Notes: generated from the sequence alone by a model not told the origin. Counted from the stretch's first letter, positions 1-64,000 are shown. The stretch is 64,000 bases of DNA from Malacoraja senta (GCA_038087875.1 JAXLNO010003747.1:186001-250000); one strand, 5' to 3'. Program-made: numbers and translations.

Positions 1-57
1 CTTTCCAAAGGGCACCTCACCTATTTTCAGATCTGCTCTCAACAAGTATCAATCACA

Positions 58-200
58 TTATCCCTCTCTCTATCTATCATCTCTCTCCATCTCACTATAT
101 ATCTCTCTCCCTCTATCTCCCTATCTCTCTCCATCTATTTATCTCTCCATCTCTCATCCCTCAGCTCTATCTCTCTTTCCTTCATCTCTTTCATTTCTGC
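58..200. repeat. Degenerate (CT)/(ATCT) microsatellite
   Basis: Pyrimidine-rich low-complexity sequence. Confidence 0.85.
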
Positions 201-436
201 AAATTGAAATCATTAATCAGTCTGAGATCACTGTGTGTGACTGAATGACATCAGAGCATCAGTCCATGAGACATACCACTGGTCACAGGCTTTCTATGTA
301 AAAAAAACAACCCTCCACTACAATTCTCTGACTCCTACCACCAAGCCAACTTTGTGTCCAATTGACTAGCTCACCCTGGATCCCATGTTTTCCAACCTAA
401 TGGACCAGCCACCCATGTGGGGCCTTGCTGAAGGAT

Positions 437-748
437 GGCATGGTGGCATAGTCGTAAGGCTACTGCTTTACAGTGCCAGAGACCTGGGTTCAGTCCTGAC
501 TACAAGTGCTTTTCTATATGGAGTTTGTACGTTCTCCCCGTGACCTGCGTAGGTTTTCTCCAAGATCTTCGGTTTCCTCCCACACTCCAAAGACGTACAG
601 GTTTGTACGTTAATTGGCTTGGTATAAAAGGTAAAATTACCCCTAGTGTGTGTAGGGTAGCGTTAAAATGCGGGGATCGCTGGTCTGTGTAGGCCCGGTG
701 GGCTGTAGGGTCTGTTTCCTCACTGTATCTCTAAACTAAACTAAACAT
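437..748 (+). mobile_element. tRNA-derived V-SINE (HE1-like)
   Basis: A/B-box-like head, core ggtttcctcccacactccaaagac and (taaac)n tail. Confidence 0.88.
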
Positions 749-989
749 AGACAACATCTGTCATCCAATCACACACTGGGCAATTTACAAAATTCAATTA
801 ACCAACCAACTCGCATGTCTTTGAGATATAGGAGGACCGGAGCATTTGGTGGAGATCCACGTGTCATAGGGAGAACAAAAAAATGATACACGTTGTACCC
901 AAGATCAGGATTAAAACCAAGTTGCTGTAGCAGAGGGGCACCAATTCTGCCAGTTGCCTCAATGTACTGCCTTTTAAAAAGAAAATTCA

Positions 990-1305
990 AAGCCTGTCCC
1001 ACTGTACGAGGTAATTCAAGAGCTCTCCCGAGTTTTTAAAAAAATTAAACTCGTGGTAAGCACGTAGAATGTACGTAGCGGGTACGTCGGAACTCGGGAC
1101 GTCTCCTAGCGGCTCGTAACGCTAACGGCAGGTACTCGGGAAACGCGGTAAGCTCGTGAAGACTCGTGAAGATTTTTCAACATGTTGAAAAAAGTCCACG
1201 AGAGCCCCAAGTGCCTATGAGCGGCTATTACCATAATTCTCCGAGTTCGAATCAGGGGAAACTCGGGAGAACTCTTGAATTAGCTTGTACAGTGGGACAG
1301 GGCCT
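990..1305. mobile_element. Harbinger/PIF-like MITE
   Basis: TIRs gcctgtcccactgtac / gtacagtgggacagg. The superfamily call rests on TIR type only. Confidence 0.7.
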
Positions 1306-1350
1306 TTAAGCTGTGTCTGCGTTGTCCAAGCACACACTCTCAGGGCAGAA

Positions 1351-1655
1351 TTAGTTTAGTTTAGTTTAGAGATACAGCATGGAAACAGGCCTTTCGGCCT
1401 ACCAAGTTTGCGAAGACCAATGATCCCTTTACATTGGCACTATCCTACACACACTAGGTACAAATTACAATTTACAAACCAATTAACCTACAAACCTGTA
1501 CGTCTTTGGAGTGTGGGAGGAAACTGGAGCACCCGGAGAAAACCCATGCGTTCACCCAACATACAAACTCCGTGCAGACCGCACCCATAGTCAGGATCGA
1601 ACCCTGGTGTCTGGTGCTATAAGGCAGCAACTCTACCGCTGCGCCACCCTGCCGC
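1351..1655 (-). mobile_element. V-SINE (HE1-like)
   Basis: Reverse complement of the same consensus. Confidence 0.88.
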
Positions 1656-2064
1656 CCCTAAGTATAGATATAGGGAAAGATACAGCAGCCTGAAAACCGT
1701 GACAACCAGATTCAAGAATAGCCTCTTCTCAGCAAACATCAGGCTCTTCAACATCACACAAAACTAACTTCAGCATCTATGATCATCTACGGACTATCTT
1801 TGAATGTACTATGAATTTAGTTTTTTGCACTATTATGATAGTCCAGTATTACAGTTATTAATTTATTGTTATATTGGTTGTTTTCTATTATCTCTGTGTT
1901 ATTGCAGTTACATGCAGGTGAAGCTGCAGCAAGTAAGAAGTTTGTTGTTCTATTGTTGATACATATGACAATTAAATGACTCTTACCTCACATTTGATTT
2001 AGGGTAAAGCTCACTCCATATTACCCCCATCATACACTCGGGAAAAGTACAAGGAACAAGTACA

Positions 2065-3118
2065 TGTTTAAGAAAGAACTGCAGATGCTGAAAAAATCCA
2101 AGGTAGACAAAAATGCTGGAGAAACTCAGCGGTGAGGCAGCATCTATGGAGCAAAGGAATAGGTGATGTTTTAGGTCGAGACCCTTCTTCAGACTGATAT
2201 GGGGGTGGGGGGCGGGAAGAAGAAAGGAAGTGGAGATAGTAGGCTGTGGGAGAGCTTCGAAGGGGAGGGGAAGGAGGGAGAAAGCAAGGACTACCGGAAA
2301 ATGGAGGTCAATGTTCATACCGCTGGGGTGTAAACTACCCAAGCGGAAAATGATATGCTGCTCCTCGAATTTGCAGAGGGTCTTACTCTGGCCGTGGAGG
2401 AGACCCAGGACAGAACGGTCCGATTCTGAATGGGAGGGGGAGTTGAAGTGCTGAGCCACCGGGAGATCAGGTTGGTTAATGCGGACTGAGCGGAGGTGTT
2501 GGGCGAAGCGATCGCCAAGCCTGCGCTTGGTCTCACCGATGTAGAGCAGTTGACACCTAGAGCAGCGGATGCAACAGATGAGGTTGGAGGAGGGGCAGGT
2601 GAACCTCTGCCTCACCTGGAAAGACTGCTTAGGTTCTTGGATGGAGTCAAGGGGGGAGATAAAGCGACAAGTGTAGCATTTCCTGCGGTTGCAAGGGAAA
2701 GTGCCAGGGGAGGGGAAGGTTAGGGAACGGGGCTTCTTCTCTTCGACTATAGATGAGGCTCTCACCAGGGTGTCTTCTATATCACGTTGCTCCGCTCTCA
2801 CTCCCCATCCCCCGACTAGTGACAAGTCCCCCTTGTCCTCACCTTCCACCCTACCAGCCGCCACATACAACAGATAATCCTCCGACATATTCGCCACCTC
2901 CAACTGGATCCCATCACTGGCCACATCTTCCCATCTTCTCCCCTTTCAGATTTCTGCAGAGACCGCTCCCTCTGAAACTCCCTGGTGAATTTGTCCCTTC
3001 CCACCCAAACCACCCCCTCCCCACCCAAACCACCCCCTCCCCTGGTACTTTCCCTTGCAACCGCAGGAAATGCTACACTTGTCGCTTTACCTCCCCCCTT
3101 GACTCCATCCAAGGACCT
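2065..3118 (-). mobile_element. Penelope-like element (GIY-YIG endonuclease region plus pLTR), with an inverted segment at about 2719-3118
   Basis: CYTC...QRFTCPSSNLICCIRCSRCQLLYIGETKRRLGDRF is the PLE GIY-YIG domain. Confidence 0.88.
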
Positions 3119-3944
3119 AGGCACGCCATGCTATCCAAACAGATTAGATATACCATACACAAATAGAATCAATTAAAAGGGGAATAATATCATGCAGAAT
3201 AACGATCTCAGCATTGTAGCGCATCAGTTCCAGTGAGAAAGACCAATGATCTCGGTGGATAGAGGTAAATCATACTTACCTACAGAAAAACTGTTCAGAA
3301 GCCAGATAACAGAGGGGAAGAAGCTGTCGCTGAGGCTGGTGGTACGTGCCTTCAATCTTCTGCACCTTCTGCCAGACGGGAGCCAAACCTATCCATGCCT
3401 TTCATAATTTTACATACTTCTATCAGGGCTCCCCTCAACTAATTGGTGCAGGGAACCAATGTAAGGACTCAGTTTTGGCAATGATACAAAAATAGATGAA
3501 ATGGCACGGTTTAATGAGGAAAGTATGATTTTACAACAGGGTATAGATAGCTTGAGTGATTAGTCAAAACGTGGCTAATGTGTTTAATGTGGGAAACTGT
3601 GAGGTCATGCTGAAGATACACAAAATGCTGGGGTAACTCAGCGGGACAGGCAGCATCTCTAGATAGAAGGAATGGGTGACGTTTCAGGTCGAGACCCATT
3701 TTCGGACTGCAGAACTCTCGTTGGAGAGAGGAGGAGAACTTCTTCAAAGTAGGCATACCTTGAGGAGATTTCTCAGTGGAGCAGCCAAATTGTGTAGGAA
3801 GGAACTGCACTGTGTAGGAAGGAAACTGTGAGGTCATGCTGAAGATAGACACAAAATGCTGGAGTAACTTAGCAGGACAAGCAGCATCTCTAGGTAGAAT
3901 TGGTGATGTTTCGAGTCATGCTCTTTGGCATAAGGAATCAAGTC

Positions 3945-4700
3945 ACCTTGCCCCAATCAGTATCAATGGTGCCAAAGTAGAAATGGTTGAGAGCTTCAAA
4001 TTCTTTCGTGTAAATATTACCAACGAACCTTGATGGACCAACCACATTGAAGGGACAGCCAAGAAGGCACACCAATGCCTCCATTTCCTCAGACGACTGA
4101 GGAAATTTGGTATGTGTCCAATGACTCTTACCAACTTCCATAGATGCACCATAGAAAGCATACTATCAGGTTACGTCACAGCTTGTTTTCAGAATAGCTT
4201 TGCCCAAGACCACAAGATATTGCAGAGAGGTGTGGATGTAGCACAGTCCATCACACAGACCAGACTGCCCATCATTGTCTCCATTTACACTTCCTGCCTC
4301 TTCAGGAAGACAGCCAACATAGTCAAAGACCTATCTCACACTAGTGATTCCTTTTTTCTCCACTTCCATCAGGCAGAAGATGCAGAGCTTAAAGGTGTAG
4401 AGCACCAGACACAGGAACAGCTTCTTCTACTCTGTTATCAGGCTTTTGAATGTTCCATGTGCTAGGACCCATTCCCAATTCTCCTTTACCTCAATATGGC
4501 CATTGGATTTTGTCTCTGGAACTGTTGTACAATAATGTTGAGAGCTATATTCTTCACTCTGTATCTTATCCTTCAGTCTGCCTATTGTACTTGTGTTTGG
4601 CTTGATAGTATTTATGTATACAACAGCAAACACAATGCTTTTCACCGTACCTTGGTACACATCACAATACCAAACCTAAAGCTAAACCTTAAATGGTGGA
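3945..4700 (+). mobile_element. L2/Rex-like LINE RT C-terminal fragment
   Basis: VESFKFFRVNIT...AKKAHQCLHFLRRLRK...FHRCTIESIL. Confidence 0.8.
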
Positions 4701-5431
4701 TTATTGTCTAAATGGAGAGAGACTGTAACTGAGTGAAGTTCAGATGGGATCTTGGTATTCAAGTGCATGCATCAAATTAAGTTAGTAGCAGGCCCAGTAA
4801 CCAATGGGAAAAATGCAGTCTTTACTGCAAAGGGGATGGAATTTAAGAACAGGGAAGTTATATTGGAATTATGCAGGATGATAGTGAGTCAATAACTGGA
4901 AAACCGCACACAGTTTAACATTAAAAAGAGTATAGGAGAATTGGATGCAGACCAGGTGAAATTCACCAAACTAAGTCAAGAGATGAAAAGGTTGTCCCAT
5001 CAAGAGCGGTAAACACTTTAGGTCTGCATTCCTTGGAGTGTAGAAAGTGATGAGTGACCTTATTCACACATGCAATATCTTAAGGGGCTTTTCATGATAG
5101 ATGTTGAGATGTTTCACTGGTGGGAAAGTCTAAAAACAATGGGAAACAACTACAGAATAAGGGACCAGTTGTTTAAAACTGAGGTACATAAAAATTACTT
5201 CTTTCTGAAGGGTGTGAATCGCTGGAATTCTGTGCCCAGAGGTGGTGGTAGCTAAGGTATTAGATATGCTTATGAACAGATAGAGAAATCTTTGAAAGAT
5301 TCAGGCAATTGAGGGTTTTGGGGTAATGGAACAGAGGAGGAGTAGTCCACTCCTGCTATTTTTACTTGTGTTGTTGGCGATTAACCTCATGAATAAAGTT
5401 AGAACTTGCAACCAACATTTCAATCAGAGGG

Positions 5432-5965
5432 GCCTCAGAGTGGCTCAGCAGTAGAGTTACTTCCTTGCAGTACCTGTGACTCAGGTTTGATCCTGACTAA
5501 GGGTGCTGTCTGTACCAACTTTGTATGTTCTCTCTGTGACTGCATGGGGATTCCCCTGGTGCTTCGGTTTCCTCCCAGTTCCAAAGACCTGCAGGTTTAT
5601 AGGTTAATTGGCATCTGTAAATTGTCCCATGTGTATAGGATAGACCTGTGTAGGCAGCACGGTGATGCAAAGGGGTGGCATGGAGGCGCAGTGGTAGAGT
5701 TGCTACCTTGCAGTGGCCGAGACCCAGGTTTGATCTTGACCATGGGTGCTGTATGTATGGATTTTCTACGTTCTCACCGTGACCTGTGTGGGTTTTCTCT
5801 GGGGGTTCCAGCTTCCTCCCAATCTCCAAAGACATGCAGGTTTGCAGGTTAATTGGCCCCAGATGTGTGTAGGATAGTGTTACTGTGGGGGGTACACTGG
5901 TCAGCACAGACTCAGTGGGTCTAAGGGCCTGTTTCAAGGCTGTACCTCTAAACCAAACTAATCTA
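5432..5965 (+). mobile_element. Two head-to-tail V-SINEs
   Basis: Heads at about 5432 and 5673, each with the V-core. Confidence 0.8.
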
Positions 5966-6829
5966 AGGAGCTGAGGCCAACTGAACAGTGATCATTTTAT
6001 TGAATGGTGGGACAAGTTTGGTGACTATTCTCAGGGGCTGATAGCCTACTACTGTTCTATTTCCTCCTGTTCTTGATAGTTCCCCTCATGGAGGCCAAGG
6101 TTTGAAACTGAGGAGAAAATTGTTTTATTTTTCTCCCAGATGATAACGAATGGTGGGAATTTTGAACTGCAGATTGTAGATTCATTACGTTACTGAGAAG
6201 GATGGATTTGTTTATTTGGGAAGTTGTGGGTTACTGGCTACAGACTCTTCTGGTCATGAGTAGATCAGTCATGACCTAATTGAGCTGCAGAACAGACTTT
6301 ACTCATGGCCAACAAATACTTCATTTTTCTTGTGATCTCTACAATTACCCACTACAATCATTGCACTCTTACTTGTTTATGATTGCACTCACGTATGGTG
6401 TATTATGACTGGATAGCATGCAAAACATGGTATTTCACCGTATTTTTGTACACATTACAATAATAAACTAAATTTTAGGGAGAAGGGAGCAGAATAATGT
6501 GGCCTCTATCAGTGGTTGAGTAATATCGACTAAAACGTTGGTTTGGACTAATTCTGCCAGTGGCTTGTGGGCCTATTCCTGCTTCTCCTTTCTTGTGTTC
6601 ATGTATTTGATGTATCTTGCTTACTGTGGTCACTGCTGTGAGTTATAACTTCAGTAACATAAGCGAATTAGTTCAGCACAATCCGAGCAAAATTAAAAGC
6701 ATTTTTTTAAATGCAGACTTAAATCTGGTGTAGTGAGGGAGAAACACAGACATCTTTGGGTTGATTGAAATGATTTTGGTTAAGAGCTGAAAATTAAAAT
6801 GAATAGAAATTAACATTTTGACATTAGAC

Positions 6830-7120
6830 TTCAGAGGTACATCACAGAAGCAGGCCCTTCGGCCCACCGAGTCCTCGCTAACTCCCCGTACAATAGTACT
6901 ATACCACGACAGGTGACAATTTACAATTTTACCAAAGCAAATTAACCTAAAAACCTGTACTTCTTAGAGACGTGGGAGGAAACCGGAGCACCCAGAGAAA
7001 AACAATGCAGTCACGCATGGAGATGCAGGGAGAATGTACAAACACCGTACAGACAGCACCGTTAGTCAGAATCGACCTGAGTCTCTGCTGCTATAGGCAG
7101 CAACTCTACCGTTGCAACAC
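6830..7120 (-). mobile_element. V-SINE
   Basis: gtgggaggaaaccggagcaccc core. Confidence 0.8.
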
Positions 7121-8649
7121 TGAGGATATCTTGAATTACAAAAGCAATATTTTGGGCTCATCACCAACCATACAAGCACCTGCATTCTTTATATGGTACA
7201 TTAATATGGAGTTTATTGCATTGAAACAGGCCCACAAGCCTGCCCTGTTGTTCAATACAATCCCTCAGTCATTCCTGATCTGGTTTGATTAGGATGCAAA
7301 TAAAAGCTTTTCGCTATATCACAATACAAATGACAATAATAAACCAATACCAATGCTATTGTGTAAGTTCTCCCCATATATGATAGATAGATCCTTGATA
7401 AATTTGTAGACACCATCGCCGTCTATATCCACCACCATTTGCTGCACAGTTTCAATGTCCAAACTAGCTTCCAATATAACTGTTTTACAGAATTCCATTT
7501 TGAGTTGAAAGATACAACATGGAAACAGGCCCTTCAGCCCACCATGCTGACCACCAGTCACCCCTTCACACTAGTTCAATGTTATCCCACTTTTTTGTCC
7601 ATTCCCCACATACGCTAGGGGAAATTTACAGATGTGAATTAACTGACAAACCCACACACCTGTGGAATGTGGGAGAAAACCAGAGCACCCGGGAAGAACC
7701 CAGGTGGTCACAGGAAGAAGGAACAAAATCTATACAGTAGCTAGACAAAAATGCTGGAGAAACTCAGGGGGTGAGGCAGCATCTATGGAGCGAAGGAATA
7801 GTTTGGGGTCAAGACCCTTCTTGGAGGGTTTCGACCGGAAACGTCGCCTATTCCTTTGCTCCATAAATGCTGCCTCACCCGCTGAGTTTCTCCAGCATTT
7901 TTGTCTACCTTCAATTTTTCCAGCATCTGCAGTTCTTTCTTAAAGAAAATCTATACAGACAATACCAGCGGTCAGGATCTAACGCTGGTCTCTGGTGCTG
8001 TGAGGCAGCAGCTCTACCTGCTGTGGACAGTGTTTGGTTTCCTCCTTTTTGTTCTGCATTGTAATGATTCAAGTCAGGATAGACGATTGGATTTATGGGT
8101 CTCCTGAATCATAACATAAGGAGCAGTTAGCAGCATAAGAATGGAGAGTTATCTGAAACGTAATTACAGTACCAGGCAACTACGCCCTGCCTTTCCATTC
8201 CATTTGCTATAGAGTGCGAAAAAACCAAAGTGCTGGAGTAACTCAGCAGGTCGGGCAACATCTCTGGAGGACATTGACAGGCGCTGTTTCAGATTGGGAC
8301 CCTACTTCAGACTGACAATAGTCACCTATCCTTTTTCTCCAAAGATGCTGCTCGACCCGTTGAGTTACTCCAGCGCTTTGTGTCTATCGTCACCTATCTA
8401 TGCCCTCCGGAGTTGCGACCTGACCTGTTGAGTTACACCAGCACTTTGTGTCTTTTGTTGTTGTAAATCGGCATCAGCAACTCCTCATGTCTCCATTACA
8501 GTCAATTGTTTCCTGCTGGTTCAATGACATCGCTCGACAACTGGTGTCGACCCGCCGTATTTTTATTCTGATTGCATGATGAGATCCTGCTTTGATGTTG
8601 GTGAAGTTTGGCTCAGTTGCTGCTGTTGATGCGAGAGGTTGTGCGTGAA

Positions 8650-8701
8650 ATGATTCTGTTCATCTTGTTGAGTTTCTTCCGCGTACAAGGGGCTCAAGCA
8701 G
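8650..8701 (+). CDS. Putative leader (signal peptide) exon 1 of the MHC class I-like gene, MILFILLSFFRVQGAQA+G, phase 1
   Basis: ATG at 8650 (in-frame alternative ATG at 8629 gives MREVVREM...), hydrophobic core, A-Q-A cleavage-type end and a strong donor G|GTAAGT at 8701/8702. It sits in a CpG-rich unique island. Phase 1 is what class I leader exons use. Assignment to the alpha1 exon 22.7 kb downstream is inference; I recognised only repeats and no other exon in between. Confidence 0.7.
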
Positions 8702-8984
8702 GTAAGTTAACGATACTCATTGTATTCGCTACTGGCTAAAAGCGTCTTGGCTTTAACTCAATCTTGACCGGAGGCGACTGAGTTTAAACAAGCGCGCAAT
8801 ACACATTCAGTCTGGTTCATGGTTCATGCGGACATTAAAAGGGTTTAATCTCCACTGTTTCAGTACAATCCAGACTGGAATTTCTGCTTTGATTTGCACA
8901 ATGCCCCGTTTCCTCTGTGGAAGAAGGAACTGCAGATATTGGTTTAAACTGATTTTAACTCGTGTAAAACAAACAGGAGCGAGG

Positions 8985-9900
8985 CACTCACTAGGGTTTC
9001 CTCGCTGCTCCGCTCTTGCTCTCCCTTCCCCCCCACATTTGTACCAAGGACAGAGTCCCCCTTGTCCTCACCTTCCACCCCATCAGCCGTCGCACAGCAT
9101 ATAATCCTCCATCATTTTTGCCACCTCCAACAGGATCCCAATACTGGCCACATCTTCCCATCTCCACCTCTTTCTGCTTTCCGTGGAGACCGTTCCCTCC
9201 AAAATTCCCTGGTCAACTCGTCCTTTTCCACCCAAACCACCCCCTCCCCAGGTACTTTCCCCTGCAACCGCAGGAGATGCAACACATGTCCCTTTCCCTC
9301 CCCTCTCGACTCCATCCAAGGACCCAAACAGTCTTTCGAGGTGAGGCAGAGGTTCACTTGCACCTTCTCCAACCTCATCTACTGTATCCGCAGTTGCAGG
9401 TGTCAACTTCTCTACTTCAGCGAGGCCAAGCACAGGCTCGGCAATCATTTCACTGAACTACTCCGCTCTGTCCATCTTAACCTACCTGATCTCCTGGTTG
9501 CTCAGCACTTCAACTTCCCCTCCCATTTCCAATCTGACCTTTCTGTCCTGGGCCTCCTCCATGGTCAGAGTGAGGCCCAGTGCAAATTGGAGGAACAGCA
9601 CCTCATATTTTGATTGGGTAGTTTACACCCCAGCTGTATGAACATTGACTTCTCTAACTTTAAATATCCCTTGCGTTCCCTCTCTATCCCCTCCCCCTTC
9701 CCAGTTCTCCCATCAGTCTTAATGTCTTCAACTACATTCTATCTTTGTCTCGTCAACTCCCCTGAAATCAGTCTGAAGAAGGGTCTTGACCCGATAGGTC
9801 ACCCATTCCTTCTCTCCAGAGATGCTGCCGGCCTGCTGAGTTACTCCAGCATTTTGTGTCTACCTTTGAGTTAAACCAGCATCTGCAGTTCTTTCTTACA
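8985..9900 (+). mobile_element. Penelope-like element 3' part (GIY-YIG plus pLTR)
   Basis: ORF 9062-9613 QRFTCTFSNLIYCIRSCRCQLLYFSEAK. Confidence 0.88.
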
Positions 9901-10014
9901 CAAAGTGCATTGTTTGACAGGTTCATGTTTATGGCCAAATGTGGGAAGAGAGTGAGGCAGTAGTACAATGCAAAATCAATAAAAGATTAGCACACACTGT
10001 GGATTTGTTATTGA

Positions 10015-10560
10015 TTGAGTGACAACTCTTAGCTCCAAACGTGCTGTCGTCACGTTTACATGGTTTATTAATGATTTGGATAAGGGGATTGAATGTTTTG
10101 TGGCCAAGTTTGCAGATGATGCTAAAATAGGTGGAGGGGCAGGCAGTGTAGAGGATGCAAGGACTTTGCAGAAGGACTTGTTCAGGTTAGGAGAGTGGGC
10201 AGAGAAGTGGCAGATGAAATCCAATATAGCAAAGTGTGGGAGACATGCATTTTGGTAATAAGAATAAAGGCATAGATTATTTTACAAATGGAGAGAGAAT
10301 CCAGAAATCGGAGGCACATAGTGACATGGGAGTGGTGGTGCAGGACTCTCAAAAGGTTAATTTGCAAATTGAATCGGTAGTCAGGAAGGTGATTTATATC
10401 AAGAGGACTGGAATACAAAAACAGAAAATGCCGCCCGATTTGTAAGAGTGTCAAAGGTCACAGGGAGATGACAGAACGGCACTGAGAGGTAACGATAGGT
10501 CAGCCATGATTAAATTGTGGAGTAAACTCGATGGGCTGAACAACCAAATTCTGCACCTTT
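10015..10560 (+). mobile_element. Degraded CR1 fragment
   Basis: FINDLDKGIECFVAKFADDAKIGG motif. Confidence 0.8.
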
Positions 10561-13500
10561 GACTTATGAAGTGAGTCAAAGTTCAGAACATGAGGGATGA
10601 TCATTTTATTTCTCCCCAGACTGGTGTGTCTGGAACCAAAATTCACAGTTTAAAAATAAGGCTTCAGACATTCTTATGGCACCAAAACATGGTGACACCT
10701 GTGTGATGCCTAGGTTAGGTCTGCTATATGATTTTATCGAGTTGTATGCGAAACAAAGCATTTCACTGTACCTAGGTGCATGTGACAATAAAATATCATT
10801 GAATCATTGAATTCAGTGCAGTAATGAAATTAGTTTTAATTAGTCTTTCAAATTCTCTGTCCAAGTAGGCTGTGGGCATTCAGTCAATCAGATGCTTGAG
10901 GCAGGGATAGGAAGATGCTTGGATACAAAAGGAATCCGGAATTCGGAAAAATGGTGGTCTGCTAGAGGATCGGTTATGATCTTATAGAATATCAGAGATT
11001 GGGAACAAAGGATGAATGGCAACATTTTGCTGATGTTAGGTTTGTTCCCACTCCACAAGAGAATCCAGAAGGAAAGAGAGTATAGAATGTTCAATTGTCA
11101 TATGTGCTGACTACAAAACAATGACATTCATGTAGCAGACCTGTAAGACAATACAAATAGATAACACACTAAAAATCCAGTTAATTGATAATCCCAATAC
11201 ATGTGCAAATACACCGCAAATGCTTAGTTTAACCAAAGACAGTCCATAGGTCTACAGGGTCCGACTCGACACATTACCTATCCATTCTCACCAGCGATGC
11301 TGCCTGATCTGCTGAGTTACTCCAACACTTTGTCTTTATTTTGTTCATTAATCATCATTTTAATGATCACATTCCAACACGCATCTCCAGAGCCAACAAA
11401 ACAATGACATTCTCCTTTGATGGTAATAATCTAATTTGGTGAATGGGGAAACAGGCTTAGATATAAAGAATAACATTTATAGCAGTTCCAATGTAGAAAA
11501 ATGCTTCAATGAGATTCATGCCATTTTACTTCGAGCAGTATAATGGCATGACATGACAATTAGCAAAATAAACATTTAAGGTGCATCTTAAAGGAAGGGA
11601 TATTTAGAGAGCAATTCTATGACTTAGGCCTGCTCTTCAGATGAAATACTTAAATTTGTGAATAATCAGGAAGTTATACTGCCCGGTTCATCGTGGGTTC
11701 TGACATCACCACCATCGAAGGGATCCACATGAGACGCTGCCTCAAAAAGGAAGCCAACATCATCCCCCTGGCCACGCTTTCATTACCTCCCACCATGGGG
11801 AAGAAAGTATAGGTGTTTGAAAACCATGACCTCCAGGTTCAAGAATAGCTTCTTCCCAACAACTATCATGCACTTGAACGCTACACAACGCTAACCTCAA
11901 CTGTGAAATTGTATGGACTGTATGCATGCCGAGGGAGGAGCTGCGTCGGAAGGAACTGCAGATGCTGGTTTAAACCGAAGATAGACACAAAATGCTGGAG
12001 TAACTCAGCGGGTCAGACAGCGACTCTGGAGAAAAGGAATAGGTAGCGTTTCAGGTCGAGACCATTCTTCAGACTGATAGTCAGGGGAAAGGGAAACGAG
12101 AGATACAGGCGGTGATATAGAGAGATATAAGAACAAATGATTGAAAGATATGCTTTGAATGAAAGAGCTGTTGGTCTTAGATATTTAAATACAATGATCA
12201 GAGTTTAAAATCTGAATATTTTTCAATCAGAAAGATGATGGGTGAATGGGATGGAGCAAGTTAGCACAATGATGACAAAGTCTGAAGAAGAGCCTCAATC
12301 TGAAACATCACCCATTCCTTCTCTCTGGAGATTCTGCCTGTCCCACTGAGTTATTCCAGCATTTTGTGTCTATCGCTAAGTGCTGGAGTAACTCAGCTGG
12401 TCAGGCAGCATCTCCGGAGAATGTGGAGAGATGACGTTTAGGGTAAACACCCTTCCCCAGAGTGAAGAAGGGGTCTTGACCCGAAACATCTATCCATCAT
12501 CACATATCCATGATCTCCAGGGATGCTGCCGGACCCACTAAAGGTGCTCCAGCACTTTGCATCTCTTTGTGAACCAACATTTGTAGTTCCTTGTTTCTAC
12601 AGTGTAAATTGACTGTCATTTGTAGGTAAGTGATAGAATCTGGAGAGAGATGATGGGAATTTGCAGAGAATAAGAATGAGTTGGTCAAGAGCAAGAGTTT
12701 AATTGTCATCTGTACTGGCAATGGAATAATGAAATTCTTATACATATATTAAATATACAACAATCAATGGTACAATTAATTAATATTAGTTATACTAGGT
12801 AACCAGACCATAACAGTAGAAAAACAAAACGTCCTTGCTGCAACCAAAATAAAGTCCATCGCAGATCAGAGTTGTTGAGGTAAGGTTGTGGTTAGTGTTG
12901 TGCAGTGTTTAAATGCCTGCTGCTCATGAGAAAAAAGCTGCTCTTAAACCTGGAGCTAACAGTTCTCAGGCTCTCTAACCTCAGAGGCAGTTGATTGGTT
13001 CAACGGTATTTTATATGTGGCAAGTACCGAAGTACAGTGAAATTCATTTTTGTATACAGTTTAGTACAAGTATCACTATGCATAAGTCCTTAGATACATC
13101 TTAGATAAGCATCTCAGATACAGTACAAGTGTATAGCAGTAGTACGCTGAGACAGTATACCGTGTCGCCAGTTTATGGTGCCATTTTCACGTCCCAGTTG
13201 TTGTAAGTGAGGGTTCTTGGCCTGACCATGAGGCCCATTGTCCTGGTGTTGTTGCAGGGTTGACCTGTCCAATCGAAGCTGTGGTGTCCTCTACTGCTGC
13301 AGGGAGCAACTGGTCCATGTGCCCGACCTCTTGGAGCGGCACCTGGAACAGCCAAGCCCCAGGCTGCTGCAGGGCCTCCAGCACCCACTCCACTGTTGAG
13401 GCAGTCCATTCCCTCCCGCAGCTTGTCTGCCTATAAGCCATCCATCTGACTCCTTACACTCTGGGCGGGCAAGCTGGGCCTTCCAGGTGGGTCCTCCATC

Positions 13501-15342
13501 CACGGTCCACAGCGAGCAAGAACTCGGTCCGTGATGGATGGGCCAGATCTTCCGGGCGAATTCTTGGTCCAGGGTGGCTGGCCCTGAGAGTATGGCCAGG
13601 GTGGTGTGGGTCTCTGATGATATTAGCTGTCTTTCTGAGGCAGCACCTCCTGTAGATCAATGGTGGGATGGAATGGTATGGAATGAGTGCTTCATGGTCA
13701 GTGGACTGTCGGCTGAAGGTTCTGTTTGTGTGTCTCTGTGACTATATGTGTGGAGAAGGCTGCAAAAGAGTAGGTGAAGGGGCATTCTAAATGATGGGAT
13801 GCACATATCATTGTAAACGGGGCCCTCAAAGTATTGATCTGTAAAATCCTAAATCTGCATTTTATTGCAGGGGACTAGAGTTTAATGGTAGACAATTCAC
13901 ATAAACACTTGTTCTTGTCTATGGAGAGTTTTGCAGACTGCTCCAATTACAATAAATTAATATATAACGAGTGGGATACTAGAAGGTACATTCCTTTTAT
14001 CCATAGATGCTGCCTGTTCCACTGCATTACTCCAGTATTTTGTCTCTATCTTTGGTGTAAGCCAGCATCTGCAGTGCCTTCCTACACAGACACAAGAAGG
14101 ATCCCAACAATGGGTTCTGTTTGTATGGAGTTTATACGTTCTCCCTGTGACCGCTCGGCTTTCCTCTGGGTGCTCAGAGGGCGATGGAGGCAGGTTCTCT
14201 GGATACTTTCAAGAGAGAGCTAGATAGGGCTCTTAAAGATAGCGGTGTCAGGGGATATGGGGAGAAGGCAGGAACGGGGTACTGATTGGGGATGATCAGC
14301 CATGATCACATTGAATGGCGGTGCTGGCTCGAAGGGCCAAATGGCCTACTCCTGCACCTATTGTCTATTCTCTATTGTCTATTGTTTCGTCCCACGTTCC
14401 AAAGACGTGTGTGTTTGTAGGTTTATTGGCCGCTGTAAATTGCCCTGAGTGTGTTGGATGTGAAACAGGGAAAACATAGAACTAGTGTATGGGTGATTGA
14501 TGGTCAGTGCAGACTCAGTGGGCAGAAAGGCCTGTTTCCATGCTGCATCTGCTAAAAAAGATTGGTGAGCATGATACCCGAATTCAAACGTCACAGAGAA
14601 ACCAACACATTTTAGTTTGTACAGATAAGAACACCCAAGAATGTTTGTATTCAAACAGACCAACAAAGTAATAAAGGTTTGCAGGTAAAAAGTCCAACAG
14701 TGAGCATTGCTTAATCTAATCTTATACTTAGAACATTGTAGACGTAGGGCATTCAGCACAGGGAGGCTGTCCCATTGAGGGGGACGAGAACAAAGGGGGA
14801 ACTGTGGGGATGGGGGCGCCACTAAGAACAAAGGGGGAACTGGTGGGGATGGGGTCTGTTGCCATGTGCGGCAACAGGCAGTGGATAGGACTGTTCGGTA
14901 CTTTGAAACTTTGTCTGCGCCAACACATGACGACATTTTTGTACTGCCTAGGTTCAGTTTAGTTTATTGTCACGTGTACCGAGGTACAGTGAAAAGCTTT
15001 TTGTTGCTTACTAACCAGTCAGTAGAAAGACAATACATGATTACAATCAATGCATTTATAGTGTAGAGACACATGATAAAGGAATAATGTTTAATGCAAG
15101 GTGAAGCCAGCAAAGTCCGGTCAAGGATAGACTGAGGTTGTATGGAAAACAAAGCATTTCACTATACACAGATATCTTGGGTACATGTGACAATAGAGTA
15201 TCATTCAATCATTCTTTCATTCATCAGTCCTATTCCTCCCAATTTATTTTCCATATAACACAGGTACCCATGGCCGCCAATGCTCCTTTGATTTTCTTTG
15301 CCATTTACGTGTGTTGATCTGGCTAATGGGTTTTGTGAAGTA

Positions 15343-15650
15343 CAGCACAGTGGTGCAATGGTAGAGAGTTGCTACCTCATAGCGCCAGAGACCCAGGTTC
15401 AATCCTGACTTCAGGTCTGTCTAGGTGGAGTTTGCACATTTTCACTGTGACTGAGTGGGTTTCCTCCAGGTGTTCCGGTTTCCTCCCACAACCCAAAGGC
15501 ATGCAGCTTTGTAGGTTAATTGGCCTATGTAAATTGCCCCTAGTGTATAAAGAGTGGACAAGAAAGTGGAATAACTAGAGTGAATGGGAGATCAATGGTC
15601 AGCATGGACTCAGTGGGCCGAAGGGCTTGTTTCCGCTATAACTAAACTAA
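15343..15650 (+). mobile_element. V-SINE
   Basis: Head, core and taaac tail. Confidence 0.82.
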
Positions 15651-16724
15651 CCTTAACACCCACTAAAATTACTGATTTATTGCAAGTAGCTAGATTCAAA
15701 ACTATTTAAACTACTGAAGACGGGTCCTGACTCAAAACATTACCTGTCCATTCCAGCCACAGATGCTCCCTGACTCACTGAGTTCCTCCGGTATTTCATT
15801 GCTCAAGATTCCAACATGTCTCGATATTAACTACTTGTTTGAATAACACTGTTGTTTGGTATTTTTATGATCTTTTTACGGTAGAATTGCATGCTGAAAT
15901 GTTCATACCTTGAACATAGTTGAAAAGGATAGTAATTCATTAATGCATGCAGGAATAGTATTATTAAAATTGACTTTAGTAAAATACCGAACACACTGGC
16001 AATATGCAGTAGGTCAGGCCTCATCTGTGGGCAGGAAAGCAGAGCTAATGTTTCAGGCCAGAGACCCTTCAGGACTGGGAAGGAGGAGAAAGAAGAAAGG
16101 AGGAACTGAAGATGCTGGTTAACATAAAAAGATACAGTGTTGGAATAACTCAGTGGGACAGGCAGCATTAATGGAGAGCGTGGGATGCTAAGGTTTTGGG
16201 TCAGGACCATTCTTCCAACTGATTGTGGGGGTAAATAAAGCTAGAAGAGAGGAGGGGATGAACAAAGTATGCCAGATGATAGGTGATAGATACCAAAATG
16301 AGAGAGCAGTCCTGAACTACTATCTACATCATTGGTGACCCTCGTACTTTCTTTGATCGGACTTTACTGGCTTTACCTTGCACTAAATGTTATTCCCTCA
16401 TCATGTATCTCTACACTGTAAATGGTTAGTTTGTAATCATGTATTGTCTTTACGCTGACTGGTTAGCAGGCAACAAAAGCTTTTCACTGTACCTCTGTAC
16501 ACGTAACAATAAACTAAACTAAAATGTTGCAGAGAGGATTTTCCGACAGGCAAATGATTGGACAAAGGCCAGAGATGAAAAGACAAAAGGAATTAAAGAA
16601 TGGTGAATTGTGAAAATAGAGGAATGGATGAAGGGGACGGGGGAGGGCAGAAATAGATGCAAGTCCAGATGAGGCACAGGGGAGGGGAAGAAATTGGGGG
16701 GTAGGTTACCTAAAATTCTCATCA

Positions 16725-17260
16725 CTTCCCACCCAAACCATCGCATCCCAGGTAATCTCCCCTGCAACTGCGGATGTAACATCTGTTCCTGTACCTCCTC
16801 TGTGGTCTGTCTCGAGGGACCATAGCAGCCCTTCTAGGTGAGACAAGAGGTTCATGTACACCTTCTCTAAACTGATCTATTGCATCCGGTGTTCCCAATG
16901 TGGCCTCCTGTATATCGACGAGGCCAAGCATTGACTCCACGACCATTTCGCCGAAAACATGCACTGCATCTGCCGTGGACTTCTGCACTGGATCTCCAGG
17001 TTGCTAACCGTTTGAACTTCCTTTCCCATTGCCATATTGACCTTTCTGTTTTGGGTCTCCTCCATTGCCAGTGTGAGGTCACATGCAAACAGCCCCTAAC
17101 ATTCTTCTTGGGTAGCTTTCAACCTGATGGTGTGAACATTGAACTCGCCAATTTTAGGAAACCTAAGCCCTACTCTCCTCCTCCTCCCCTTTCTCCCCCA
17201 CACCCATATTTCTCCCCACTGTTGCCCCCCACCCCTGTAGCCCACCTGGACTAGCACCTA
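16725..17260 (+). mobile_element. Degraded Penelope-like fragment
   Basis: Similar to the GIY-YIG region of the other copies (IYCIRCSQCGLLYI). Confidence 0.75.
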
Positions 17261-18145
17261 TTTCCCTCCTCACCCCCTTCCTTCTAAATTTGCCATTTGC
17301 AACTTTTCAATTATTTTGTTGCACACCTTCTGTATTTTTAACTCTGGCCCTTGTCAAATAATCTCCCTATCAGCTCCCCCCATTACCGCCTCCTCACCTA
17401 TGTTCACCTATTACCTGCCCCTCCTTTCATCCAGTTTCCTTCATCTCCCGCTCTCCCTTCCGCTCTACAATACCCATACCACCCCCCAACCTCCCACAAT
17501 GAGTCTGAAGAAGGATCCTGTTCCACAACACCACATATCCATGTTTTCCAATGATACTGCCTGACCCGTCGAGTTATCCCAGCACTTTGTGTCTTTTTCC
17601 AGGAGAAAAAAAAGAAGCATGTCAAGCTGCAGGAAGTGTGGGGGAGGGAGAATGTCTTTCAATGATAGACACAGAAAGCTGGAGTAACTCAGTGGGACAG
17701 GCAACATCTCTGGAGAGAAGGAATGGGTAACGTTTCGGGTCGAGACCCCTTTTCAGACTTTCCAAGCCTTATCTGGTAGAATTTAATGAGATAGACATCT
17801 GTTTGTGGTCGAATGCATTATCTGAAAGCTGAATGTAAATTGTACTGTTAAGGCTTTACAATACTTCATTGGTTAAAATGTGCATGGATTGAGCATATGG
17901 GCTTAATTGTCCTCCTTTGAAAGGAAGCTCACAGCATGTCTCAATTACATGTCAACCTAGTATCATAAAAACAACTGCTGTAGGAACTCAGGTGGTAGAG
18001 GAACATCTTTGTAAGAAGGAACTGCAGATGCTGGTTTACACTGAAGATAGACACAAAATGCTGGAGTAACTCAGTGCAGCATTTCTGGCAAAAATAAATA
18101 GGTGACATTTCAGGTTGAGACCCTTCCTCACATGTTCAAGAGTCA

Positions 18146-18897
18146 AGAGTGTTATAGACAATAGACAATAGGTGCAGGAGTAGGCCGTTCGGCCCTTTGA
18201 GCCAGCACCGCCATTCAATGTGATCATGGCTGATCGTCCCCAATCAGTACCCCGTTCCTGCCTTCTCCCCATATCGCCTGACTCCGCTATTTTTAAGAGC
18301 CCTATCTAGCTCTCTCTTGAAAACATCCAGAGAACCTGCCTCTGAGGCAGAGAATTCCACAGACTCACCACTCTCTGTGATAAAAAGTGTTTCCTCGTCT
18401 CCGTTCTAAATGGCTTACTCCTTATTCTTAAACTGTGGCACCTGGTTCTGGACTCCCCCAACATCGGGAACATGTTTCCTGCCTCTAGCGTGTCCAAGCC
18501 CTTAACAATCTTATATGTTTCAATGAGATTGCCTCTCATCCTTCTAAACTCCAGAGTGTACAAGCCCAGCTGCTCCATTCTCTCAGCATATGACAGTCCC
18601 GCCATCCCAGGAATTAACTTTGTAAACCTACGCTGCACTCCCTCGATAGCAAGAATGTCCTTCCTCAAATTAGGGGACCAAAACTGCACACAATACTCCA
18701 GGTGTGGTCTCACTGGGGCTCTGTACAACTGCAGAAGGACCTCTTTGCTCCTATATTTGATTCCTCTTGTTATAAAGGCCAACATGCCATTCGCTCTCTT
18801 CACTGCCTGCTGTACCTGCATGCTTACTTTCATAGACTGATGTACAAGGACCCCCAGAGCCCGTTGTACTTCCCCTTTTCCCAACTTGACTCCAGTT
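18146..18897 (-). mobile_element. CR1 LINE 3' fragment
   Basis: ORF 18306-18956 carries [14 protein letters not shown] and RGNLIETYKI. Tail (tctattg)n. Confidence 0.9.
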
Positions 18898-19039
18898 AGA
18901 TAGTGTTTTATTGTCATATGTCCCAGATAGGACAATGAAATTCTTACTTGCTGCACAACAGAAGGGAATGAAATTTGGAGGGAATTAAGTTTTTCACAAT
19001 GATTTTTAACTGGTACAGTAAGTCACTTCTATTATTCAT

Positions 19040-19300
19040 AAACCATTTGCTGGAGTATGTAACAATGTTACAAAATTTTGAGATTTTAAAAATCAAGTCT
19101 GCAATTTATCCCATCAGATAAAGCATAAAAGAAGTTTAATTTGACACCTAATTCACTTTCATATCTTCAGTATTAAAAAAGTTATGGCCATTTTCATACT
19201 CGGAAATTAGTATCTTGTTCCCTATTGCTTTTCCATTGACTTAACACAAAAGCTGTGATCAAGGACAGTCAAAAGCCCATAACTTTCTTAGAAATTAAAG
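19040..19300. repeat. Unclassified interspersed repeat (DNA-transposon-like), copy 1
   Basis: About 250 bp shared with 56815-57050 (aatgttacaaaa...gcccataactttctt). Confidence 0.7.
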
Positions 19301-20327
19301 GCCTGTCTCACGGGTTTGCGATCATTGGCGGTGAAACAGGAAGTATCTACCGCTCGTGGACCGCCAGAGACCGCGGGTTCGGTCAAACGCACACTGCCGG
19401 GGCCGTGCGGCGTTGGTCCCAACACCGCATGGTGCTCACAAAAAACCAACAATGTTGAAAAATCTTTTCCTACCGCACAGCCGCCGCCAGTGAGGCACGA
19501 GTGCAGCACGGGCACCGCCACAGCCGCCGCCACAGCGCCGCGATCACCACTACCGCCGCCACAGCCCCGCGATACGAAATGACGTCATCGCGTAGCGCGT
19601 CGCGTTGCACGATGATGTCATCGCGTAGCGCGTCGCGTTGCGTGATGTCGTCATCACCCGACGCCGCAAGCTTGTGTATAATTCCTGTAAATTTAGTGTT
19701 TAATTCCTGTAAATTAATAGCCATTTAAATCATCTTGCAAGTGGGATTTTGTGGAACGCGCTGGTTTGGAACGTTGCGGTTACACTGAATTAAACCCCAA
19801 TATCGGCAGGAAAAATACTGCCGGTTGGTATATTTACATAATCACATTTTCGCAACTTGAAATTTTTATTAAAGGCATCCTGAGAAGCAAGTTTATATGA
19901 AAAAATAAACGGTGTACCTTGCCTTGTCCCGTGCGTGAAATCCGTCCCGTTGTCGGCGTTGACGGCATTTGAAGATGATTTTAATTTTACTCCAACAATT
20001 AAATTATAAAGCGCTAATTTGAATAAACTTAATAAAACGGCAGTCAGAGCGATTTTTCTTCATCAACTATTTACCCTGTTCAAGATCGTTTAGAACAGGC
20101 TGCCGAAATATCGCATTTTAAACCCGCCCCCCTCTCAAAGGCGCCAAAGTCGCGCACACGGGCAGTGACAGAACTGCAGCGCCACTGAAGGTAAGTTTTG
20201 TAACATACCTAGAGTGTGTAGTAATATTTTCAAAACAATATTTGAAATGACATAAGACCAAGATTGCGTGAGAAGTCATCTTCTGATACAGTTTTGGATT
20301 TGGCAGGAAATGCTAAAAATATGGTTT

Positions 20328-20620
20328 GGCACGGTGGTGCAGCGGCTGATCTGCTGCCTTACAGCACAAGGGACCCGGGTTTGATCCTGACTACGGTTTC
20401 AGGTCTGCAAGGAGTTTGTACGTACTTCCCATGACAGGCGCAGGTTTCCTCCGGGTGCTCCGGATTCCTCCCACACTCCAATGACATACCAATTTGCTCA
20501 GTAAAATTCTAAATTGTCCCAAGCGTGCATAGAATAGTGATAGTATGCGGGGATCGCTGGTCGGCGAGGATTCGGTGGGCTGAAGGACCGGTTTCTGCAC
20601 TCTATCTCTAAATTAAACTA
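20328..20620 (+). mobile_element. V-SINE
   Basis: Head, core and tail. Confidence 0.82.
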
Positions 20621-21999
20621 AATACCTAGAAAGCAAGGAAAAGTTCAAGCCTAAGGAGAGGAAATCTGAATTCGCATTCTAGACCTTCATCATTTAATTT
20701 GGCAACTAAATTGTTGCAACTCTACCTCCACAGATGCTGTTGGATCATTTCCAACATGTTATATTTCTGTGTCAAGTTTATAGCACCATGTCATTATTTT
20801 CCACTGAAAATGGAAAGGTTGTTTGATAGATTTGTAATGTAATCATAGCCTAGAACATGGGTCTTTTGCTGATTAATATTGAGTCCAGCAATACATTCCT
20901 CAGGGCTTGAGCAATTGTGCTCTTGACCTGCTGTGAATATATCAGAGAGAAGAGTAAGGATGTGTAAAAGTGTAGTTATGCCGGCTGAAGTATGTACATT
21001 TTTGAGATGGTAGAGAAAATGGGAAGATGAATCACTTCTGTTCAGAAGACATTTAACAATGTTACACTTAAAGTGTTTATAAACATTTGTGAGGTAGGAT
21101 CAGGTTATTTGACTGGAAGGTAATTTTCCCCAAGTGAATGTGGGTGGTGGGAAAATTGAGAGAGGAGATTAATTGGAATGTGAGATTTACATGGAAACAT
21201 AGAAAATACTGTAGATGCAGGAGTAGGCACGTAAGCCTGACCTGTTTAACCCCCTGGAGATGGTCTGTAGTGATACCTTCTAACGAGGTTTTATGTAACT
21301 AACAATATTGCTAGTTCAGAGTCTATAAGGCTCTTAGGGACCTTAACATTCTGGTGTAGATGTGTGACCCCACACAACCCAAGGTCCATGGGATATGCAA
21401 ACATCTAGTTTGACCTTATGCCCCTGGTCTACTCTGCTTGACTAAGTCATAAACATAAAACCTTATTATTGCCCGCAGATCTTCCTATCCAGTGTTAACT
21501 TATGCAATGACTGGACCCGTTGCGCTGAACTCAGCGCCATGAGCATAATCACTAGTAAGTGAGTTTGACCAAGGACAGGGATGTAGCTGGAGCCCACCGG
21601 CGAATTGACGTAGCACAATGTTAACAACCCATATCTCCACGTCCCTAGGCCTGGGAGGTTTTGAGTTGAAGATACCCTTCATAATCTAGATGTCAGAGGG
21701 TGAAGACCGCGCCAGCACGCATGCTGATCATCCAAAATCAGTACCCCGTTCCTGCTTTTTACCCATACCCTTCATTCCATTAGCCCTAAGAGCTAAATCT
21801 AACTCTATCTTGAAAACATCCAGTGAATTGGTCTCCACTGCCTTCTGTGGCAGAGAATACCACAGATAATCAACTCTCTGGGTGAAAACGTTTTTCCTTA
21901 TCTCATTCCTAAATGGCCTATCCCTTATTTTTAAACTATGACACAAGTTTCTGTGTTCGATGACTTTATTCTCCTCAGTGATTTGGTGCACACGTTAAT

Positions 22000-22500
22000 A
22001 GTTTAGTTTAGAGATATAGAGCAGAAACAGGCCCTTTGGCCCACCGAGTCCGCACCGGACAGCGATTCCCACACCTTAACGCTACCCTACACACAAACCT
22101 GGGACAATTTAATATTTACACCAAGCCCATTAACCTATAAACATGTATGTCTTTGGAGTGTGGGAGGAAATCGATGGTCTTGGAGAAAACCCATGCAGAT
22201 CACAGGGAGAACGTACAAACTCCATACAGACAGCACCTATAGTTAGGATCGAACCCGGGTCTCTGGCACTGTGAGGCAGTCACTCTACCAGGTCTACAGA
22301 ACCCGGGTCTCTGGCACTGTGAGGCAGTCACTCTACCAGGTCTACAGAACCCGGGTCTCTGGCACTGTGAGGCAGTCACTCTACCAGGTCTACAGAACCC
22401 GGGTCTCTGGCACTGTGAGGCAGTCACTCTACCAGGTCTACAGAACCCGGGTCTCTGACACTGTGAGGTAGTTGCTCTACCTCTACTGCACCGTGCCACC
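22000..22500 (-). mobile_element. V-SINE with an amplified head
   Basis: Tail at about 22000; the head contains the 48-bp array. Confidence 0.85.
22252..22480. repeat. 48-bp tandem repeat within a SINE head
   Basis: About 4.8 copies of aacccgggtctctggcactgtgaggcagtcactctaccaggtctacag. Confidence 0.95.
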
Positions 22501-22509
22501 CATAATAGT

Positions 22510-23432
22510 GCTGCCCAAAAGTCAAGAGAGTTTTTTTGTCATGTGTCCCAGATAGGACAATGAATTCTTGCTTGCTGCAGCACAACAGAATATGTAAACA
22601 TAATACAGAGATAAAAGTTCAGAGTGTCTATATACCATAGACCATATATATACACAATAAATAACCATTTAAAGTGCAATAGGCTGTTATTGTTCAGAGT
22701 TTGTTTGATGTCGTGTTTAATAGCCTGATGGCTGTGGGGAAGAAGCTGTTCTTGAACCTGGATGTTCCAGATTTCAAGCTCCTGCACCTTCTTCCTGATG
22801 GCAACGGAGAGATGAGTGTGTGGCCAGGATGGTGCGGGTCTGTTGGCAGCCATTTTGAGGCAGCGACTGCGATGGATCCCTTCGATGGAAGGGAGGTCAG
22901 AGCCGAAGATGGACTGGGCAGTAGTCACAAACTTTGTGGATTCTTTTCCGCTCCTGGACGTTCAAGTTGCCGAACCCAGCCACGATGCAACCAGTCAGCA
23001 TGCTCTCTACTGTGCACCTGTAGAAGTCCGAGAGAGTCCTCCTTGACATACCAACTCTCCGTAATCTCCTCAGGAAGTAGAGGCGCTGCTGTGCCTTCTT
23101 TATGATTGCATCAGTGTGTTGGGACCTGGAAAGATCTTCGGAAATACGCACGCCCAGGAATTTGAAGTTCTTGACCCTTTCCACCATCGTCCCAGGTTAT
23201 AAACGGGATTGTGGGTTCCTATCCTACCTCTTCCAAAGTCCACAATCAGTTCCTTGGTTTTACTGGTGTTGAGGGCCGGGTTATTGTGCTGGCACCATTT
23301 GGTCAATCGGTCGATCTCACTAATATACTCTGACTCATCACCATCAGTGTTTCGTCCCACAACAGTGGTGTCGTCGGCGAACTTGATGATGGAGTTCGGA
23401 CTACGTCTGGCTACGCAGTCATGAGTTTAGAG
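22510..23432 (-). mobile_element. L2/Rex-like LINE 3' fragment
   Basis: KFADDTTVVG, VKNFKFLGVRIS and KKAQQRLYFLRRLR. Confidence 0.85.
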
Positions 23433-23724
23433 TGAGTACAGAAGAACAGTTTTCTTGTTTTTCAGTCATCAATATTCTCACTAGAATGGGCCATAAAAAA
23501 GTACTTCCTGTGGAAAAAGTTCAGTAACTTGGGGGAAAAATATTTAAACTAATTGGTCAACTAAATTGTAAAAGACAATGTAAAAAGAATACACATGTGA
23601 TCCATAAACTAGTTCAAAGAGCTGCCTTGCCTCAGGCACCATCCACTGAATGCTGCCGAGTGGTGTATTGTGGAATACTTTGTAAGATTGCATGGAATAA
23701 AAATATACATCAATCATAATTAAT

Positions 23725-24629
23725 GTGCATAAATGTTCGATTAATGTAAGACACACTTTAATACAATTTAAAATTTTACATAGATTATATTATTCAAAAA
23801 CTAAAATTCATAAAATTTTCCCTAATGTATCATCTATTTGTGATAAATGTCAATCCCAAGAAGCTACTATAGCGCACTCATTCGTTTTCTGTACAAAAAT
23901 TCAAAAATTTTGGAGTGAAATTTTTGAAATCTTTACAAAGTTATTTAAAACAAGACTGATACCCAAAGCAGAATGGATTATCTTCGGAATAACGGAAGAT
24001 GGTCCAGAACTAAATGTGTTTCAAAAGAAACTAATGGACTATGGGTTAATAACTGGAAAAAAGCTAATTCTAAAATTTTGGAAGAAGGCTCCAATACCAA
24101 CTATAAATATGTGGATTTCAAATATGTTTGAAACATTACACCTAGAAGAGATAAGACTCCTCCTAGCAGGTAAACCAGATCATTTCCACCTGACGTGGTC
24201 TGCATTTATAGAATTATTACAAAAATAGGGTGCAAAAGTACTTTAAAAAAAAAAAAAAAAAAATTGAGGTCAGGTAAGGGGGGATGATAGTTGAAGAGTT
24301 GGTATGTCCCATTTATGTAATGCTCAAAAAAATATTTGTTTCTCTCTTTTTCCTCTTTCTCTTTCTCTTTCTTTTCTAGGGCCTATTTCTTAACTCTTTT
24401 TCTTTTGTTTTTAATTTTGCTCTTATAGGGTCTTTGTCCTTTTTTGTTGTCACATTTCCTACACTTTCACTTTTTCCTTCACTTTCTTCTTTCTTTCAAT
24501 CTTTTCCTTTTCTAGTGTAAAAAATAAATGGAGTACATTAATTGTAAGAAGATATAAATGACGAGTACTAATGTATGCGGTTGTAATGTAATGTACTTCT
24601 AATAAATAAAAATTAAAAAAAAATAATAA
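23725..24629 (+). mobile_element. 5'-truncated L1/Tx1-like LINE with a T-rich 3' UTR and A-rich tail
   Basis: ORF HTLIQFKILHRLYYSK...CDKC...HSFVFC (C-terminal zinc-knuckle region of L1-clade ORF2). aataaa and an A-rich tail at about 24600. Confidence 0.88.
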
Positions 24630-24834
24630 TAAATTGTAAAAGACAATGTAAAAAGAATACACATGTGATCCATGAACTAGTTCAAAGAGTTGCCTTGCCT
24701 CAGGCACCATCCACTGAATGCTGCCGAGTGGTGTATTGTGGAATACTTTGTAAGATTGCATGGAATAAAAATATACATCAATCATAATTAATTTAAATGG
24801 CACAGAGGATGCCAGGTTTTATTTACACTCTGTT

Positions 24835-25884
24835 GTGTTAAAGAAGGAACTGCAGATGCTGGAAAATCGAAGGTACACAAAAATGCTGGAGAAACTCAGC
24901 GGGTGCAGCAGCATCTGTGGAGCGAAGGAAATAGGCAACGTTTCGGGCCGAAACCCTTCTTCAGACTGAAAGGGGGTGGGGAGAAGAAAGGAAAAAAGGA
25001 AAAAAGGCGGAGGAGGAGCCCGAGGGCTGGGGGAGGGGAGGAGACAACCAGAGGGCTGATGAAGGGGAGGGGACAGCAAGGGCTAGCAGAGTTGGGAGAA
25101 TTCAATGTTCAAGCCACCAGGATGTAGACTACCCAAGCGGAATATGAGGTGCATTTCCTCCAATTTACGGTGTTGCTCGCTGTGGCCATGGAGGAGACCC
25201 AGGACAGAGAGGTCATATACGGAATGGGAGGGGGAGTTGAAGTGCTGAGCCACCGGGAGGTCAAGTTGGTTATTGCGGACCGACCGGAGGTGTTCGGCGA
25301 AACGATCGCCAAGCCTCCGCTTGGTCTCACCGATGTAGATCAGCTGGCATCTAGAGCAGCGGATGCAATAGATGAGGTTGGAGGAGATGCAGGTGAACCT
25401 CTGTCGCACCTGGAACGACTGCTTGGGTCCTTGGATGGAGTGGAGGGGGGAGGTGAAGGGACAAGTGTTGCATCTCTTGCGGTTGCAAGGGAAAGTACCC
25501 GGGGAGGGGGTGGTACGGGAGGGAAGGGAAGAATTGACAAGGGAGATACGGAGGGAGCGGTCTTTGCGGAAGGCAGACATGGGAGGAGATGGGAAGATGT
25601 GGCGAGTGGTGGGGTCACGTTGGAGGTGGCCAAACTGACGGAGGATCACTTGTTGTATGTGACGGCTGGTGGGGTGAAAGGTGAGGACTAGGGGGACTCT
25701 GCCCTTGTTGTGAGTGGGGGGATGGGGAGAGAGAGCAGTGTTGCGGGGTATGGCAGAGACCCTGGTGCGAGCCTCATCTATGGTGGAGGAGGGGAACCCC
25801 CGTTCCCTGAAGAATGAGGACATTTCAGATGCCCTGGTGTGGAACGCCTCATCCTGGGAGCAGATGCGGCGTAGACGGAGGAAT
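24835..25884 (-). mobile_element. Penelope-like element 3' part with an intact 246-aa GIY-YIG-containing ORF
   Basis: ORF 25083-25823 with NLIYCIRCSRCQLIYIGETKRRLGDRFAEH. pLTR tail at 24835-24970. Confidence 0.92.
24934..24969 (-). ncRNA. Minimal hammerhead-ribozyme-like motif in a Penelope pLTR
   Basis: Minus strand reads ucagu-CUGAAGA-a-GGGUUUCGGCCC-GAAA-CGUU-gcc: catalytic core boxes, a stem II hairpin and palindromic AACGUU stem III. Stem I is only about 2 bp. Confidence 0.5.
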
Positions 25885-27344
25885 GTTTACACTCTATTTG
25901 GAGACACAGAACAATGCTGCACAAGGCAGGATGTACAGGAAGGAACTGCTGATGCTGGTTAAAACTCTCCAGTGAGTCCCTCAGCACGTACTCCTGCAGT
26001 CTGGAATGGACAGATGATGTTTTGGGTCAGACACTTCTTCAGACTGATTGTAATAGAAAGCTGAAAAAGAGATGTGGAGCTGGGACAAAGCCTGGCAAGT
26101 GATACAGGCGATAAGACACAAAAAGCTGGAGTAATACAGGCAACATCTCTGGAGAGAAGGAATGGGTGATGTTTCTGGTCAAGACCCTTCTTCTGACCCT
26201 TTGTCACCTTTTCACCTCTAGCCGTTGCCACTTACTCCACCCGTCTACTTATCAAAATCTGTTCTCAACTCGCATCAGCTTCTCGTTTTCACCCAACAAA
26301 TAAATAACAATGGCCTGTTTTCCTTTATCATCGTTACTTTTTTGCATATCTTTCATTCATTGTTCTTTATCTCTCAACATCATTGTCTATATCTCTTGTT
26401 TCCCTTATCCCCAACTAGTCTGAAGAAGAATCTCGACCTAAAAAGGCACCCATTCCTTCTCTCCAGAGATGTTGCCTGGCCCGCTGAGTTCCTCCAGCAT
26501 TTTATGTCTTATCACCTGTATCACTTGCCAGGCTTTGTCCCAGCCCCACATCTCTTTTTCAGCTTTCTATTACAATCAGTCTGAAGAGGTGTCTGACCCA
26601 AAACATCATCTGTCCATTCCAGATTGCAGGACTACGTGCTGAGGGACTCACTGGAGTTTGGTGCAGCCAACACCAAGGCTCAGTGGAGGTCTACAGTCCA
26701 GGGTCCTTCGTGGCAATACATTGGGGGGCTGCAACTGGTGAAGACGGCCCTCAAACAAGGGATGGGCTATTAACCCAGGAGGGCTATACGAGTGGCAAGG
26801 GTGCTTGATATAAGGATAGTTTGTGAACACAACCAAAAATAACCGTAATTAATCCATGTGTGGACACTGAGAATGGCAGAAACGTTGTTTGCCCTGTTCT
26901 TATTTTGTATACATTTCATTATTCTGAATAATATTTATCCTTGGTGGGGAAAAAATCCCTCCAGATATTACCTGACCTGCTGAGTCCCTGCAGCCCTTTG
27001 TGTTTTGCAGTGGATAGTATATATGATGTGGATGTGAATATTGGTGGTTTGATTAGTAGGTTTACAGATGACATGTACATTGAAGAAGGTTGTCTATGGA
27101 TCCAGTGGGATACAGATTAGCTAGAGAGCTGGATGGAGCAATAACAGAAGGAATGTAATCCAGACATGTGTGAAGTTGTGCGTGTCGGCATGTCATGTTC
27201 TAGTAGGACATAAACGATAAGAACCTGGGGGGTGTTAATATACAGAGTGTCCTTGGGTTGCAAGTTCATTGATACGTGAAAATGCTGACAAGGGTAGACA
27301 GGAAAGCAAAGAATGCACTTTGGCATGCTTGTCCACTTAGACAG

Positions 27345-27925
27345 AGAAACATATAAAATTGGTGCAGGAGTAGGCCATTTGTCCCTTCAAGCCAGCACCA
27401 CCATTCAATATGGTCATGGGTGATCAACCAGAATCAGTACCCTGTTCATGCTTTCTCCCCATATCCCTTGATTTCGTTAACCCTAAGAGCTAACTCTCTC
27501 TTGAATACATTCAGTGAATTGGTCTCCGCTGCCTTCTGTGGCAGAGAATTCCACAGATTCACAACACTCTGGGTGAAAAGGTTTTCCCCATCTCAATCCT
27601 AAATGGCCTACCCCTTATTCGTAACCTGTGACCCCTGGTTCTAGACTCCCCCAACATTGAGAATATTTTTCCTGCATCTAGTCTGTCAAATCCCTTATTA
27701 GTATTCTATTTCTATCAGATACCCTCTCATCCTTCTGAATTCCAGTGAATATAATCCCAGTCGATTCATTCTTTTATTATATGACAGTCCCGCCATCCCG
27801 GGAATTAACCTAGTGAACTTTGCTGCACTCCTTCAATAGCAAGAATGTCCTTCCTCAAACTAGGCGACCAAGACTGCACAAAATACTCCAGGTGCAGTCT
27901 CACCAGGGCCCTGTATAACTGAATA
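27345..27925 (-). mobile_element. CR1 LINE 3' fragment
   Basis: Reverse complement of the CR1 RT end and 3' UTR seen in the other copies. Confidence 0.8.
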
Positions 27926-28999
27926 GACTCTGGCATCAAGTATATGAGTTGAGAAATCAAACAAAACATTGGTTAGGCTGCACATGGAGTATTGTGTAGA
28001 GTTCTGATCGCTCCACTACTAACATTACTGTGTGGGGATCACTGGTTGGCGTGGGCCGAAGGGCCTGTTTCTGCAATGTATCTCTAAACTAAAAAGGATG
28101 TGATGGCACCAAAAATAGTGCAGAAGGGTTTTGCCAGGTTGTTGCCTGGAATAGAGGTCTGGTGTTATGTGAAGAGATTGGATAGGCTGCATTTATTCTC
28201 ACTAGAATGCAGGAGTGAAATAATGAGGGCTATAGATTGTGTCAGAAGGAACTGCAGATGCTGGTTTAAACTGAAGAAAGACACAAAAAGCTGGAGTAAC
28301 TCAATGGGACACGCAGCATCATTGGAGAGAAGGAATGGGTGATATTTCGGGTTGAGACCTTTTTGGGTCGAAACCCTTCTTCAGGAAGGATCTACAGATG
28401 CTGGTTTACACCGAAGACAGACATAAAATGCTGGAGTAACTCAGCAGGACAGGCAGCATCTTTGGAGGGAAGGAATGAGTGACGTTTCTAAACATCATCC
28501 ATTCCTTCTCTCCATAAATACTGCCTGCCCTGCTGAGTTACTCCAGCATTTTGTGTCTATCTTTGGGGTATAGATAGGATAGAGAGTAACTGTCTCTTTC
28601 CTGGGGCAGTGGAGACTAGAACTGGAGGTTTAAGGTGATGGGAGAGAAATGTCAAGGGGATCTGAGCAGACGATTCTCACCGCAGTAGTTATCTGGAATG
28701 AGCTGCAGGGGAGATGGTAGAGGCAGATATAATCACAATGTCTATAAAGTATTTGGACTTTTGGTAGGAAAGTCAGGGAGGGATAAGGGTGTAATTCATG
28801 TAATTGTAGATAAACATCTCGGTCAGCATAGACAAGATTGTGCAAAAGGGCCTGTTTATATGCTGCATGATTCAGTTTATTTTAAGATTCTTTCTGTGGT
28901 TTTCATGTTGCTATCTCTATTAGCCAGAATAAGCACTGAAAATGGCTCAAGAGAGAACACTGCGTGAACCAAAGGAAGTGAGATAGGTAAAATAGGTTC

Positions 29000-29325
29000 T
29001 TTAGTTTTTTAGTTTAGATACACAGTGTAGAAACAGGCCTTTCTGCCCACCGAGTCAGCACCGGCCAGCGACTAACCCGCACACTAATACTATCCTATGT
29101 ACACGAGGGACAATTTGACACATGCATCAAGCCAATTAACCTACATTCCTGCACGTCTTTGGAGTGTGGGAGGAAATCAAAGATCTCAGCGAAAATCCAC
29201 GCAGGTCACGGGGAGAACGTACTAACTCCATACAGACAGCACCCATAGTCAGGATTGAAACCGGGTCTCTGGCACTGCAAACACTGTAAGGCAGCAACTC
29301 TACCACTGTGCCACTGTGCCGCCCT
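29000..29325 (-). mobile_element. V-SINE
   Basis: Consensus match by eye. Confidence 0.82.
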
Positions 29326-29999
29326 TATTGGTAACTTTGTATGATCTTATTTTGTTAGGATGCAAATTCTATGGGAACGCTTTCTCAAAGAGATAGATAA
29401 TGATGTAGAAACAACGAACTGCAGATGCTGGTTTGTACCAAAGAGTCACAAAGTGCTGGAGTAACTCAACGGGTCAGAGGTGTTCTACAGCATCTCTGTA
29501 GATAAAGGATGGGTGAAGCTTCAGGTTGGGATCCTTCTTCAGATTGATGTATCGGGTTGGGACCCTTCTTCAGACTAATCCTGCTTGAGACTGAAGTTGG
29601 GTCCTGACACGAAGTGTCATCCAGCCTTTTTCTCCAGAGATGCTGCCGGTCTCGCTGAGTTACTTTAGCACTCTGTGTCTAAGGTTGATAATGAGTTGTT
29701 CAATCCTGATTTTTTGTGATGTTAAATTTCTGCATGTTCACAGGGCAGACTGTGAGAGTAAACAGTTGAAAAACTAGTCTAGCAGGAAATGTGTGGTATT
29801 TGAGTAAGTGTGAATGTGGGGCCTCTCCAGTGAGATGATTGGGGAACTCCCTGACAAAGGGGGATGTGGTGAACAAGTCACCAGGAGGTCATATCAAAGC
29901 AGAAGTTAAATGTTACATTGATATTTTTAGTCTGCTCTTGATGTACTGGCATGGTGCAATCCGATTTGGACAACTTACTGTATATTGCAGCTGAAGATG

Positions 30000-30285
30000 G
30001 TATAGATATATAGCATTGGAACAGGCTCTTCAGCCCACCAAGTCCACGCTGAACAGCAATCACCGTACAGTAGCAATATCCTATAGACTAGCAACAATTT
30101 ATAATCTTTACCAAACCCTATTAAACTACAAACTCATCTTTGGAGTGTGGGAGGAAGCTGGAGCACCCAGGGAAAACCCACAGGTAGAATGTAAAAACTC
30201 CATACAGACAGCACCCATGGTCAGGATTGAACCTGGCGGTCTCTTGAGCTGTAAGGCAGTAACTCTACCGCTGTTCCACCGTGTC
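30000..30285 (-). mobile_element. V-SINE
   Basis: Consensus match by eye. Confidence 0.78.
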
Positions 30286-30734
30286 ACCCTTTTGTGGGGG
30301 ATCATGCAGAAGCCTCCTCGTGACGATCCACGGAACCGATGACACGATGCACTCTGAGATGCGTCGGGCGACCTATTCTGTCAACATGTTGGACGACGAC
30401 AGAAGCCAACAGTGAGCTACACCTCGTCTGACACACGAGCGAATGAACCCTTGTTAGACTAATCAACAAGTTTACGACTTATAAATATGATGTGATGCAA
30501 CTAATTGAGAGTGCAGCACAGAAACAAGCCCTTTGACCCATCAAGTCCATACTAACTATTTTGGGACCTGATCTCTGTTTATCTTCCTGATATTTCCAAT
30601 ACCTACCCCTAGATTTTACTCTTTAACGACACACGGAGCAATAAATGGTGGCCTGTGAACCAAATAACTGCCGTGACTTCCCTTTGTGGGTGGAATATCT
30701 GAATATCATATTTCCAAATGTTGATCAGTAAGGG

Positions 30735-31030
30735 CGACACGGTGGGGCAGCGATAGAGTTGCTGCCTTAAAGCGTCAGAGCCCCGGGTCCGATCCTGACT
30801 ATGGGTGCTGTCTGTACGGAGTTTGTACATTCTCCCCATGACCAGTGGGTTTTCGCCAAGATCTTCGGTTTCCTCCCACACTCCAAAGACGTGCAGGTTT
30901 GTAGGTTAAGAGGCTTGATATCAATGTAAATTGTCCTTCGTGTGTAGGATAGTGTTAATGTGCGGGGATCTGTGCGGACTCGGGCTGAAGGGCCTGTTTC
31001 CACACTGTATCTCTAAACTAAACTAAAATA
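30735..31030 (+). mobile_element. V-SINE
   Basis: Head, core and (taaac)n tail. Confidence 0.85.
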
Positions 31031-31396
31031 ATCTAATTAAGCTTGACATTTAGAATCGTGTACAGCATAGAAACAGGCCCTTCAGCCCAGCTTATCTATG
31101 CCAGCCAAGATGCCTCATCTACCCTTGACCCACCTATCTATATTTTAGTTTAGTTTAATTTATTATTAATGTCACGTGTACTGTTTTGCAGTGAAAATGT
31201 TTCTTGTGTGCTATCCAGTCAGTGAAAAAACTACATTACAATGAAGCCGTTCACAATCTATAGATACAGGGTAAATGATATCATGTTTAGTGCAATGTAA
31301 ATCCAATTGGTGTTTTGCTGATTTCCCTCCAAACCTTTCCTATCCATAGAAATGTCTATTACTTGACAATAATTGTATTATTTTCTTTGTGTCTAG

Positions 31397-31655
31397 GGCC
31401 TCACACACTCCTATTACTACACCGTGAACCACCGGAGTACTCATCTACCAGAATATAGTGTCGTGGGTGTTCTGGACGGTTGTGAGATACAGTATTATGA
31501 CAAAAACATGGTCATTACAGTTCCAAGACAGAAATGGATGGCGGCTGCATTTGACAGGAATTACTGGGTAACAAATACGGTCTCTGAAACTGGTTTCCAT
31601 GGAATCATCAAAGGGCAAGTCGATGAATGGATGCGGCGGCAGAACGAAACAGCAA
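31397..31655 (+). pseudogene. MHC class I-like alpha1 exon with a frameshift near its 5' end
   Basis: Acceptor ttttctttgtgtctag| and donor A|GTTAGT. Reads (G)PHTL then, in a shifted frame, YYYTVNHRSTHLPEYSVVGVLDGCEIQYYDKN...PRQKWM...NYW...MRRQNETA. This matches class I alpha1 (HSLRYFYT, LD, PRxxW, YW, and the N86 glycan sequon NET). The exon is 259 nt, not a multiple of 3. Confidence 0.9.
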
Positions 31656-31717
31656 GTTAGTTCATTCATTTCTATACATTTGGAGTGTGATCAATGTTCA
31701 TAAAAAAACATCTCAAA

Positions 31718-32655
31718 CATATTTGATGTCCACATTTTTATTGTTGGTGTGGGCGCATTTTTCCAGAATTTAAGTATAAGCTTTTTTCCCATTATTAGCC
31801 CATAATTGAGTAAATTCTTCTGATACACGTTTAATTCAGGAATACCTTCAAAAACCAAACTAAATAAAATCTTTCCTAACGTCTCACCAATCTGTGATAA
31901 ATGTATATGTCAAGAAGCTACCATAGCACATTCTTTTGTTTTTTGTACAAAAATCCAAAAATTCTGGTTTGAAATATTTGATATTTTTTCAAAATTAATC
32001 AAAATAAAACTGGTACCAAAACCAGAATGGATTATTTTTGGAATATCGGAAGGTATTCCTGAATTAAACGTGTATCAGAAGAATTTACTCAATTATGGGC
32101 TAATAATGGGAAAAAAGCTTATACTTAAATTCTGGAAAAATGCGCCCACACCAACAATAAAAATGTGGACATCAAATATGTTGGAAACATTACATCTGGA
32201 AGAGATGAGATTCCTCCTAGTAGGCAAAGTAGATCAATTTCAAAAGACGTGGTCTACGTTTTTGGACCTATTACAAGCATGAGGTGCAATAGTAATTTAG
32301 AAAAACAAATAAATAAATAAAAGGTATCTGGACCTGGTAATGGGAGGTAAAATAAAAACAGACTTGGTTGGTAGTTCCTTCTCTATGAAGTATGGTATAA
32401 GAATTATAATAGAGCGATTGTTCCTTCTTTCTTTCTCTTTTTTTTTCTAGGGTCTATTTTCTAACTTTACTTCCTTCTCTAACTTCTTTTCTAAGGGGCT
32501 TTCTTTTCCCAACACTCTTTTGCACTTCACAACCTTTGTGCACTTTCTTCACTTTTCTTACTTCTTTCTTTTTCTTTCTTAAAGTTTAAAAAAGTGAAGC
32601 GGTACAAAAAATGTATTAATATATACGTGTTGTACATTACTGTAATCTACCGTAC

Positions 32656-32700
<45 letters not shown>
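31718..32700 (+). mobile_element. L1/Tx1-like insertion with 5' inverted duplication, long poly(A) and TSD
   Basis: Same family as the copy at 23725. Poly(A) about 32659-32704. TSD aaaacatctcaaa on both sides. Confidence 0.9.
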
Positions 32701-32705
<5 letters not shown>

Positions 32706-34444
32706 ATCTCAAAGAAATTTCTCACTGTGCCAGAAACCCAGGTTTGATCGTGACTACACGTTCTCCCTGTGACCACAGATATTTCCTCCAGGTGCTCCGG
32801 TTTCGTCCCATATCTTGAAAACGAGAGAGTTTGTAGGTTAATTGGGCTCTGCAAATTACTCTTGTGTGCTGAGAATGGGTGAGAAAGTGGGATTACATAG
32901 ATGTGTAGGAAGGAACTGAAGATGCTGGTTTACAGCAAAGATAGGCACAATGTGCTGGAGTAACTCAGCGGGACAGGCAGCATCTCTGGATACAAGGAAT
33001 GGATGACTTTTCAGGTCAAGACCCTTCCTCAGACAGAGTGTTTCCCCTGACTTACTCCAGCATTTTGTGTCCATTTTGGGATAACATAGAACTAGTGTGA
33101 AAGATGATCAATAGTTGGCATGGAATTGGTGGGCAGAATTGCCTGTTTCCATGCTGAGTCACTAATCTAAGAACTGCAGATGCTGCAAATGTGAAATAAA
33201 AACCAAAAATGCCATTGTCTGATGGCTTCATTGTCAGTTTATCACCATGGAAACCTGTCATTACCTTATCAGTGATACTCCCTATGTCCAACCATGCCTC
33301 CCACTCCTGTCTGTAACTTACACATTCTCACATTTCTGAAGCATTAATTTTGTTTCTCTTTCCATAGGTTCTGTTGAACCTGCTATGCTTCCAGCATTTT
33401 ACAAATCATTGAAATGTTGGTGGCTTTTTGAATGGTTAAAATCCCTTGCGTACCTCACCAATTGTTTTTACTTTTATTGACAAATGTTGAAAGAAAAGTA
33501 GTGTGAAATATTTAAAGGATAACCTAAATGTCATTGTGGTTCAGCCGTAGTGATGCTGCCGTAGTGCCAGAGACCCAGGGTTGATCCTGGCCTCAGGTGC
33601 TGTCTGTACAGAGTTTGTACGTACTCCCCGTGACCTGCGTGGGATTTCCCCGGATGCTCCGGTTTCCTCCCACACTCCAAGCCTGTATGCCAAAGGGGAT
33701 CACTGGTCACTGTGGACTCTAAGGGCTGTTTTCGTGCTATATCTCTAAATTATCTTGGGCACCAATTGTAAAGTAAGCTGTCCAAATCCATCTGCACCAC
33801 ACTTGTATATCCATATAATTTGCAATTGGACACGTTTTATATTGTAAATCAATAAGTCCTATCACCATTACTGTGTTAATTCAATGACATTCGTAGTGTA
33901 CCATTGAACAAAGCAGGACTAGACGTGGGGGAACCACGGTGAGGTGGGGGACAAAGGAGGACCTGGTGTGGGAGACTTTATAACTTTGTCGGTGCCCTTT
34001 ATGTGAAGAATCTTGACATACGTTGGGTTTACAAAACAAAGAATTTCACTGTGACTTGTCACATGTCACTATAAAGTATCATTCATTCATGATTAATTAT
34101 TTCTGAAAACATTGCTTTTTGTTACCTCTTCGGTTACACATTAAACACATTATATTATTAATCTTTAACTGGACTAAAACAGGGTGAGTGTACAAACAGG
34201 GAACAATACGTCAAAATATTATGCACTGGGCATAATTTCTATCAATTTTCCACATCTTGCAATATTTATTATTATTTTCATATTATATGTGAATACATGT
34301 GAATGACGTTTATTACATTATCATCTGATTCATTGAACCATGTTTATTGAATCATATTGCCTTCAAAAATATTTTTTTTATTTGCATTATTTATGGTGCA
34401 CATATTATCTGCAACATTGTTATGTTTATGAGATTTATGAGCAT

Positions 34445-34780
34445 ATTGTCGGGGCTCAAGGGTGTGAACAAGAGGGAGAGATTGGGCAAGCCAGGGCTTT
34501 ATTCCATGGAGCACAGGAGGCTGAGGGGTGATCATATAGTGGTGCTTAAAATCATGAGGGGAATTGATAGACTGTATGCCCAGAGCCTTTTACCCAGAGA
34601 AGGAGAATAAAATAACCAGAGGACATGGGTTTAATGTGAGAGGGGAAAGATTTAATTGGAACTTGGGGGCGATCTTTGTGCTCAGAGAGTGGTCAGCATA
34701 TGGAATGACCTGCCAGAGAATGGAGTTGCGGCAGGTACAATAACAATATTTAAAAGACACATGGACAGGGACATGCATAG
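34445..34780 (+). mobile_element. Degraded CR1 3' fragment
   Basis: YSMEHRRLRGDHIVVLKIM resembles the CR1 motif [12 protein letters not shown]. Confidence 0.75.
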
Positions 34781-34782
34781 GT

Positions 34783-35256
34783 AGATAAAAGTGCTGGAGA
34801 AACTCAGCGGGTGAGGCAGCATCTATGGAGCGAAGGAAATAGGCAACGTTTCGGGCCGAAAACCCTTCTTCAGACTGATGTGAGGGTGGGTGGGAGGGGG
34901 GGGTGGGGCGCAGGAAGAAGAAAGGAAAAGGTGGAGCCAGTGGGCTGAGGGAGAGCTGAGTAGGGGAGGAGAAAGTAAGGACTACCTGAAATTAAAGAAG
35001 TCAATGTTCATACCGTTGGGGTGCAAACTGCCCAAGCGAAATATGAGGTGCTGCTCCTCCAATTTACGGTGGTCCTCACTCTGGCCATGGAGGTGGCCGA
35101 GGGCAGAAAGGTCGGATTTGGAATGGGAGGGGGGAGTTGAAGTGCTGATCCACCGGGAGATCAGGTTGGTTGTTGCGAACCGAGCGGAGGCGTTCGGCGA
35201 AACGATCGCCAAGCCTGCGCTTGGTCTCACCGATGTAGAGCAGCTGACATCTAGAG
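34783..35256 (-). mobile_element. Penelope-like 3' fragment
   Basis: VRPSAGLAIVSP/EEQHLIFRLGSLHP end plus pLTR. Confidence 0.85.
34842..34878 (-). ncRNA. Second intact copy of the hammerhead-like motif
   Basis: Minus strand ucagu-CUGAAGA-a-GGGUUUUCGGCCC-GAAA-CGUU-gcc. Confidence 0.48.
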
Positions 35257-36169
35257 AGAAACGTTTTGAATGATGTCTACCCATTGCAGGGTAAATGGGA
35301 CTAGCTTAAATGGGGTATCTTGATTAGCTTGGATAAGTTGGGCCAAAGGGCTTGTTTCCCTGCTGTGTGACTCTCTATGACTGCTTTATAGCAAAGAGCG
35401 CTGATGCCTCACAGCTCCAGTGATCCGTGTTCAATCATCTCCAGTGCAGTCTGTGTGGAGTATAAGCATTCTCCCTGTGACAATGTTTGTTCTCCAGTTT
35501 CCTCCCACATACCAAAATGTGCTGATTTAGTAGATTAAGCCACTGCTGAAAATAGGTGGATTTGTGGCATTGATAGAAATGAGAAAGATCCGTTTTGGGG
35601 AAAATTAGTGTTGGAATGGTTTTGTTCTCTGGGCTAGAGTGGGCTCATGAGGCTGAAAGGTCTCTTTCTCTGTCACATGGATTTATGGGCAGTTATTTAT
35701 CCTTGAACTGCCTTCTTTCTCATTTTAGTCAACAGTGTAAAATTGAACTAATTGTCTGGATTGAACTATTTAACAATTGTAGATGAAAGGAAGAGCAGAG
35801 GCTGCTTTCCTCCACACACAAAGTGCTGAGGAACTCAACGGGTCAAGTGGCATCTTTGGAGAACATGGGAAGGCAGATATTTCGGGTGAGGATCCTACTT
35901 CAGACTGAAGTTGGGTCACATTAGAACATGCTTTGTGCTCACACTCGCAGTCCAGTGTTAGTTTTCAAGGATTTTTTGTTATTCCCAGCTTGTAGTTGTT
36001 ACATATTCAGCAGAGAGAAGACGAGACAAACTAAAGCACCTGCAAAACACAACTAAAAGACCACAGAAAGAAGCTTGAAAAGAAGGCTCTTATCTAAACA
36101 ACGTACTTTCAAGAGTGAGTTAGATTTAGCTCTTAAGGCTAAAGGAATCAAGGGATATGGGGGAAAAGA

Positions 36170-37860
36170 TTAGTTAAAACAAATGTAGGTCCCTTGCAGT
36201 CAGAAACAGGTGAATTGATCATGGGGAACAAGGACATGGCAGACCAATTGAATAACTACTTTGGTTCTGTCTTCACTAAGGAAGACTTAATTAACTGCCA
36301 AAAATAGCTGAGGACCGGGGGTCAAATGAGATGGAGGAACTGAGTGAAATCCAAGTTAGCCGGGAAGTGGTGTTAGGTAAATTGAATGGATTAAAGGCCG
36401 ATAAATCCCCAGGGCCAGATAGGCTGCATCCCAGAGTACTTAAGGAAGTAGCCCCAGAAATAGTGGATGCATTAGTAATAATTTTTCAAAACTCTTTAGA
36501 TTCTGGAGTAGTTCCTGAGGATTGGAGGGTACCTAATGTAACCCCACTTTTTAAAAAGGGAGGGAGAGAGAAAACGGGGAATTACAGACCAGTCAGTCTA
36601 ACATCGGTAGTGGGGAAACTGCTAGAGTCAGTTATTAAAGATGGGATAGCAGCACATTAGGAAAATGGTGAAATCATTGGACAAAGTCAGCATGGATTTA
36701 GGAAAGGTAAATCATGTCTGACGAATCTTATAAAAATTTTCGAGGATGTAACTAGTAGAGTGGATAAGGGAGAACCAGTGGATGTGTTATATCTGGACTT
36801 TCAGAAGACTTTCGACAAGGTCCCACATAAGAGATTAATATACAAACTTAAAGCACACGGTATTGGGGGTTCAGTATTGATGTGGATAGAGAACTGGCTG
36901 GCAGACAGGAAGCAAAGAGTAGGAGTAAACGGTCCTTTTCACAAGCTGGGGGCAGTGTTAGCTGTGAGGAGGGTACTAGGAGGCTGCAAGGTGACTTGGA
37001 TAGGCTGGGTGAGTGGGCAAATGCATGGCAGATGTAGTATAATGTGGATAAATGTGTGGTTATCCACCTTGGTGGCAAAAACAGGAAAGTAGACTATTAC
37101 CTGAATGGTGGCCGATTAGGAAAACGGGAGATGCAACGAGACCTGGGTGTCATGGTACACCAGTCATTGAAAGTAGGCATGCAGGTGCAGCAGGCAGTGA
37201 AGAAAGCAAATGGTATGTTAGCATTCATAGCAAAAGGATTTGAGGAGCAGGGAGGTTCTACTGCAGTTGTTCAGGGTCTTGGTGAGACCACACCTGGAGT
37301 ATTGCCTACAGTTTTGGTCTCCTAATCTGAGGAAGGACATTCTTGCCATAGAGGGAGTACAGAGAAGGTTCACCAGACTGATTCCTGGGATGTCAGGACT
37401 TTCATATGAAGAAAGACTGGATAGACTCGGCTTGTACTCGCTAGAATTTAGAAGATTGAGGGGGGATCTTATAGAAACTTACAAAATTCTTAAGGGGTTG
37501 GACAGGCTAGATGCAGGAAGATTGTTCCCGATTTTGGGGAAGTCCAGAACAAGGGCTCACAGTTTAAGGATAAAGGGGAAATCTTTTAGGACTGAGATGA
37601 GAAAAACATTTTTTACACAGAGAGTGCTGAATCTCTGGCATTCTCTGCCACAGAATGTAGTTGAGGCCCGTTCATTGGCTATATTTAAGAGGGAGTTAGA
37701 TGTGGCCCTTGTGGCTAAAGGGATCAGGGGTTATGGAGAGAAGGCAGGTACAGGATACTGAGTTGGATGATCAGCCTTGATCATATTGAATGGCGGTGCA
37801 GGATCGAAGGGCCGAATGGCCTTCTCCTGCAACTATTTTCTGTGTTTCTATGTTTCTAAA
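36170..37860 (+). mobile_element. CR1 (HER1-like) LINE 3' half, degraded RT
   Basis: KSPGPDRLHPRVLKE, YRPVSLTSVVGK, YLDFQKTFDKVPH and VRPHLEYCLQFWSP motifs, with stops and frameshifts and a CR1 tail. Confidence 0.93.
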
Positions 37861-38460
37861 AGCAGGAATGGGGTACTGATTCTAGATGCAGGCATGATCA
37901 TATTGAATGGCGGTGCTGGCTCAAATGGCCGAATGGCCTACTCCTGTGCCTATTTTTCTATGTTTCTATAATTAGTATACATTCGGCTATTTGTGGTGTT
38001 TCTTGCAAACACGAAGACGAGAGAATGTAAAGGATCTGCAGAACAACTAAAAGACTGCAGAAAGCAGCTTGAAAAGGAGGCTCTTCATCTATACAACATC
38101 ATTATGTTTTATTCAGCTATCATTGTTTGTAGAGTTTCTTATTGGAATGAAAACATCATCCAAGTTTTGACCCTTCCTTATTACGCCTGGTCCCAGGGGC
38201 ATGGTTGGCATTAGCTCATTACCTTCATCCTAATAAAGGGTTGTTGTTCACAGTTGTGCCTAGGTTTTTATCAGTTATAACCTTGAGTTCACAAACTGTT
38301 CTTTGTCTCTGGGCTAAAGTTCACAGACTCTCCTTTTCAAGGAGTGAGCAGTTTTAAGCAAACTGACTTCAGCAAATCCTTACAAATTCCATTACACCCC
38401 CCCCCCCCCCCCCACTTTGATTCATCAATCAATGCCAGAGGGAATGAATCATCTAAGTAA

Positions 38461-39142
38461 AGGGGCCTGTCCCACTTACGTGTCCTTGGAACGCAAATTA
38501 CGCGTTGAGCCGCGATGGTCCGGCGAAGGTCGGGCACGATTTCATGCATACGCACAGCCGTCTGGAGCGCGTGATGTCATTTGAAGATGGACACAAAGCT
38601 GGAGTAACTCAGCGGGATCGGCAGCATCTCTGGAGAGAAGGAATGGATGACGTTTCATGTCGAGACTCTTCTTCAGTCTGAAAAGAAGGGTCTTGACCCG
38701 AAACATCACCCATTGCTTCTCTCCAGAGATGCTGCCGGTCCCGCTGAGTGACTCCTGCATTTTGTGTCTATCTTCAATTTTCTTGGCCCCGCTCTGGGAG
38801 CAGAAGTGGGGGCGGATCCGGACCGCAACGGCCGTGAGCCCCAGGCCGAGTTCGGCGATCGTTTGCCTGCTTCTGCTGCTGTTGAAAGTGAGACGTTGCG
38901 TCGCGCCAGGGTCTTGGGCCTGACCCACTTTGGCCGTCAGTTCCGCGACAGGCCGTTGGCGCGCGAAGATTTCATTCACTACAAAATTTTTGGAGCCCCG
39001 CGCAATGTCGCGCACAACTACATACCCTTCCGCGCTTCCAAGTGTGACCGGCCCCGCGCGGCCATACGATGCCCGTACGCCTCAACGCGACCACAAAGTC
39101 GCATAATTTGTGTGCCAAGGACACGTAAGTGGGACAGGCCCT
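38461..39142. mobile_element. Harbinger/PIF-like MITE containing a fold-back Penelope pLTR
   Basis: ~28-bp TIRs ggcctgtcccacttacgtgtccttgg and TAA on both flanks. Confidence 0.8.
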
Positions 39143-39489
39143 TAAAAATACCAAGGAAAGGTAGCGCAGCTACACATCACTGGATATCTTTAACCTGTTC
39201 AAAGCCATCGCCAAGTACACTAGGGGTCATGGCCAATAGTGAAAAATAAACTTGGCAGTGAACAGCTTAATGGTCTCCATATTTTAGAGAAAGCCTTCAA
39301 TGCCCATGATGGGTGAGCCTTATTATATCTATGTTTCTCTAAATATAGGAAGCACTTTTGTGGTAAAAGATGGGGCAGCTCGGGCCTCGAAAAGATCCAA
39401 CCTTATGTGCAGCTTTACATTTGTTTATATGCAATAAGCAAAAAGAACACAATAGAAGATAAAACATGATAATAATTATAAGCAAAGCC

Positions 39490-39698
39490 AAGAGATCGTG
39501 GCCTTACACGAGTTGCTGCCTTGCAGCACCAGAGACCCGGGTTTGAACCCGACTACGAGTGGTGACTGTACGGAGTTTGCATGTTCTCCCCGTAACCTGC
39601 GTGGCTTTTCTCTGAGATGTAGGTAAATTGGCTTGGTGTAAATGTAAATTGTCCCTAGTGTGGGCTGAAGGGCCTGTTTCAGCACTGTATCTCCAAAG
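39490..39698 (+). mobile_element. V-SINE whose tail is split by the hAT insertion
   Basis: Ends cactgtatctccaaag and resumes ctctaaagcttaaaactaaac at 44687. Confidence 0.8.
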
Positions 39699-40099
39699 CA
39701 GTGGTTCTTAACCTGGGGGTCGTTTGTGGTTTTTCTGGGGGGTCATGAATGGGTTGAAAAGAACATCAATTTGTTGAGCCTATTTTTAGGAACCTAACAA
39801 AGGTACAGACCACACACAGTATTTTGTTCACGAATGCGCGTACGTATAAACAGGGCCTATGAGAGGGGGGTGCAGGGGGTACATCGTACCCGGGAGCTGA
39901 AGGAGGGGGGACGGGAATTTCCTGAAATCTCAGAAAATGTTTGCATATATTTTGTGAAGACTAGCATTCACTATTTGTGTGAGCCGACAGAGTTTTATAT
40001 ATCGTAATTCGTAGAAATTGTGATCCATAATATAGCAGGGAATTTTAACTGGCGAGTGTGTGGTCGGGGGAACCTGATTAAAAGAGGGGGAAGGGGAAG

Positions 40100-40527
40100 A
40101 CCCATCACTACTGATGGATCTTCCCTGCAGGAGGGGGGGGGTGCAGCATTAGGACCCAACAGAGTCATCACTACTGATGGGTCTTCCCTGTAGGAGGGGG
40201 GGGATGCAGCACTAGGACCCAACAGAGTCATCACTACTGATGGGTCTTCCCTGTAGGAGAAGGGAGAGCATGAGGACCCCACAGAGTCATCACTACTGAT
40301 GGGTCTTCCCTGCAGGAGGGGGGGAGCACTAGAACCCAGCAGAGTCATCGCTACTGATGGATCTTCCCTGCAGGAGGGGGGGGGGGTGCAGCACTAGGAC
40401 CCAACAGAATCATCACTACTGATGGATCTTCCCTGTAGGAGAAGGAGGGGAGAGCACTAGAACCCAGCAGAGTCATCACTACTGATATATCTTCCCTGTA
40501 GGAGGGGGGGAGCACTAGGAGCCAGCA
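40100..40527. repeat. ~60-bp minisatellite inside the hAT element
   Basis: About 7 copies of agagtcatcactactgatgggtcttccctgtaggagggggg...gcactaggacccaac. Confidence 0.92.
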
Positions 40528-40819
40528 ATCAGACCATGTGCTGTCTGCATGGTTTAGGTTGTGGGCCTGGTGCTATGCCTGGAACTCTGGTGAGGTGACG
40601 GCTCTGGCCCGCTGGTGGCCGCTGGAGAGGCGAGGGTCGGCAGAGTCGCTGGTGGAGGCCCGTGGGGAGCTGGAGTAGAGATATGGGCAGCAGCATCATT
40701 GGCTTTCTGAAGACCGTGAAGGTCAGCGACAGTGGCTGCGGTGACCTTGCCCGGGGAGGTGGTGAGAGTCGACAGCCGCGGCTGTTTCAGTGGTCCGGGC
40801 CTGGGTTTGGATCAGTATG

Positions 40820-40925
40820 TGGATGGGTGGGTGTGAGTGAGGGTGTGTGTGTGTGTGTGTGGATGTGTGTGGGTGTATGTAAGTAGGTGAGTGAGTGTGT
40901 GTCTGAGTGTATGTGTGTGTTAGTG
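40820..40925. repeat. Degenerate (TG)n microsatellite
   Basis: gtgtgtgtgt runs. Confidence 0.85.
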
Positions 40926-41959
40926 GGAGGGTGAATTTTATAAATGAAGTTAAAACCATTAGATCTGTTGAACTTGTTAACAGACTATTGACTTGGTAAC
41001 CTGTTTCCAAATGTTTGTGTTGGCTTCAGAATACTATTAACAATTCCAGCAACAGTAGCTTCTGCAGAGGTCATTTAGCAAACTCAAGCTGATTAAGAAT
41101 TATTTAAGGTCGACAATGTCTCATGAACGTCTTGTGGATTTGGCCAGGCTAAGTATTAAAAGTCAGTTTTATTCATCACATACACCAAAAGGTGCAGTGA
41201 TGTGAATTTGCCAGCAGTGATACACGTAAAAAGAACACACAATACACAATAAAATTGAACACAAACATCCACTACAGCATTCTTCACTGTGGTGGAAGGC
41301 AACAAGTTTCAGCAAGTCCTCCTCCTTTGTTCACCCGTGTTCGGGGCCATAACCCCTCCGTAGTCGCAACTAGGGACGGCCCGATGTACAAGGCCCTCTC
41401 GTTGGGATGATCCAAACTCCGATGTTGGGACGGACAAACCTCGGCGACTCGGCACTTTCCTACTGGAGACCGCAGCTGCAGGATGTTATAGGCCGCAGGC
41501 CAGCAGTTCTGCGGTTAAATATAAAAGGATGTTTCAATGTGTATTCTTTCTCCTTATCTGTATTGTAGCATAAACAAAGATGTTCAAAACAAAGGTAGAT
41601 AAAATGCTGGAGAAACTCAACGGGTGAGGCAGCATCTATAGAGTGAAGGAAAACAAATGTGCTTTCTGATCCTTTTATTTTATTTATACTTATTTATATT
41701 TATCATGGCGGGAGTATAGGGACATAAGGCCTCAAATGCAGAAAATGAACAGAGCGCCCCATTCCACCCCTCTCTCATCTTCCATACCCCTTTTTGCCGT
41801 GCAGGCTACAGCTCATGGCATAAAACTGTAGCATAGTGGATAAAAACAGGATGACTATTGGAGAAGGGAAGGGGGCCCAATAGATACTTTGTACCCACTG
41901 ATAAAATTCCTCTGAGGCCCTGCGTATACACGCACAAACAGTGTGTGTTGTGAACCATG

Positions 41960-44562
41960 TCTTCCAAGATGCGCATGTATCGTGAGGCATTTCCCAAGTT
42001 GGGCTTCACAAGCATTGTTCAAAATCCGTGGTCAAGCTGCAATGTGTTCTCTGTGCCAAGGTGTTGAGTCACGAGAGCATGAAGCCCAGCAAATTGAAGA
42101 TCCATTTGGAGTCTTGTCACAGCAACCTGGCGGGGAAGAGCGTGGACTGTTCAAACGAAAAGAAGCCGTACTCAAGGGTTCTCGCATCTATTCAACGGGT
42201 CACTGCACTCATCAAAATGAAGCAGCATTGGAGGCTTCATACCGGATTGCTTATCGAATCACACAGACTAAGAAACCTCAACAGCATCGGTGAAGAGCTT
42301 ATCAAGCCATGCCTTCTCGAAGCAGCAAAGTTGGTGCTGGGGGAAGAGCAGTCAAACAAGTTCAGGCAGATTTCCCTTTTGAATGACACAGTCAAAAGTT
42401 GAATCTCGGAAATGAGTAATGATATTCTGCTGCAAGTAGTGAGGGCTGTGACGAGCAGTCCAGTGTATTCACTGCAACTGGACAAGTCAACAGATGTTGC
42501 CTCATGTTCCCAACTACTAGTCTACATTTGTTACCTCGATGGAGTAGCCATGACGGAGGAGTACCTGTTCTCGGAGCCATTGGCTACTACCACTCGGGGA
42601 GAAGATGTGTTCAGAATGCTGGAAGCCTTCCTCATCAAACATGAGCTTGGCTGGGAACGCCTTGTCGGGATGTGTACAGATGGGGCACCTTCCATGGTCG
42701 GTTGCAGATCCAGTTTCCAAGCCTTCGTGAAGGATGTCGCTCCCCATAGAAACATAGAAACATAGAAACATAGAAAGTAGGTGCGAGAGCAGACCACCAG
42801 GTCCATCGAGCCCGCACCGCCATTCGCTCATGGCTGAACACCAAACAAACACCTCTACCCACAAACAGTAGACACAAGACACAGAACACAAGACACTACC
42901 CTCCCCTTTATAGCGCTATCACCCCTCTCCACCCCAAGAACCGAGTGATCTCCTGGGGGAGGCAAAAAAACGGATAAAAACCCAGGTCCAATTCGGGAAA
43001 AAAATCCGGGAAATTCCTCTCTGACCCCAATCCAGGCGATCGACACTTGTCCAGGAGATCACTCAGGTCTTACTATACTAACCCTACCTAGGTCCATATC
43101 CCTGCCCTCTCCCCGTAGCCCCTTATCCCCTTGGCAGCTAAAAAACCATCTATTTTAGACTTAAATATATTTAATGTTTCTGCTTCCACTGCTCCCTGGG
43201 GCAGTGAATTCCATAAATTAACCACCCTCTGGGTGAAGAAGTTCTTCCTCATCTCAGTTTTAAAAGAGCCCCCCCTTATTCTGCAACTATGTCCCCTAGT
43301 TCTAGTTTCCCCGATCATTGGGAACATCCTCGGTGCATCCACCCGATCAAGGCCCCTCACGATCTTATATGTTTCAATGAGATCGCCTCTCATTCTTCTA
43401 AACTCCAAAGAGTAGAGTTCCAGCCTACTTAACCTTTCCTCATATGTCAATCCCCTCATTGCAGGAATTAATCTTGTAAACCTTCGCTGCACTGCCTCCA
43501 GGGCCAGTACATCTTTTCTTAAGTATGGACCCCAGAACTGTACACAGTATTCCAAATGTGGTCTCACTAATACTGTGTACAGTACCATGTCTCCTTCACC
43601 CACTGCATGATACATCGCCATGCTTTAGCAATGAAGACTCTCCCTCTTGGTCTTCGAGAAGTGCTTTCAGATGTGGTGAAGATTGTGAACCACATCCGAG
43701 AGCGCAACAAACTCAAGAATCTTCAAGCGATGTGTGAAGAAATGGGCGCCGATTTCACTATTCTGTTATTCCACACAGAAGTGAGCTGGCTTTTGCGTGG
43801 TAAAGTTCTCAACCATGTGATTCAACGTTGAGAGGAAATAGCGCTGTTCTTGGAGAGAAGGTGTACTGAGAAGGAGAATCAGCTTCATGAAAAGATGCAG
43901 GTTGAACTGTTCGTGATGAAGGTTGCTTACTTGGCTGACTTCTTCGCCGAGGTGAATTCCTTGAACCTGTCACTTCAAGGAAACCTCCCAATGGCAATGT
44001 GGCAGCATTCAGGAGGAACCTTTACCAGAGAAGAGTCCAGGACGGTGACTCGACTATCTTCCCTGAAATGACAACTCTCCTGGATGCTATGCCTGATGCT
44101 GAATGCCACTTCCACGAGGAGATCTCAACCCACCTTCTGGCAATTAGTGAAGCCATCGAACGTTATTTCCCCAGACTGGACGACTGCTCTCATGATGAGT
44201 GGATCATCCGACCCTTTTCCGTTGAAGACGGTGGCATCAGTGATACTGACGTGACTGCGAAGGTTGAATTTTACCGAATTCGTGGAGATGCGCAACTCAA
44301 GAGTGACTTCATGGAACAAGGGCTCGCCACGTTTTGGCTGGAAGTGAAGGACTGTCCTGTTCTTTCGAAGAGGGCCTTGACCCTATTGGTCCAGTCCCCC
44401 TCAACCTCTCACTGTGAGGGTGGATTTTCAACTATGGTAACTCTGAAAACGAAGGTACGCAATAGGCTTGTGATCGACACTGACATGAGATGCTGCCTGT
44501 CGAGCATTCGTCCATGTTTTGATTGCCTGATGACTGCGAAGCAATTTCAGCCATCCCATTGA
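41960..44562 (+). pseudogene. Buster/ZBED5-like hAT transposase, frameshifted and interrupted by a CR1
   Basis: BED finger (QCVLCAKVLSHESMKPSKLKIHLESCH), LDKSTD, CTDGA, HCMIHRHALA, and CEGGFS...KTKVRNRL dimerisation end. It is split over several ORFs. Confidence 0.9.
42746..43581 (-). mobile_element. 5'-truncated CR1 LINE inserted in the hAT transposase
   Basis: RT C-terminus [19 protein letters not shown]...[10 protein letters not shown] and an (ATGTTTCT)n tail at about 42746-42775. Confidence 0.9.
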
Positions 44563-45584
44563 CTGAGCATTGGCTGACATGTTTTAATAAATCGGGCTGT
44601 TTTTTTTCAAATTTTGTTTCAGAGGTCACGGTACTGATCAAGAATGCTCGATGGGGTCGTGGGGCCAAAAAGGTTAAGAACCACTGCTCTAAAGCTTAAA
44701 ACTAAACGGGCTAATAAAGGCTACAAAGTGGCTTTAGTGAGTCGGATTACAGAAAATCCCACATCTTTTTCAAGGTTTCATGGTTAGTTTATTGTCACAT
44801 ATACCAATTAAGGTACATTGAAATGCAGACTACCATACACCATACAAAAAAAAAGCAACAAGACACACAATAACGTAAAAGTTAACATAAACATCCACAA
44901 CAGAGGAGCCCGCACGTTCCTCACTGTGATAGAAGGCAATAAAGTCTAATCTCCTTCCTCTTTATCTCCCACGGTCTGGGCAGTCAAACAATCTGCAGTC
45001 GGTGGTCGAAACCCCCGTTGGGGAATCGAAACTCCCACATCGGAGCGGTCGAAACTCCTGCGGCTTGGAGGTCCCGGATGTCGGTCTCGACCGAGGACCG
45101 CAGGCTCCGCGATGTTAAAGTCTTGCAGGCTCTCACAGTTGGAGCTCTAAAGTCGATCCCCGACAGGGATTGCGAGCTCCATGATGGTAAGTCCACAGGC
45201 TCCTGCGATGGATCTCCTGGTCGATCTCCAGCAAAGGCCGCCATTCCTCAATGTTAGGCCGCATTGTGGACGGAGATACGATACAGAAAATATCGCATCA
45301 ACGTCGAGGTAAGAGATTAGGAAAAGTTTCCCACAACTCCCCCACCCCCCCCCCCCGCCCAAAAAACAAGCTTAAGAACACTGAAGAATATACATTTAAC
45401 ACGTACAAAATGGACACAAAGAAGGAAGGGACAGACATACTGTTGGCGAGGCAACCATTGCAGCAAAAGGTGGATTGCTTAAGGATATAGAAGGGAATAT
45501 GTGCTTGGAGTTTGTGGATATAGGCGAGGTTTGGTTTCACCAAGGAAGACATGTAGAATAGTAAGGACCATTAATAGTAAGTAC

Positions 45585-46385
45585 ATCATAAAATCCTCCA
45601 ACATTTTTGCCACCTCCAACGGGATCCCACTACTGGTCACATCTTCCCATCTCCACCCCTTTCTGCTTTCCGCAGAGACCGTTCCCTCCGAAACTCCCTG
45701 GTCAACTCGTCCCTTCACACCCAAACCACCCGCTCCCCGGATACTTTCCCCTGCAACCGCAGGAGATGCAACACCTGCCCCTTTACGTCCCCCCTCGACT
45801 CTGTCCAAGGACCTAAAGTCATTCCAGGTGAGGCAGAAGTTCACTTGCACCTCTTCCAACCTCATCTACTGTATCCGCTGTTTCAGTTGTCAACTTCTCT
45901 ACATCAGTGAGACCAAGCGCAGGCTCGGCGATCGTTTTGCTGAACACTTCCCCTCAGTCCGTCTTACCCTACCCGATCTCCCGGTGGCTCAGCACTTCAA
46001 CTCCCCCTCCCATTCCCAATCTGACCTTTCTGTCCTGGGCCTCCTCCATTGTCAGAGTGAGGCCCAGCCCAAATTGGAGGAACAGCACCTCATATTTCGC
46101 TTGGGTAGTCTATACTCCAGCAGTATGAACATTGACTTCTCTAACTTTCGATAGCCCTTGATTTCTCTCTCCATCCCCTCCCCCTTCCCAATTCTGCCAC
46201 CAGTCTTACTGTCTCCGCCGACATTCTATCTTTGTCCCTCCCCTGACATCAGTCTGAAGAAGGGTCTCGACCCAAAACGATGCCCATTCCTTCTCTCCAG
46301 GGAAGCTGCCTGACCCGCTGAGTTACACCAGCATTTAGTGTCTCTACGATTTTAACATCTGCAGCATCTGCAGTTCTTTCTTACA
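45585..46385 (+). mobile_element. Penelope-like 3' fragment
   Basis: QKFTCTSSNLIYCIRCFSCQLLYISETKRRLGDRF plus pLTR. Confidence 0.88.
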
Positions 46386-46419
46386 CGTGGAGAATGCTAA
46401 CATGCAGGGACACTTTGAA

Positions 46420-46965
46420 GTTAAGCAAGAAGAAGATGTTGGATCACTTGAAGAGAAATGTGGATAAATCCCCAGGACAGAGGGGTGTAGTGGATGATAA
46501 TAATAATCGTTGAAAACATTAGTGCCGTGCTGGTTTCCGACGGGCACGGTGACGGACGCACCACACATCTCTGTCCTCCATGCAACTGGCAAGCTCCTCT
46601 TTTGTCTCTACACATGCGTCTTCCATCAACGTCTTCAGCATCATCTTGATTGGCCGTCCTGGGTCTAGTCTTCCATGGGTGGGTTCCCACAGCACAACCT
46701 TGTTTGCTGGCATTTCTGGGTGGCGGAGCCAGTGACCTGCGAGCCTCATCCTTCTCAACGTGATCTTCTCGGTCAGAGGTGGATTCTCCCCATAGAGCTG
46801 GGCGTTGGTGATGTGGTCCCCCCATCTGACATTTTGAACTTTTCCGAGCATTCGGGTGTAGGTACCATCGAGAGACTAGGACAGTGCTGGAGTGAGAGTC
46901 CATGCCTCACACCCGTACAATAATATGGTCTCTACAGTTGTACGGAAGGCCAAATATTCAGGCTG
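46420..46965 (-). mobile_element. RTE-clade LINE 3' fragment
   Basis: NVRWGDHITNAQLY...RRMRLAGHWLRH...LWEPTHG...GRP. Confidence 0.75.
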
Positions 46966-47109
46966 TAGTTCAGTGACAAGTAGAGTTCTGCAGGGATCTG
47001 TGCTGTGACCCTTGCTACTTGTGACATATATAAATGACTTGGACCCTGGTGTTCAGAAATTACCCAGTCATAACAATTAATGAAATAATGATTTTTATTT
47101 TTATTTCAG

Positions 47110-47385
47110 ATTATCACTACGTTCAAGGACAGTTTGGTTGTGAGGTGGACGATCACAGTCCCACTGTAGGGATATTGAAGTTGGCTTTTGATGGAAGATA
47201 TGCATTTAGTTTTGATAAGGACAAACTAAAGTGGACGGTGCATGATCCAATAGCTGAGCCCTTCAAAGAGAAATGGGACAAGAATGAAAAAATGAACCGT
47301 TATTTCAAGAGCTTGTTAGAACATGACTGTGTGGATCTATGGCTTACATACTATGCAATTGGAAAGACATTCCTGACCAGAAAAG
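47110..47385 (+). CDS. MHC class I-like alpha2 exon (92 codons, phase 1/phase 1)
   Basis: Acceptor ttttatttcag| and donor G|GTGAGT. Length 276 nt is the canonical alpha2 size. Translation YHYVQGQFGCEV...AFDGR...KWTV...FKEKW...LLEHDCVDLWLTYYAIGKTFLTRK has H93, Q96, C101, D119, W133, K146, W147, C164 and Y171 (HLA numbering, aligned by eye). Confidence 0.94.
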
Positions 47386-48029
47386 GTGAGTTCAGAACAA
47401 AGGATGTTGTTTTGCAATGGTAGGCAATGAGTAATATTATCTCTGACCCAATCATGACAGAGGGAAAGGTCATTCGGCCCATTGATTCTATGCTAGTCTT
47501 CTACGCAATGTCGACAAACTGTTCCACAGCTCTCTCTCACAACTTGCACTCAGCTCCCTTGGATTCTCCTTGCATTCAGCTCCACGACGGATAATTTGCA
47601 ATGTCCAACTAACTCACTGGCACGTCTTTGGTATATTGGACAAATCTGGAGCACATGGAGGAAGCCAACTGAGTCATAAGTGATGGCTGCAGCATTAGAA
47701 CATTCGGCCCATCAAGTCGACTTCGCCAGTCAATCATGGCTGATCTATCTCTCCCTCCTAACCCCATTCTCCTGCCTTCTCCCCATAACCCCTGACCTGC
47801 ATACTAATCAAGAATTAAAAATATCCATTGACGGACTCCACAGCCTTCTGTGGCAAATAATTCCACAGAATCACCATCCTCTGACAAAATAAATTCCTCC
47901 TCATCTCTTTCCTAAAGGAATGTCCTTTAATATTGAGACTATGACCTCTCGTCGTAGACTCTCCCACCATTGGAGACATCCTCTCCACATCCACATCTAT
48001 CCAAGCCTTTCACTATTTGTTTAAAAAAA

Positions 48030-49390
48030 TATATATATTTTTATTAGAAGCATGTGCATATCATAATACAAACATTTCTTATATATCAATCCTACTTTGC
48101 TAATAGGTGGGAATCCAGCTATCAAAATAATAGTGGTCCTCCTTTATCAATTGTATATTAAATCTGCTTCTATTTAGTTTTGTTTTATAGATAGAAAGTG
48201 AGAAATTTAAAAAAAGGCATGATAAAGAAGAATGGAATAATTTACCAATAATACAACTTTGGAGATAGGTCCGTAGGTTATAAAGCATAACTATTCATCT
48301 AATCCTGAGCTTGGATTTCAGTCAGATTCCCATGCTGAACCAACTTTTCCTTTCAAAAAATCAATAAATAGAGACCTTATTCTATTAAATAATTCAAGTT
48401 TGTCAATTAAGACAAGTCTAGTTCTTTCCAAATGTAAGGTCTCTGACATTTCCATAATCCACATTTTGATTGTGGGGGTTATAGGACCTTTCCAAAATTT
48501 TAATATTAATTTTTTCCCAATTATTATACTATAATCAAGAAAGTTTCTTTGGTTTATTGTAAGTCTTAGGCTTTGTTCTGACATTCCTAATATTATTAGT
48601 TTTGAGTCGGGATCCAATTGGGTATTGACTACTTCAGAAATTATTCTGAAAATGTCCTTCCAGAAATTTTTGATTTTTATACAATTTACAAAGGTATGAG
48701 TTAAGTTAGCCTCTAAATGCTGGCATTTATCACAAATAGGAGAGATATGTGGGAAGATTCTATTTAATTTTGTTTAAGAATAATGTAATCTATGTAATAC
48801 TTTAAATTGTATTAAGGCATGTCTGGCATTTAACGAGCATTGATGTATATATTGTAGACTTTCGTCCCAAATATCTTTCGTTATGGGTTGGCCTAATTCA
48901 TTTTCCCATGTGTGTCTATATAAATCCGTCGGCGAGACCTCACTATCTAAGAGGGTATTATAAATATGAGATATTAAATTTTCTGTATTAGGATGTTTAT
49001 TCAAACATTCATCAAGGATTTCTGGTTCCCTAGTTCTGTAATCTTGTGTATTTGATTTAATGTAATCTTTAAGTTGTAAATATCTGAAAAAGTTATTTGA
49101 GTGTAGTCCGTAAATCTGTTGTAACTCCTGAAATGAAAGAAAAGTGCCTTTCCTATAAAGATGACCAATCTTTTTAATTCCATAATTTTTCCATTGTGTA
49201 AAGCCTTTATCCAACATGGAGGGTTTGAATAAAGGGTTGTTTATAATGGGGAGAGAGTGATAAATTATCCAATTTTAAAGTCTTTTTTAATTGTTTCCAA
49301 ATTCGTATACCACTATATATTATAGGATTTTCACTATAGCTTTTTTAATGCAATTTTGTGGGAGAAAACATAATCAAACCAATTTCAAAA
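48030..49390 (-). mobile_element. L1/Tx1-like LINE 3' fragment
   Basis: ORFs WKNYGIKKIGHLY...HALIQFKVLHRLHYS and IIIGKKLILKFWK. Confidence 0.85.
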
Positions 49391-49974
49391 GGCAAACAGA
49401 CTTTCACTATTTTGTATGATTCAATGAGGTCCCCCCTTTATTCTTCTAAACTCCAGCAAGTACAGGCCCACTGCCATCAAATGGTCATCATATGTTAACC
49501 CATTCATTCCTGGGATCATTCTTGTACACCTCCTCTGGACCCTCTCTAGAGCCAGCACATCCTTCCTCAGATATGGTGCCCAAAATTGCTCACAATGCTC
49601 CAAATGTGGTTTGACTGGCGCCTTATAGAACCTCAGCATTACATCCCTGTTTGACAGGGAGAAAGTGTAATTGATGTCTTTCATAGTAGTTAACCATGGA
49701 TTTTATTGACCACAGTTGACAGCCCCTAATGGGATTGCATGTCTATCACACATTTCAAAAGAGCACAGCGTTAAGCTTCGAAGGGCAAAATTTACACGAG
49801 ATGTGCAGGTCAAGTGTTTTTTTGCACAGAGAGAGCTTGATGCCTAGAATGCGCTACCAGGAGTGGTGGTAGAGGAGGACATGATAATGGTGCTTAAGAA
49901 GGTTTTGGACAGGCTCGTGGGTATGCAGGGAATACAAGGATATGGATCACATGCAGGCAGTGGAGATTAGTTTT

Positions 49975-50265
49975 GGTTTAGTTTAGAGATAGAGTATGGA
50001 AACAGGAACTTTGGGCCACTGAGTCCACACGGACCAGCAATTGTCCATTCACTATTTCTGTCCTTCAAGCTAGGGACAATTTACAGAAGCAAATTAACCT
50101 ACAAACCTGCACGTCTTTTGTATTTGGGAGGAAACCGGAGCCCCCAGAGAAAACCCACAGGGTGACAGAGAGAACGTACAAACTCCATCCAGACAGCACT
50201 CTAGTCAGGATCGAACCCGGGTCTCTAATGCTGTAAGACAGCCACTCTATCACAGTGCCGCTGTG
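49975..50265 (-). mobile_element. V-SINE
   Basis: Consensus match by eye. Confidence 0.8.
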
Positions 50266-50284
50266 TTGCCTTAGTTTAACTTGG

Positions 50285-51240
50285 TATCCTGTTGCTCTTA
50301 CTTCAACTGTTGCTCTTACTTCAACTGTGATGAAGTGTTTTGAGAGGCTGGTCCTGGCCCACATTAAATCCTCACTCCCATCCACCCTGGATCAGCATCA
50401 GTTTGCATACAGAGCTAACAGGTCAACAGAGGACGCCATCAACATAGCTCTACATTCTGCACTGACTCACCTGGAGCGCCCCAGCTCATATGTGAGGATG
50501 TTGTTTGTAGATTTTAGTTCTGCATTCAATACCATCATCCCCAGCAGAATGGTGGACAAACTGGGTGTAAATGCCAACACATGCAGATAGATCAAGGACT
50601 TATTAACAGATCGCCCACCGACTGTCAGGATGGGGTCCAATCACTCCCCAGTCCTGACGCTCAGCACAGGAGCACCACAAGGTTGTGTGCTGAGTCCTAT
50701 TCTCTAAACAATATACACCCATGACTGCACACCAACACACAGCACAAACCGGATCATTAAGTTTGCAGATGACACGACTGTGGTGGGGCTGATAAATAAC
50801 AACGACGAGTCTGCCTACAGAGATGAAGTCCAAAAACTGACTGTCTGGTGCATTAACAATAACCTGGTACTCAACTCAACCAAAACAAAAGAACTGGTTA
50901 TTGACTGCAGGAGGAGGAGAGAGGAACCTGCTCCTCTCTAGATCAAAGGAGACATGGTGGAGAGAGTCACTGGCTTTAAGTTCCTGGGTACATACATCTC
51001 CCAGGACCTCACATGGACAGTGAACACCATCACTCTTGTAAAGAAGTCACAGCAGCGGCTATATTTCCTGAGGTCTTGCTGGTAATATGAGAGTTAATGT
51101 GTTTTTGTACTTTTAAATCTTTTTATCCTGTCTTTTATTGTATACAACTGAAGGAGATGCACTGAAATTTCGTTGTACAGTTGCTGTGCAATGACAATAA
51201 AACGTATTGTATTCGATTCTGCTGATTTGCATTTGTTGTT
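50285..51240 (+). mobile_element. L2/Rex-Babar-like LINE RT fragment
   Basis: VALTSTVMKCFERLV...QFAYRANRSTEDAI...FVDFSSAFNTI, GAPQGCVLSP and KFADDTTVVG. Confidence 0.88.
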
Positions 51241-52996
51241 GTATTTATAGGTGTATCTATCATTGCCATTTCCTGCTTGCTGTGTAAACTTCATCTGAAT
51301 AAGGAAATGAATTGCAACCTATATATATATAACCATTAACTAATCTGAATTTGACTAATTTATTATTTTGACATAAAATGGCATAACCTCTGTACTCTCT
51401 TACACAACTAGATATCTTTTAACTGTATCATTAAGTCTGGCGCTGATCCCAGCAATCACTTGAAAGAGATTGTGGCCATCTTTAAGGGTGCAGCCCCTTT
51501 CAAGATGTTCTTTGGGAAAGAGACTTTTAAAATTGGTTTCTTTTTTTTTTCCATTCCAATGAAGAGTCCTTGACCTGAAAAGTCAATTTTGTCTCACTCT
51601 CTGATCACCTTAAACTTTCTTTGGTTTAAAGAGATTCAGCATAATATACTGAGAAAGCACCTTGACTGATGGCGTAATTGTATTGTGTGGCAATTCCAAC
51701 ACAGGAGGCTGCAGAGGGTGGTGACCTCATCCCGATCTATCAGTGGAACAACACATCTCACCATAGAAAGTATCTATATGAATCATCTCAAGTATGTGCC
51801 ATCTGTCATCGTCCATGTCCACTTCTTACTGCTTCCGACAGGCTGAAGGCTCACACAACCAGCTTCAAACCAGCTACTTTCCCACAACTTTCAGGTGTTT
51901 GAACCAACCTGCATAACCCTAATCCTGACTTGGCAACGGAACATTTCGGACCACTTCTTGCACCACCATTAATTCGTTTTTCTCATTGTGAACACTGATG
52001 TCCTGCTTTTCATATATTTTTTATTATTGTTCTTGCCTTTCACCTCTTGAGGAGGAAGTCAGAAATGTTCTCATAGAAGTTCAAGACACAGTTTTACTCC
52101 GTGCTGTTCATGATGTCAATGGCCAAACAAAATAACTTTTACTGAATACTTTAATTTTTATAAAAATAAGTGCAAAGTTTATTTCGTCTGATGAAGGGTC
52201 TGATGACTTGTTGCACACGGAACAGGAGTGCGTGTAGAATGAATGGGTGTGGCATTAGATAAGGAGGACAGCGAAACTGGGAGGAGACGACTTCTCAATC
52301 AATGTTTGAAGCATTCATTCGTGCTAAATGTGACCAGGTAATATCAACAGCAATCTGTCTCCTGCAGATAATGTCAAAGCTTCTCGACATCAATGAAAAG
52401 AAAATAATTGCAAATCGCAGGTAATTCAACGCCGTCGCGAACTCGTTTATGTTATTATGTTTTAGAATCAAATAAACTGTTGGTGCCTGAGAAAATTGCC
52501 TCGCGATAAAAGCAGATACAAGGAACCACAGATGCTGGTTGACAAAGAAAAAGACACGAAGTGCTGGAGTAACTCAGCGGGTCAGGCAGGCAGCATCTCT
52601 GGAGAACTTGGATAGGCGATGAATCTGGTCGGGACCCTTCTACAGACTGAGTGTGGCGTGGAGGTTTTTTTTTAGGGGTAGATATTAGTATCTTTGGTAG
52701 ATATTGGTGCCCCTAGAAACGGTATATCCGACCAACCATCACCACAACCTCTCCAACCACCACAATCAGTGTGAAGAAGGGACTCGACGACAAACTCCAT
52801 CTTATCGATGTTCTCCAGAGATGCCGCCAGATAACTTTGAACTCTCGGACGTAAACTGTTCGATGGAGGGCTGATTCATAGAACTATTATTTCATGTGTT
52901 TCCGACAAATATATTTAAAGCACGGGGCAGATCATAGATTGACTTTCACGATGAATGGCGTAACGCGAAATCAATATCACAGGTTGATCAATAAAT

Positions 52997-53010
52997 CCAA
53001 TGACGGGCGG
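52997..53010 (+). promoter_or_regulatory. Candidate NXPE promoter elements: CCAAT box followed by a GC box (GGGCGG)
   Basis: ccaatgacgggcgg in a CpG-enriched unique stretch about 350 bp upstream of the NXPE ATG. Motif match only. Confidence 0.35.
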
Positions 53011-53356
53011 AGGATGCGTGCGGATGTTTTACCCGGGCTCTTCATGGGTTCAGGGACCAGAATATTAGATCATATTGACAATGGAACCAAGTGCAAAACT
53101 TGAGAGCTTCAGCAGAAATCATGTAACGCGACGGGTGACCAGTTTCTAACAGAACACTGTACTTAACGCAGTGAAGAGACAATTACATACGAAACGTAAC
53201 TAACTTCATACCAAAGATACTCCTCCAGTCCTTTGCCACAGTTTTACTCGCACTGTCATTTTGTAAAGTTAACGTGTGAAGCCACGGGCGGAAACTCTCG
53301 AGCTCTTAATTGTTTTTTTAGTTGTAGATGTACACGGGAGTGCGGGGGCCTCCAAC

Positions 53357-53458
53357 ATGGACAAACAAGCTACAAAAATAAACACTAATGTCGGACGATT
53401 CCTGATTGTGGCGTTGCTGGCACTGGCATTGATGTTTCTAAACTTGCGGCATATAAAG
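53357..53458 (+). CDS. NXPE3: NXPE3-like first coding exon (signal anchor) MDKQATKINTNVGRFLIVALLALALMFLNLRHIK; exon acceptor at 53327/53328
   Basis: Good Kozak context ccaacATGG, a ~16-residue hydrophobic stretch, and donor AAG|GTGAGT (phase 0) that matches the phase-0 acceptor at 60500. An N-terminal hydrophobic anchor is typical of NXPE proteins. Confidence 0.78.
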
Positions 53459-53564
53459 GTGAGTAGAAAGATAAAACTAAAGGGCCCGTCCCACCAGCAT
53501 GCGTCTGCACGCGTCTAGCGTGACCTAACGTGGTGACTTGAGGCGTACGGCCGCGCGGGGCCGG

Positions 53565-54365
53565 TCCCACTTCCAACCGCGGGGCCGTGTGGAGTTGTGC
53601 GGGGCCGGTCCCACTACCAACCGCGGGGCCGTGTGGAGTTGTGCGGGGCCGGTCCCACTTCCAACCGCGGGGCCGTGTGGAGTTGTGCGGGGCCGGTCCC
53701 ACTTCCAACCGCGGGGCCGTGTGGAGTTGTGCGGGGCCGGTCCCACTTCCAACCGCGGGGCCGTGTGGAGTTGTGCGGGGCCGTCCCACTTCCAACCGCG
53801 GGGTTGTGCGGGGCCGTGTGGAGTTGTGCGGGGCCGTGTGGAGTTGTGCGGGGCCGTGTGGAGTTGTGCGGGGCCGCGTGGAGTTGTGCGGGGCTGGTCC
53901 CACTTCCAACCGCGGGGCCGTGTGGAGTTGTGCGGGGCCGCGTGGAGTTGTGCGGGGCCGCGTGGAGTTGTGCGGGGCCGCGTGGAGTTGTGCGGGGCCG
54001 CGTAGAGTTGTGCGGGGCCGCGTGGAGTTGTGCAGTGCGGGGCTGCGTGGAGTTGTGCAGTGCGGGGCCGCGTGGAGTTGTGCGGGGCCGTGTGGAGTTG
54101 TGCGGGGCCGCGTGGAGTTGTGCGGGGCTGGTCCCACTTCCAACCGCGGGGCCGTGTGGAGTTGTGCGGGGCCGCGTGGAGTTGTGCGGGGCCGCGTGGA
54201 GTTGTGCGGGGCCGCGTGGAGTTGTGCGGGGCCGCGTAGAGTTGTGCGGGGCCGCGTGGAGTTGTGCAGTGCGGGGCCGCGTGGAGTTGTGCAGTGCGGG
54301 GCCGCGTGGAGTTGTGCGGGGCCGCGTGGAGTTGTGCGGGGCCGCATGGAGTTGTGCGGGGCCGG
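53565..54365. repeat. GC-rich minisatellite of 20-bp (ggggccgcgtggagttgtgc) and 24-bp (ggggccggtcccacttccaaccgc) units
   Basis: Visible tandem periodicity; it explains the repetitive ORFs. Confidence 0.95.
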
Positions 54366-54485
54366 TCTGGTCCCGACATCAAACTCACCAATCAGCTGGG
54401 CAGGAGGCGGGCCGACTGAATCTGGACGTAGCACGGCGTCGGGCTGTGATGTCAAGACGCTGCGTTCGGCGTCAAGACGCTGCGT

Positions 54486-56035
54486 ACATAGAAACATAGA
54501 CAATAGGTGCAGGAGTAGGCCATTCGGCCCTTCGAGCCTGCACCGCCATTCAATATGATCATGGCTGATCATCCAACTCAGTATCCTGTACCTGCCTTCT
54601 CTCCATACCCCCTGATCCCTTTAGCCACAAGGGCCACATCTAACTCCCTCTTGAATATAGCCAATGAACTGGCCTCAACTACATTCTGTGGCAGAGAGTT
54701 CCACAGATTCACCACTCTCTGTGTAAAAAATGATTTCCTAAAAGATTTCCCCCTTATCCTTAACTGTGACCCCTTATTCTGGACTTCCCCAACATCGGGG
54801 ACAATCTTCCTACATCTAGCCTGTCCAACCCCTTAAGAATTTTGTACGTTTCTATAAGATCCCCCCTCAATCTTCTAAATTCTAGCGAGTACAAGCCGAG
54901 TCTATCCAGTCTTTCTTCATATGAAAGTCCTGACATCCCAGGAATCAGTCTGGTGAACCTTCTCTCTACTCCCTCTATGGCAAGAATGTCTTTCCTCAGA
55001 TTAGGAGACCAAAACTGTACACAATACTCCAGGTGTGCTCTCATCAAGGCCCTGTACAACTGCAGTAGAACCTCCCTGCTCCTATACTCAAATCCTTTTG
55101 CTATGATGCTAACATACCATTTGCTTTCTTCACTGCCTGCTGCACCTGCATGCCTACTTTCAATGACTGGTGTACCATGACACACAGGTGTCGTTGCATC
55201 TCCCCTTTTCCTAATTGGCCACCATTTAGATAATAGTCTTCTTTCCTGTTTTTGCCACCAAAGTGGATAACCTCACATTTATCCACATTATACTGCATCT
55301 GCCATGCATTTGCCCACTCACCCAGCCCATCCAAGTCACCTTGCAGCCTCCTAGCATCCTCCTCACAGCTAACACTGCCCCCCAGCTTTGTGTCATCCGC
55401 AAACTTGGAGATGTTGCATTCAATTCCCTCATCCAAATCAATAATATATATTGTAAATAGCTGGGGTCCCAGCACTGAGCCTTGCGGTACCCCACTAGTA
55501 GAGCCTGCCATTCTGAAAAGGACCCGTTTACTCCTACTCTTTGCTTCCTGTCTGCCAGCCAGTTCTCTATCCACATAAATACTGAACCCCCAATACCGTG
55601 TGCTTTAAGTTTGTATACTAATCTCTTATGTGGGACCTTGTCGAAAGCCTTCTGAAAGTCCAGATATAACACATCCACTGGTTCTCCCTTATCCACTCTA
55701 CCAGTTACATCCTCGAAAAATTCCATAAGATTCACCACTTTCCAAATGTGCTGCTATCCCATCTTTAATAACTGACTCTAGCAGTTTCCCCACTACCGAT
55801 GTTAGACTAACTGGTCTGTAATTCCCCGCTTTCTCTCTCCCTCCCTTTTTAAAAAGGGGGGTTACATTAGCTACCCTCCAATTCTCAGGAACTACTGCAG
55901 AATCTAAAGAGTTTAGAAAAATTATCACTAATGCATCCACTATTTCTGGGGCTACTTCCTTAAGCACTCTGGGATGCAGCCTATCTGGCCCTGGGGATTT
56001 ATCGGCCTTTAATCCATTCAATTTACCTAACACCA
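54486..56035 (-). mobile_element. CR1 LINE 3' half nested in a MITE
   Basis: Same RT motifs (SGVPQGSVLGP, SKFADDTKL). Flanked by cggcgtcaagacgctg at 54467-54482 and 56036-56051. Confidence 0.93.
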
Positions 56036-56054
56036 CGGCGTCAAGACGCTGACG

Positions 56055-56265
56055 TGTGGCGTCGAGGCGGTGCTTGTGGCGTCGAGGCGGTGCTTGTGGC
56101 GTCGAGGCGGTGCTTGTGGCGTCGAGGCGGTGCTTGTGGCGTCATGGTGGTGCGTGCGGCGTTGAGGCGGTGCGTGTGGCGTCGAGGCGGTGCTTGTGGG
56201 GTCGAGGCGGTGCTTGTGGCGTCGTGGTGGTGCGTGCGGCGTTGAGGCGGTGCGTGCGGCCTCAA
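56055..56265. repeat. 20-bp minisatellite (gtggcgtcgaggcggtgctt)n
   Basis: About 10 imperfect tandem copies. Confidence 0.92.
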
Positions 56266-56489
56266 TGCAGCAGCGGGCCGGCAGGCCGTTGACGCGCGGA
56301 ATTTTTGAACACTGTCAGTTTTACGGAGCCCCGTGCGATGTCGGGACCAGCTCCGCACAACTCCATACGGCTCCGGCGATCGAAGTAGGAACGGCCCCGC
56401 GAGGCCGCACGGCTAGCGTGACCACGTTAGGTCGCACTAGCCGCATGCAGTCGCATGCTCGTGGGACAGGCCAACGCCCATGCCACCAC

Positions 56490-56760
56490 GCATTAAATTG
56501 ATAACTGTGAAAAATAGAAAGATTAAATGAGAACTTAGCGTTTGAAGTTTGATCTTGAAGTGCCAGATGGGCATCAGCCAGGGGTGGGATGTAGACCGCG
56601 GTCAGGATGATGGAGGTGAATTCCCTCAGTTGGTAGAAGGAATGGCACTTCACAGCCAGGTGTTCGAGGTGTGGAGAGCAGGAGTTGGACAGGACTGCCA
56701 CGTCTGAGCACCACACAGAGTTGTAGTACGATAGTAGGGAGAGGGGATCGAAGTCCCCTG
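56490..56760 (-). mobile_element. L2/Rex-like apurinic endonuclease fragment
   Basis: CSPHLEHLAVKC..FYQLREFTSIILTAVYIPP. Confidence 0.7.
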
Positions 56761-56814
56761 TGCTTCAGTCTGACCTGAAATCCTGCCCGTCGGCCACGTT
56801 TCCGGACACAATTT

Positions 56815-57050
56815 AGCAATGTTACAAAATGTTGAGATTTTAAAAATAAAGTCTGCAATTTATCCCATCAGATAACACATAAAAATAAATTTAATTTGAC
56901 ACCTAATTCACCTTCATATCTTCAGTATTAAAAAGGTTATGGCCATTTTCATACTGGGAAATTACCATCTTGTTCCCTATTGCTTTTGCATTGACAACAC
57001 AAAAGCTGTGATCGAGGACAGTCAAAAGCCCATAACTTTCTTAAAAATTA
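56815..57050. repeat. Unclassified interspersed repeat, copy 2
   Basis: Near-identical to 19040-19300. Confidence 0.7.
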
Positions 57051-57956
57051 AGAGAACTGAATGCAATTTTCAGTTATTATAGATTGAAGCATTCTGAAAC
57101 AAATGAAAACATCTTACTTGGATGACCTGAAATTAAGGCATATAATTAGTTAATTACCTAATTGTAGTCAATTACAAAATTGACCGTTGTGACGGAAATT
57201 GTAATAAACACCCAGACTGCCTTGAAAATTCAAAAATGTGATATTCTCAAGATCAGAACTTTAATATTATTGTATTATATGCTGTAATTCCATAACAGAT
57301 AGGTAAATATATTACAATTTCTAGCCATAGACCAAGTCTTTATGAAGAAGATCAGTTGCTAGCTGGTACGTTGGCATATCATAATCAGTAGCATCATCAT
57401 ACTCCTCAGACTGTAACTCTGTACACCTTGTTTTTCCTCAACTTTTCAATTTTGGCATTGTAAACTACAAGTTTTTGCTCTTCAAACCACGCATGACATG
57501 CCTTTCTGCCCACTACTCTCCCATTAAGAATGTCCTGTAGATTCCATTTCTTAAGAAAAGGATATATTTTTTAAATAGCCTAAGTATCCAAATAACAAAC
57601 TAATCCCAGTCACACAAGAATTCACAATATAACATGATTTTTAAATCTCAGTCATGAATTCATATGCCAGATGGAAGGAATTTGAAGTTTAATTCCCATA
57701 AATTAATCTACAAACATCCACTCAATATAATCAAAAAAAATATTTTTTGCACAATACATGGGACAAACTGATATTTAGTATAAAAATATTGACTATGGGT
57801 AGACAACACAAAATATAGACGATTTAGATTGTCCATTACGGCACTGATTTCTGCCATTTCTCTGATCCAGGTGAGTTGAGTGAAGCTATAAATAATTCTC
57901 TTCTGTTGAGCTGATGGCAAAATGTCGCCACAGGCAGGCGCCATCTTTTACGGGTA

Positions 57957-58920
57957 CCTTTCTGAATGGCAGGCAGTGACTAGTGGGGTACCGCAAGGCT
58001 CGGTGCTGGGACCGCAGCTATTTAAAATATATATTAATGATTTGGATGAAGGGATTAAAAGTAACATTAGCAAATTTGCAGATGACAAAAAGCTGGGTGT
58101 GAACTGTGAGGAGGATGCTATGAGGATGCAGGGTGATTTGGACAGGTTGGGTGAGTGGGCAAATGCAGTTTAATGTGGATAAATGTGAGGTTATCCACTT
58201 TGGTGGCAAAAACAGGGAGGCAGATTATTATCTAAATGGTGCCAAGTTGGGAAAAGGGAAGTACAACGACATCTGGGGGTCCTTGTTCATCACTCACTGG
58301 AAGTAAGCATGCAGGTACAGCAGGAAGAGAAGAAAACGAATGGCACGTTGGTCTTCATAACAAGAGGAGTTGAGTATAGGAGCAAAGAGGTCCTCCTGCA
58401 GTTGTACAGGGCCCTAGTGCGATCAGACCTGTAGTATTGTGTGCAGTTTTGGTCTCCAAACTTGAGGAAGGACATTCTTGCTATTGAGGGAGTGCAGTGT
58501 AGGTTCACAAGGTTAATTCCCGAGATGGCAGGACTGTCATATGTTGATAGATTGGAGCGGCTGGGCTTGTATACTCTGGAATTTAGAAGGATGAGAGGGC
58601 ATCTTATTGAAACATATAAGATAATATGGGTTTGGACACATTGGAGGCAGGAAACATGTTCCAAATGTTTGGGGAGTCCAGAACCAGGGGCCATAGTTTA
58701 AGAATAAGTGGTAAGCCATTTAGAACGGAGATGAGAAAAATCTTTTTCACACAGTGAGTTGTTAATGTGTGGAATTCTCTGCCTCAGAGGCGGTGGAGGC
58801 TGGTTCTCCGGATGCTTTCAAGAAAGAGTTAGATAGAGCTCTTAGGGATAGCGAAATTAAGGGATATGGAGAGAAGGCAGGAACGGGGTACTGATTGCAG
58901 ATGATTAGCCATGGTCACAT
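57957..58920 (+). mobile_element. CR1 LINE 3' fragment
   Basis: SGVPQGSVLGP, KFADD and [10 protein letters not shown], with frameshifts. Confidence 0.9.
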
Positions 58921-59224
58921 TAATAATAATAATAATAATAATTCATTTTATTTACTGGTGCCTTTCTAAAACCCAAGGACACCTTACAAGGCATAGAATC
59001 ACAAAAATACAAAACACATAATCGGAGTAAATTAAATATAAAAACACGACAGTACACAAATCAAGGACAGAATTCAAGTACAAAAGCACAAAAAGAAAAT
59101 AAGAAACACAATTTGAGGAGAGAGCAGCGGCAGCCAATTCGCGCTAGCGTCCACTCTCCCCTCCGACCGCCATCTTGCACACAGACTAACAGGCACAGCA
59201 CACAAAAGTCATCCCCCCACAAGT

Positions 59225-60025
59225 AGATTTTCAAAGTCTACAGAGAGATTTAGGCCATTTGGAAGAGTGGGCTGAAAGATGGCAGATGGAGTTTAATGCT
59301 GACAAATGTGAGGTGCTACATCTCGGCAGGACAAATCAAAATAGGATGTACACGGTAAATGGTAGCGAATTGAGGAATGCAGTTGAACAGAGGGATCTAG
59401 GAATAACTGTGCATAGTTCCCTGAAGGTGGAATCTCATGTAGATAGGGTGGTAAAGAAAGCTTTTGGTGTGCTGGCCTTTATAAATCAGAGCATTGAATA
59501 TAGAAGTTGGGATGTAATGTTAAAATTGTACAAGGCATTGGTGAGGCCAATTCTGGAGTATGGAGTACAATTTTGGTCGCCTAATTATAGGAAGGATGTC
59601 AACAAAATAGAGAGAGTACAGAGGAGATTTACTAGAATGTTGCCTGGGTTTCAGCAACTAAGTTACAGAGAAAGGTTGAACAAGTTAGGTCTTTATTCTT
59701 TGGAGCGCAGAAGGTTAACAGGGGACTTGATCGAGGTCTTTAAAATTATGAGCGGGTTAGACAGAGTGGACGTGGATAAGCTTTTCCCATTGAGAGTAGG
59801 GAAGATTCAAACAAGGGGACATGACTTGAGAATTAAGGGACAGAAGTTTAGGGGGAACATTAGGGGGAACTTCTTTACTCAGAGAGTGGTAGCTGTGTGG
59901 AATGAGCTTCCAGTGGAAGTGGTAGAGGCAGGTTCGATGTTATCCTTTAAAAATAGATTGGATGGGTATATGGACGGGAAAGGAATGGAGGGTTATGGTC
60001 TGAGTGCAGGTAGATGGGACTAGGG
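59225..60025 (+). mobile_element. CR1 LINE 3' fragment (different subfamily)
   Basis: 254-aa ORF WQMEFNADKCEVLH...VRPILEYGVQFWSP. Confidence 0.9.
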
Positions 60026-60499
60026 GGAAGTATTTATTTTTAATTAAAAAAAAAAATTTAAAAAAATGTTCGGCACGGACGTGAAGGGCCGAGATGGCCT
60101 GTTTCCATGCTGTTATGGTTATATTATATGGTTATATGACCAGCACTGTGGGGGAAGGCACAATGTCCAGTCCCCAACCCCATTGAATGGCGGTGCTGGC
60201 TGGAAGGGCCGAATGGCCTACTCCTGCGCCTATTGTCTATCTTTTTTTGTTTGTTTATGATTTAATCTATTGAGTACTGTGTTGCAAACCTGTTGTGCTG
60301 CTGCTGCATGTAAGAATGTCATTGTTCCGTTCTAATACATATGACAAGAAAACATTCTTGAATCTTGAATAATAATATTATAATCATGTTGTAAAAATTC
60401 TGTGATTGAAACTAAAATTTGTAATTTTTAGTCTTGATGATTATAAATGGTGTAAAACTATTTGAAAAAAAAATTCATTGAATTTGCTGTTTTCCATAG

Positions 60500-61287
60500 T
60501 TCCCGCAATTTTCAATTTCCGGAGCAAAGTCAGTGTGGATCAGATACCCAGCTCGGAAGAATCATTCCACACTACAGCAGGAAGTAAAAATGCCAAAGAC
60601 TGATTGGATCCACAAGCTGGTGAAGTATGGCTATCAGAATCATAGCTTCACCCTTGAAGAAAGAACAGAGGGTACAGTACTGATGAAAATGATTGAATGG
60701 CCAATGCCTCCCGATCCCAGTGTGCCCTTTAGGAAAAGCACCGACCCATTGCATACTTGCTTTATCATTTTAAATTCTGAGAAGACTTTCCACGTTGGAG
60801 ATCAATTGCAAGTGATGCTGCGAATGTTTGACTTTGATGGAAATCCAAAACAATATGGAGGTGGCTATCTGCAAGCGCGGATTCACACCCCAGAGTTAAA
60901 GGCTGGTTCAGCAGGAACAGTTATAGATAACCAAAATGGATATTATTACATTAATTTTACTTTATCCTGGCCAGGAAAAGTCCAAGTGTCAGTTTCCCTA
61001 ATTCATCCCAGTGAAGGGATCAAAGTACTAAAACGGCTGCGTGAAGAACGACCAGATCGAATTTATATGAAAAGCACTTTCAAGGCTGGAGCTATTTCAA
61101 AGACTACTGTTTGCAATGTGTTTTTAACTCCAACTAAACCACTATGTAACTTTACTGATCTCAGGACAGGTGAGCCTTGGTTTTGTTACAAACCAGAAAA
61201 TCTTCCGTGTTCTACTCGAATCAATCATGCTGGACGTGGATATATAAGAGATGTTTTAATCGGAGAAGAGAGGCTATTTATCCAAAG
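60500..61287 (+). CDS. NXPE3: NXPE family (neurexophilin/PC-esterase) large exon, NXPE3-like
   Basis: Acceptor tttccatag| and donor AG|GTATTC (phase 2). The translation contains FHVGDQLQV...KQYGGGYLQARIH...GYYYINFTLSWPGKVQVSVSLIHPSEG...PDR...CNV...CNFTDLRTGEPWFCYKP..LPCS, which I recognise as collinear with vertebrate NXPE3. Orthology versus paralogy is not resolved. Confidence 0.93.
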
Positions 61288-61544
61288 GTATTCCACCTAC
61301 ATTTTATGTTTTATATTTTGATATTTCCATTTAGTGTTTTCTGTTTTTATTTCACATATCTAGCAGCTGCAGCTTTTTGCTTTTAAGTTCCTATTCATTT
61401 TGGTTCTTTATTTATGGAGTTCTTATTGATTTATAGTATTTATTAACTGATTAATAAAAATTTAGGTAGTCCAGTTTCCTCTCGTATCCCAAGTACACGC
61501 TGGTTGGTAGGTCAGTTGCTTATTATTAAGGCTGCCTTAAAACA

Positions 61545-62330
61545 CATAAAGGTAGATAAATCCCTGGAGCCTGACCGAGTGTATCCTAGAACATTGTGGG
61601 ATGGGAGGAAATAAATTGCAGGGGTTCGGGCAGAGATATTTAATTCATCGTTAACCATAGCTAAGGTATCGGAAGACAGAAGGGTGGCTAAAGTTGTGCC
61701 TTTATTTCAGGAGAGGATAGGCTAGGGAACTATAGCCTGGAGAGCCCAACATCAGTGGTGGGAAAGTTACTGAAGGGAATTCTGAGAGATTGGATCCACC
61801 AGCATTCGGAAAGGCAAGGACTGATTTATGGATAGCCAGCATGGCTTTATGCATGGGAAATTGCATCTCCTAAATTTGATTAAGTTTTTTCAAGAGGTGG
61901 CAGAGGATTGACAAGGGCAGGTTAGTAGACATTGACTGCAGGGTATTTAGTGAGGTCTTTGATAAGCTCCCACATGGCAGGCTGGTCTTGAAGGTTAGAT
62001 CACATAGGATCCAGGATGAGCTAGCAAAATTGAATACCAAATTGGCTTGGTGGTAGAAGTCAGAGAGTGATAGTGGAGAGTTGTTGATCAAATTGGCGGC
62101 CTGTGACCCAGGGTATGCCACAGGGATATCTTGTTTCTCAACTATATGATTTGGCTGAACGTGTAGGTGGCATGGTTACTAAGATTATGGATAAGACCAA
62201 CATTTTTGGTATAGTGAAGTGAAGAAGGTTATCTAAGATTACAACAGGATCAGTATTAGCTTGGGCTGGGGACTGACAGATGGAATTTAAGTCGGACAAG
62301 TGCTAAGTATCTCACCCTGGAAAAAAGATT
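61545..62330 (+). mobile_element. Old, degraded CR1 fragment in an NXPE intron
   Basis: gataaatcccctggagcctga and aactatagcctggagagccc resemble the KSPGPD and NYRPVSL regions. Confidence 0.7.
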
Positions 62331-64000
62331 CTGATAATCTGGCCTATCATCACCTCTCATAAATTAATATAATTCTATATTTTTCTTGCGTATGGCGTGC
62401 ACAGCCTAAAGTTGTAAGACAATTTGTTCCGTTTGATCTGTTTGTGCACGCCAGGTTGATTGCACTCGTTGAAACAGGGTGGACCACGTGAAGGTTGCAA
62501 TCTCCCACCCCGACATAATTCTCTCAGGTAGCCCGTCAGCTTCTGACATTCCAGAGAAAACAATCCAAGTTTGTCCAACCTCTTCTTATAACCAATGGTC
62601 TTTATATTTAAATGATACTGTTTATTTATATTTATGCTACCTATGTGATGATAATATAATGAATGCTTCATGGGTTCAGGTAAAATGTATTTTTATTTTG
62701 TCTGTTCATCATTTTTCTCTACTCTCTATTTGGAGGGTACTTTTTACCTGCAGGGGTTCTGATCCATCCTGACAACATTGGTCTTATTACACATTTGTTA
62801 CCTTGCACAACCATCTTGTAATTTGTCTTTAATTTGTCTTTAACCCCCACTACCTTGGTCCACTCCATGAAGTATTATAGGGAGGTATTTTATTTTCCAG
62901 CACAAAGTTAAGTAAGCCTCTCCTTATGGAACTGGTTCCTTCTCCCTAGGTGTTTACAGAAATTAATATGCAGCCTGCATTTGCCCCACAGTGGCACACA
63001 AACAATGGATCTATGACCTTTTGACTGTTAATCACAGCCATACTTTATTAACTTTGTTATCTGATCCCTCTGTCAAAGCAGGGAAGGTATACTGAGCACT
63101 GCTTGAGGTTGACTTGCAGAGTTTACGCTAACTCATCCAGCTTACCCTAACTTAACCCAACTAACAAGTTCTCTGCAACTCCTACTTGTTGTTAAGACAT
63201 CTGCATTGTAATGATGAGATGATCACTTGACATGTCTATCCAAGGATGCTGACTGAAACCTCTGCAATGTGGGGGCTCAATTGATGTGACAAAGAAGGCA
63301 CTGACACAACTCCATCTTTATTAGTATTCATATCAGTTTTAAATGAATTAAACTGTTATAAAGATAGATCTAGCTCTTAGGGCTAAAGGAATGGATATGG
63401 GGAAAAAGCAGCAAAGGGGTACTGATTTTAGATGATCAGCCATGATCATATTGAATGGTGGTGCTGGCTCGAAGGACCGAATGGACTGCTCCTGCACCTA
63501 TTTTCTATGTTTTCTATGTTCTATGTTTCTAAATTTACAGGCATTTAACTAAACCATTCAACAAGTGCTTTGTAACTCTTTATCACCTATTTTACTTCGG
63601 AGTCACGTGAGTGACTACGTGAAGAAGAACCCGTCCAGACCGCACACGCGTCATATCGTCAGACGCATAGCGTGAGTGCTGATGTGTTTGGAGTGAGCAG
63701 AGCTCCTCCAAACCGGTAAGTAAAAAACCTGAAGGTAAGTGTTTACTTGCGTTTTCAGGTTGATTTCTTGAGAAGACTTGTAGTGGAGAAAACACGTCAT
63801 AATGAAGAAATATTGTAGAGGTGTTTACAGAAATTAATATGCAGCCTGCATTTGCCCCACAGTGGCACACAAACCATGGATCTATGACCTTTTGACTGTT
63901 AATCACAGCCATACTTTATTAACTTTGTTATCTGATCCCTCAGATAAGACCGCGGGTCTGTGAGTAGCGGGCGCCCTTTAAATTTTTTTTTTAAGCGGTT

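Follow-up and report, generated by a model that had tools for sequence, protein, structure and literature searches.

A probable truncated and frameshifted pseudogene of a non-classical MHC class I gene beside an NXPE3-like gene in Malacoraja senta

The stretch of DNA analysed here, a 64-kb window from the skate Malacoraja senta, most probably contains a truncated, frameshifted pseudogene of a non-classical MHC class I gene rather than a new two-domain immune molecule. This call is based on a frameshift and a breakpoint, and not on the 5.9-kb gap in which an alpha3 exon is missing alone. Among the readings offered by the preliminary description, that of a truncated relic is supported by the 2-bp frameshift in alpha1, by the end of intron 3 homology at ~50,287 and by the separate NXPE3-like gene that follows. 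That of a secreted or functional gene made of alpha1 and alpha2 only finds no support: the leader reading frame stops within alpha1, the intact relatives have alpha3, and the supposed tail is intron.

The reference for DNA comparison is L001, the locus of the intact Amblyraja radiata non-classical class I gene (XP_032898133, P0154) on CM021389.1. The window is collinear with L001 for ~48 kb (2,284 to ~50,287) at 85–93% identity, and collinearity then ends abruptly. The collinear part begins with an upstream flank (2,284–8,628, plus strand, as are all exons described here) that was duplicated along with the class I gene and matches the 5′ flank of the intact one; in the DNA alignment, window 2,284–8,444 corresponds to L001 1,422–7,408 as single-copy sequence with 89–92% identity. 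The leader (signal peptide) exon at 8,629–8,701 has an intact ATG, an open frame and a phase-1 donor (G|GTAAGT). Its DNA aligns with the A. radiata leader exon, the donor being conserved, and its translation is 71% identical to the Leucoraja leader (tblastn match 8,629–8,730). The alpha1 exon (31,397–31,655) measures 259 nt against 261 in the intact gene and keeps both splice sites; it matches PF00129 in Pfam at 19.2 bits, weak taken alone, and the Leucoraja protein at 86% in a shifted frame (tblastn match 31,412–31,654). The alpha2 exon (47,110–47,385) is 276 nt long, with an open frame, both cysteines, and a conserved phase-1 acceptor and phase-1 donor (G|GTGAGT). It scores 50.1 bits with PF00129 (MHC_I) against a cutoff of 28.3, is 92% (phmmer) or 90% (tblastn, match 47,106–47,384) identical to the Leucoraja protein XP_055521884, and differs from the A. 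radiata protein at five residues.

The window accordingly holds the alpha1-alpha2 superdomain (Pfam MHC_I) expected of a class I heavy-chain gene, at 86–90% identity to the intact skate protein, together with the phase-1 introns between domain exons: the donor of the leader and both splice sites of alpha1 and of alpha2 match the intact gene exactly. The two introns between these exons are 22.7 and 15.5 kb long. The half-copy can be told from the intact gene by a G at 47,148, CT at 47,343–47,344 and T at 47,371.

What the half-copy does not have is a reading frame that stays open from its leader on through the domain exons. The DNA alignment with the intact A. radiata gene places a 2-bp deletion in alpha1 after 31,409, in a non-homopolymer context and in a single assembly; on translation, the leader frame runs 20 codons into alpha1 and meets a TAG at 31,456–31,458. 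Contigs from four skate runs were compared over 47,000–52,999, and their coverage of introns indicates that they are DNA, not RNA. Such contigs, from other skate runs, match the half-copy locus at ~99%, intron flanks included, and have a further 2-bp deletion, in alpha2 at 47,259. Compared pairwise with the intact gene, the half-copy gives a dN/dS ratio of 0.37 from 22 substitutions, a value that averages functional and relic branches and gives no date for loss of function, and that implies either that the half-copy was not free of constraint throughout its history or that it died recently. Reading through the alpha2 donor leads to a stop at 47,421–47,423, the position given in the preliminary description, while the same read-through in the intact gene ends after three codons; this tail, judged from the sequence, is plain and non-conserved intron.

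No alpha3 (C1-set) exon was found in 47,386–53,327 or in the rest of the window, on either strand. The preliminary description had seen none between alpha2 and the NXPE exon and had proposed tBLASTn and HMM searches as a check. Its observation is borne out by those searches, run across the window on both strands and returning no C1-set exon, and by a motif scan. The scan took in all stop-free stretches of at least 45 aa in six frames over the whole window and gave no alpha3 match. A tblastn search with five full-length relatives matched only leader, alpha1 and alpha2 in the window, the best hit past alpha2 having E=2.8. An alpha3 HMM built from 72 alpha3 domains, run on all six translated frames after masking of stops, gave a best i-Evalue of 2 (score -2.3); in a positive control on the intact Amblyraja gene it picked up alpha3 with a score of 92.9 bits. 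For the transmembrane (TM) exon and the tail exon (YQNI in intact relatives), nothing in the window was better than E=1.2, while both were recovered in L001 (E=2e-16 and E=1e-5, respectively). The intact A. radiata gene has introns of 31.8, 11.3 and 20.4 kb, the last of these being intron 3, so that finding no alpha3 over 5.9 kb counts for little by itself. The window extends just 16.6 kb past alpha2 and ends within the NXPE gene.

More telling is where homology to the intact locus stops. Sequence from 47,386 to 50,287 (plus strand) is a remnant of class I intron 3, collinear with its intact counterpart except for an L1-like insertion at ~48,020–49,400. Before the insertion, 47,439–48,019 corresponds to L001 59,755–60,353 (87.5% identity); after it, 49,402–49,461 corresponds to L001 60,342–60,400 and 49,459–50,284 to L001 64,754–65,560 (90.3%). 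The breakpoint lies at 50,285–50,290, where homology to the class I locus stops and the 3′ end of a SINE adjoins a 5′-truncated LINE. The alignment is near-perfect to ~50,287 and unrelated beyond, and collinearity with intron 3 is not resumed in the following 13.7 kb. Single-copy DNA of L001 intron 3 (3.7 kb, at 65.7–67.2, 68.7–70.0 and 73.2–74.15 kb) and its alpha3 exon have no counterpart in the window. Directly after the breakpoint stands a 5′-truncated LINE reverse-transcriptase fragment (50,291–50,941, plus strand), with an RVT_1 match at 50,255–50,590 (E=1.3e-7), and an 18-nt tandem duplication is found at 50,289–50,328. The description of the interval between alpha2 and NXPE as transposon debris holds good: apart from the RVT_1 fragment, its ORFs belong to no Pfam family.

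The next gene, ~3 kb beyond the breakpoint and on the same strand, is by its sequence an independent, unrelated NXPE3-like gene. Its first coding exon (53,322–53,458) has its own ATG at 53,357 and a signal anchor of 34 codons, with a donor after 53,458, and its N-terminus resembles that of a Mobula NXPE3-like protein (P0166). Exon 2 (60,500–61,287) encodes the neurexophilin-like domain (PF06312, 123.6 bits) and has splice sites; later exons lie outside the window. The N-terminal signal anchor followed by a neurexophilin-like domain is the arrangement of the NXPE family. Exon 2 is 89% identical to an A. radiata NXPE3-like sequence, and its surrounding DNA is collinear at 92–94% with L002, the closest A. 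radiata NXPE copy, which was compared over only ~8 kb upstream of exon 2, the furthest aligned point being window 57,264. L002 is on CM021380.1, and the intact class I gene on CM021389.1. No NXPE sequence occurs in any intron of the intact A. radiata class I gene or in its 10-kb flanks, and no class I relic occurs within 10 kb upstream of the Leucoraja NXPE3-like copy L003, a result that carries no information here because L003 is only 69% identical and not the orthologue.

The intact relatives of the half-copy all keep alpha3, in at least 12 genera of sharks and rays. They form a non-classical lineage, conserved in sharks and rays, with the order alpha1-alpha2-alpha3-TM and a YQNI tail. PF07654 (C1-set) is present in 16 of 17 relatives, the exception being a read-through isoform predicted by computation, whose gene does have alpha3. 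A protein search found no proteins of 50–160 aa containing alpha2, and none among the relatives of 188–597 aa combines MHC_I with neurexophilin. Intact skate class I genes are those of A. radiata (XP_032898133, P0154), Leucoraja erinacea (LOC129716032; P0001, P0156) and Rhinoraja longicauda (P0210). The window copy resembles them in its leader, alpha1 and alpha2 (90–95% protein identity) and has the same splice sites and intron phases, but it differs in its frameshift of 2 bp in alpha1 and in having no alpha3, TM or YQNI tail exons.

Class I-like proteins without alpha3 exist in mammals, namely ULBP/RAET1 and EPCR. These are products of intact genes with a GPI signal or TM segment after alpha2, and their orthologues also have no alpha3. 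The window locus is like them in having just alpha1 and alpha2 exons, but it differs from them in having an interrupted ORF, no coding sequence after alpha2, whether for a GPI signal, a TM segment or a conserved tail, and orthologues and paralogues that all keep alpha3.

Of the other explanations, the least improbable, though still unlikely, is that the class I gene is complete and has a very long intron 3 in which the entire NXPE3-like gene is nested in the same orientation, with alpha3, TM and tail exons beyond the window. Huge introns are usual in this lineage (31.8, 11.3 and 20.4 kb in A. radiata and 22.7 and 15.5 kb here), and the window stops 16.6 kb after alpha2 while still inside NXPE. 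Such an intron would, however, need to span an entire multi-exon gene, which is the less parsimonious arrangement given that none of the introns of the intact gene contains NXPE; collinearity with intron 3 moreover stops at 50,287 and is absent from the next 13.7 kb, and alpha1 is frameshifted whatever lies downstream. We consider it very unlikely that the junction is an assembly artefact joining unrelated regions at a repeat at ~50.29 kb. The break does fall exactly at a SINE/LINE boundary, a typical site of mis-joins, and none of the skate DNA contigs listed bridges 50,285; but DNA contigs from independent runs cover single-copy stretches on either side at 98–99%, and a mis-join leaves the alpha1 frameshift unexplained.

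A working product without alpha3 is, to a slightly greater degree still, improbable. It could be a secreted alpha1-alpha2 chain made by read-through, or a chimera of MHC-I (alpha1-alpha2) and NXPE arising from a splice between the alpha2 donor and an acceptor at 53,321. For the latter, a strong acceptor-like site precedes the NXPE exon (a T-rich tract with AG at 53,320–53,321), and joining the phase-1 alpha2 donor to 53,322 would keep the frame of the NXPE ATG, the 12 intervening codons being free of stops. Intact alpha2 and splice sites and the dN/dS of 0.37 would also fit a working gene. Yet an in-frame fit of this kind is expected by chance about once in five, NXPE has its own conserved initiator, and no protein uniting the two domains turned up among the relatives. 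The read-through tail is not conserved in the intact gene, and, with the leader frame closed 20 codons into alpha1, this copy could give a secreted alpha1-alpha2 chain only by way of a weak cryptic donor; related contigs add a second frameshift, in alpha2. Just as improbable in our estimate is that the front half of class I forms, together with NXPE, a recurrent multi-copy unit in skates in which the phase-1 alpha2 donor is spliced in frame to the acceptor ahead of the NXPE signal-anchor exon, so that copies with intact alpha1 would encode a chimera or an alpha3-less chain and the window copy would be a member killed recently.

The pseudogene reading accounts for the locus as follows. A partial copy would have carried over three exons (leader, alpha1 and alpha2) with the start of intron 3 and no less than 6 kb of upstream flanking DNA, and would end at ~50,287 at the SINE/LINE junction, with the NXPE3-like gene starting ~3 kb further on the same strand. 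The junction may have arisen by partial segmental duplication or by repeat-mediated deletion, and the missing exons are presumably not located further downstream. Lacking any alpha3, TM or tail exon as a splicing partner for alpha2, and with a stop 20 codons into alpha1, the locus would yield no class I protein and would be a decaying pseudogene fragment.

As separate observations, the intact state of alpha2 and the splice sites, the dN/dS value of 0.37 (an average over functional and relic branches), the end of the window inside NXPE and the 20.4-kb length of the intact intron 3 were counted against the relic reading.

The importance of this half-copy is mostly one of annotation. It is a caution that class I introns reach 20–30 kb in skate genomes, so that an exon missing within a few kb is no evidence for a new domain architecture, and that real breakpoints are located by comparison with an intact paralogue. 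The presumed segmental duplication junction may aid in reconstructing how copies of class I and NXPE genes spread in skates.

The lineage to which the half-copy belongs can be set beside other class I-like molecules. CD1-like class I lineages of elasmobranchs, UFA and UGA, are mentioned in PMC12562908 (a review) and PMC10751288. The intact relatives, for their part, are class I-like genes of low copy number that occur in sharks and rays alike and have a tyrosine sorting tail. A close relative has a solved structure, 9ch4, deposited as 'Ig-like domain-containing protein' and comprising three domains; it matches the intact A. radiata protein at E=9e-118 and the window alpha2 at E=6.5e-35.

The window is skate DNA (family Rajidae). 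Exactly three exons of a class I gene were detected in it by tblastn with full-length relatives, all on the + strand: leader (8,629-8,701), alpha1 (31,397-31,655) and alpha2 (47,110-47,385; Pfam MHC_I, 50.1 bits). This copy is very probably a pseudogene from a known class I lineage, truncated and frameshifted, with an unrelated NXPE gene joined to it. When alpha2 was compared by phmmer with 1.8 billion representative proteins, the best match was a Leucoraja erinacea class I protein (92% identical; 90% by tblastn), whose 90% cluster includes the 341-aa Amblyraja radiata protein P0154. In both relatives the heavy chain is complete and runs on through alpha3 and a TM segment to a YQNI tail. The lineage is conserved, with intact C1-set-bearing relatives in at least 12 genera (Leucoraja, Rhinoraja, Pristis, Mobula, Hemitrygon, Heptranchias, Heterodontus, Pristiophorus, Stegostoma, Cetorhinus, Scyliorhinus and Mustelus), and the solved structure of a close relative, 9ch4, has three domains. 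CD1-like elasmobranch class I lineages, UFA and UGA, have been reported in review (PMC12562908; PMC10751288).

Among database entries for these relatives, the NCBI models of Leucoraja erinacea LOC129716032 (P0152, P0153, P0155 and P0209) are read-through isoforms of 574-663 aa in which the intact class I gene runs on into a GPR139-like receptor lying downstream; one, isoform X4, carries MHC_I and 7tm_1 without C1-set. These fused isoforms are computed models and may mislead domain-architecture searches.

The preliminary description had found no alpha3 exon between alpha2 and the NXPE gene (47,386-53,327), and three independent searches of the whole window on both strands bear this out. The alpha3 motif is absent from all stop-free stretches of 45 aa or more in the 64 kb; tblastn of the window with five full-length relatives gave no match beyond alpha2 better than E=2.8; and an HMM trained on 72 alpha3 domains scored at best -2.3 against the six-frame translation with stops masked, while recovering alpha3 of the intact Amblyraja radiata gene at 92.9 bits. 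TM and tail exons, detected in that intact gene, are likewise absent from the window. Transposon debris does fill the interval, as had been described, with an RVT_1 fragment at 50,255-50,590 and remaining ORFs belonging to no family.

The missing alpha3 within 5.9 kb carries little weight by itself. At the intact Amblyraja radiata locus (L001), the exons lie at 10,001 onward (leader), 41,881-42,141 (alpha1), 53,464-53,739 (alpha2), 74,155-74,436 (alpha3), about 80,766-80,861 (TM) and about 87,701-87,745 (tail). Its intron 3 is thus 20.4 kb long and the window extends only 16.6 kb beyond alpha2, so that the gap alone would also be expected of an intact gene. The case for a truncated pseudogene is decided instead by a frameshift and a breakpoint.

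The frameshift lies in alpha1, which has 259 nt in the window versus 261 in the intact gene; alignment with L001 shows that 2 bp were lost after 31,409, at a site that is not a homopolymer. Both the leader exon and its phase-1 donor remain undamaged, and the frame they set runs through 20 alpha1 codons to a TAG at 31,456-31,458, while class I homology goes on past the deletion in another frame. All splice sites are conserved and the alpha2 frame is open. A reservation comes from a pairwise dN/dS of 0.37 (22 substitutions) between the copy and the intact gene, which implies either that selection constrained the copy during some of its past or that it was inactivated only recently.

The breakpoint lies in intron 3. 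From 2,284 to about 50,287 the window is collinear with L001 1,422-65,560 at 85-93% identity, interrupted by transposons inserted in one sequence or the other. Single-copy blocks of intron 3 at 47,439-48,019, 49,402-49,461 and 49,459-50,284 belong to this alignment, which is near-perfect until it reaches about 50,287, where a SINE has its 3′ end; beyond this point the sequences are unrelated, and the window continues with a 5′-truncated LINE reverse-transcriptase fragment. The remaining 8.6 kb of L001 intron 3 includes about 3.7 kb that is single-copy among the loci compared, and the last 13.7 kb of the window contains nothing corresponding to this DNA or to alpha3. We consider an assembly mis-join at the repeat unlikely. 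Elsewhere, window 42,761-43,308 (intron 2) and L001 71,603-72,150 (intron 3) share 548 nt at 97% identity; being non-collinear and far above the 85-93% background, this is probably a young transposon common to both genomes.

The downstream gene, NXPE3-like and on the same strand, has a first exon at 53,322-53,458 (+) with its own ATG (53,357), a 34-codon signal anchor and an N-terminus resembling a Mobula NXPE3-like protein, and a neurexophilin-domain exon at 60,500-61,287 (+; PF06312, 123.6 bits), whose splice sites were read; its later exons fall outside the window. This part of the window is 92-94% collinear with the Amblyraja radiata NXPE3-like locus on CM021380.1. In that species the intact class I gene is on CM021389.1, and no NXPE sequence occurs in its introns or 10-kb flanks. 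GC-rich minisatellites (53,555-54,414 and 56,055-56,260; 20-nt and 44-nt units, up to 27 copies, 85-98% matches) occupy NXPE intron 1 just past the signal-anchor exon and yield long spurious ORFs on both strands.

Of the readings offered in the preliminary description, the truncated relic is thus the one that the alpha1 frameshift and the end of collinearity with intact intron 3 uphold. That NXPE is nested in a class I intron, with the missing exons far downstream, would accord with a window that ends inside NXPE; it would leave the alpha1 frameshift unrescued, and we consider it unlikely. More improbable still is an alpha3-less product, whether a secreted alpha1-alpha2 protein made by read-through or an MHC-NXPE chimera. 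By direct reading, the phase-1 alpha2 donor could be joined to the AG at 53,320-53,321 in frame with the NXPE ATG and with no intervening stop, but such a fit has about 1 in 5 odds by chance, NXPE carries its own conserved initiator, MHC_I and the neurexophilin domain are combined in no relative of 188-597 aa, and the frameshift in alpha1 has already broken the frame of this copy. Nor does the copy count as an alpha3-less class I-like gene of the ULBP or EPCR type: its ORF is broken, its relatives retain alpha3, and the tail of the secreted form proposed earlier is ordinary intron; read-through past the alpha2 donor of the intact gene stops after three codons. The relic is ordinary, and what small interest remains would attach to an intact, expressed member of the recurrent unit formed by the class I half and NXPE, should there be one.

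Single-copy parts of 47.0-53.0 kb are present in other skate samples at about 98-99% identity. No sequencing run matching alpha2 or NXPE is on record as RNA, and the four compared are DNA contigs, since introns are covered. A contig of run X5 spans alpha2 and both intron flanks with 5 mismatches in 449 nt. It shares with a contig of run X8 and part of the depth of run X4 an additional 2-bp deletion inside alpha2, at 47,259, which the window itself lacks; position 47,148 is A in all four runs versus G in the window. The deletion fits neutral decay of this relic, although the contigs may stem from another copy and not be orthologous, and the two differences together suggest several copies or alleles of the relic with independent disabling mutations.

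Four copies of an element in whose ORF a Cys-rich motif precedes a GIY-YIG-like motif are scattered over the class I flank and introns (1,983-2,924, -; 9,062-9,613, +; 25,083-25,823, -; 45,501-46,154, +). It looks Penelope-like; the Pfam scan, made on the 25,083-25,823 copy only, gave a weak GIY-YIG match (E=1.6e-4). The successive ORFs at 42,028-44,562 (+), within class I intron 2, resemble a DNA-transposon transposase in decay, hAT-like on visual inspection; the three that were tested matched no Pfam family.
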